Source: Cupriavidus necator (lineage in GTDB: Bacteria > Pseudomonadota > Gammaproteobacteria > Burkholderiales > Burkholderiaceae). Taken from it: a DNA stretch of 32,000 bases. This document shows positions 1-32,000 of the stretch, piece by piece. The stretch spans positions 2,640,001-2,672,000 of the forward strand of contig NZ_CP066018.1 of assembly GCF_016127575.1 (NCBI RefSeq), written 5' to 3'. Made by a program: the position numbers and the translations under genes. The notes under the pieces are model-generated. The model saw nothing but the letters and a program-made list of their open reading frames with translations. It ran no database searches and was not told the DNA's origin. Every line of letters starts with the position of its first letter. Positions within the stretch are counted from its first letter, which is position 1.

Positions 1-450
1 CACCACCAGCATCTTGGCCATGTCGGCCAGCCACAGGCCGAACGTCATCTTGTTGAAGCCGAAGCGCTGCTCGATGCCGAACTGGCCGTACAGCGAGAAC
101 GGCAGGTCCACCAGCCCGCCGATCAGCGCCACGCTGGCCACCAGCGCCACGCCATAGGCATAGCCTGGGCCGAAAGTGTCCAGCCAGGACTGGTTGAGCC
201 ACTGCAGCCCGCCCAGCATGGTGAAGCCGATCAGCACCGCGGCCCCGGCCAGCACCTCGAGCATCGACAGCCGGGTGCGGGCGATGGTGTAGTCCGCGGC
301 CTTCTGGTGCGAGGCCAGGCTGATGGTGTCGGCAAAGCGCGGCGGCACCGCATTGCGGTGCTGCGCCACATGCCGGACCTGGCGGGCGGCCAGCCAGAGC
401 CTGGTCAGCACCATCAGCACCAGGGCGGCGAGAAAGACAATCGTGAACAT
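1..450 (-). CDS. M48-family (Ste24/HtpX-like) membrane metallopeptidase, N-terminal part only; the 3' end lies left of the window
   Basis: Not in the ORF track because it runs off the window edge. My translation of the minus strand from ATG 450..448 gives [81 protein letters not shown]...[27 protein letters not shown], open to position 1. It has an N-terminal TM helix and HQKAADY / EQRFGFNK segments that I recall from Peptidase_M48 N-terminal domains. The HExxH motif is outside the window. Confidence 0.5.
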
Positions 451-677
451 CGGCAAGAGCCTTGTTGTGGGTGCGGGCGCCCCGCATTGTGCGCGGCGGG
501 CGTCCGTTGGAACCGCCGAGCCCCGGGGTGGGGCAGGCGGTGGTCCGGGATATCCGGAAAACACCCCGGCGCTGGTGCGCAAACGGCCATTCCGGACGGA
601 TATGCGAGAATTATAAATTGTTCGCGCCCGCCCCCGCCGCGGCCGCTTCCCTGAAATCCCTATCTTCCGCAGTCCCG

Positions 678-1304
678 ATGACAAGCCAAGCCACCGCCAA
701 ATCCGTCAAAAGCGAAAACAACCTGATCTGGCTGGACATGGAAATGACCGGCCTGCAGCCGGATACCGATCGCATCATCGAAATCGCGATCGTCGTTACC
801 GACTCCGAACTCAATATCCTGGCGGAAGGCCCGGTGCTGGTGATCCACCAGAGCGACGCCGTGCTCGATGGCATGGACAACTGGAACAAGGGCACCCACG
901 GCCGCTCGGGCCTGATCGACAAGGTCAAGGCATCGACCCTGACCGAAGAGCAGGCCGAGGCCGAGCTGCTGGCCTTCCTCAAGCGCTGGGTGCCGGCCAG
1001 CAAGTCGCCGATGTGCGGCAACTCGATCTGCCAGGACCGCCGCTTCATGGCGCGCTACATGCCCAAGCTGGAGGCCTTCTTCCACTACCGCAACCTGGAC
1101 GTGTCCACGCTGAAGGAGCTGTGCAAGCGCTGGGAGCCGGCCATCCACAAGGGCTTTATCAAGCGCCAGCTGCATACGGCGCTGGCCGACATCCTGGAAT
1201 CGGTCGAAGAACTGCGCTACTACCGCACGCACTTTATCCGGCACACCGCGCCGGGCGCCGCACCGGCAGCGGACGCGCCGGCCGCCGGCACGCCCGCGCA
1301 ATAA
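678..1304 (+). CDS. orn: Oligoribonuclease (DEDDh 3'-5' exoribonuclease)
   Basis: Track ORF 462..1304 trimmed to ATG 678 (M73), since the upstream part is Arg/Pro-rich junk. [12 protein letters not shown] (Exo I), [28 protein letters not shown] match Orn. Short Ala/Pro-rich C-terminal extension. Confidence 0.92.
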
Positions 1305-1399
1305 GCGGGGCCGGCTGCTCCCGGAACAACAACCCACTGCAAGCGACGGGCCGCCCGCACGGGGCGGCCGTCGCCGGGGCGCGTCCCGCCCGCCTGCCC

Positions 1400-2281
1400 A
1401 TGCTTGAGCGCATCGTCTCCATCATCACGCCGGTCATCCTGATCATCCTGGTCGGGTGGCTGTACGGGCGCAAGGCCCATCCGGACATGGCCGGCATCAA
1501 CCGCGCCACGCTGGACGTGATCGCACCGCTGCTGGTGGTGTCGGCCTTCGTCAGCAAGGATTTCGTGCTGGCCGACCAGCTGGTGCTGCTGGGCTGCGCT
1601 GTGGCGGTGGTGCTGGGCTCCGGCGTGCTGGCGTGGGCGCTGGCGCGGCTGCTGAAGGCCGATCCGCGCACCTTCGTGCCGCCGATGATGTTCAACAACT
1701 GCGGCAACATGGGGCTGCCGCTGTCGGTATTTGCCTTCGGTCCGGCGGGGCTGGCGCCGGCGGTGGCGCTGTTCGCGGCATCGAACCTGATGCACTTCAC
1801 CATCGGCATGAAGATCGTCAACCGCCATGCGTCGATGGCGCAGATCGCGCGCAACCCCATGGTGCTGGCCACCGTGGCGGGCGTGGCGCTGGCGCTGGCG
1901 CGGCCATGGTTCACGCTGCCGGACCCGGTATACCAGTCGGTCAAGCTGCTGGGCGACGCCACCGTGCCGCTGATGCTGTTTGCGCTGGGCGTGCGCATGA
2001 AGGACGTGAGCCTGCGCAACTGGGGCATGGGCCTGGTCGGCGCCGCGGCCTGCCCGCTGACGGGAATCGCGGTGGCGCTGCTGCTGGCGCAGTGGGTGCC
2101 GCTGACCGAATTGCAGCGCGGCCTGCTCTTTGTGTTTGCCGCGCTGCCGCCGGCGGTGCTGAACTTCCTGGTGGCGGACCATTTCCGGCAGGAGCCGGAC
2201 CAGGTGGCGTCGATCGTGCTGCTGGGCAACATCGCCGCGGTGGTGTTCGTGCCGGTGGGGTTGTACCTGGGCTTGCGCTGA
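1400..2281 (+). CDS. AEC-family (auxin efflux carrier / Mem_trans) membrane transporter
   Basis: Track ORF 1013..2281 trimmed to ATG 1400 (MLERIVSIITPVILIILVGWLYG...). About 10 hydrophobic segments; NNCGNMGLPL and ALPPAVLNF motifs are typical of the AEC family. Confidence 0.85.
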   Translation: MLERIVSIITPVILIILVGWLYGRKAHPDMAGINRATLDVIAPLLVVSAFVSKDFVLADQLVLLGCAVAVVLGSGVLAWALARLLKADPRTFVPPMMFNNCGNMGLPLSVFAFGPAGLAPAVALFAASNLMHFTIGMKIVNRHASMAQIARNPMVLATVAGVALALARPWFTLPDPVYQSVKLLGDATVPLMLFALGVRMKDVSLRNWGMGLVGAAACPLTGIAVALLLAQWVPLTELQRGLLFVFAALPPAVLNFLVADHFRQEPDQVASIVLLGNIAAVVFVPVGLYLGLR

Positions 2282-2298
2282 GGCGCGGGGAAGGGGAG

Positions 2299-2320
2299 CC
2301 CGCAGGCGCGCGCCTGCGGG
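2299..2320. terminator. Perfect 22-nt GC palindrome between convergent genes (possible bidirectional stop/structure, no U tract)
   Basis: cccgcaggcgcgcgcctgcggg lies between the AEC transporter stop (2281) and the mog stop (2330). Confidence 0.3.
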
Positions 2321-2329
2321 GATTGGCGA

Positions 2330-2968
2330 TTACGCCGCGGGCTTGGCCCGCACGGCGTTCTTCGGGCGCCAGGCCTTGACCACGGCCTCATCGGTTTCCA
2401 TGTAGGGGCCGCCGATCAGGTCGATGCAATACGGCACCGCAGCAAAGATCCCTTGCGCCACGGCCTTGCCATCGGCATCGCGCAGGCCCTCCAGGGTCTC
2501 GCGGATGGCGCGCGGCTGGCCGGGCAGGTTGACGATCAGCGCGGCGCGGCTGGCGGTCTCGCGGATCACCGCCACCTGGCGCGACAGGATCGCGGTCGGC
2601 ACGAAATGCAGGCTGACCTGGCGCATCTGCTCGCCGAAGCCGGGCATTTCCTTGGTGCCCACGGCCAGCGTGGCCTCTGGCGTCACGTCGCGGCGCGCCG
2701 GGCCGGTGCCGCCGGTGGTCAGCACCAGGTCGCAGCCGGCCACGTCGACCAGGTCGATCAGGGTGCGCGAGATCTGCGCCTGCTCGTCCGGGATCAGCCG
2801 CTCCACCGCCTGCCAGGGCGTGGTCAGCGTGCGCCCGAACCACTCGCGCAGCGCCGGGATGCCTTCGTCCTGGTAGGTGCCGGCCGAGGCGCGGTCCGAG
2901 ATCGAAACGAAGCCGACAACGAGTTCATCGGGATGGTTGCGGACTACCGGCTGCGTGGTCTGGGTCAT
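2330..2968 (-). CDS. mog: Molybdopterin adenylyltransferase MogA
   Basis: [89 protein letters not shown] are almost colinear with E. coli MogA. The start overlaps the yjgA stop (ATGA, 2965-2968). Confidence 0.95.
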
Positions 2969-3585
2969 GCCTCGGGCTCCGGGGTAGGGGGTTGGTCCGC
3001 GGCGGCGCCGGCCTTGCCGTCCTTCGCATCCAGCGCCGTCTTGATCGCCTGGAACAGCTCGCGGAAATAGCGCGGCGGCTTGCCTTGCTCCTTTTCCTTG
3101 CGCGCGTTGCGGATGGTGTTGCGCAGCGCCTGCACGTCGATGCCGGGGTGCTCGGCGAGGAAGCGCGTCAGCGCCGCGTCGTCGGCCAGCAGCAGCTCGC
3201 GCCAGCGCTCGATCAGGTGCATGCGGGCGGTTTCGGCCTTGCTGGTGCCCTTGAAGCCCTCCAGCGCTTGCCGGATCACCTCGACCTCTTCGTCGTCGAG
3301 GCCGCGCATGATCTTGCCCACGAACTGCATCTGGCGGCGCTTGCCCTCGTGGCTGTTGATGCGGCGGGCCTGGTGGATGGCGTCGGCGAGCGCTTCGGGC
3401 ATGGGCACGCGCGCCAGGCGGTCCTTGGCCAGGGCTTCGAGCTCGGCGCCAAGGTCCTGCAGGGCGGTCATTTCGCGCTTGCGCTGCGACTTGCTTTTCG
3501 GTTCGTCGTCTTCCGGTTCGGGCGCAAAGCCTCCGGGAAAGCGCGAGCCATTCGGATTACGGGAATTTCGCGTCATGCCCGGCAT
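2965..3585 (-). CDS. yjgA: YjgA/DarP (DUF615) ribosome-associated protein
   Basis: [58 protein letters not shown] match YjgA. It is divergent from pmbA, as in E. coli. Confidence 0.88.
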
Positions 3586-3634
3586 TTTATCTTGCTATGA
3601 TTGCCGCTTGGACTTTTGATGACACCCGCCCAGC

Positions 3635-5002
3635 ATGGACCAGATCGCAGAACAGACCGCGCACTTCACCTACACCCAGGCCCAGCTCAGCGAGATGGCC
3701 GCCGATGTGCTGCGCGTTGCACGCGAACTTGGGGCGACCGACGCCGCCACCGAGATCTCCGAAGGCAGCGGCCTGTCGGTATCGGTACGCAAGGGGCAGG
3801 TGGAAACCATCGAGCAGAACCGCGACAAGGTGGTCGGGGTCACGGTCATGATCGGCAAGCGCCGCGGCAATGCCAGCACCTCGGACTTCTCGCCGGCCGC
3901 GCTGCGCGCCACTGCCGAGGCCGCCTACAACATCGCCCGCTTCACGGCCGAGGACGATTGCGCCGGCCTGGCCGAGGAAGAACTGCTGGAACGCGCGCCG
4001 CAGGACCTGGAACTGTTCCACCCGTGGGCGCTGGACGCCGAGCGCGCCATCGACATTGCCACCCGCGCCGAGGCCGCCGCCTTCGCGGTGTCGCCGCGCA
4101 TCCGCAACAGCGACGGCGCCAGCGTGTCGGCGCAGCATTCGCAGTTCGTGCTGGCGACCACGCGCGGCTTCTCGGGCGGCTACCCGTATTCGCGCCATTT
4201 CATCTCGTGCGCGCCGATCGCCGGCAGCGGCAGCGGCATGCAGCGCGATGACTGGTACTCGTCCAAGCGCTCGCCGCTGGCGCTGGCCGCGCCCGAGGAC
4301 ATCGGCCGCTACGCCGCCGAGCGCGCGCTGGCGCGGCTGCAGGCGCGCCAGCTGTCCACGCGCCGCTGCCCGGTGCTGTTCGAGGCGCCGCTTGCCGCGG
4401 GGCTGCTGGGCGCCTTCGTGCAGGCGGTGTCGGGCGGCGCGCTGTACCGCAAATCCACGTTCCTGTGCGATTCGCTGGGCCAGGCCGTGTTTGCGCCGCA
4501 TATCCAGATCCATGAGCAGCCGCACACCCCCGGCGCCATGGGCAGCGCCCCGTTCGACGAGGAAGGCGTGCGCACCCGTGCCCGCGACGTGGTCCGCGAC
4601 GGCGTGGTGCAGGGCTATTTCCTGTCGACCTATTCCGCGCGCAAGCTCGGCATGCAGACCACCGGCAACGCCGGCGGCTCGCACAACCTGACACTGACCA
4701 GCTCGCTGACCGAGCCCGGCGACGACTTCCCGGCGATGCTGCGCAAGCTCGGCACCGGCCTGCTGGTGACCGAGCTGATGGGGCAGGGCGTCAACTACGT
4801 GACCGGCGACTATTCGCGCGGCGCCTCGGGCTACTGGGTCGAGAACGGCGTGATCCAGTACCCGGTGGAGGAAATCACCATCGCCGGCAATATGGCCGAG
4901 ATGTTCCAGCAGATCGTCGCCATCGGCGCGGACTCGCTGGTGCGCGGCACCAAGGAAACCGGCTCGATCCTGCTCGAGCAGATGACGATTGCCGGCACCT
5001 GA
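3635..5002 (+). CDS. pmbA: Metalloprotease PmbA (TldE)
   Basis: 455-aa ORF of PmbA/TldD family length with its typical C-terminal region (GGSHNL..., VTGDYSRGASGYWVENG, EEITIAGN). Conserved divergent arrangement with yjgA. Confidence 0.9.
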   Translation: MDQIAEQTAHFTYTQAQLSEMAADVLRVARELGATDAATEISEGSGLSVSVRKGQVETIEQNRDKVVGVTVMIGKRRGNASTSDFSPAALRATAEAAYNIARFTAEDDCAGLAEEELLERAPQDLELFHPWALDAERAIDIATRAEAAAFAVSPRIRNSDGASVSAQHSQFVLATTRGFSGGYPYSRHFISCAPIAGSGSGMQRDDWYSSKRSPLALAAPEDIGRYAAERALARLQARQLSTRRCPVLFEAPLAAGLLGAFVQAVSGGALYRKSTFLCDSLGQAVFAPHIQIHEQPHTPGAMGSAPFDEEGVRTRARDVVRDGVVQGYFLSTYSARKLGMQTTGNAGGSHNLTLTSSLTEPGDDFPAMLRKLGTGLLVTELMGQGVNYVTGDYSRGASGYWVENGVIQYPVEEITIAGNMAEMFQQIVAIGADSLVRGTKETGSILLEQMTIAGT

Positions 5003-5018
5003 GCGGCGCGCGCCACCC

Positions 5019-5051
5019 AAAAAAAAGCAGGCCTGACGGCCTGCTTTTTTA
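5019..5051. terminator. Bidirectional rho-independent terminator between pmbA (+) and folA (-)
   Basis: aaaaaaaagcaggcc-tgac-ggcctgctttttt: 9-bp GC stem flanked by an A run and a T run. Confidence 0.75.
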
Positions 5052-5067
5052 TTGCCCGCGCAACGGC

Positions 5068-5568
5068 TTACGACTCGTCCGACGGCGGCCGCTCGTACGT
5101 GACGAACGCATAGTCGAAGCCATTGGCCTCCGAATGATGCGTCTCGCGCGCGGTCTCCACCCATTGGGTGCGGTCGATTGCCGGGAAGAAGGCATCGCCT
5201 TCCACATCCGCATCGATCTCGGTCACCACCAGCCGGTCCGCGCATGGCATGGCCTCGGCGTAGAGCTGCGCGCCGCCGATCAGGAAGATCTGCTCCGCGC
5301 CCACGCACAGGCGCTGGGCATCTTCCAGCGAGGCCGCCACCTCGGCGCCCTCGATGCGCAGGTCCGGGTTGCGGCTGACCACGATATTGCGGCGCCCCGG
5401 CAGCGGGCGGCCGATCGAGTCCCAGGTCTTGCGGCCCATGATCACGGGCGCGCCCATGGTGGTACGCTTGAAGTGCGCCAGGTCTTCCGGCAGGCGCCAC
5501 GGCAGCGTGTTGTCGCGGCCGATGGTGTTGTTGCGGGCGCGGGCGACGACCAGTGTCAGCAGCGTCAT
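5068..5568 (-). CDS. folA: Dihydrofolate reductase
   Basis: [44 protein letters not shown] and IGGAQLY are DHFR motifs. The ATG overlaps the thyA stop. Confidence 0.93.
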
Positions 5569-6359
5569 ACGGCCACCGGTGCCTTGATGGCGGCGTGCGA
5601 CTGGTAGCCGGCCAGTTCAAAGTCTTCGTAGCGGTAGTCGAAGATGCTGTCGGGCTTGCGCAGGATCTTCAGCTGCGGCAGCGCCAGCGGCTCGCGCGCC
5701 AGCTGGGTCTGCACCTGCTCGAAATGGTTGTTGTACAGGTGGCAGTCGCCGCCGGTCCAGACGAAGTCGCCCACTTCCAGCCCGGTCTGCTGCGCCATCA
5801 TGTGGGTCAGCAGCGCATAGCTGGCGATATTGAACGGCACGCCCAGGAAAATATCGGCGCTGCGCTGGTAGAGCTGGCACGACAGCCGGCCATCGGCCAC
5901 GTAGAACTGGAAGAACGCGTGGCAGGGCGGCAGCTTCATGCGCGGGATGTCGGCCACGTTCCAGGCCGACACGATCAGGCGGCGCGAATCCGGATTGGCG
6001 CGGATCTGCGCCACCAGGTCGGTGATCTGGTCGATATGTCGGCCGTCCGGCGTCGGCCACGAGCGCCATTGCGAGCCGTAGACCGGGCCCAGTTCGCCGT
6101 TCTCGTCGGCCCACTCGTCCCAGATGGTGACGCCGTGCTCCTGCAGCCAGCGCACGTTGGTCGAGCCCTGCAGGAACCACAGCAGTTCATAGATGATCGA
6201 CTTCAGGTGCAGCTTCTTGGTGGTCACCACCGGGAAGCCTGCGCGCAGGTCGAAGCGCATCTGGTAGCCGAACACCGAGCGCGTGCCGGTGCCGGTGCGG
6301 TCGGCCTTGTCGGTGCCATGCTCGTACACATGGCGCATGAAGTCGAGGTACTGTTTCAT
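5565..6359 (-). CDS. thyA: Thymidylate synthase (ThyA type)
   Basis: Track ORF 5565..6947 trimmed to ATG 6359 ([31 protein letters not shown]...), giving 264 aa. [12 protein letters not shown] and [15 protein letters not shown] are the ThyA active-site motifs. Confidence 0.96.
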
Positions 6360-6411
6360 CGGCGCGGGGCGGGATCGGGAGTGACGCGGGTACTGGTCCC
6401 GCAAAGCTGGC

Positions 6412-6484
6412 ATTTTAAAGCAAAAGGGCCATCCCTCAGGATGGCCCTTCAGCGGCATGGCCGGGGCGGGTGCCCCGGCCATGC
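6412..6484 (-). terminator. Two consecutive hairpins after the TerC-family gene; the distal one is a rho-independent terminator
   Basis: Hairpin 6455-6484 is gcatggccgggg/ccccggccatgc. Hairpin 6424-6449 is aagggccatcc/ggatggccctt, followed on the minus strand by ttgctttaaaat. Confidence 0.6.
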
Positions 6485-6502
6485 CTGGCACGGCTTGCCG
6501 CC

Positions 6503-7204
6503 TTAGTGGCTGCCGGCCGGTTGCTGCACGCGGCGCTTCTGCACCAGGTAGCCGGCGCCCAGCACGCCGCCGACGATCAGCACGTACAGGCCCCAGTTGA
6601 CCACCGGGTTGGCTTCGAAGAACGCCTTGATCATCGGCTCGTGCACGATCATCTTGACTGCCGTGAACGCCAGCACGCCTGCGCCCAGGTAGATGATGAT
6701 CGGGAAGCGGCTCATCAGCTTGAGCACCAGGCTCGAGCCCCACACCACGATCGGGATGCTGATCAGCAGGCCCAGCACCACCAGCAGGAAGCTGCCGTGC
6801 GCGGCGCCGGCCACGGCCAGCACGTTGTCCACGCCCATCACCGCGTCGGCGATGATGATGGTCTTCATTGCGCCCCACAGGGTCGAGGCGCCCGAGCCGT
6901 GCCCCTCGCCGTCGCCTTCGTCGGACAGCAGCTTGTAGGCAATCCACACCAGCGCCAGGCCGCCGATCAGCATCAGCCCCGGAATCTTCAGCAGCCAGAC
7001 CACCCCGATCGTCATGGCCGAGCGCACCACCACGGCGCCGACGGTACCCCAGATGATGGCCTTCTTCTGCAGGTGGGCGGGCAGGTTGCGCGCCGCCAGG
7101 GCGATCACGATGGCATTGTCTCCAGCCAGCACCAGGTCAATGACGACGATGGACAGCAGTGCCGTCAGGAACTGCATCGTGAACAGATCGGTAAACCACT
7201 CCAT
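6503..7204 (-). CDS. TerC/YjbE-family integral membrane protein (putative metal, probably Mn2+, exporter)
   Basis: 233 aa, about 7 TM segments. [16 protein letters not shown] and a second [16 protein letters not shown] repeat are typical of the TerC family. It is preceded by a yybP-ykoY-like leader. Confidence 0.85.
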
Positions 7205-7285
7205 GAACTCTCCTCAGGGTACAAATCAGCGCAAGTGCGCGTATCGGGTTCGCCTGGTTTCACGTAGCACGGGAGCGTGGGGGCG

Positions 7286-7432
7286 CCTTTGCAAACCATG
7301 AAGTCCAGGTTGCAAAGGTCTTGCTCGACCACTGGCGCGGTATGCACGCCGGTAGTCAGCACAACCGGGGACAAGGGTCCCGGAATGACGATTGTGCTAA
7401 GGGCATGGGCCCCGGAGCTACTCCCCTTTGAG
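7286..7432 (-). promoter_or_regulatory. Probable yybP-ykoY (Mn2+) riboswitch in the 5' leader of the TerC-family gene
   Basis: The minus-strand RNA contains CUCAAAGGGGAGUAGCUCCGGGG... (hallmark AAAGGGGAGUAGC, plus 7417-7432). It also contains ...GGUCGAGCAAGACCUUUGCAA, whose CCUUUG can pair with the 5' CAAAGG (P1). The same CCUUUGCAA can alternatively pair with a downstream UUGCAAAGG (plus 7286-7294 / 7310-7318), giving an expression platform. A TATAAT box on the minus strand lies at 7472..7467. Confidence 0.6.
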
Positions 7433-7725
7433 GGACACGACCCGTTTCGGGGCCGCGCTGGGCGGGATTATAAACGAACTGCAAGGGATATGCCCCATTA
7501 GGAAAGATACTGACTCAAAGTTCTTGATGTGCTGCGTGCGGCGCATCCGGCGATCGGCGGTGCGCGATCCGCCGGATGGGCCTATCCTTTAGGTTCGGCT
7601 TCGCCCGATGCGTCCCGGACGGCACAGGGAGGCGTTGCGGAGACCGGCGCGCACGACATGCACAGCGCGGCCTTGGGGAATACGCAGTGAAGCAGTGACC
7701 ATTCGCGACCACACAAGGAAACGAC

Positions 7726-8823
7726 ATGCCGGCTGTCCCGAATCCGCCGAATACCCCCTTCCAGAAAAAAGCCCCGCAGACACCTCTCCCACCCCTGAAC
7801 CACCACAACGGCCATGCGGCCGCACCGCCCGCCCTGGTCGCGCTGGCCAATGGCCGCGCGCACCGGCAGCCGCCCCAGCCGGAGTTCGTGCAGCAGTACC
7901 GCGAGGACAGCGGCGCGCTGCGCGAGCAGGTGCTGGCCGGGCTGCGTGCCGGGCAGGCCGCCATCAGCCCCAAGTTCTTCTACGACGTGCTGGGCTCGCG
8001 CCTGTTCGAAGCCATCACCGACCTGCCAGAGTACTACCCGACCCGCACCGAGGCCGCGATCTTTGCCAGCGCGGCGCCCGCCATCGCCGCGCGTGCCGGC
8101 AGCGGCTGCGTGCTGGTGGACCTGGGTGCGGGCAATTGCGAAAAGGCTGCCAGGCTCTTTGGCACCCTGCGCCCGGCGCAGTACGTGGCGCTGGATATCT
8201 CCATAGAGTTCCTGCGCGCGACGCTGTCGTCGCTGCAGCAGCAGCATCCCGACATCCCGATGCTGGGCCTGGGCGCCGACCTGTGTGCGCCGTTCGATCT
8301 GCCCGCCAACGTCAGGCGCGGCAGGCGGCTGTTCTTCTATCCGGGCTCGAGCATCGGCAATTTCGCCCCGGTCGAGGCCCTGGCGTTGCTGCAGCGCATG
8401 CGCGGCGCGGCCGGGCGCGGCGACGGCGTGCTGATCGGGGTCGACCTGCACAAGGACGAAGCCACGCTGGTGTCTGCCTATGACGATGCGCTGGGCGTCA
8501 CCGCCGCGTTCAACCGCAACGTGCTGCGCAACGTGAACCGCATCGTCGGCACGGATTTCTCGCTGGACGACTGGCGCCATGTGGCGAGCTTCGACCGCGC
8601 GGCCTCGCGCATCCAGATGCACCTGCAGGCGTGCCGCGACGTGCGCGTGCAGTGGCAGGGCGGCGCGCGCGAGTTTGCCGCCGGCGAACGGATTCATACC
8701 GAGGACTCCTACAAGTACCGCCCGGAGGACTTCACGCTCTTGCTGGAAGCCGCCGGGTTTGACGACCCGGTGTACTGGACCGACCCGAGCGGCTGGTTCG
8801 CCGTGTTCCACGCGCGCGGCTGA
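7726..8823 (+). CDS. egtD: L-histidine N(alpha)-methyltransferase (EgtD-like, ergothioneine pathway)
   Basis: ISPKFFYDVLGSRLFEAITDLPEYYPTRTE, LVDLGAGNCEKA, YVALDIS, FFYPGSSIGNF, IHTEDSYKY match the EgtD family. AAGGAA sits 6 nt before ATG 7726. The N-terminal ~70 aa is a Pro-rich extension, so the true start is uncertain. Confidence 0.8.
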   Translation: MPAVPNPPNTPFQKKAPQTPLPPLNHHNGHAAAPPALVALANGRAHRQPPQPEFVQQYREDSGALREQVLAGLRAGQAAISPKFFYDVLGSRLFEAITDLPEYYPTRTEAAIFASAAPAIAARAGSGCVLVDLGAGNCEKAARLFGTLRPAQYVALDISIEFLRATLSSLQQQHPDIPMLGLGADLCAPFDLPANVRRGRRLFFYPGSSIGNFAPVEALALLQRMRGAAGRGDGVLIGVDLHKDEATLVSAYDDALGVTAAFNRNVLRNVNRIVGTDFSLDDWRHVASFDRAASRIQMHLQACRDVRVQWQGGAREFAAGERIHTEDSYKYRPEDFTLLLEAAGFDDPVYWTDPSGWFAVFHARG

Positions 8824-8967
8824 TCCGCCCGCGCGGGCGCCATCCGGCGGGGATGGCAGGTAGTGTCATAATGACCGCGGCCGGCCTGGCGTGCGAGCGC
8901 CGGGCCAGCAGTTGCCTGCTTCGGTCACTGCCTGTCCACTGTTCACTCCCCTGCACGGACTTTCCCG

Positions 8968-10224
8968 ATGAGCGGCTTTCCCATGCTTCCCGATCTCTAC
9001 TTCACCGGCGGCAAGGCGACCTGGTCCGACCCGCGCCGGCTGCCGCGCGAAGGGCTGGCGCAGGCGCTGGTCGATGCGCGCAACCGCACGCTGGCGTGGC
9101 TGGCACCGTTCGGGCAGACGCGCCGCGCCTGGGACGTGCCGCATCAGTACGATGCCGATCCGCCGTTGTGGACGCTCGGGCACGTGGCCTGGCATGCGGA
9201 GTGGTGGTGCCTGCGCGGCGTGCGCCAGGTGGACCGCGGCGGCGTGCCGGTGCCGGTGGCATCTGAGCCGTCGCTGCTGGACGGCGCCGACGAGTGGTTC
9301 GACCCGGACCGCATCGGCCCCGACGAGCGCTGGGAGGTCACGCTGCCCGACGTCGCGGTGGTCAAGCGCTACGCCGGCCACGTGCTCGACGGCGTGCTGC
9401 GCCGGATTGCGCTGCTGGCCGACGACAGCGACCTGACCCTGTACCCGTACCGCCGCGCGCTGCTGCATGAAGATGCCCAGGGCGAAGGCGTGGCCGCGCT
9501 GTTGCAGGCGCTGGGCATGGCTCCCGCGGAGGCCATCGGCGCCGGTCCGGTGCAGCCTGCGGGGCATGGCGGCACCCTGCATTTCCCGGGCGGTCGCTTC
9601 ACGCTCGGCTGGAGCGATCCCGACGGCTTTGCCTGGCCCGATGAGCTGCCGCCGCAGCCCACCTACGTGCCCGCGTTTGAAATGGACATGGCGCCGGTCA
9701 GCAACGCGCAGTTTCTCGAGTTCGTCGAGGACGGCGGCTACGAGCACCCGGCGTGGTGGTCGGCAGCGGGGCGCCAGTGGCTGATGACGCAGGAACGCTC
9801 GGCGCCGCGCTACTGGTCGCGCCATCCGGAATCGCGCGCCTGGATGGTGGAGCGCTTCGGAACGCGGCGCACGCTCAATCCGGATGAGGCGGTGCGCCAT
9901 GTCACGCTGTACGAGGCGCAAGCATGGTGCGTGTGGGCGGGGCGGCGCCTGCCGGCGGAATCGGAATGGGAGCTTGCCGCGACGCAGAACCGCGGCCTGC
10001 AGTGGGGGACGCTGCGTGAGTGGACTGCCACGCCCTATGAGCCGTACGCCGGGTTTGCCGCCGCGCCGTCAGACAGCGAGGTGGTGGGGCGCTTCGGCAC
10101 GCACCAGGCGGTGCGCGGTGTGTCGTTCGCCAGCCCCGCGCGGCTGCGCCATGTGCGGGCAAGGTGGGCGCGGTTGCCGGAGGACGACCTGTCCTTCATC
10201 GGCTTTCGCACCTGCGCGCCGTAG
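8968..10224 (+). CDS. egtB: EgtB-like sulfoxide synthase (DinB-like N-domain + FGE-sulfatase fold)
   Basis: N-terminal LWTLGHVAWHAEWW (DinB-type His motif). The C-terminal domain has FAWPDELPPQ, VSNAQFLEFVEDGGY, RHVTLYEAQAWCVWAGRRLPAESEWE, EWTATPYEPYAGF, VRGVSFAS, IGFRTC. It lies next to egtD. Confidence 0.75.
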   Translation: MSGFPMLPDLYFTGGKATWSDPRRLPREGLAQALVDARNRTLAWLAPFGQTRRAWDVPHQYDADPPLWTLGHVAWHAEWWCLRGVRQVDRGGVPVPVASEPSLLDGADEWFDPDRIGPDERWEVTLPDVAVVKRYAGHVLDGVLRRIALLADDSDLTLYPYRRALLHEDAQGEGVAALLQALGMAPAEAIGAGPVQPAGHGGTLHFPGGRFTLGWSDPDGFAWPDELPPQPTYVPAFEMDMAPVSNAQFLEFVEDGGYEHPAWWSAAGRQWLMTQERSAPRYWSRHPESRAWMVERFGTRRTLNPDEAVRHVTLYEAQAWCVWAGRRLPAESEWELAATQNRGLQWGTLREWTATPYEPYAGFAAAPSDSEVVGRFGTHQAVRGVSFASPARLRHVRARWARLPEDDLSFIGFRTCAP

Positions 10225-10242
10225 CGGGCTGTACGCGACAAC

Positions 10243-10274
10243 AAAAAAGAGCACCCGAGGGTGCCCTTTCTTCT
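10243..10274. terminator. Bidirectional terminator between egtB (+) and the helicase gene (-)
   Basis: aaaaaagagcacc-cgag-ggtgccctttcttct: hairpin with one mismatch, A run upstream and T-rich run downstream. Confidence 0.55.
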
Positions 10275-10305
10275 GCCTGGCAGGTGCGCTTAGCGCACCA
10301 CCGCA

Positions 10306-12222
10306 TCAACGCTCGTAGCGCGAACGGCTGTTGCGGTTGCCGCTGCCATTGCCGCCGAAACTGCGATTGCCGTCACGGTTGCCGTCGCGGTTGCCGAAGC
10401 TGCGGCCGTCGCCGTTGCCACCGGTGTTGCCACGATAGCCGCCGCCAGTGCGGTCGCCGAAGCCACCACGGTTGTTGTCGCCAAAGCTGCGGGGGGCGGC
10501 GCCGTCGCGGTTGCCGAAACCACCGCGGTTGTCGTCGCCGAAGCTGCGGCCACCTTCGCGGTTGCCGAAGCCACGCGCACCGTCGTTGGCGCCGCGGTAG
10601 CCGGCGCCCTGGCCGCCCTGGCCCTGGCCACGGTAGCCGCCTTCACGATTGCCGAAGCCGCCGCGGTTGTCGTCACCGAACGGGCGTGCGCCTTCCGGGC
10701 GGTTGCCGAAGCCGCGGCTCTCGCCGCTGAACTTGCGCTCGCCGAAGCCGGTGCGGCTTTCGCCGCCGCCGAACTTGCGGTCGCCGAAGCTGCGTTCGCC
10801 GCCACGGTAGCCGCCGCCATTGCCGCGGAAGTCACCACGGCCGCCACCCGGCTTGCCGCCGAAGTTGGAACGCGGCTTGGGCGAACGGCGCGGCTCCAGG
10901 CCTTCGATCACCGAAGCGTCGATGCGCTGGTTGGTGAAGCGCTCGATGCGCTTCCACTGGAACATGTCGTTGTGGTTCACCAGGTTGATGGCGGTGCCCG
11001 AGCGGCCCGCGCGGCCGGTACGGCCGATGCGGTGCACGTAGTCCTCGGCCTGCTTGGGCAGGTCGAAGTTCACCACGTGGGTGATATCGGGCACGTCGAT
11101 GCCGCGCGCGGCCACGTCGGTGGCCACCAGCACGCGCAGGTTGCCGCGGCGCAGCGCGGTCAGGGTGCGGTTGCGCGCGCCCTGGGTCATGTCGCCGTGC
11201 AGCGCGCCGGCCGAAAAGCCGGTGTCGGACAGGCGCTCGGCCAGCGAATCGGCATCGCGCTTGGTCGCGGTGAAGACGATGGCTTGCTTGAGCGTCGCGT
11301 CGCGCAGCAGGTGGTCCAGCAGGCGTTCCTTGTGCGACATGTCGTCGGTGAAGTGCAGGCGCTGCTCGATATGGCTCTGGTCGGCGCGGGCCGCGGCGAT
11401 CTCGATGCGCTGCGGGTCGCGCAGCTGGCGCGAGGCCAGCTGGGCAATGCGCGCATCCAGCGTGGCCGAGAACATCAGCGTCTGGCGCGTGGCCGGGGTG
11501 GCATTGACGATGGCGTCGATGTCGTCGGCAAAGCCCATGTCGAGCATGCGGTCGGCTTCGTCGAACACCAGCATCTGCAGGGCCGACAGGTCGATGCGGC
11601 CGGCGTCGATATGGTCGAGCAGGCGGCCCGGCGTGGCCACCAGGATGTCAGGCATCTTGGCCAGCGCGGCCAGCTGCTTGGGGTAGGGCATGCCGCCCAG
11701 GATGCTGGCGCAGACGATGCGGCGCAGGTTGCGGCCGTACTTGGCGGCGGCCTCGGTCACCTGCAGGGCCAGTTCGCGCGTCGGGGTCAGCACCAGCAGT
11801 GCGGGCTGCGCCGGCGACGGGCGGGGGCGCTTGCCCTTCATGCGCTTGGCGGGCTCGGTCGCGCGCTGCGGCGCCGGCATTTCGCTGATGCGCTGGATCG
11901 CGGGCAGCATGAACGCGGCGGTCTTGCCCGAGCCGGTCTGGCTCGAGACCAGCAGGTCGCGGCCGGCCAGGAAGGCCGGGATGGCCTGGGCCTGCACCGG
12001 CGTGGGCGTGTTGTAGTTCAGTTCGGAGAGGGCGCGCAGGATGGCCGCATCGAGGCCAAGCGTGGCGAAACCGCTTTCCACGGCCGGGGCTTCTTCAACT
12101 GCCGGGCTGGGGTTGAGCAGGGCGTCGAGCTTGTCGAGCGGGCTCTGGGCAGCGTCGGAAGTGATCGAAGCGTCGGTCGCGGAGGCAATAGCTTGCTCCG
12201 CACGAATGTCGTGCTGGGTCAT
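10306..12222 (-). CDS. DEAD-box ATP-dependent RNA helicase (RhlE-like) with a 187-aa Gly/Arg/Asn-rich C-terminal tail
   Basis: Track ORF 10306..12408 trimmed to ATG 12222 (MTQHDIRAEQ...). Q motif TPTPVQ, SQTGSGKTAAF, PTRELA, DEAD (FDEADRMLDMGF), SAT, HRIGRTGRAG. Confidence 0.9.
   Translation of the reverse strand: MTQHDIRAEQAIASATDASITSDAAQSPLDKLDALLNPSPAVEEAPAVESGFATLGLDAAILRALSELNYNTPTPVQAQAIPAFLAGRDLLVSSQTGSGKTAAFMLPAIQRISEMPAPQRATEPAKRMKGKRPRPSPAQPALLVLTPTRELALQVTEAAAKYGRNLRRIVCASILGGMPYPKQLAALAKMPDILVATPGRLLDHIDAGRIDLSALQMLVFDEADRMLDMGFADDIDAIVNATPATRQTLMFSATLDARIAQLASRQLRDPQRIEIAAARADQSHIEQRLHFTDDMSHKERLLDHLLRDATLKQAIVFTATKRDADSLAERLSDTGFSAGALHGDMTQGARNRTLTALRRGNLRVLVATDVAARGIDVPDITHVVNFDLPKQAEDYVHRIGRTGRAGRSGTAINLVNHNDMFQWKRIERFTNQRIDASVIEGLEPRRSPKPRSNFGGKPGGGRGDFRGNGGGYRGGERSFGDRKFGGGESRTGFGERKFSGESRGFGNRPEGARPFGDDNRGGFGNREGGYRGQGQGGQGAGYRGANDGARGFGNREGGRSFGDDNRGGFGNRDGAAPRSFGDNNRGGFGDRTGGGYRGNTGGNGDGRSFGNRDGNRDGNRSFGGNGSGNRNSRSRYER
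10309..10869 (-). repeat. Low-complexity tandem coding repeats (RGG / FGNR(D/E)G / SFGDDNRGGFGNR units) forming the helicase tail
   Basis: The tail reads ...RGFGNRPEGARPFGDDNRGGFGNREGGYRGQ...ARGFGNREGGRSFGDDNRGGFGNRDGAAPRSFGDNNRGGFGDRTGGGYRGN...SFGNRDGNRDGNRSFGGNGSGNRN. This repetitiveness also generates the spurious ORFs 10164..10730 (+) and 10290..10847 (-). Confidence 0.85.
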
Positions 12223-12610
12223 GTCGGAATGGTCAAATAAATGCATGGCACCCCGGCAAAGCAAAATGGGGTGGGCGCAGTGCAAAGTCTTAAAAAGGCT
12301 TCGGCGCCAATCGGTGAGGCCGTTACGACAGACACAGCTGGCAGTACGGCGGCAGGCAGGGCGGTGGCTGGTCCCGCTAGGCGGTCCGGCCGTATCCCTG
12401 GCAGGCAAACAGCTCAGGTTTCAGGCTGTTCAACAGGATCGGAGACGAGGCGACGTCAGGTGAGCGGTGCGTTCTGCTGGGCGGCTGGGGCCATGAAGTG
12501 ATGACTAGGCGTCCGGCAGCGAGGAAACAGAGCTTGGGAGGGCAGCGGATTCGCCGCGGCAGGAAGCCGGGCGTTTGGCGGATCTCACAGTTGCGAAACT
12601 CACGGCGCGG

Positions 12611-12619
12611 ATTATAGCA
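12611..12619 (-). promoter_or_regulatory. Candidate extended -10 promoter (TGcTATAAT) for the helicase gene, implying a ~380-nt 5' UTR
   Basis: The minus strand reads ctgcTATAATccgcg. The -35 (TGCAAC/GCAACA at 17-18 nt) is poor. Confidence 0.35.
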
Positions 12620-12706
12620 GAGTACGGAATTTTTGTTGCACTGCGAAAACGTAACCGGATATGTCAGGCGCTCGTCACCTTCCGGACGCGCCCCGCGCCA
12701 CGCTGG

Positions 12707-12734
12707 TTGAAAGGCGAAAACCCCCGCCTATACT
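12707..12734 (+). promoter_or_regulatory. Candidate sigma70 promoter TTGAAA-16 nt-TATACT
   Basis: ggTTGAAAggcgaaaacccccgccTATACTgg. It points into a ~285-nt region with no convincing ORF that ends at the terminator at 12993-13024. Confidence 0.45.
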
Positions 12735-12740
12735 GGAGGC

Positions 12741-13024
12741 GCGAGCACACAGGATGCCCGCACGGGGCGGACGAAAACGCTCCCGCTTGACCTCCTGCAG
12801 CGGCATTGGGCCGCTGTTCGCGGCGAGCACTGCGGTCATTGACTCCACGCGCCAGACTTCCTGCGACTCTCCGGGTGGTCCGGATGGGCGTCCGCTTCAT
12901 GCATCATGGGCGGAATCATGGGAAGCCTGCCTGGAACAGAATGACCGAACTGCTGACCGCGTGACCCAGGTGGTCCGGGCCCGTCCGCATCCAAAGCCCG
13001 CCAGCGATGGCGGGCTTTTCATTT
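12741..13024 (+). ncRNA. Candidate orphan small RNA / untranslated transcript (~285 nt), bounded by a promoter-like and a terminator-like element
   Basis: Promoter at 12707-12734 and rho-independent terminator at 12993-13024. Only tiny or low-quality ORFs lie inside. Internal stem cagcgg-cattggg-ccgctg at 12798-12816. Imperfect direct repeat GGTGGTCCGG..CGTCCGC at 12874-12895 and 12969-12988. No Rfam family recognised by eye. Confidence 0.3.
12993..13024. terminator. Rho-independent terminator; strong on the + strand, probably also ends the minus-strand peptide operon
   Basis: aaagcccgcc-agcgat-ggcgggcttt followed by tcattt. On the minus strand the same stem is preceded by aaatgaaaa and followed by only TTTGG. 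It lies 25 nt past the pepA4 stop. Confidence 0.6.
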
Positions 13025-13042
13025 GGCGGTTGTGGTTGCGGT

Positions 13043-13285
13043 TCAGTCTTCTGCATCCTTGCCAGCGGCCTTGCGCGGCAGCCGCCCTAGCGGCTGCTCC
13101 TGCGGCATCACATGGCGGTTGCCCGGCAATCCGCCCGGGTAGTCGACGATGCGCGCGGTGTCCTGGCGCCGCAGGCCATGCCATGCCTGGCCGCCGGCGG
13201 TACGCCCGCCGCCCAGGATGGCGGTCATGGCCTGCCGGTCGAGATCCATGCTGTCGGGCAAATCCTTGATGACGATCACTGCCAT
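13043..13285 (-). CDS. GG-leader peptide precursor, divergent basic cargo (pepA4, my label)
   Basis: MAVIVIKDLPDSMDLDRQAMTAILGG|GRTAGGQAWHGLRRQDTARIVDYPGGLPGNRHVMPQEQPLGRLPRKAAGKDAED. The leader is in the same 26-aa register as its five paralogs (D8 L9, L15 D16, M20, I23, G25 G26). The same ccGGAGAc..ATG initiation region is used. Confidence 0.55.
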   Translation of the reverse strand: MAVIVIKDLPDSMDLDRQAMTAILGGGRTAGGQAWHGLRRQDTARIVDYPGGLPGNRHVMPQEQPLGRLPRKAAGKDAED

Positions 13286-13389
13286 GGCTGTCTCCGGTCA
13301 AGCGGCGCCACGGCCATGCGGCCGCGGGACCGCTTCAGTATAGGCGAGGCGGTCCGCGGTATTGCCCGCGGGGCCGCCGCGCGGTGCGC

Positions 13390-13662
13390 TCAGACTGCGG
13401 CGAAATTGCCGGCCCATTGCGACGGGTTGACGTTGACGCGCACCGGGCCGAAGTCGGGGCCGACGATGCTGTTGTTGAGCGTGTTGACGTTGATGCTCTG
13501 CAGCTGCGCGATGTTCTGGTTGACGTTGACGGTGACGTTGGCCAGCGGGCCGACGCTGCCGACACCGCGGCTGAGCCACGAGTTGCCGCCGCGTACGGCG
13601 CACAGCGAGGCACGGTCGAGTTCTTTGCTCAGGGCGAGATCGCGGACGAGGATCGATGACAT
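13390..13662 (-). CDS. GG-leader peptide precursor, divergent Asn/Val-repeat cargo (pepA3)
   Basis: MSSILVRDLALSKELDRASLCAVRGG|NSWLSRGVGSVGPLANVTVNVNQNIAQLQSINVNTLNNSIVGPDFGPVRVNVNPSQWAGNFAAV. Good RBS (aaaggagcaccaccATG). Leader in the family register. Confidence 0.7.
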   Translation of the reverse strand: MSSILVRDLALSKELDRASLCAVRGGNSWLSRGVGSVGPLANVTVNVNQNIAQLQSINVNTLNNSIVGPDFGPVRVNVNPSQWAGNFAAV

Positions 13663-13696
13663 GGTGGTGCTCCTTTGAGTCGGGTGCCGGGGGCGG

Positions 13697-13728
13697 CTGG
13701 CGCGGAGATTGCAGCATCTGCGCGCCAG
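13697..13728 (-). other. Strong intercistronic hairpin between pepA2 and pepA3 (13-bp stem, one mismatch, 6-nt loop; no U tract)
   Basis: Plus strand: ctggcgcggagat-tgcagc-atctgcgcgccag. Confidence 0.4.
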
Positions 13729-13744
13729 CAGTGGCCAGGGCGTA

Positions 13745-14014
13745 TCAGCCGAAGATGTTGTTGGTGGCGTTCTGGTTGGTGTGCACGTCGGACTTGACGT
13801 GGTCCAGGAAGGCCGAGCCGTTGCCGTTCAGGTTGGTCACGGTCTGCATCTGCGCGATGCTTTGCGTGGCGTTGATGCTGTTGTCCAGCGACAGCCTGAT
13901 CGGCGTGTAGACGGCGGCGAAGGGCAGGTAGGCCAGGCCGCCGCGCACGGCGTGCATGCGCTTGCTGTCGAGGGTTTCGGCGGCGGGCAGGTCCTTGATG
14001 GTCAGCGTGGTCAT
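13745..14014 (-). CDS. GG-leader peptide precursor (pepA2)
   Basis: MTTLTIKDLPAAETLDSKRMHAVRGG|LAYLPFAAVYTPIRLSLDNSINATQSIAQMQTVTNLNGNGSAFLDHVKSDVHTNQNATNNIFG. 89 aa; hydrophobic residues at -4, -7, -12 relative to the GG. Confidence 0.8.
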   Translation of the reverse strand: MTTLTIKDLPAAETLDSKRMHAVRGGLAYLPFAAVYTPIRLSLDNSINATQSIAQMQTVTNLNGNGSAFLDHVKSDVHTNQNATNNIFG

Positions 14015-14068
14015 GATGGTCTCCGGTATCGGTCAGTGCGTGGGTGTGGGTGGCTGGGGCGCGTGGGC

Positions 14069-14338
14069 TCAGCCGTAGATGTTGTTGCTGGCGTTCTGGT
14101 TGGTATCCACATGCGAACGGACATGGTCCAGGAAGGCCGAGCCGTTGCCGTTCATGTTGGTGACGGTCTGCATCTGGGCGATTTCCTGCACGGCCTTGAT
14201 GCTGCTGTCGAACGACAGCTTCACCGGGCTGTAGACCGCGGCGAACGGCATGTAGGCCAGGCCGCCGCGTACGGCGTGCATGCCCTTGCGGTCCAGGGTT
14301 TCGGTGGAGGACAGGTCCTTGATGGTCAGCGTGGTCAT
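14069..14338 (-). CDS. GG-leader peptide precursor (pepA1)
   Basis: MTTLTIKDLSSTETLDRKGMHAVRGG|LAYMPFAAVYSPVKLSFDSSIKAVQEIAQMQTVTNMNGNGSAFLDHVRSHVDTNQNASNNIYG. First gene behind the sigma54 promoter. SD-like GGAG lies 7 nt before the ATG. Confidence 0.8.
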   Translation of the reverse strand: MTTLTIKDLSSTETLDRKGMHAVRGGLAYMPFAAVYSPVKLSFDSSIKAVQEIAQMQTVTNMNGNGSAFLDHVRSHVDTNQNASNNIYG

Positions 14339-14417
14339 GATGGTCTCCGGTAGAGGAAGGTACTGCCTTGGGTCTGGTTTCGAGCATCGGGTTGGTGTCG
14401 CGCTCGGGAGGTACTAA

Positions 14418-14433
14418 CGCAGGGACTGTGCCA
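14418..14433 (-). promoter_or_regulatory. Sigma54 (-24/-12) promoter of the pepA1-A4 operon
   Basis: The minus strand reads caTTGGCACAGTCCCTGCGTTag, i.e. TGGCAC-N5-CTGC with correct GG-N10-GC spacing. It is ~95 nt upstream of the pepA1 ATG and near-identical to the element at 19493-19508. Confidence 0.75.
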
Positions 14434-14464
14434 ATGCCGTTGCCGGTCCCGACCAGTCACGCGC

Positions 14465-14483
14465 AACTGCCTGAAAACACGGG
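14465..14483 (-). promoter_or_regulatory. Conserved upstream element (candidate enhancer/UAS or IHF-type site) of the sigma54 promoter, copy A
   Basis: Minus strand CCCGTGTTTTCAGGCAGTT, 31 nt upstream of TGGCAC and preceded by the A/T-rich gaaaataaat. It matches 17/19 with copy B at the same spacing. Confidence 0.35.
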
Positions 14484-14665
14484 CGATTTATTTTCGATGT
14501 CGGCTTGCGGGCACTGGCTGCGGGCGCTGCCGCATGCTACGGGTGACGGGCCGCGGCCAACAGGCGGCGTGCCGGTGTTGGCGCGGCCGCGACAGTGGCG
14601 CGCCAAAGGCGATGCGATTGGCAGGGGGCGCCCGCGCGCGGCGTTGCACGCCGGCTTCGCATGGT

Positions 14666-14694
14666 TTGCGCATGCCTTGGGTGCGCACTAGTAT
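14666..14694 (+). promoter_or_regulatory. Candidate sigma70 promoter of the kinase gene (TTGCGC-17 nt-TAGTAT)
   Basis: tTTGCGCatgccttgggtgcgcacTAGTATcc, ~50 nt upstream of ATG 14747. Confidence 0.3.
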
Positions 14695-14746
14695 CCATCT
14701 CGAAGGCAGGCATATCCGCATCGTGGGATGCGCCGTGCCAGCAACC

Positions 14747-16798
14747 ATGTCGGGGCATCCGGTGGCCAGTCTCAAAGAACTGATCCGCAAGTTCCAGAAC
14801 GGCGGTCTCTCCGACGACGAGTTTGTTGCGTCGTTCGAAACGGCGCTGGCGCAGGATCCCACCACGCCCAGCCAGGCCGCGCGCGTGGTCATCGAGGAAA
14901 ACACGCGCTTCCCGTTCCCGCCCGCGGTCTATGCCGAAGTCATGCGGCGCATCGAGCGCCGCGGCGCCACGCAGTACGACGGCGCCACCGAGGCCACGCG
15001 CCTGGCCGGCACGCAGACGGGCTCGCTGTATGCGACCTCGCCCGAGCCGGGCACGCTGCCGCAGGCGGCGCATACCAAGGGCGTGGGCGATACGCTGAAC
15101 GGCCGCTTCGTGCTGGAAGAATGCCTGGGCGTGGGCGGCATGGGCACGGTCTACAAGGCGCTCGACCTGCGCAAGCTGGAAGCCTCGGACCGCAAGCCCT
15201 ATATCGCCATCAAGGTGCTGAACCTGCAGTTCAGCGGGCACCCCAAGTCGCTGATGGCGCTGCAGCGCGAGGCGCGCAAGGCGCAGACGCTGGCGCACCG
15301 GAATATCGTCACCGTCTATGACTTCGACCGCGACGGGCCGGTGGTCTTCCTGACCATGGAATACCTGTCAGGCTCTTCGCTCAACCATGTGCTCAAGGCC
15401 CCGGGCTTCACCGGCATGCCGATGGCGCGCGCCATGTCGATCATCAACGGCATGGGCAATGCGCTGGCATACGCGCACGAGCGCGGCTTCGTGCACTGCG
15501 ACTTCAAGCCCGCCAACGTCTTCCTGACCGCCAACGGCGAGGTCAAGGTGATCGACTTCGGCATCGCGCGCGGCTTCCTGCCGCCGGCCGACGAGTCCGA
15601 CCGGACCGTGTTCGATCCCGGCTCGCTGGGTGGCATGACGCCAGCCTACGCCAGCCCGGAGATGTTCGACCATTGCGAGCCCGACCCGCGCGACGACATC
15701 TTTGCGCTGGCCTGCGTGACCTATGAACTGCTGACCGGCAAGCATCCCTACCAGCGGCTCTCGGCCAACCAGGCGCGCGATGCCGGGCTCAAGCCGGCGC
15801 AGCCGCCGCAGTTGAGCCGCACGCAGTGGAAGACCCTGCGCGAGGCGCTGTCGCTCGACCGCGAGACACGCACGCCCACCGTCGCGCGCTTCCTGCATGG
15901 CATGAGCGCGGTGCCGGTGGTGTCCACGCGGCGCCCCTCGCCGCTGATGGCAGGCGGCGCGCTGGCCGTGCTGGCGGGCGTGTCGGCGATCGGCTACTAC
16001 GCCTGGCATTCGCAGCGCCAGGCCGAAGCACCGGCTGGCGATGCGCGCGTCGAGGCCCCGGCTACACCGGTGCCCGCAGCGCCGGTCATCCCGCCCGCAC
16101 CGGCTGCCCGCCCGGCGGTGCTGTCGATGGCCGACGTCACGAAGATGCTGGCCGCGGTGCCGTGCTCGCTGCTCACCGCCACCCAGCAGGCGCAGACGTT
16201 GCGTGTGCGTGGCTTCCTGGCCGAGAGCGTCGGCGCCGTGCGGCTGCGCGAGCAGCTCAGCGCGTTGCCGGGCGTCAAGGAGCTCAAGGGCGTGTCGATC
16301 GACACCCAGCCGCTGGCCGCCGACAAGTGCGACGTGGCCACCCTGATCGCGCCGTACTGGTCGGGCCACCGCGAAGGGGGCACGGCTTCGTCGCTGCGGC
16401 TGCGCGGCCAGGGCACGCAGCTGACCGAAGGGTCACCGCTGGTGCTGGATCTGCGCACGCCGGCGCGCGACTCCTATGTCTATGTCGATTACTTCGCGGC
16501 CGACGGCAAGGTGGCGCACATGGTGCCGAGCGCGCGCGTGCCCGCCCACCAGGCGCCGCCCAGCCATGGCGCCACGGTTGGCGACGGTGGCGACTGGATC
16601 ATCTCCGGGCCGTTCGGCACCGAGCTGGTGGTGTTGCTGACCACGCCCGCGCCGCTGTTCGATGGCCGGCGCGCCGAGGTCGAGCTGCACAAGGACTACC
16701 TGAAGGCACTGGAAAAGCCGCTGGCGCAGATGGCGCGCACCTATGGCCGGGACCGCATCAGCGCGGACCTGGTGCAGATCTCCACGCGCGCGCGCTGA
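14747..16798 (+). CDS. Transmembrane Hanks-type Ser/Thr protein kinase (non-RD) with a periplasmic DUF4384-like C-terminal domain
   Basis: Track ORF 14534..16798 trimmed to ATG 14747 (MSGHPVASLKELIRKF...); GTG 14723 is an alternative. GVGGMGTVYKA, IAIKVL, HCDFKPANVF (HRD->HCD), VIDFGIA, TPAYASPE. TM segment LMAGGALAVLAGVSAIGYYAW. C-terminal SYVYVDYFAADGKVAHMVPS...ELVVLLT resembles DUF4384. Confidence 0.9.
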   Translation: MSGHPVASLKELIRKFQNGGLSDDEFVASFETALAQDPTTPSQAARVVIEENTRFPFPPAVYAEVMRRIERRGATQYDGATEATRLAGTQTGSLYATSPEPGTLPQAAHTKGVGDTLNGRFVLEECLGVGGMGTVYKALDLRKLEASDRKPYIAIKVLNLQFSGHPKSLMALQREARKAQTLAHRNIVTVYDFDRDGPVVFLTMEYLSGSSLNHVLKAPGFTGMPMARAMSIINGMGNALAYAHERGFVHCDFKPANVFLTANGEVKVIDFGIARGFLPPADESDRTVFDPGSLGGMTPAYASPEMFDHCEPDPRDDIFALACVTYELLTGKHPYQRLSANQARDAGLKPAQPPQLSRTQWKTLREALSLDRETRTPTVARFLHGMSAVPVVSTRRPSPLMAGGALAVLAGVSAIGYYAWHSQRQAEAPAGDARVEAPATPVPAAPVIPPAPAARPAVLSMADVTKMLAAVPCSLLTATQQAQTLRVRGFLAESVGAVRLREQLSALPGVKELKGVSIDTQPLAADKCDVATLIAPYWSGHREGGTASSLRLRGQGTQLTEGSPLVLDLRTPARDSYVYVDYFAADGKVAHMVPSARVPAHQAPPSHGATVGDGGDWIISGPFGTELVVLLTTPAPLFDGRRAEVELHKDYLKALEKPLAQMARTYGRDRISADLVQISTRAR

Positions 16799-16843
16799 TT
16801 GCCGCCAGCCGGCCGGCTTGCCGCTTGGCAATTGCGCCAGCCG

Positions 16844-18067
16844 CTACTTCATGTCGCGCGCCACGCGAAAGCCGTTCTGCGACTGCCGCACGCTGGGGCT
16901 GTACTTGAAGCGCGTGGACGACACCATGTAGTTCGCCCCCTCGCGCCAGGAGCCGCCGCGGATCACGCGTGCGCCGCAGGCGTTCTCGTTCCATACGCGC
17001 CCGTCGGCGGGCGCGCCCTTGTATGAGCTGTGCCAGCAATCGGCCACCCATTCCCACACGCTGCCGTTGACGTCGTGCAGGCCGTACGGGTTGGCCGCGA
17101 ATGTCCCGACCGCGGCCGGCGCATCCTGGCTCCATGGGTCGCCGCAGTCCTTGCAGTTGGCATTGCCCTTGCGCATCTGGTCGCCCCACCAGTAGGCACT
17201 GGCGGTGCCGCCGCGCGCTGCGTATTCCCATTCGGCCTCGGTGGGCAGCCGGTAGGACTTGCCGGTGGTCTTGCTGAGCCAGGCCACGTACTGCTGCGCG
17301 TCGTCCCAGCTGACGTCGCGCACCGGCGCGTTCTTCGCGCTGTCGGCGACGGTGGGGACGCGCTGGCAGCCGCCGGCGTCGGCGCAGGCATTCCATTGCT
17401 CGACCGTGACCTCATAGCGGCCGATGGCAAACGGCTGGCCGATGGTGACGTGGTGCGGGGGCTTCTCGGCGGGATCGCTGGCACTGCTGCCCATGGTGAA
17501 GCTGCCCGCCGGCAGGGGGACCAGCACCGGGCAGGCCGGGCAATCGCGGATCTCGCCGGTGCGCAATGTGGCGCTGACCGCGCCGCCCGCCGCCGCGCCC
17601 GGGCGCAGCGATGCCGTTGCCGGTGGCGCAGCAGGTGGCGCAGCAGGTGACGCAGCGGGCGGCGATGCCGGACGCGCTGCCGCGGCCGGTGCCGGCGGCC
17701 GCGTGACCTGGCCCCCGGCAGAGGTGCCGGAGCGGGGCGGCGGTGCGGGCGCCTGGGCCTTGGGTGCGGAGGCGGACGCCGCCAGCCGCTCCAGGCGCGC
17801 CCTGGCCAGCACCGCGAAGCGTCCGTTGGGGTACTGCTTCAGGTAGGCCTCGTAGTCGCCGGCATAATTGCTGTTCTTGATCGATTCCCAGAAGCTCAGC
17901 TCGTACTGCTCCTCGGTGTTCTTGGGCATGATGCCGGCGAGCAGCAGCGGTTCCGTGGCCGCGGGGCCGGCGGCAGCGGCGGCCGCCTGCGCGGGCAGCG
18001 GCGCGGCGGCGAGCATGGCGGCCATGGCGGCCGTGCGTACGACTGGTAGATTGCGCCACATCTTCAC
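16844..18067 (-). CDS. Secreted FGE-sulfatase-fold (SUMF1/EgtB/PvdO family) protein with an N-terminal helical module and a Pro/Ala linker
   Basis: Signal peptide [58 protein letters not shown] module. FGE domain: [76 protein letters not shown]. Confidence 0.85.
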
Positions 18068-18355
18068 ACCTCGCTGGAGCCGCGGCGATCCCGCTGCATG
18101 CCGGTAGCTGCCGGCACATGCGTCGGGGGCGCATTGTGGTGTTGCCGAGACGTCGACCGGCTTGCTTCAAGATAGCACAGCGCGTGTGTCTCCGGCGGGG
18201 CATTGGCACGCAACCGCGACGCGCCGGGTTCGCTTTTTCCGTGCTTGCGACCTAACCTGAATGACGAATCGCCGAGCGCTGACCAACAAGCAACAAGAAT
18301 GGGCTTTCGGGACAACGTGATCGGGTTTCGGACTGTTATCCGGGAGGCGCCGCGT

Positions 18356-18781
18356 ATGTCCAGACGATTCCTGTTCCGCCTGCTGGCGGTTGCCGCCCTC
18401 GCCGCGGCCCCGTCGCTGTCGCTGTCGACGGCAGCCCCGCCCAATGCCGAGGCCTACATCATCTGGCCGCACGATGGCACGGTCATCAGCGGCGGCAAGT
18501 TCTGGGTGCGCATGGGCCTGCGCAATATGGGCGTGTGCCCCAAGGGCGTCGAGTCGCCGCGCTGCGGGCACCACCACCTGCTGGTCGACACCGAGCTGCC
18601 GCCGCTGGACAAGGAAATCCCTTCGGACAAGAACCACCTGCACTTCGGCGCGGGCGAGACCGACGCGCGCATTGAGTTGCCGCCCGGCAAGCACACGCTG
18701 CAATTGCTGATGGGCGATGCCAAGCACGTGCCGTTCGAGCCGCCGATCTATTCGAAGAAGATCACGATCACGGTGAAATAG
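18356..18781 (+). CDS. Secreted DUF4399-family protein (copy 1)
   Basis: Track ORF trimmed to ATG 18356 (RBS gggagg). Signal peptide MSRRFLFRLLAVAALAAAPSLSLSTA. GHHHLLVD, HLHFGAGETD, LPPGKHTLQLLMGD motifs. Confidence 0.75.
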   Translation: MSRRFLFRLLAVAALAAAPSLSLSTAAPPNAEAYIIWPHDGTVISGGKFWVRMGLRNMGVCPKGVESPRCGHHHLLVDTELPPLDKEIPSDKNHLHFGAGETDARIELPPGKHTLQLLMGDAKHVPFEPPIYSKKITITVK

Positions 18782-18840
18782 CGGTGCAGCGCGCGCCGCG
18801 GAAGCCGAACCTAGGCCGATCAGCAAACAGGGAGAGCACC

Positions 18841-19269
18841 ATGTCCAGACTACTTGCCGCGGCTGTCTTTGCCGCCAGCCTGCTGCTGTCAGCGGTGGTG
18901 CAGGGTGGTTCGACGCCGGCGCCGCCCAACGCCTACCTGTATATCGGCTGGCCCAACGACGGGCAGACGATGCCCGCGGGCAAGCCATTCAAGGTCTGGT
19001 TCGGGTTGCGCAATATGGGGGTGGCGCCAAAGGACGTGAAGTATCCCAATACTGGGCACCATCACCTGCTTGTCGATGTGGACCTGCCGCCGATGGACAA
19101 GGAGATCCCCAATGACCGCAATCACCTGCATTTCGGGGCGGGGGAGACCGAGACCATGATCGAGCTGCCGCCCGGCAAGCATACGCTGCAGCTGCTGATG
19201 GGGGATGACAAGCACATTCCCACCAACCCGCCGGTTTATTCGAAGAGGATCACGATCTACGTGAAGTGA
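18841..19269 (+). CDS. Secreted DUF4399-family protein (copy 2, tandem paralog)
   Basis: Track ORF trimmed to ATG 18841 (RBS gggagag). Signal peptide MSRLLAAAVFAASLLLSAVVQG. Same GHHHLLVD / HLHFGAGETE / LPPGKHTLQLLMGD motifs; roughly two thirds identical to copy 1 by eye. Confidence 0.75.
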   Translation: MSRLLAAAVFAASLLLSAVVQGGSTPAPPNAYLYIGWPNDGQTMPAGKPFKVWFGLRNMGVAPKDVKYPNTGHHHLLVDVDLPPMDKEIPNDRNHLHFGAGETETMIELPPGKHTLQLLMGDDKHIPTNPPVYSKRITIYVK

Positions 19270-19289
19270 TCCGGACCTTGCGGTGACGG

Positions 19290-19314
19290 CGGCGCGCAAT
19301 GCGCCGTTTTTTTT
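19290..19314 (+). terminator. Rho-independent terminator after the DUF4399 pair
   Basis: cggcgc-gcaat-gcgccg followed by T8. Confidence 0.7.
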
Positions 19315-19443
19315 GTGCGCTGGCGCCGCAAGTGTCGGTCGCCATCCAACATCGACGGGCAAGCTGTTGGCTGCGCGCCGCCAGTGCGCGCTGACGCAGG
19401 CTCGCCGCGCCTCCGCCGCCGGCGCTGGCGGCAAGAAAAATTC

Positions 19444-19462
19444 CCCGTGTTTACAGGCACTT
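19444..19462 (+). promoter_or_regulatory. Conserved upstream element of the sigma54 promoter, copy B
   Basis: CCCGTGTTTACAGGCACTT, 30 nt upstream of TGGCAC and preceded by agaaaaatt. It pairs with copy A (14465-14483, minus strand). Confidence 0.35.
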
Positions 19463-19492
19463 CCGTGATCCGCGCGGCCATGGCGCCGGGGC

Positions 19493-19508
19493 TGGCACGC
19501 TCCCTGCG
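19493..19508 (+). promoter_or_regulatory. Sigma54 (-24/-12) promoter of pepB1-pepB2
   Basis: gcTGGCACGCTCCCTGCGAT: TGGCAC-N5-CTGC with GG-N10-GC spacing. The ~69-nt leader to ATG 19588 is highly similar to the pepA1 leader (cctcc.gagcgcgacaccaacccgatgctcga...ccttcctctacc.ggagaccatcATG). Confidence 0.75.
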
Positions 19509-19587
19509 ATTGTCCCTCCTGAGCGCGACACCAACCCGATGCTCGACCAACCACCAAGGTAACACCTTCCTCTACCCGGAGACCATC

Positions 19588-19857
19588 ATGACCACGCTGA
19601 CCATCACCGACCTGACCACCGTCGACACCCTGGACCGCAAGGGCATGCTCGCCGTTCGCGGCGGCCGCACCCTGCTCCCGTTCATGCCGGTGTACCACCC
19701 GCTCAACCTGTCGTTCGACCACAGCATCACCGCCGTGCAGGAAATCGCGCAGATGCAGACCGTCACCAATATGAATGGCAACGGCTCGGCCTTCCTGGAC
19801 CACGTGAAGTCCGACGTGCACACCAACCAGAACGCCACCAACAACATCTACGGCTGA
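19588..19857 (+). CDS. GG-leader peptide precursor (pepB1)
   Basis: Track ORF 19315..19857 trimmed to ATG 19588. MTTLTITDLTTVDTLDRKGMLAVRGG|RTLLPFMPVYHPLNLSFDHSITAVQEIAQMQTVTNMNGNGSAFLDHVKSDVHTNQNATNNIYG. Confidence 0.8.
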   Translation: MTTLTITDLTTVDTLDRKGMLAVRGGRTLLPFMPVYHPLNLSFDHSITAVQEIAQMQTVTNMNGNGSAFLDHVKSDVHTNQNATNNIYG

Positions 19858-19904
19858 GCCCCTGCGCGCCAGCTAGCTGCTTCTTACCGATACCGGAGAC
19901 CATC

Positions 19905-20174
19905 ATGACCACGCTGACCATCAAAGACCTGTCCGCCACCGAAACCCTCGACAGCAAGCGCATGCATGCCGTGCGCGGCGGCCTGTCGTACCTGCCCTTT
20001 GCCGCCGTGTATGCGCCGATCAAGCTCGCGTTCGACAGCAGCATCACCGCCAAGCAGGAAATCGCGCAGTTGCAGTCCGTGACCAACCTGAACGGCAATG
20101 GCTCGGCCTTCCTCGACCATGTCCGTTCGCATGTGGATACCAACCAGAACGCCAGCAACAATATCTATCGTTGA
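19905..20174 (+). CDS. GG-leader peptide precursor (pepB2)
   Basis: MTTLTIKDLSATETLDSKRMHAVRGG|LSYLPFAAVYAPIKLAFDSSITAKQEIAQLQSVTNLNGNGSAFLDHVRSHVDTNQNASNNIYR. Confidence 0.8.
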   Translation: MTTLTIKDLSATETLDSKRMHAVRGGLSYLPFAAVYAPIKLAFDSSITAKQEIAQLQSVTNLNGNGSAFLDHVRSHVDTNQNASNNIYR

Positions 20175-20194
20175 GAAGCTTGTTGAGATGGCGC

Positions 20195-20229
20195 AGCGCC
20201 GCGGGGGCGTCCCCGCGGCGCTTTTGTTG
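20195..20229 (+). terminator. Rho-independent terminator/attenuator between pepB2 and the NodT gene
   Basis: agcgccgcgggg-gcgt-ccccgcggcgct followed by tttgttg. Confidence 0.6.
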
Positions 20230-20358
20230 AGCCCTTGCATATCGGGGTTGGAGCGCGCGCCAGCGCGCACCACAATACAGACAGACTTCGCGGCCCCGGC
20301 ATGCCTTGGGGTATCTCCAGCGCATCCCGCCCGCCGCCGTCGCACGCAGGAACCCATC

Positions 20359-21822
20359 GTGCCTGAATCCATCACTGCCTCGCCCGCGGTTGCGTCAACC
20401 GCCGCGCCGCACCGTACCGCCTGGCTGGCCGCGCTGGCCGCCTGCGCGGCATTGCTGGCAGGCTGCGCCGATTTCCGGCCGCCGGTGTACCAGCGCCCGG
20501 AAACCCCGGCCAAGGCCGAATGGACGCGCCAGGAATCGATCACGGTATCGCCGGCCGAAACGGTGCAGCCCAACTGGTGGCTGGGCTTCAAGGATCCTTA
20601 CCTGAACAGGCTGATCGACCAGGCGCTTTACGGCAACTACGACATCAAGGTGCTGGCGGCGCGCATCCGCGTGGCCAACGCGCAGATCGGCGAGGCCCGT
20701 GCCGGCGGGCTGCCGGTGATCGATATCGGCGCCGGTGCGAGCTTCGAGAAGAGCACCGGGCAGAAGTCCACCTGGACCTATAACGCCGGCGCCCAGCTGA
20801 ACTGGGACATCGACATCTGGGGCAAGGTCGAGAAGGGCGTGCAGGCGCAGACCGCCGAGTTCCGCGCCACCGAGGCCGACTGGCGCGCCGGCTACCTGAC
20901 GCTGGTGTCCAATGTATCGACCACTTACTTCCAGATCCTGCAGTTCGACGAGCAGATCGAGCAGCAGGCGCGCACCGTGGCCAAGAACGGGCAGATCCTG
21001 TCGACCTACCAGGCCATGTACCAGAACGGCCTGGTGCCAAAGATCCGGGTGATGCAGCAGCAGGCGGAAATCAACCGCCTGAACAAGGACCTGCTGGAGC
21101 TGCGCCGTTCGCGCGATGTGGCTGAAAACGCGCTGGCCACGCTGGTCGGTGTGCCCGCGGGCAATCTCAAGGTGCCGGCGGGGCGCCTGCAGGACCGCGT
21201 GCAGCCGCCCGCGGTGCCGGCCGGGCTGCCGTCGCAACTGCTGGCGCGCCGCCCGGACGTGGTGGCGGCGGAATACCGCGTGCTGGCCGCGTACAACATC
21301 GTTGGCCAGGCCCGTTTGGCGCAGTTGCCCACCATCAGCCTGACCGCGCGCGGCGGCACCGCCAGCTTTGCGCTGAGCGACCTGCTCAAGTCATTCACCT
21401 TCGGCTTCATGCCCAGCATCAACCTGCCGATGCTCGACCCGAGCGTGCGCGCGCGCGTGAAGACCACCGAGGCGCAGGTGGGCGTGGCGGAAAACGAATA
21501 TGGCCGCACCGTGATGACCGCGTTCGAAGAGGTGGAGAGCGCACTGGTCAATGTCGACGCGCACAAGAAGCAGCGCATCGAGCTGCAGCAGCAGGTTGAG
21601 CAGCTGCGCGTCGTGTCCGCGCAGATCGAGGCGCAACTGAAGGAGGGCGTGGTCTCGCAGCTGGAAGTGTTCGAGACCGAGCGCTCGCTGCTGGCCGCGC
21701 AACTGCAGTTGTTGGCGGTCCACCAACAGATCCTGGCCGACACCGTCACCCTGTACAAGGCGCTTGGCGGTGGCTGGCCCGATACCGACGTGCGCAACGC
21801 GGCGTCGAATCCGCCGCAGTAA
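20359..21822 (+). CDS. NodT-family (OprM/TolC-like) outer-membrane efflux lipoprotein
   Basis: Track ORF trimmed to GTG 20359 (aggaa RBS 5 nt upstream). Lipobox LLAGC|ADF. WWLGFKDPYLNRLIDQALYGNYDIKVLAARI is the typical NodT N-terminus. Two OEP repeats; ends LYKALGGGW. Confidence 0.85.
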   Translation: MPESITASPAVASTAAPHRTAWLAALAACAALLAGCADFRPPVYQRPETPAKAEWTRQESITVSPAETVQPNWWLGFKDPYLNRLIDQALYGNYDIKVLAARIRVANAQIGEARAGGLPVIDIGAGASFEKSTGQKSTWTYNAGAQLNWDIDIWGKVEKGVQAQTAEFRATEADWRAGYLTLVSNVSTTYFQILQFDEQIEQQARTVAKNGQILSTYQAMYQNGLVPKIRVMQQQAEINRLNKDLLELRRSRDVAENALATLVGVPAGNLKVPAGRLQDRVQPPAVPAGLPSQLLARRPDVVAAEYRVLAAYNIVGQARLAQLPTISLTARGGTASFALSDLLKSFTFGFMPSINLPMLDPSVRARVKTTEAQVGVAENEYGRTVMTAFEEVESALVNVDAHKKQRIELQQQVEQLRVVSAQIEAQLKEGVVSQLEVFETERSLLAAQLQLLAVHQQILADTVTLYKALGGGWPDTDVRNAASNPPQ

Positions 21823-21956
21823 GTGCTGCCAACGGTGCTGTAGGGCGGTTCAGGTGATGCCGGCGCCTGCAACGCGTTGCGCAACGCGCCCATAGCCCTG
21901 GCCACTGCCCCGCTGCATGTGCCGCTGCCGCGCCAACCGCGCGTTCCGCGTCCCGA

Positions 21957-21984
21957 TTGACTAGCCTTTGCCGTCGCCTACTAT
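21957..21984 (+). promoter_or_regulatory. Candidate sigma70 promoter (TTGACT-16 nt-TACTAT) of the FHA-HlyD-PPIase-ABC-EBP operon
   Basis: gaTTGACTagcctttgccgtcgccTACTATgttc, ~65 nt upstream of ATG 22049. Confidence 0.4.
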
Positions 21985-22048
21985 GTTCTTAGTCGCTTCA
22001 TCCCCTGGCCTGCCGCCGCGGCAGCCGCGCTGTTGGCTTGCTGGAAAC

Positions 22049-24658
22049 ATGGCTCCTGACGAAGCACTGATCATGGAAATGCCGGTGAAAATGGCCCAGG
22101 GATTCACGCGGGAATTCTCTCAGGATCTGGCGCAGGAATTCGATGTGTTCCTGACGCCCGTGTCGCGCCCGGAGCTGGGCGAGATCCGCATCGACGAAGA
22201 CCTGTTCGCCGTCGGACGCAGCGAACTGCCGTTCGCCGCCTACCCCGAAGACCTGGCCGCACCGCTGTCGCGCCGGCATGCGCGCATCTTCGCCGAGCAT
22301 GGCGCGGTCTATGTGGCGGATCTCGGCAGCAAGAACGGCACGCGCGTGAACGGCGCGGCGGTGGCGCGCCAGCCGGCGCAGCTCAGCGATGGCGATGAGG
22401 TGGCCTTCGGGCCGGCGCTGTCGTTCCGGGTCCGGCTGTCGCCGCGCGCGGCGCAGCCCGAGCCGCCGCGGGTAGCGGTGACGTTGGTGCCCGAGCGCGG
22501 CGATGTCGGGCTGCAGCCGCTGCACGTGGACGGCTTCCCCTACCTGATCAGCAAGGCCGACGACGCCTTCGCGCGCTACCGCGACAGCTATCCGCAGCAG
22601 GTCAACTACCTGTCGCGGCGCCACGCGCACGTGTACCTCAAGGGTGGCGTGCCATTCGTTGAGGACCTGGGCAGCACCAACGGCACCTTCGTCAACGGCA
22701 AGCGCCTGGCCGACCACGGCGTGCCGCTGGACGACGGCGACCTGATCGCCTTTGGCGGCAACCACTTTGTCTACAAGGTGCAGGTCCAGCACACCGGCGA
22801 CGGCGATGCCACCGCGACGCATTCGATGCTGCAGCCAGTCGCTGCGCCCGACACGCCGCCCGCATCCCAGGCTTCGCCCGTGCGCGACGAGGATGACCGC
22901 ACTACCTTTGTCGGTGCCGCCGATTCCTTCCTCGACATCTTCTGCGTCGACTATGCCGCGCAGCAGGACGACGAGGTCAACGCCGAGGCCGAGGCACAGG
23001 CCGCGGCGGCCACGGCCGCGCACGACGGCGCGCAGGCACGCCGCAAGCGCGGGCGTGCCGCGCTGCTGCTGGCCGAAGGTGCCAGGCAGTTCGGCCTGAA
23101 CGATTCCGTACGCACGCGGCGCGCGGCGCGATGGGGCGGCGCGTTGCTGTTGCTCGCGCTGCTGGCGGGGGCGGCCGTGTACTGGCGCGGTGCGCCGGAG
23201 CGCGAAGTGCAGGCGCTGTTTGCCGCAGGCGATCACGCGCGCGCGGCGCAGGCCGCCGACAACTACCTGGCGCGTCATCCCGGCGATGCCCAGGTGCAGG
23301 CCATCGGCACCGAGGCACTGATGCGTGCCGACGTGCCCGCTTTCGCCGCCAGGCTGAAGGCCGGTGATTTCAGCGGCGCCGATGCCGTGCTGGCCCGGAT
23401 GCGCAAGCTCAGCGCGCACAATGCCGATGCGCGGCCGCTGGTGGCGGAACTCGACTGGATCGGCCGGCTCGAACGCTTCACCGCGCAGCGCGGCGCCGAC
23501 ACGCCGATCCGCCTCTACACCGACGAGGCGCCGATCCGGCAACTGCTGGCGTACTGGAACCAGGACACCACCGCGCACCAGCGCGCGCTCGGGCGCATCG
23601 CGGCCGATGTGCCGGCGTTCCGCGATCTCTACGCCGATGCGCTCAGCGACGTGCGTCGCCTGCAGAACGACGCCTCGGTCTACCTGGCGGCGATCGACCG
23701 GCTGAACACCACCATTGCCGCCGAACTCGGCCGCGACCGCCCGGAGGCATTGCAGCCCGTCATCGCCGAGTACCGCGAGAAGTATCCGCGCCTGGCCGGG
23801 CTGGACCGCGTGCAGTCAGACCTGGACCGCTACACCGCGCTGATGCAGGCACTGCGCGCGCGCCGGCCCGGGCCGCTGGTGGCGCGCCTTGCCGACAGCC
23901 GCTTCGCCACGCCGCCGTTCCAGGCGCAGTTCAACCAACTGGCCGCGCGCCTGCCGCCGCCGGAGATGGTGCGCCAGTATGCCGGTGCGGCCAGGGCGTG
24001 GCAGCAGGGCGACAGCGCCGCAGCGCTCGCGGGGATCAAGCAGATCAGCGGCGGCCCCTGGGCCGAGGACCTGGCGCGCGACCTGTCGCACAAGCAGAAG
24101 GTGGCGGCGCAGTACGCCGAGCTGCAGTCCGCGCGCGGCAGCAAGGGCTATGAGGACCGGCTGCTGGGCTTCTACGCCATGCTCGATGCCGCCGATGACG
24201 GCCACTTCGCCAAGGCGGTCGAGGCCGACGTCAACGGCGTGCGCGACAGTGCCCTGCGGCGCGCGCGGGAACTGATGGGCAGCGCCGTCGCCGCATGGAA
24301 GCAATACCGCAGCAATGGCGTGATCGGCAGCGAGCAGCGGCTCGAGCCCGGCATCTCGCCCAGGTTCCGCGCGCAGGCCCGGTTGCTGTCGCAGGCACAG
24401 GATGACGCGCGCCAGGGCATGCGCATCTTCACGCAACTGCGCGCGGGCGAAAGCGCCGACCTGGCGCAACTCGCCAAGATCGAGGAAGAGATCCGCGCCG
24501 AGGCCGACCAGCAGCGGCACGCGCTGCGCGAGTTGCGCACCGTGCTCGATCCCGCCGTGCTCAAGACCAAGCTGGAGCTGATCGGCGGTGAAGACACCGG
24601 CAAGGCGCCGGAGCCGGCCGCGGCTGCCGCGGCGCCACAGCAAGCGGGGCAGCCATGA
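22049..24658 (+). CDS. Membrane-anchored double-FHA-domain protein with a large helical (TPR-like) periplasmic region
   Basis: Start ambiguous (ATG 22049, 22073, 22079 or 22091; 22091 has ggtga upstream). FHA1: VGRSELPF...LSRRHARIF...DLGSKNGTRVNG. FHA2: LISKADDAF...LSRRHAHVY...DLGSTNGTFVNG (G-R replaced by S-K). TM segment WGGALLLLALLAGAAVYW. The stop overlaps the HlyD ATG (ATGA, 24655-24658). Confidence 0.8.
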   Translation: MAPDEALIMEMPVKMAQGFTREFSQDLAQEFDVFLTPVSRPELGEIRIDEDLFAVGRSELPFAAYPEDLAAPLSRRHARIFAEHGAVYVADLGSKNGTRVNGAAVARQPAQLSDGDEVAFGPALSFRVRLSPRAAQPEPPRVAVTLVPERGDVGLQPLHVDGFPYLISKADDAFARYRDSYPQQVNYLSRRHAHVYLKGGVPFVEDLGSTNGTFVNGKRLADHGVPLDDGDLIAFGGNHFVYKVQVQHTGDGDATATHSMLQPVAAPDTPPASQASPVRDEDDRTTFVGAADSFLDIFCVDYAAQQDDEVNAEAEAQAAAATAAHDGAQARRKRGRAALLLAEGARQFGLNDSVRTRRAARWGGALLLLALLAGAAVYWRGAPEREVQALFAAGDHARAAQAADNYLARHPGDAQVQAIGTEALMRADVPAFAARLKAGDFSGADAVLARMRKLSAHNADARPLVAELDWIGRLERFTAQRGADTPIRLYTDEAPIRQLLAYWNQDTTAHQRALGRIAADVPAFRDLYADALSDVRRLQNDASVYLAAIDRLNTTIAAELGRDRPEALQPVIAEYREKYPRLAGLDRVQSDLDRYTALMQALRARRPGPLVARLADSRFATPPFQAQFNQLAARLPPPEMVRQYAGAARAWQQGDSAAALAGIKQISGGPWAEDLARDLSHKQKVAAQYAELQSARGSKGYEDRLLGFYAMLDAADDGHFAKAVEADVNGVRDSALRRARELMGSAVAAWKQYRSNGVIGSEQRLEPGISPRFRAQARLLSQAQDDARQGMRIFTQLRAGESADLAQLAKIEEEIRAEADQQRHALRELRTVLDPAVLKTKLELIGGEDTGKAPEPAAAAAAPQQAGQP

Positions 24659-26037
24659 AGGACGATGCCCGCCAGGGCGGCCTCAAGCCACTCTCCGAGG
24701 CGCTGGAAGACCACAGCGCCGAGGGCATCGGCCTGCTGAGTGCCGAGCCGTCGCGCCTGGGGCTGCTGACCATCGTCACGACTTTCACGCTGGTGTTGTG
24801 CGGGCTGGTGTGGTCCTTCGTCGGGCATGCCGATGTCATTGTCACGGCGCAGGGCACGCTGGCGCCGGAATCCGAGGTGCGCCGCTTCTATGCCCCGGTG
24901 GACGGCGAGCTGGCCGACCTCTACGTGGCCGAGGGGCAACCGGTGTCCAAGGACGACGTGCTGGCGCGCCTGAATGCGCGCGGCGCGATCGAGGCCGCGG
25001 CCAACGCGCTGGAAGCGCAGCTCAAGCTGGAAGACTCCGAGCGCGAATGGAAGCAGTTCCCCGACAAGAAGGCGCTGATGGAACGCCGCGCGGCGGCGCT
25101 CAAGCAGCAGATCGACGTGGCCACGCGCCAGCACGAGACCCGCATCGCCGAAGGCACCACGCGGCTTGCCGAACAGCAGCGCGCGCAGTTGCAGGAAGCG
25201 CGCAGCAACCTCGAGAACGCCCGGCGCGCGCGCGAATTCGCGCGCCAGGAGCAGGACCGATACGCGCGCCTGCTGGCGTTGCCGGGTGGCGGTGGCGTTT
25301 CGCAGTCGCAGGTGGATGCCAAGCGCGCCGCGGCGCAGGACGCGGAGAACAACCTGCGCGTGGCGCAGTCGCGGCTGACGGAGCTGGACGCACGCCTGGG
25401 CCGCGAGCTTACCCAGGCCAGTTCCCAGCTAGAAAGCAGCGGCCAGGACCTGGCCGGGCTGCGCGTGCAGTACGACGCGGCGCTGCGCGAGATCGCCAAC
25501 ACCGAGGACAAGCTGCGCCTGCAGGTGCAGACCGCGCGCCTGGTGGCGGACGCGGCAGCGCGCATCCGCTTCGAGAACATCGACAAGGACAACTTCCTGC
25601 TGATCCTGGCGCCGGTGTCGGGCGTGATCACCGATGTCACCTCCACCCAGCGCGGCGACAAGGTGCAGGCCAACACGCCGCTGGGCGGCATTGCCCCCAA
25701 GGATGCGCGCCCGGTGGTGAAGATCGTCATCGCCGAGCGTGACCGCGCTTTCCTGCGCGAGGGCCTGCCGGTCAAGCTCAAGTTCAGTGCCTTCCCGTAC
25801 CAGCGCTACGGGATCATCGAGGGCACGCTGGAATTCATCTCGCCCGCGACCAAGCCGGGCGGACCCGACAAGCAGCCGGTCTACGAGGGCCGCGTGCGGC
25901 TGGCGCGCGACTACTACGCGGTGGCCGACAACAAGTATCCGCTGCGTTACGGCATGACCGCCACGGCAGAGATCGTGGTGCGCGAACGCCGCCTGATCGA
26001 CCTGGGGCTTGACCCCTTCCGCGAGGTGGCCGGCTAG
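24655..26037 (+). CDS. HlyD-family membrane-fusion / periplasmic adaptor protein
   Basis: N-terminal TM (LGLLTIVTTFTLVLCGLVWSF), long coiled-coil (residues ~110-300), C-terminal beta-barrel motifs (ISPVSG-like APVSGVITDV, VKIVIAERD, LKFSAFPYQRYG, GMTATAEI). Confidence 0.85.
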   Translation: MKDDARQGGLKPLSEALEDHSAEGIGLLSAEPSRLGLLTIVTTFTLVLCGLVWSFVGHADVIVTAQGTLAPESEVRRFYAPVDGELADLYVAEGQPVSKDDVLARLNARGAIEAAANALEAQLKLEDSEREWKQFPDKKALMERRAAALKQQIDVATRQHETRIAEGTTRLAEQQRAQLQEARSNLENARRAREFARQEQDRYARLLALPGGGGVSQSQVDAKRAAAQDAENNLRVAQSRLTELDARLGRELTQASSQLESSGQDLAGLRVQYDAALREIANTEDKLRLQVQTARLVADAAARIRFENIDKDNFLLILAPVSGVITDVTSTQRGDKVQANTPLGGIAPKDARPVVKIVIAERDRAFLREGLPVKLKFSAFPYQRYGIIEGTLEFISPATKPGGPDKQPVYEGRVRLARDYYAVADNKYPLRYGMTATAEIVVRERRLIDLGLDPFREVAG

Positions 26038-26114
26038 CGCAGCGGGGAGAGACTGGCGCAGAACATCGGGACAGCCCGGCGCGTAACCGCGCGGGCGTCA
26101 AAGGAGCCGAGAAA

Positions 26115-26867
26115 ATGACTGGTATTGTGCGTATCGACGACGAGGTGCTTGGCTTCGAGGAGTTCGTGCGCTTGCTCAAGCTGACCGGACAGTTCGAAGG
26201 GCTGGTCGAGCAGATGGTGCGCGACAAGCTGACCGTGCACGCGGCAAAGCGGCAGGGCGTGGTGGTCACGCCGGAGGAGATCCAGGAACGCGCGGACCAG
26301 TTCCGCCGCGTGCAGGGCCTGCATCGCGCCGCAGACATGAATCACTACCTGGATGCGCTGAACATCAGCCTGGACGAATTCGAGGCCTTTGTCACCGACA
26401 GCCTGTACCAGGAGCGGATGATGGAGCAGGTGTGCAGCGAGGCCGCGGTGCAGGCGTACTTTGCGCTCAACTCGCCGCGCTTCGACAGCATCGAGGTCAG
26501 CCATATCGTGGTCGACAGCGAGGGCAAGGCCAAGGAGCTGATCTCGTACCTGCAGGATGATCCCGATGCCTTTGCCGAGATGGCGCGCGAGCATTCCATC
26601 GCCGACACGCGCGAGCGCGGAGGCGAGATCGGCAAGGTGCTGCGCGGCTCGCTCAAGACCGATATCGAGGCCAAGGTGTTCAATGCCGAGCCTGGCGACC
26701 TGCTGGGACCGTTCCCGTCGGCTGACCGTTCCTTCTTCGAAGTCTTCCTGGTGCGCGAAAAACACCCGGCCACCCTCGATAGCGAGGTGGCGGTGGAAGT
26801 GCGCCGCCTGCTGCGCGAAGACTGGCTGATGGCCAGGGCGCAGGAACATGTCATCGAAGCCCGCTAG
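26115..26867 (+). CDS. Cytoplasmic PpiC/parvulin-type peptidyl-prolyl cis-trans isomerase
   Basis: No signal peptide (MTGIVRIDDEVLGFEEF...). Rotamase domain SHIVVDSEGKAKELISYLQDDPDAFAEMAREHSIADTRERGGEIGKVLRGSL...EPGDLLGPFPSADRSFFEVFLV. The 3' end overlaps the ABC gene start by 20 nt. Confidence 0.8.
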   Translation: MTGIVRIDDEVLGFEEFVRLLKLTGQFEGLVEQMVRDKLTVHAAKRQGVVVTPEEIQERADQFRRVQGLHRAADMNHYLDALNISLDEFEAFVTDSLYQERMMEQVCSEAAVQAYFALNSPRFDSIEVSHIVVDSEGKAKELISYLQDDPDAFAEMAREHSIADTRERGGEIGKVLRGSLKTDIEAKVFNAEPGDLLGPFPSADRSFFEVFLVREKHPATLDSEVAVEVRRLLREDWLMARAQEHVIEAR

Positions 26868-29800
26868 CGCGAGCGGCGAGCCCGCCGCCCCGCCTGCCCC
26901 GGACCAGCCGGAGGCAGGATCGGCGCTGGCCGCCTTCCTCGCCACCGTCGAGATCCTGTCGGTGCTGGTGCCGGAGGAGCTGGCACGCCTGGCGGAAGCC
27001 GCGCAGGTGCTGACCTTCGGCTTTGGCGACACCGTCTGCAATGCCGGCGAAGCGGCGCCGGGCCTGTTTATCGTCAAGTCCGGCTCGGTGCGCGTGTTCA
27101 ACGAGGAGCACGGCAAGGAAATCAGCATGGGCGTGCGCAAGGCCGGCGAGGTCTTTGCCGATATCGCGCTGCTGCGCGACTACCGGCATGAGTCGTCGGT
27201 GCGCGCCTCGGGCAAGACCGAACTGCTGCTGATCCCGCGCAGCGTGGGCGAGCCGGTGGTGGCCGGCAACCCGGCGGCGCTTGCGTTTATCACCAGCTAT
27301 GTCGCGATCAGCTCGGCCGGCGGCTTTGTCGCGCGGCTGTTCGACCTGCGCGGCAAGCTCGACAAGCAGGAGCTGGAAGACGCCGTGCGCAGCGTCGGCG
27401 TCAAGCGCGTGGCGGCCGGCAAGGAGATCCTGAAGCAGGACGGCCGCGAAGACCGGCGCCTGTACGTGGTGCGCCAGGGCACGGTGCGCATCGTGCGCAG
27501 CGAAGAGGGCAGCGAGTACCCGCTGGCGACGCTGGGGCAGGGCGACATCTTCGGCGAGCGCGCCTGCGTGATGCGGCAGGAGCAGCTGGCCTCGGCCATT
27601 GCCGATACCGACGTGCGCCTGCTGGTGATTCCCGAGAAGACGGTGCAGCTGATTTTGGAGCGCAACCCGCGCCTGCGCGAGGTGCTGGAAGAGCGCATCC
27701 GCGTGCTGGACCGCGAGTTGCATCGGCAGAAGAAGCTGGCCGAACGGCGCAAGCGCCCGGTGCTGCTGGACCTGCATTCAAAGCCCGAGCTCGGCGAAAA
27801 GCTGATCCGCCGCTTCGCGCTGGTGGAGCAGGCCGAGGAGATGGATTGCGGCGCGGCCTGCCTGGCGATGATCTGCCGGCACTACGGCATCCCGATGACG
27901 CTGGGCAAGCTGCGCGAACTGGCCAATGTGACCACCCAGGGCGCCACGCTCGACAGCCTGGCGCGCGCCGGCGAAGCGCTCGGCTTCACCACGCGCGGGG
28001 TGCAGTGCACGCGGGATTCGCTGATGGGGTTCGAGCTTCCCTTCATCGTGCACTGGGAGGGGTACCACTACGTGGTGGTGTACGGGATCTCGTCGCGCTG
28101 GGTGTGGGTGGCCGACCCGGCCATCGGCTTCCGCAAGATGAGCGCCGAGGAGTTCGAGCGCGGCTGGAGCGGCACCTGCCTGCTGTTCACGCCGGGCGAG
28201 AGCATGACCCAGCTGTCGGTGTCGCGCTCGCCGTGGCTGCGCTTTATCGGCTACCTGGCGCCGTACAAGAGGATCCTGGCGCACCTGTTTCTGGCCACCT
28301 TCGTGATCCAGATGCTGGGGGTGGTCCCGCCGCTGATTATCCAGAACATCCTGGACGGCGTGGTGGTGCACCAGAACGTGGGGCTGCTGAACCTGCTGAT
28401 CGCGGGGCTGATCATCTCCAACGTGTTCTCGCAGCTGATGTCTACGATTCGCGCGTATCTGGCCAACTTCATGGTGCGCAACATGGATTTCGCCATGATG
28501 TCGCACTTCTTCAAGCACACGCTGTCGCTGCCGCTGTCGTTCTTTGCCAAGCGCAAGACCGGGGACATCTTCGCGCGCTTCCAGGAGAACCAGACCATCC
28601 GCGCCTTCCTGACCGAGTCGACCGTGACCACGGCGCTGAACCTGCTGATGGTGTTTATCTACTTCACCATCATGTTTCTCTACAACGTCAAGCTGACGCT
28701 GCTGCTGATCGCCTTCGTGATCCCGATCGCGGCGCTGACGGTGGTGGTGACGCCCAAGGTCAAGACCTATGCGCGCGAGGTGTTCGCGGCATCGACCGAT
28801 GCCAAGGCCTACCTGATGGAAACGCTGGGCGGCGCCGAGACCGTCAAGGGCATGGGCATCGAGCGCCCGGTGCGGCTGCGCTGGGAGCGCAAGTACGCCA
28901 AGGCGCTGGACGCGCAATACCGGGCACAGGCCTTCCACATCCTGGTGGGGCTGGTGAGCCAGCTGCTCAACGCCGCCACCACCATCGCGGTGCTGTGGGT
29001 GGGCGCGACGCTGGTGCTGGAGCGCGAGCTCACCATCGGCCAGCTGATCGCCTTCAATGCCTTCATGGGCAGCGTGCTGGCGCCGCTGATGGGGCTGGTG
29101 GCGTTGTGGGGCCAGCTCAACGATGCCGGCGTGGCGATGGAGCGCCTGGGCGACGTGCTCGACCTGGAGCCCGAGCAGAAGCCGCAGGACGTGCTGTCGC
29201 GCGTGATGCTGCCCGACCTGCAGGGCGAGATCGTGATGAAGGACCTGTACTTCCGCTACGGCGGCGAAGACACGCCCTATGTGCTGGAGAACATCAGCTT
29301 CGCCATCCGCCCTGGCGAGATGGTGGCCATCGTCGGGCGCAGCGGCTCAGGCAAGACTACGCTGGCCAAGCTGCTGGTGGGCTTCTACAAGCCTACCGAG
29401 GGCTCGATGACAGTGGACGGCTATGACCTGAACGTGATCGACGCGGCGTTCTACCGCGCGCAGGTGGGCTACGTGATGCAGTCCAACCTGCTGTTCTCGG
29501 GGACCATTGCCGAGAACATCGCCTGCGGCGACGACAGCCCGGACCGGCGCCGCATCGAGGAGGTGGCGCGCATGGCCGATGCCCACGCCTTTATCAGCAA
29601 GCTGCCGCTGGGCTACGAGCAGGTGGTGGGCGAGCGTGGTATCGGGCTTTCCGGCGGGCAGATCCAGCGCCTGTGCATTGCCCGCGCGCTGTACCACGAC
29701 CCGCGCCTGCTGGTGTTCGACGAGGCCACCTCGGCGCTCGACACGCAGTCAGAGAGCAACATCCTGGCGAATATGCAGGAGATCCTGCGCGGGCGCACCG

Positions 29801-29958
29801 CGGTCATCATCGCGCACCGGCTCAGCACCATCATGCAGGCCGATAAGATCCTGGTGCTGTATGAAGGCGCCATCGTCGAGCAGGGCCGGCATGAGGAGCT
29901 GATCGAGCGCAAGGGCATGTATTTCCAACTGGTGCAGAAGCAACTGAGCGCAGCATGA
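26848..29958 (+). CDS. Peptidase-containing ABC transporter (PCAT): 2 x cNMP-binding-like domains + C39 Cys-peptidase + 6-TM ABC domain + NBD
   Basis: 1036 aa. CNB-like 1 is about aa 30-140 and CNB-like 2 about aa 160-285. C39 domain: EEMDC(334)GAACLAMICRHYG, HWEGYHYVVVYG, WVADP (Cys/His/Asp present). NBD: GRSGSGKTT, LSGGQIQRLCIARAL, LLVFDEATSALD, IIAHRLS. Confidence 0.92.
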   Translation: MSSKPASASGEPAAPPAPDQPEAGSALAAFLATVEILSVLVPEELARLAEAAQVLTFGFGDTVCNAGEAAPGLFIVKSGSVRVFNEEHGKEISMGVRKAGEVFADIALLRDYRHESSVRASGKTELLLIPRSVGEPVVAGNPAALAFITSYVAISSAGGFVARLFDLRGKLDKQELEDAVRSVGVKRVAAGKEILKQDGREDRRLYVVRQGTVRIVRSEEGSEYPLATLGQGDIFGERACVMRQEQLASAIADTDVRLLVIPEKTVQLILERNPRLREVLEERIRVLDRELHRQKKLAERRKRPVLLDLHSKPELGEKLIRRFALVEQAEEMDCGAACLAMICRHYGIPMTLGKLRELANVTTQGATLDSLARAGEALGFTTRGVQCTRDSLMGFELPFIVHWEGYHYVVVYGISSRWVWVADPAIGFRKMSAEEFERGWSGTCLLFTPGESMTQLSVSRSPWLRFIGYLAPYKRILAHLFLATFVIQMLGVVPPLIIQNILDGVVVHQNVGLLNLLIAGLIISNVFSQLMSTIRAYLANFMVRNMDFAMMSHFFKHTLSLPLSFFAKRKTGDIFARFQENQTIRAFLTESTVTTALNLLMVFIYFTIMFLYNVKLTLLLIAFVIPIAALTVVVTPKVKTYAREVFAASTDAKAYLMETLGGAETVKGMGIERPVRLRWERKYAKALDAQYRAQAFHILVGLVSQLLNAATTIAVLWVGATLVLERELTIGQLIAFNAFMGSVLAPLMGLVALWGQLNDAGVAMERLGDVLDLEPEQKPQDVLSRVMLPDLQGEIVMKDLYFRYGGEDTPYVLENISFAIRPGEMVAIVGRSGSGKTTLAKLLVGFYKPTEGSMTVDGYDLNVIDAAFYRAQVGYVMQSNLLFSGTIAENIACGDDSPDRRRIEEVARMADAHAFISKLPLGYEQVVGERGIGLSGGQIQRLCIARALYHDPRLLVFDEATSALDTQSESNILANMQEILRGRTAVIIAHRLSTIMQADKILVLYEGAIVEQGRHEELIERKGMYFQLVQKQLSAA

Positions 29959-31271
29959 AGCTATACAACCAGGGAGCCACCCCCGCCTCGGTCACGTCCC
30001 CGGTGTCGTTCGCCGGGCTGATCGAGAAGATCGAGATCCTGCGTTCCACGCTGCGCTGGTCGTCGCGGCTTGACCGGCCGGAGATCGAGAAGCTGCTCAA
30101 GCAGGTCACCACGCTGCGCGACGAGGTGATGGGGCTGTCGCACAAGGAGCGCTTCGTGCAGGCCGCGTCGGCCGAGGCGGCCCCGCCGCAGGAAGAAGTC
30201 GAGCGCATGCCGCGCGCGCGCCGGCAGGCACTGGTTGAGCGCAGCTTTATTTTCGAAGGGACCTTCGGCGACAACCCCAAGTTGCTGGAGGCACTGGAGA
30301 TTGCCGAGAAGGCGGCGCCGACCGACCTGCCGGTGCTGATCGATGGAGAGAGCGGCACCGGCAAGGAGCTGATGGCCAAGGTGATCCATGCCAATGGCTC
30401 ACGCACCGACAAGCCGTTTATCTCGGTCAACTGCGGCGCCATCCCCGACAGCCTGCTTGAATCCGAGCTGTTCGGCCACAAGAAGGGCGCCTTCACCGGC
30501 GCCAGCAATGACCGCCGCGGCAAGTTCGAGAGCGCGCATACCGGCACCATCTTCCTGGACGAGATCGGCGAGCTGCCGCTGACCGGGCAGGTCAAGCTGC
30601 TGCGCGTGCTGGAGGCGCACGAGATCCAGCGCGTGGGCTCGGACGAGGCGATCTCGGTCGATACGCGCATCGTCGCGGCGACCAACAAGGACCTGCGCCG
30701 CATGAGCCAGGCCGGCACCTTCCGCGAAGACCTGTTCTATCGCCTGAGCGTGATCCACGTCAGCCTGCCGTCGCTGCGCGAGCGGCGCGACGAGATCCCG
30801 CTGCTGGTGTCGTACTTCAGTGACGAGGCCGCCGGCATGCTCAAGCGCCGGCCACTCAAGCTGACGCCGCGGCTGCGCGACTTCCTGCTGCACTACGACT
30901 ACCCGGGCAATATCCGCGAACTGCGCAACCTGATGTACCGGCTGAGCTGCCTGGCCGGCGACACCGCCGACCTGGCCCAACTGCCGCAGGACATCCGCCC
31001 CAGGCCCGCCGCACTGGCGGTGGTGGGCAATGGCCCCGCCGCTGCCGACATTGCCATGGCGACGTCCCTCAGCGAAGCCAAGCGCGCCGCCAGCGACGAG
31101 GCCGAGCGGGCCTTCCTCGAACGGGGCTTGCAGGAGGTCGGCGGCACCGTCGCCGAACTGGCGCGGCGCTTCGACATGAACCGCTCGCACCTGCAGATGC
31201 TGCTGAAGAAGCACGGCATCCACTCGAAGGATTTCCGCGCCAACCGGCAGGCCGAAGGCGGCAAGGGGTAG
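29955..31271 (+). CDS. Sigma54-dependent enhancer-binding protein (bEBP) with a non-receiver ~115-aa N-terminal region and a Fis-type HTH
   Basis: GESGTGKELMAKVIH (Walker A), ESELFGHKKGAFTGA (GAFTGA loop), FLDEIGELP, RVGS, RIVAATN, FREDLFYRL, C-terminal GGTVAELARRFDMNRSHLQMLLKKHGI. The ATG overlaps the ABC stop (ATGA, 29955-29958). Confidence 0.9.
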   Translation: MKLYNQGATPASVTSPVSFAGLIEKIEILRSTLRWSSRLDRPEIEKLLKQVTTLRDEVMGLSHKERFVQAASAEAAPPQEEVERMPRARRQALVERSFIFEGTFGDNPKLLEALEIAEKAAPTDLPVLIDGESGTGKELMAKVIHANGSRTDKPFISVNCGAIPDSLLESELFGHKKGAFTGASNDRRGKFESAHTGTIFLDEIGELPLTGQVKLLRVLEAHEIQRVGSDEAISVDTRIVAATNKDLRRMSQAGTFREDLFYRLSVIHVSLPSLRERRDEIPLLVSYFSDEAAGMLKRRPLKLTPRLRDFLLHYDYPGNIRELRNLMYRLSCLAGDTADLAQLPQDIRPRPAALAVVGNGPAAADIAMATSLSEAKRAASDEAERAFLERGLQEVGGTVAELARRFDMNRSHLQMLLKKHGIHSKDFRANRQAEGGKG

Positions 31272-31299
31272 GGCGGCGAGGCCGCCGGCGGTCGTGCCT

Positions 31300-32000
31300 T
31301 CAGGCGTCCAGCTCGGGATTGACCAGGGTCTTGTCAGAGCCGTACGGGTCCGCCGCACGCAGCACCACCACCGACACGTTGTCGCGGCCGCCGGCATCGA
31401 GCGCCATCTGCACCAGCGTCGGCGCGGCCTGCGCAACGTCCTGCTGCGCCAGCACCGCCGCGATGTCGTCATCGTCGACCTCGTTGCTCAGGCCATCGCT
31501 GCACAGCAGGTACACGTCGCCATCGGCGACCTCGGTCAGCAGCTGCTCCGGCGCCAGCGTCGGGGCCGCGCCGACGGCGCGTGTGATGGTGTTCTGCGCG
31601 GGATGGTGGCGCGCTTCTTCCGGGGTGATCAGCCCGCGCGCCAGCAGGCGCTCGACCTGGTTGTGGTCGCGCGTGAGGCGCGCGAACTGGCCGCCGCGCA
31701 GCCGGTACAGGCGGCTGTCGCCGGCCCACACGCAGGCGCAACGGCGATCGCCCGCCAGCATTACCACCACCGTGCTGCCGATGCAGCGCACGCCCAGGCG
31801 CGCCGCTTCATCGACCAGCGCCAGGTTCACGCCCTGCAGCGCCGCGCGCGTGGCGTCGACCCGGTCTTCCAGCCGGGGCTGCGGCGGCAGCGTGGCCAGC
31901 GCCTGGACCACCGCCTGGCTGGCGAAGTCTCCCACGGCATGGCCGCCCATGCCGTCGGCCACTGCCCACAGGTCCTGGCTGGGCAGATCCAGGCAAGCGT
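31300..32000 (-). CDS. PP2C-family Ser/Thr protein phosphatase (5' end beyond the right edge of the window)
   Basis: The track ORF starts at M 31962, but the frame stays open to 32000 (..ACLDLPSQDLWAVADGMGGHAVGDFAS). The ADGMGGH motif is internal in PP2C enzymes. LLCSDGLSNEV and GGRDNVSVVVL are the C-terminal PP2C motifs. Confidence 0.85.
   Translation of the reverse strand, partial: ACLDLPSQDLWAVADGMGGHAVGDFASQAVVQALATLPPQPRLEDRVDATRAALQGVNLALVDEAARLGVRCIGSTVVVMLAGDRRCACVWAGDSRLYRLRGGQFARLTRDHNQVERLLARGLITPEEARHHPAQNTITRAVGAAPTLAPEQLLTEVADGDVYLLCSDGLSNEVDDDDIAAVLAQQDVAQAAPTLVQMALDAGGRDNVSVVVLRAADPYGSDKTLVNPELDA

Follow-up and report, generated by a model that had tools for sequence, protein, structure and literature searches.

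The phosphate-binding cassette (PBC) arginine of cyclic nucleotide-binding (CNB) domains has no counterpart in either of the two N-terminal CNB domains of a PCAT from Cupriavidus necator; in three independent alignments, its place is taken by His114 and Gln246. On the evidence of orthologue alignments, the cassette substitutions are conserved replacements under selection, not decay, which points to a function kept in altered form and against a dead domain, and the pump is probably regulated by a signal other than cyclic nucleotides. The gene lies in a 32,000-nucleotide stretch of the genome (the window; assembly GCF_016127575.1, contig NZ_CP066018.1, positions 2,640,001 to 2,672,000), to which all coordinates below refer, and belongs to a conserved, apparently undescribed operon of precursors, OEP, FHA protein, HlyD, PPIase, PCAT, and sigma-54 activator.

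Architecture of the transporter

The open reading frame and its Pfam domains agree with the CNB-CNB-C39-TMD-NBD layout in 1036 aa that a sequence-only reading had proposed for this locus. The cNMP_binding family (PF00027) matches the PCAT twice with 117.6 bits, and this score, like those of the other Pfam domains in the list below, is far over the cut-off.

26848..29958, plus strand: PCAT gene, ATG start, 1036 aa, CNB-CNB-C39-TMD-NBD
26938..27279, plus strand: CNB1, residues 31-144 (custom canonical CNB HMM, 79.8 bits)
27154..27207, plus strand: PBC1, F103-A120 (FADIALLRDYRHESSVRA), with H114 (codon CAT, 27187-27189) at the Arg position
27352..27705, plus strand: CNB2, residues 169-286 (custom HMM, 84.6 bits; best Pfam stretch 186-273)
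27550..27603, plus strand: PBC2, F235-A252 (FGERACVMRQEQLASAIA), with Q246 (codon CAG, 27583-27585) at the Arg position
27667..27813, plus strand: long basic α-C helix (274-301) and linker from CNB2 to C39 (AF2 secondary structure)
27814..28200, plus strand: C39 peptidase domain, residues 323-451 (Peptidase_C39, PF03412, 135 bits)
28285..29085, plus strand: ABC exporter transmembrane domain, residues 480-746 (ABC_membrane, PF00664, 155 bits)
29230..29937, plus strand: nucleotide-binding domain (ABC_tran, PF00005, 119 bits at 813-962)

The C39 residues C334 (in MDCGAAC), H407 (in GYHYVV), and D423 (in VADP) are those already picked out by the sequence-only reading; neither they nor the oxyanion Gln328 vary across 23 aligned orthologues. 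All NBD motifs are preserved (Walker A GRSGSGKT at 830, signature LSGGQ at 934, Walker B FDEATS at 957, and H-loop AHRL at 989); with the C39 Cys/His/Asp and oxyanion Gln, a TMD, and an NBD holding all four motifs, the protein qualifies by sequence as a PCAT, and its C39-TMD-NBD core aligns over the full length to PCAT1, ComA, and HlyB (E about 1e-137). Membership in three curated families was rejected because the scores stay below the respective curated cut-offs: TIGR03796 (NHLM_micro_ABC1; 564 against 853.3), TIGR01193 (bacteriocin_ABC; 487.1 against 523.85), and TIGR01846 (HlyB; 613.8 against 725.55). The AF2 model is confident overall (pLDDT 86.7, and above 90 in the CNB1 β-barrel); both CNB barrels are modelled with their short PBC helix intact, and a long α-C helix runs from CNB2 into C39. 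Foldseek ranks the tandem CNBs of PKA-R and PKG highest (E about 1e-18).

Phosphate-binding cassettes and their conservation

Against solved PKG/PKA structures, phmmer paired FADIALLRDYRHESSVRA with FGERALLYDEPRSATIIA in CNB1 and FGERACVMRQEQLASAIA with FGERALLYDEPRTASIIS in CNB2. MAFFT alignment with 77 full-length family representatives gave the same register, and in a custom profile HMM built from canonical-Arg family members only plus E. coli CRP, the consensus Arg pairs with H114 and Q246, both domains being ungapped with posterior '*'. All three methods confirm the register that had been assigned by eye, in which Arg becomes His114 in CNB1 and Gln246 in CNB2, and the HMM alignment puts no Arg at the PBC position of either domain. 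As also read by eye, the Gly-Glu pair is replaced by A104-D105 in CNB1 and kept as G236-E237 in CNB2. In each cassette an acidic residue adjoins the phosphate site, namely E115 at the [S/T/A] position and E245 at the Pro position. Both domains thus have the barrel fold and the PF00027 match of a canonical CNB domain but not its PBC Arg. Other arginines are found within the cassettes: R113, which adjoins H114 and is only 56% conserved, R110, and R243.

The survey of about 90 orthologues with 50-96% identity, from Cupriavidus, Paraburkholderia, Noviherbaspirillum, and Gammaproteobacteria, found the Arg loss conserved, the residue being present in 0/88 (CNB1) and 0/79 (CNB2) members of the query clade. 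In CNB1, the Arg position is His in 73 of 88 orthologues, the next residue is Glu or Asp in 81 of 88, and the Gly-Glu site reads AE, GE, or AD; in CNB2, the Arg position is Gln in 77 of 79, and Gly-Glu is kept in 79/79. H114, E115, R110, and R119 are 100% conserved among 25 non-redundant orthologues, whereas the figures for CNB2 are 100% for G236, E237, C240, Q244, E245, and Q246 and 96% for R243. Entropy is lower in the cassettes (0.44-0.45) than over the whole CNB domains (0.56-0.61); this stronger constraint on both cassettes suggests that the module is still functional.

The CNB-CNB-C39-TMD-NBD architecture is already annotated as a large family, with 792 clusters of tandem-CNB PCATs at 50% identity. 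Among the 50%-identity representatives, 46/83 and 50/72 carry Arg in the two cassettes; since most tandem-CNB PCATs retain the canonical FGE...PR[ST]A cassette, the Arg loss is clade-specific, and the Arg-less clade would represent the derived state on score ranking and parsimony rather than on a phylogeny. The canonical members, which are uncharacterized and annotated as [quoted passage not shown] share the layout of the query in about 1010-1070 aa and carry FGE-x-AL-x5-P-R-[ST]-A in at least one of the two cassettes, whereas the query keeps it in neither. Some of them, like the query, neighbour HlyD, FHA, and a PPIase; the sigma-54 activator is absent near the three canonical-Arg PCATs that were examined with enough flanking sequence.

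Operon and double-glycine precursors

The PCAT gene is surrounded by the following features:

13043..13285, minus strand: GG-leader precursor, 80 aa, different core family
13390..13662, minus strand: GG-leader precursor, 90 aa, different core family
13745..14014, minus strand: GG-leader precursor, 89 aa
14069..14338, minus strand: GG-leader precursor, 89 aa
14419..14433, minus strand: sigma-54 -24/-12 motif TGGCACAGTCCCTGC, 81 nt upstream of a precursor start codon (ATG at 14338)
14534..16798, plus strand: Ser/Thr protein kinase (STK) with C-terminal DUF4384 domain
19493..19507, plus strand: sigma-54 -24/-12 motif TGGCACGCTCCCTGC, 81 nt upstream of a precursor start codon (ATG at 19588)
19588..19857, plus strand: GG-leader precursor, 89 aa (MTTLTITDLTTVDTLDRKGMLAVRGG followed by RTLL...)
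19905..20174, plus strand: GG-leader precursor, 89 aa
20359..21822, plus strand: outer-membrane efflux protein (OEP/NodT-type) with lipobox LLAGC, probable true start GTG 20359
21968..24658, plus strand: two-FHA-domain protein, also containing a TM segment and a long C-terminal region
24655..26037, plus strand: HlyD-family membrane fusion protein
26115..26867, plus strand: PpiC-type PPIase with SurA-like N-terminal region and no signal peptide (Pfam Rotamase; weak TIGR04500)
29955..31271, plus strand: sigma-54 enhancer-binding protein (Pfam Sigma54_activat, 236 bits)
31300..31962, minus strand: PP2C phosphatase

The genes are tightly packed: the stop of the two-FHA gene overlaps the HlyD start, the end of the PPIase gene overlaps the PCAT start by 20 nt, and the start of the sigma-54 activator overlaps the PCAT stop. 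The mechanical ORF start of the OEP, at 20098, gives an overlap with a precursor gene. The PPIase is present in 81/82 loci and the activator in 80/82, and in most of the 82, the STK, the two-FHA membrane protein, and the PP2C also show synteny with the PCAT; one relative, L085, carries an FHA::HlyD fusion. ABC exporter, HlyD, and OEP in one operon make up the tripartite type-1 secretion gene set, an arrangement conserved in 65-69 of the 82 loci.

All six double-glycine precursors in the window have a common invariant 26-residue leader ending in AVRGG, and over all loci a 26-residue leader is common to 140 precursors in 65 of them. Its N-terminal half reads M-x-x-L-x-I-K-D-L, with D-19 and L-18 at 100%, and the same long leader accompanies L001, an Arg-less relative of only 53% identity. 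The sigma-54 motif has only two matches in the window, with 0.43 expected by chance. From these sequence features, the PCAT is predicted to be a working transporter for a set of double-glycine-leader peptides, which it would cleave and export; with HlyD and the outer-membrane lipoprotein it would form a type-1-like secretion machine.

Role of the CNB module and relation to known systems

We propose that the tandem CNB module descends from cNMP-binding ancestors and serves the transporter as a regulatory appendage; its cyclic-phosphate site would have been rebuilt in the proteobacterial clade, with Arg exchanged for His plus Glu and Gly-Glu also lost in CNB1, and with Arg exchanged for Gln preceded by Glu and Gly-Glu kept in CNB2. 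Canonical cAMP/cGMP binding has probably been lost, because Arg is absent from both cassettes, acidic residues adjoin the phosphate site, and the changes are fixed across the clade, the textbook cassette persisting in its sister lineages. The doubt that the sequence-only reading had raised on this point is thus well supported by conserved Arg loss and acidic neighbours, and it is strengthened by the behaviour of the HetC N-terminal domain, which cAMP does not stabilize, and by the Arg-less HetC-like proteins. As possible binding partners instead, that reading had offered another ligand, the N-terminal half of the leaders, or a phospho-protein. The module would most likely sense a non-cNMP effector, although the existence of an alternative small-molecule ligand is put only tentatively, at somewhat below an even chance; CNB2, which keeps the Gly-Glu ribose clamp, would be a better candidate than CNB1 for a ribose-containing ligand. 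The 28-residue α-C helix may relay the signal to the neighbouring C39 and so gate leader cleavage and export. Taken as a whole, a secretion PCAT gated by a rebuilt, non-cNMP-sensing CNB module has an evenly balanced chance of being right; counting against it, the conserved R110 and R243 inside the cassettes could in principle bring phosphate within reach, and a protonated His114 could bind an anion.

It is unlikely that the module binds no ligand and acts as a scaffold or dimerization unit, with its pocket possibly filled by an intrinsic segment and its conserved cassette residues packed intramolecularly against C39, the NBD, or the partner protomer. The CNB-homology domains of KCNH (EAG/ERG) channels are CNB-fold domains that lack the PBC Arg, do not bind cNMP, and have a pocket filled by an intrinsic ligand of the same chain, so that an established class exists for such a module; moreover, the long α-C helix resembles the CRP dimerization helix, ABC exporters are homodimers, and the degenerate CNB2 of the HetC-like subfamily shows that ligand sites can be lost in this family. 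However, the CNB2 Gly-Glu clamp is invariant and the cassettes are more conserved than the barrels, a pattern seen more typically at binding sites than at packing surfaces, if not decisive. Alternatively, but improbably, the module is a docking or target site of an STK-FHA-PP2C circuit, and phosphorylation or FHA binding replaces cNMP gating. Besides the synteny of the three genes, the FHA domain fused to the cytoplasmic N terminus of HlyD in the relative would lie beside the PCAT cytoplasmic domains, and at T124 and T228 the clade conserves threonines of its own (Thr in 79/95 and 81/103), where canonical members have Val/Leu and Tyr/Phe. Yet FHA::HlyD and PPIase also accompany a PCAT with canonical Arg cassettes (P0126), so the FHA association does not track Arg loss, and FHA/STK could equally plausibly target the sigma-54 activator.

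It is distinctly improbable that the CNB domains bind the conserved N-terminal half of the leader and so supplement the C39 groove as a second leader receptor. That half extends past the ~15 residues of a typical GG leader and is retained with the Arg-less L001, and the acidic cassette residues could pair with the conserved Lys/Arg of the leader at -20; this support is purely correlative, the loci of canonical-Arg relatives yielded no precursors for comparison, and we know of no CNB domain that binds a peptide in trans. Very unlikely, finally, is non-canonical binding of cAMP, cGMP, or another cyclic mononucleotide through R110/R243 or a protonated H114. The conservation of both arginines, the unchanged cassette length and short helix, and the Gly-Glu of CNB2 speak for such binding, but the conserved acidic E115 and E245 flank the phosphate position, and in PKA, CAP, HCN, and MloK1, affinity for cNMP drops by orders of magnitude when the PBC Arg is mutated. 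The failure of cAMP to stabilize the HetC N-terminal domain argues in the same direction, as does the trypanosome kinase subunit, in which Arg loss with an added acidic residue abolishes the cAMP response.

The preferred reading, a module rebuilt for a non-cNMP signal, can be set against several known systems. PCAT1 of Clostridium thermocellum (4RY2, 6V9Z), ComA (8HF7), and HlyB (7SGR) have no N-terminal CNB extension; as a group they share the Cys-His-Asp peptidase and GG-leader substrates with the query, whereas the domain of HlyB itself is non-catalytic and C39-like. The cAMP-independent trypanosomatid PKA regulatory subunit (6FLO, 6HYI), which is among the Foldseek matches, resembles the query in its tandem CNB domains with Arg replaced in both sites, but the rest of the protein is unrelated. 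Replacement of Arg and addition of an acidic residue in its cassette switch the specificity from cAMP to nucleosides (PMC10959531). The Glu residues of the query occupy other cassette positions than the trypanosome Glu, and a trypanosomatid-type ribose cassette was rejected for the query, because the position equivalent to A202, where that cassette has Glu (G-E-x-E), is still Ala in the query (A107 and A239).

HetC of Nostoc sp. PCC 7120, compared through the HetC-like subfamily and identified by primer-derived tags only, shares with the query an N-terminal CNB-type region, C39, and ABC exporter in about 1040 aa, and its catalytic Cys is similarly placed, near residue 340. The HetC-like subfamily is also Arg-less, with Leu/Phe at the Arg position and Gly-Gly for Gly-Glu; however, these proteins have one recognizable CNB, their CNB2 being degenerate beyond recognition, whereas both CNBs of the query are well formed, with His-Glu in one and Glu-Gln in the other. 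In addition, hetC has no adjacent membrane-fusion gene, whereas the query operon holds HlyD and OEP. The query was rejected as a HetC orthologue on its EEMDCGAAC motif, against the HetC-type QQQSSSDCGAAC, and on its two CNBs with H-E/E-Q cassettes. HetC is the only studied CNB-PCAT and is the experimental precedent for the query: its cNMP region is essential in vivo, and its N-terminal domain, which is not stabilized by cAMP, cCMP, c-di-GMP, or 2-OG, binds ppGpp weakly, with a Kd of 59 µM (PMC10986499).

Exporter core and operon

The exporter (PCAT), with the architecture CNB-CNB-C39-TMD-NBD (CNB, cNMP-binding-type domain), and its accompanying genes comprise the following features.

26848-29958, + strand: PCAT ORF, ATG start, 1036 aa
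19588-19857, + strand: double-glycine (GG) precursor, 89 aa, hidden in a longer mechanical ORF ("orf180")
19905-20174, + strand: GG precursor, 89 aa, hidden in the 5' end of the OEP ORF
19493-19507, + strand: sigma-54 -24/-12 motif TGGCAC-N5-CTGC, exactly 81 nt before the start codon of a precursor
14419-14433, - strand: sigma-54 -24/-12 motif TGGCAC-N5-CTGC, likewise exactly 81 nt before the start codon of a precursor
20098-21822, + strand: outer-membrane efflux protein (OEP) ORF, its nominal start overlapping the precursor gene
21968-24658, + strand: FHA protein, 896 aa: two FHA domains at the N terminus, a single TM segment, and a long C-terminal part lacking annotation
26115-26867, + strand: PpiC-type PPIase, SurA-like in its N-terminal region and lacking a signal peptide, directly upstream of PCAT

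The window is Cupriavidus DNA and shows 96% identity to C. necator at the amino-acid level. The GC3 of the PCAT ORF is 0.92, as usual for coding regions of the window (65-72% GC). Pfam profiles matched two cNMP_binding stretches (117.6 bits), Peptidase_C39 at residues 323-451 (135 bits), ABC_membrane at 480-746 (155 bits), and ABC_tran at 813-962 (119 bits), and the protein missed every cut-off of the NCBIfam subfamilies. HlyB, PCAT1, and ComA align with the C39-TMD-NBD core over its whole length. The C39 catalytic residues are C334, H407, and D423, as a sequence-only reading of this DNA had named them; neither these three nor the oxyanion Gln328 varies across 23 orthologues. In the NBD, both Walker motifs (A and B), the signature motif, and the H-loop are intact. 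As read from its sequence, PCAT is catalytically complete, with substrates and T1SS partners encoded. Orthologous PCATs are split into two adjacent ORFs in several metagenome assemblies (loci L001, 10001-13046, and L002, 10001-13054), and most database matches carry the label "partial"; the two-ORF calls are probably frameshift or assembly errors, not true gene splits.

The operon, marked by overlapping stop and start codons, runs from two GG precursors through the OEP lipoprotein, the two-FHA membrane protein, the membrane fusion protein HlyD, the cytoplasmic PPIase, and PCAT to a sigma-54 activator. A convergent PP2C phosphatase gene lies downstream, and a Ser/Thr kinase (STK) and four further precursors (13043-14338, - strand) lie upstream. 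The six precursors in the window represent at least three core families, with cores rich in Asn/Gln/Gly/Ser and devoid of Cys. A leader of 26 residues, M-x-x-[LI]-x-I-[KR]-D-L-x5-L-D-x3-M-x-A-[VI]-R-G-G, is common to 140 precursors across loci and is attached to several unrelated core families. In L001, from a low-GC organism with a 53% identical PCAT, the long leader is kept at 14541-14831 (- strand) and ends in Gly-Ser, not Gly-Gly (MLNIIVKDLEMSKELDKIAMMNIIGS). The two TGGCAC-N5-CTGC motifs are the only matches in the window, and both stand before precursors; their position, with the activator located in the exporter operon, suggests positive feedback on precursor expression.

The true start of the OEP is likely GTG 20359, followed by a putative lipoprotein signal with the lipobox LLAGC (NodT-type outer-membrane lipoprotein). 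The FHA protein appears to be translationally coupled to HlyD, and in a distant relative FHA is fused straight onto the HlyD N terminus (locus L085, 2192-3961). The similarity of the PPIase to TIGR04500 ("putative peptide maturation system protein") is weak, its score of 84.5 bits falling below the cut-off of 180. An FGE-sulfatase-family gene (16844-18067, - strand; syntenic in 53/82 loci) and a DUF4399 gene (18203-18781, + strand; 59/82 loci) separate the kinase from the first precursor of the operon. The window also contains a DEAD-box helicase-like ORF of 700 aa (10306-12408, - strand) with a long Arg/Gly-rich C-terminal tail of G-F-G-N-R/D-x-G repeats. A Pycsar-like anti-phage defense system was rejected, the PADLOC matches being just to generic CNB, kinase, and AAA domains.

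Replacement of the phosphate-binding arginine

The register of the two phosphate-binding cassettes (PBC1, F103-A120; PBC2, F235-A252) was set by three independent alignments, all of them concordant. In phmmer comparisons with solved PKG/PKA structures, FADIALLRDYRHESSVRA and FGERACVMRQEQLASAIA were paired with FGERALLYDEPR[ST]A..., and MAFFT with 77 full-length family representatives gave the identical register. The third used a profile HMM whose input was limited to E. coli CRP and the CNB domains of 34 family members that carry the canonical Arg in each cassette; both query CNBs align to it ungapped and with maximal posterior probability, placing the consensus Arg opposite H114 in CNB1 and Q246 in CNB2. 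The by-eye observation that both cassettes have exchanged their Arg is thus upheld, with Arg at the PBC position in neither domain. R113 as a shifted replacement was ruled out by this ungapped alignment and by its conservation of only 56%. The Gly-Glu pair is gone from CNB1 (A104-D105) and retained in CNB2 (G236-E237), and an acidic residue adjoins the phosphate position in both, E115 at the usual Ser/Thr/Ala site of CNB1 and E245 at the usual Pro site of CNB2.

Whether the loss is conserved in orthologues, a question raised by the sequence-only reading, can be answered in the affirmative. Among orthologues of 50-96% identity (Cupriavidus, Paraburkholderia, Caballeronia, Noviherbaspirillum, and gammaproteobacterial and other MAGs), Arg occupies the PBC position in 0/88 CNB1 and 0/79 CNB2 domains. 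The CNB1 position is His in 73/88, and the residue after it is Glu/Asp in 81/88; the CNB2 position is Gln in 77/79, with Gly-Glu in all 79. Mean entropy is lower in the cassettes (0.44-0.45) than in whole CNB domains (0.56-0.61) across 25 nonredundant Burkholderiaceae sequences, in which conservation reaches 100% at each of H114, E115, R110, G236, E237, C240, Q244, E245, and Q246. At the level of these alignments, the loss is a conserved replacement, not decay. Two threonines also mark the Arg-less clade: T124 (27217-27219; Thr in 79/95) is Val/Leu in canonical-Arg relatives, and T228 (27529-27531; Thr in 81/103) is Tyr/Phe.

An AF2 model of PCAT residues 1-460 (mean pLDDT 86.7, confident) contains two CNB barrels, each with a short cassette helix, and an alpha-C helix of 28 residues that runs into C39. 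Foldseek ranks tandem CNBs from PKA-R and PKG highest, cAMP-independent trypanosome subunits among them. Model and alignments together show a tandem CNB module predicted to be well folded, lacking cyclic-phosphate determinants in its cassettes, which are under strong constraint.

Family distribution and gene context

A profile search over 1.84 billion cluster representatives (E <= 1e-30) yielded 792 clusters (50% identity) of CNB-fused exporters, and the query's clade is carried by 546 species genomes. Full-length members have approximately 1010-1070 aa and place the C39 Cys near residue 305-365; a tandem-CNB N terminus is accordingly the norm. Among the 50%-identity representatives, 46/83 first cassettes and 50/72 second cassettes have the Arg, most often as part of a textbook FGE-x-AL-x5-PR[ST]ATVRA; its loss from both cassettes is thus specific to the query's clade, where it is most parsimoniously a derived state. 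Cyanobacterial HetC-like proteins have one recognizable CNB, in which Leu/Phe takes the place of the Arg in 104/114 and Gly-Gly replaces Gly-Glu. Cassette sequences thus show at least three natural forms: canonical Arg/Arg, proteobacterial His-Glu/Glu-Gln, and cyanobacterial Leu/Gly-Gly.

The gene context is widely shared: over 82 loci, the PPIase is found in 81, the activator in 80, FHA in 69, HlyD in 69, and PP2C in 68, and synteny is kept also in distant metagenomic relatives. The canonical-Arg relative P0126 adjoins a PPIase and an FHA::HlyD fusion, which argues that the FHA association is older than the Arg loss; the contexts of two other canonical members are unrelated. Over five distant loci, Arg loss and gene context showed no clean correlation, FHA and PPIase also occurring beside a canonical-Arg PCAT, and no convincing precursors were found in the short flanks of canonical-Arg relatives.

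The widespread architecture is already known, as are Arg-less CNBs in several other families, one studied PCAT included. What is new, as judged from the loci compared, is the conserved His-Glu/Glu-Gln double variant and its fixed association with a sigma-54-driven GG-peptide secretion operon. A literature search returned nothing on the Cupriavidus/Burkholderiaceae system or on CNB-PCATs besides HetC; in Zhang/Aravind 2012 and in cyanobacterial genome-mining papers, cNMP domains come up solely in other contexts. Fusion of a CNB to a peptide exporter is common and its role almost unstudied, HetC being the sole experimental case. The three cassette forms offer a natural comparison set for studying the gating of a secretion pump by a second-messenger domain and the drift of its ligand specificity, with Cupriavidus necator and Paraburkholderia as tractable hosts within a clade that marks a conserved, apparently undescribed GG-peptide secretion system under sigma-54, STK, FHA, and PP2C control.

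Candidate functions and precedents

The earlier doubt about canonical cAMP/cGMP binding gains support from cassettes without cyclic-phosphate determinants, and such binding has probably been lost in the query's CNBs. Residual noncanonical cNMP binding via R110, R243, or H114 would be very unlikely. We tentatively favor a module that would still serve in sensing or gating, with a non-cNMP effector as its most likely input; CNB2 would be the better candidate for a ribose-containing ligand, and the signal could pass through the alpha-C helix to C39. A scaffold without ligand, or a module with an intrinsic ligand, is rather unlikely. A docking site for phospho-signaling by the STK/FHA/PP2C circuit is unlikely; it would agree with the synteny of these genes and with the clade-specific T124 and T228, possible phosphosites because of that context. 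Less probable again is a receptor for the N-terminal half of the leader. More broadly, the CNB fold may have been repurposed in this clade from a second-messenger sensor to macromolecule recognition (of the leader N-terminal half or through phospho-dependent contact with the FHA protein), a rather improbable reading; if true, substrate or Ser/Thr phosphorylation, not a nucleotide, would license export of the sigma-54-controlled peptide cocktail.

The favored non-cNMP effector can be compared with two known systems. HetC of Nostoc sp. PCC 7120, also a PCAT, has a cNMP region at its N terminus that is required for heterocyst formation; this domain is not stabilized by cAMP, cCMP, c-di-GMP, or 2-OG and is stabilized by GDP, GTP, and ppGpp, with a Kd of 59 uM for ppGpp (PMC10986499). 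HetC was assigned to the Arg-less subfamily through primer-derived peptide tags, the exact protein being absent from the homologue search results. In trypanosomatid PKA-R, replacement of Arg by a polar residue and introduction of Glu into the cassette abolished the cAMP response and created nucleoside binding, and reversion mutants regained cNMP binding (PMC10959531). A trypanosome-type ribose-binding cassette was ruled out in the query, where the A202-equivalent position is still Ala; although the two differ at this residue, loss of Arg together with a nearby negative charge is a logic common to both.

Follow-up and report, generated by a model that had tools for sequence, protein, structure and literature searches.

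Why does a sigma-54 activator stand at the end of an operon for a peptide exporter, which promoters does it serve, and through which input could it be controlled? Enhancer-binding proteins (EBPs) are usually classified by their N-terminal sensory domain, and the subfamily to which this activator belongs carries an N-terminal module that falls outside the classes. The gene lies in the window, by which we mean the whole 32,000-nucleotide stretch of Cupriavidus necator DNA that was analysed, and is part of an undescribed yet widespread island that brings a type I exporter of the PCAT kind together with GG-leader peptides and with signalling by kinase, PP2C and FHA proteins. In a collection of one genome per species (185,579 species), the island is represented by 404 genomic stretches. 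Literature on sigma-54 with double-glycine peptides, on cNMP/C39 ABC exporters and on kinase/FHA/type I secretion yielded no description of the system, and a paper on a Bordetella sigma-54 regulator deals with another gene and with an sRNA. Here, we describe the domain anatomy of the EBP, its genomic neighbourhood and the promoters around it, and we consider it probable that the protein is a pathway-specific sigma-54 activator of this conserved peptide-secretion island, working through an upstream palindrome, a DNA bend and an N-terminal input module.

The activator gene and its domains

The open reading frame at 29955-31271 (+ strand) encodes an intact sigma-54 EBP of 438 amino acids, as seen from the ORF call, the Pfam domains and full-length orthologues with 75-100% identity. 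The AAA+ sigma-54 interaction domain and its lid occupy residues 105-350 (30267-31004, +), with Pfam Sigma54_activat at residues 105-269 (E 1.9e-70; 236.4 bits against the PF00158 cut-off of 20.2) and AAA_lid_14 at residues 275-350. The top Foldseek matches in the PDB were the AAA+ domains of FleQ, ZraR, FlrC, NtrC1 and PspF (TM to target about 0.9); the search with the whole model returned AAA+ matches only and is uninformative on the N-terminal hairpin described below. From the motif columns, Walker A (GESGTGKE) was located at residues 131-138 (30345-30368, +), GAFTGA at residues 178-183 (30486-30503, +) and Walker B, with D202 and E203, at 30546-30563 (+), and all of these columns are invariant in the orthologues and in 12 paralogous EBPs of the same genome.

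At the other end of the protein, alignments and AlphaFold place a Fis-type helix-turn-helix (HTH) at residues 398-420 (TVAELARRFDMNRSHLQMLLKKH; 31146-31214, +). Pfam HTH_8, scanned alone, stayed below threshold (16.9 bits against 22, E 0.005), but the NCBIfam alignments to NorR, NtrC, AtoC and GlrR reach the last positions of those models, and the segment aligns to the HTH of FleQ. AlphaFold predicts its helices at residues 399-405 and 410-419 with pLDDT 88-90, and the stretch MNRSHLQxLLKKHG is conserved from Cupriavidus to Nitrosococcus. A first-pass annotation of the same DNA had called both the AAA+ core and the HTH intact, and both calls stand.

The EBP classes compared by domain or equivalog score did not accommodate the protein. 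All equivalogs of the NtrC-type response-regulator EBPs scored far below their cut-offs and aligned only from residue 88 or later. No sensory domain of the GAF, PAS, V4R or ACT kind, as in NifA, NorR, FhlA, XylR/DmpR and TyrR, was recognised, and the NCBIfam scores for NorR (328.8 against 476) and NifA (311.1 against 528.85) were under their cut-offs; the 'GAF' labels that some sources attach to the EBP were not borne out by the domain searches. The PspF equivalogs likewise scored too low (TIGR02974, 256.9 against 443.55; PRK11608, 227.7 against 529), and the EBP gave no match to FHA, which sets it outside the class of FHA-domain EBPs.

Position in the exporter operon

By location, the gene sits inside a secretion-machine cluster, as the last gene of an operon in the order OMP, double-FHA protein, HlyD, PpiC, cNMP/C39-ABC and EBP. 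The overlap between its ATG and the ABC stop codon, reported at first pass, is seen directly as an ATGA at 29955-29958 (+), in which the ATG (29955-29957) runs into the TGA (29956-29958) of the 1036-aa ABC ORF and the junction reads gcagcATGAagc. This 4-nt overlap is present in 63 of 79 related loci; the remaining loci have ABC-EBP gaps of up to 300 nt, most of them under about 110, and in the C. basilensis group, where the overlap is lost, the gaps are 48-109 nt. The ABC gene lies directly upstream of the EBP gene in all 78 loci with enough sequence, and the synteny of exporter operon and EBP extends to essentially all of the 80 loci compared. Nitrosococcus, Thiodiazotropha and two metagenomic contigs labelled no more closely than Gammaproteobacteria share this order, with the ABC and EBP gene coordinates of Nitrosococcus and Thiodiazotropha likewise overlapping by 4 nt, and EBPs with the N-terminal hairpin are nearly always preceded by HlyD-PpiC-ABC genes. 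Translation of the exporter operon would end with the EBP, in most loci coupled to that of the ABC gene.

The boundary between pepB2 and the exporter operon, whose OMP lipoprotein gene starts near 20359, is marked by a strong intrinsic terminator (20195-20222, +) with a 12-bp stem, 11 GC pairs and a T run. Because this terminator parts the two, we rejected obligatory autoregulation of the EBP from the peptide promoter at 19493, with the qualification that read-through may still occur.

Peptide promoters and their upstream elements

Pattern matching located two -24/-12 promoters in the window, that of the pepB1-pepB2 peptide operon (TGGCACGCTCCCTGC; 19493-19507, +) and that of a divergent peptide operon (TGGCACAGTCCCTGC; 14419-14433, -), and a third promoter of the island 510 nt past the window end (32510, -). 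Both promoters within the window stand ahead of GG-leader genes, in agreement with the earlier statement that the sigma-54 promoters of the window are those of the peptide genes. Promoters of the form TGGCAC-N5-YTGC occur on GG-leader peptide genes across genera, with 40 cases of a -24/-12 promoter ahead of a GG-leader gene among the related loci and further ones in distant relatives; the strict promoter pattern had no match in most Caballeronia loci. The peptides themselves had no family match in Pfam or NCBIfam.

Both promoters are accompanied by an exact palindrome, CCAACA-N13-TGTTGG, which is a candidate upstream site (UAS) for the EBP. One copy (19346-19370) starts 147 bp upstream of the TGGCAC of the pepB1-pepB2 promoter, and the other, belonging to the divergent peptide promoter (14557-14581), is intergenic, given that 14747 is the most probable start of the kinase gene (14747-16798). 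Exact CCAACA-N13-15-TGTTGG has three copies in the 7.4-Mb genome, namely these two, which precede the window promoters by 147-148 bp, and a hairpin on another replicon. A degenerate version of the palindrome matches 20 times in the genome, three of the matches being upstream of the three promoters of the island, and the third promoter has a symmetric variant half-site (CCGACA...TGTCGG) at a distance of 123 bp. Across the related loci (1.46 Mb), 35 of 62 palindromes fall into the stretches that precede peptide promoters, which make up 1.1% of the sequence, compared with an expectation of 0.68, a contrast in which independence is overstated since the related genomes are kin. The palindrome recurs at -145 to -148 in Pandoraea, Noviherbaspirillum, Thauera, a Burkholderiales MAG and Thiodiazotropha, and in two gammaproteobacterial loci the exact form was not found upstream of the peptide promoters. 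These counts establish the genomic specificity of the palindrome and the conservation of its position.

The first-pass annotation had instead placed the EBP sites at 14465-14483 and 19444-19462. We rejected these elements as UAS since they lack palindromic symmetry and are separated from the -24 element by only some 35-50 bp. Their position coincides with that of IHF sites elsewhere, as consensus IHF sites (WATCAANNNNTTR) occur at -42 from TGGCAC in other genera, including Pandoraea, the C. basilensis group, Noviherbaspirillum and Thiodiazotropha. The element at 19444-19462, at -42, is a poor match with four mismatches, and that at 14465-14483, at -43 (TTTCAGGCAGTTG on the promoter strand), is IHF-like with two mismatches. 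Both are more likely IHF-type bending sites, and the palindrome is the better candidate for the predicted binding of the EBP.

Taken with the synteny, the promoters and the comparison of genomes, the palindrome supports the earlier proposal that the GG-leader peptide genes most likely have this EBP as their dedicated activator. It could be argued that the EBP serves another regulon and that some other EBP drives the peptide promoters: the genome holds one rpoN, HU/IHF-family genes and 19 full-scoring EBP matches, of which the 18 besides this EBP could in principle act on the peptide promoters, and relatives such as Nitrosococcus have a second, FHA-carrying EBP that adjoins the orthologous operon in the same island. 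However, a search of the C. necator genome itself found no FHA-EBP, the synteny between exporter and EBP is universal, and the palindrome, which has its match in a conserved HTH, hardly occurs away from peptide promoters, and we therefore regard such a division of labour as highly improbable.

With the EBP as the dedicated activator, we infer that in every GG-leader operon its HTH binds CCAACA-N13-TGTTGG, some 147 bp ahead of the -24 element, and that a bend centred some 36 bp upstream of -24, of the IHF type in many relatives, would bring the EBP to the sigma-54 holoenzyme, after which ATP hydrolysis would open the promoter. As the EBP is encoded inside the exporter operon, the cargo genes would fire only once that operon has been expressed, in an order of machine first and cargo second.

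The N-terminal module

The part of the protein ahead of the ATPase was described at first pass as some 115 residues without a receiver, GAF or PAS domain or any known sensory fold, rich in Ser/Thr and helical. The absence of matches is supported: residues 1-104 matched nothing in Pfam, NCBIfam or the PDB sequences, residues 1-124 gave neither Response_reg nor any other Pfam domain at E<=10, the N-termini of 11 family members had no consistent match in Pfam, a profile search of the PDB sequences with the N-terminus found nothing below E 0.96, and no receiver domain or phospho-acceptor Asp was found. The length was overestimated, being about 100 aa, and while the helical character agrees with AlphaFold, Ser and Thr together make up 15 of the 104 N-terminal residues, which looks like mild enrichment only.

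The N-terminus is not featureless but a highly conserved helical module of no known family. Predicted helices, conservation and the lack of database matches delimit a family-specific two-helix module at residues 17-72 (30003-30170, +), preceded by disordered and variable residues 1-16 and followed by a low-confidence linker at residues 73-87 (30171-30215, +) that varies in length and sequence among orthologues. AlphaFold, using an alignment of 25 orthologues and 12 paralogues, predicts helices at residues 19-34 and 41-72 (pLDDT 71-77) and a short helix at 86-95, with pLDDT below 50 over residues 67-84; a low-diversity alignment of 16 sequences had given an unusable model with a mean pLDDT of 51. 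Residues 89-104 align to NtrC1 where its linker passes into the AAA+ domain (1ny5, from residue 130 on). The EBP has five parts, namely the two-helix module, the flexible linker, a short helix that runs on to the ATPase, the AAA+ domain with its GAFTGA loop motif and the Fis-type HTH.

Residues 17-72 are as conserved as the ATPase core and have the signature ...LIEKIEILRSTLRW...LRDEVMxLSHKERF. Invariant residues are E24, E27, R30, R34, R55, S62 and E65, and S18, S31, T32 and W35 are nearly so; S31 is kept in 74 of 75 and 119 of 120 sequences, and position 32 is T in 70 of 75 and T or S in 115 of 120, with R, Q or A in its place in the most divergent family members. The hydrophobic residues of the helices are spaced in a heptad-like manner (19, 22, 26, 29, 33 and 44, 47/48, 51, 54, 58, 61). 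A phmmer search with the N-terminus against 1.84 billion representatives returned almost only the EBP family itself, many hits being fragments, and the hairpin-bearing subfamily ranges from Burkholderiales to Nitrosococcus and Thiodiazotropha.

Possible control of the module

Every island inspected has, besides the EBP, genes for the kinase, PP2C and the double-FHA protein. The PP2C phosphatase gene is convergent with the EBP (31300-32000, -, continuing past the window end to 32076), and 70 of 80 loci have a PP2C gene close to the EBP, in most cases convergent and directly downstream, with such a gene near the EBP of Nitrosococcus as well. The Hanks-type kinase of the island might phosphorylate the N-terminal module and the convergent PP2C reverse this, the best candidate sites being S31/T32 in RSTLRW or, directly ahead of helix 1, S15/S18; phosphorylation would break an inhibitory hairpin or create a pThr docking site for an FHA domain, and peptide transcription would track the kinase signal in a Gram-negative counterpart of peptide-pheromone circuits. 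The strong conservation of S31/T32, the near invariance of S18 and S62 and the FHA-carrying second EBP of the Nitrosococcus island, through which phospho-Thr signalling reaches sigma-54 transcription there, fit such a switch. However, S31 and T32 are inside a predicted helix, which is unusual for a kinase substrate, the most divergent members have another residue in place of T32, and the residue at +3 is an invariant Trp, which is not known as one of the commonly described FHA preferences. By analogy with type VI secretion systems (T6SS), the kinase, FHA protein and PP2C may also act on the secretion machine and not on the activator (PMC10482370). We consider phosphorylation of the module possible, if on the unlikely side. 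A bolder version, in which the hairpin (RSTLRW...SHKERF) is a new EBP input domain that is phosphorylated by the kinase and reset by PP2C, and in which the GG-leader peptides are pheromones sensed via the periplasmic part of the kinase, appears quite unlikely; if true, it would amount to a Gram-negative sigma-54 circuit for peptide quorum sensing or autoinduction, with a Hanks kinase and an EBP replacing histidine kinase and response regulator.

The gene order would fit a different kind of input, since adjacent overlapping genes often have interacting products. The hairpin could bind a cytoplasmic part of the export machine, either on the ABC protein, at its tandem cNMP-type domains, or on the membrane protein, at its FHA domains. 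The EBP would be kept inactive at the membrane and set free according to exporter occupancy, in a secretion feedback resembling PspA-PspF or the membrane sequestration of other regulators. This would agree with the strict order of ABC and EBP and the mostly retained overlap from Burkholderiales to Chromatiales, with the charged surface residues E24, E27, R30, R34, R55 and E65, whose conservation matches that of catalytic residues and suggests a protein interface, and with the near confinement of the module to one protein family. As the C. basilensis group and a few other loci lack the overlap, and as conserved amphipathic helices fit self-association equally well, we judge sequestration unlikely.

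Self-association would require no signal at all: the hairpin could be a coiled-coil for dimerisation on palindromes or for ring formation, and the EBP constitutively active, with regulation solely by the amount of exporter-operon mRNA. EBPs lacking sensory domains exist (PMC7175178), and both helices show the heptad-like spacing. In addition, -24/-12 promoters are found ahead of the exporter/EBP operon itself in one distant relative (L085) and, in similar form, ahead of a separately oriented OEP gene in two others (L082, L084), which makes expression-level control with positive feedback plausible. Against this, a generic coiled-coil would not need W35 and its polar and charged residues to be invariant throughout the family, and a regulatory tether would fit both the flexibility of the linker and the helix that aligns with the linker region of NtrC1. 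A module free of input thus seems fairly unlikely.

Within our preferred reading, the dedicated activator with an N-terminal input module, we infer that the hairpin is an input or interaction module setting EBP activity, the most likely input being the Ser/Thr kinase and PP2C pair of the island or a protein partner. If the module receives Ser/Thr phosphorylation or a signal of exporter status, it would be a new input route to sigma-54 transcription, and it would explain the timing of the production of these peptides in Gram-negative bacteria.

Comparison with known systems

A close parallel in gene location is provided by VasH of Vibrio cholerae and Sfa2 of Pseudomonas aeruginosa, whose genes are likewise embedded in a secretion-machine cluster, that of the T6SS, in which a Ser/Thr kinase, PP2C and FHA protein are also common. 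These EBPs activate sigma-54 promoters of auxiliary or orphan clusters elsewhere in the genome, so that the clusters follow the machine (PMC10482370). They serve the T6SS, whereas the EBP described here would serve a type I PCAT exporter, and the target of the T6SS kinase pathway is the apparatus and not the EBP. The N-terminus of the present EBP is a predicted helical hairpin of 55 aa, and the phmmer search with the N-terminus returned almost solely its own family.

PspF of E. coli and HrpR/HrpS of Pseudomonas syringae likewise consist of AAA+ and HTH without receiver, GAF, PAS or V4R domains. Both are controlled in trans by partner proteins, PspA and HrpV/HrpG respectively, and HrpR/S are also secretion-cluster regulators. 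PspF begins at the AAA+ domain, whereas the EBP here has a conserved 100-aa extension, and the island showed no recognisable gene for a PspA- or HrpV-like protein. In NtrC1 and DctD, negative control is exerted via a helical linker; the EBP shares with them an N-terminal helical element ahead of the ATPase, but with neither receiver domain nor phospho-acceptor Asp, the signal, if any, would be of another kind.

The overall logic resembles that of the Gram-positive class II bacteriocin and competence regulons (ComABCDE, PlnABCD), in which GG-leader peptides are combined with a cleaving C39-ABC exporter and a dedicated activator, the activator being a LytTR response regulator and the sensor a histidine kinase. 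In the island described here, the activator is instead a sigma-54 EBP, the candidates for the sensor are the Hanks kinase, PP2C and FHA proteins, and export has to cross a Gram-negative envelope, for which HlyD and an outer-membrane factor are present.

Domain architecture of the activator

The sigma-54 enhancer-binding protein (EBP) of the peptide-exporter island is encoded by an open reading frame of 438 aa (29955-31271, + strand) in a genome of 7.4 Mb and three replicons; the nearest relatives of the window's proteins come from Cupriavidus necator and allied species. The start codon and the TGA that ends the gene before it overlap in the sequence ATGA, as the first-pass annotation had read it, and this 1036-aa upstream gene is the exporter, with tandem cNMP_binding, Peptidase_C39, ABC_membrane and ABC_tran domains (Pfam). 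The AAA+ core, claimed to be intact, is indeed so: the Pfam match to Sigma54_activat (E 1.9e-70) spans residues 105-269, with the AAA lid at residues 275-350, and adding 12 EBP paralogues from this genome to the alignment leaves the columns of GESGTGKE, GAFTGA and the Walker B DE invariant. The Fis-type helix-turn-helix (HTH) proposed earlier scores below the threshold for Pfam HTH_8, yet it is borne out by several NCBIfam EBP equivalog models that align to the protein through their C-terminal ends, by alignment with the FleQ HTH and by a confident AlphaFold2 model. Because scores against all NCBIfam equivalogs (NorR, NifA, NtrC, PspF and others) were far under the cut-offs, the protein belongs to no named EBP family.

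The expectation that the N-terminus carries no receiver, GAF, PAS or known sensory fold also held, with no Pfam match at E<=10 for residues 1-124 and none in a profile search against PDB sequences; the N-termini of eleven diverse family members gave no consistent hit. Conservation across residues 17-72 matches that of the ATPase core; the flanking stretches 1-16 and 73-87 differ between orthologues in both length and sequence. In the AlphaFold2 model, based on a 38-sequence alignment (mean pLDDT 80; AAA+ domain >90), N-terminal helices are predicted at residues 19-34 and 41-72 (pLDDT 71-77) and, after a disordered linker, helix 86-95 leads into the AAA+ domain. The heptad-like hydrophobic pattern would fit a hairpin that serves simple self-association, a reading we consider unlikely.

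Within the module, S18, E24, E27, R30, S31, T32, R34, W35, R55, S62, E65 and R66 are invariant or nearly so. Among 120 more distant homologues, whose source names are only Gammaproteobacteria, Nitrosococcus and Thiodiazotropha, W35, S62, R34 and R55 are kept in all 120, S31 in 119, and position 32 is T or S in 115. The conservation of S31/T32, together with the kinase, PP2C and FHA proteins that constantly accompany the EBP, suggests control by Ser/Thr phosphorylation, which is possible though doubtful, as both residues lie within a predicted helix and the exporter may instead be the target of the kinase set.

When the first 104 residues were searched exhaustively with phmmer against 1.84 billion representatives, 50 matches came back; those inspected belong to the same EBP family, as fragments or full-length proteins, and one of the 50 is a probable coiled-coil artefact. 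A 414-aa metagenomic protein (P0168) keeps the hairpin and AAA+ core and has, after about residue 265, an unrelated repeat-like tail instead of the lid and HTH; it may be a fusion or misassembly.

Distribution and gene neighbourhood

A back-translated pattern of the module matched 404 genomic stretches among genomes sampled at one per species (185,579 species). Among 400 evenly sampled genomes of the order the module occurred in only 4 others, and its distribution is therefore sporadic and island-like. Synteny was assessed across the 80 best loci, from Cupriavidus, Pandoraea, Caballeronia, Noviherbaspirillum, Thauera and others, where the EBP gene is always immediately preceded by the PpiC and ABC genes, most loci have the full order OMP, double-FHA protein, HlyD, PpiC, ABC, EBP, and a PP2C gene, usually convergent and immediately downstream, is near in 70/80. 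The ABC and EBP genes share a 4-nt start/stop overlap in 63 of 79 loci. Nitrosococcus halophilus and Candidatus Thiodiazotropha have the same exporter-EBP arrangement, overlap included, and one metagenomic contig (named only Gammaproteobacteria) has the same order with a short gap instead of the overlap. Such strict coupling of ABC to EBP, along with a conserved charged surface, is consistent with sequestration of the EBP by a controlling protein partner, which we judge quite unlikely.

Two metagenomic islands (named only Gammaproteobacteria) resemble the window's island further in having the kinase, runs of small genes, DUF4399 proteins and an FGE-sulfatase protein. In the window, the kinase gene and the peptide promoter are separated by genes for an FGE-sulfatase-domain protein (16844-18067, -) and two tandem DUF4399 proteins (18203-18781 and 18784-19269, +), which are probably part of the system, because the same families adjoin the kinase in the distant loci L084 and L085.

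The PpiC-type protein (26115-26867) partially matches NCBIfam TIGR04500, 'putative peptide maturation system protein' (84.5 bits, cut-off 180), a possible sign of a connection with another peptide-maturation system. In Nitrosococcus halophilus Nc4 (CP001798.1), a 445-aa EBP with FHA, Sigma54_activat and HTH_8 domains (L081:1-218) adjoins the orthologous exporter operon directly upstream, and this island thus has two EBPs; no FHA-EBP was found in the window's own genome. Thiodiazotropha has a 453-aa FHA-containing frame in the equivalent place (G401:C55:33982-34188). A 2.5-kb contig labelled as an Actinomycetota MAG (L074) encodes an EBP ~76% identical to that of the window, probably a proteobacterial gene whose very small contig was wrongly assigned to an actinobacterial bin.

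Promoters and candidate binding sites

The first-pass annotation had assigned the only clear sigma-54 promoters of the window to the peptide genes. This stands for two -24/-12 elements, both before GG-leader genes (19493-19507, +, TGGCACGCTCCCTGC; 14433-14419, -, TGGCACAGTCCCTGC), to which is added a third (TGGCACGCGCCTTGC), before another leader peptide, 510 nt beyond the end of the window. In related loci, 40 instances of such a promoter ahead of GG-leader genes were found, and the distant gammaproteobacterial islands have it too.

Comparison of the regions upstream of the genome's three island promoters revealed the palindrome CCAACA-N13-TGTTGG, at 19346-19370 and 14557-14581, in both cases starting 147-148 bp upstream of TGGCAC, the -24 element. 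Exact matches number only three in the whole genome, the third being a hairpin on another replicon, and 3 of the 20 degenerate matches lie upstream of the three island promoters. In related loci the palindrome precedes nearly every peptide promoter, frequently in two copies, and 35 of the 62 palindromes in 1.46 Mb fall within the 1.1% of sequence upstream of peptide promoters (0.68 expected; kinship inflates the excess). The palindrome stays at -145 to -148 in Thiodiazotropha, Pandoraea, Noviherbaspirillum, Thauera and a Burkholderiales MAG, and the recognition-helix region of the EBP, MNRSHLQxLLKKHG, is conserved across the same range. On this sequence evidence, the palindromes are taken to be the candidate binding sites of the EBP.

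Elsewhere in the window, TGGCATTGCCCTTGC (17158-17172, +) has a perfect GG-N10-GC core, lies antisense within the FGE-sulfatase gene with no peptide gene or palindrome nearby, and is probably a chance match. The palindrome scan also returned five identical copies of CCCACACTGAATCCATAGGTGTGGG in the window's genome (G000 C1:1782996, C1:1988335, C1:3757316, C2:102440 and C2:795170), probably the ends of a repeated mobile element.

The elements earlier named for EBP binding, 14465-14483 and 19444-19462, lie 35-50 bp upstream of the -24 element and were not upheld as EBP sites, since they coincide with the position (-41 to -43) of the IHF consensus WATCAANNNNTTR at other promoters. This consensus, with <=1 mismatch, is found there in 9/42 promoters but in only 0.4% of shuffles, and Thiodiazotropha has a match at the same position too. 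In the window's own genome, the divergent promoter fits it moderately (2 mismatches) and the promoter at 19493 poorly (4 mismatches); the genome carries one rpoN as well as HU/IHF-family genes. An upstream activator site near -147, a bending site near -42 and a -24/-12 element form the classical sigma-54 architecture.

Proposed circuit logic and relation to known systems

A strong terminator (20195-20222) lies between the pepB genes and the exporter operon, whose first gene starts near 20359. The EBP is thus produced as part of the exporter operon and would act on separate cargo operons. In L085, a distant gammaproteobacterial relative, a -24/-12 promoter (546-560) precedes the OEP gene heading the exporter/EBP operon, with a palindrome AACA-N14-TGTT at -142, implying putative autoregulation of the EBP in that locus. 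In loci L082 (1326, -) and L084 (1724, -) such a promoter precedes an OEP gene oriented separately from the EBP operon. These promoters make positive feedback plausible; in C. necator, possibly via terminator read-through, it is plausible but unproven.

EBPs of secretion clusters are already known, as are EBPs without classical sensory domains (PMC7175178). Literature searches found no description of the present peptide-secretion/EBP system. What is new is the unclassified N-terminal module specific to this EBP subfamily, its exclusive tie to the cNMP-PCAT type I secretion island, and the predicted sigma-54 control of GG-leader peptide genes. The proposed circuit resembles that of VasH and the T6SS auxiliary clusters, for which the same hierarchy of machine and cargo is documented (PMC10482370), with the activator encoded among the machine genes and its targets, here proposed, in separate operons.
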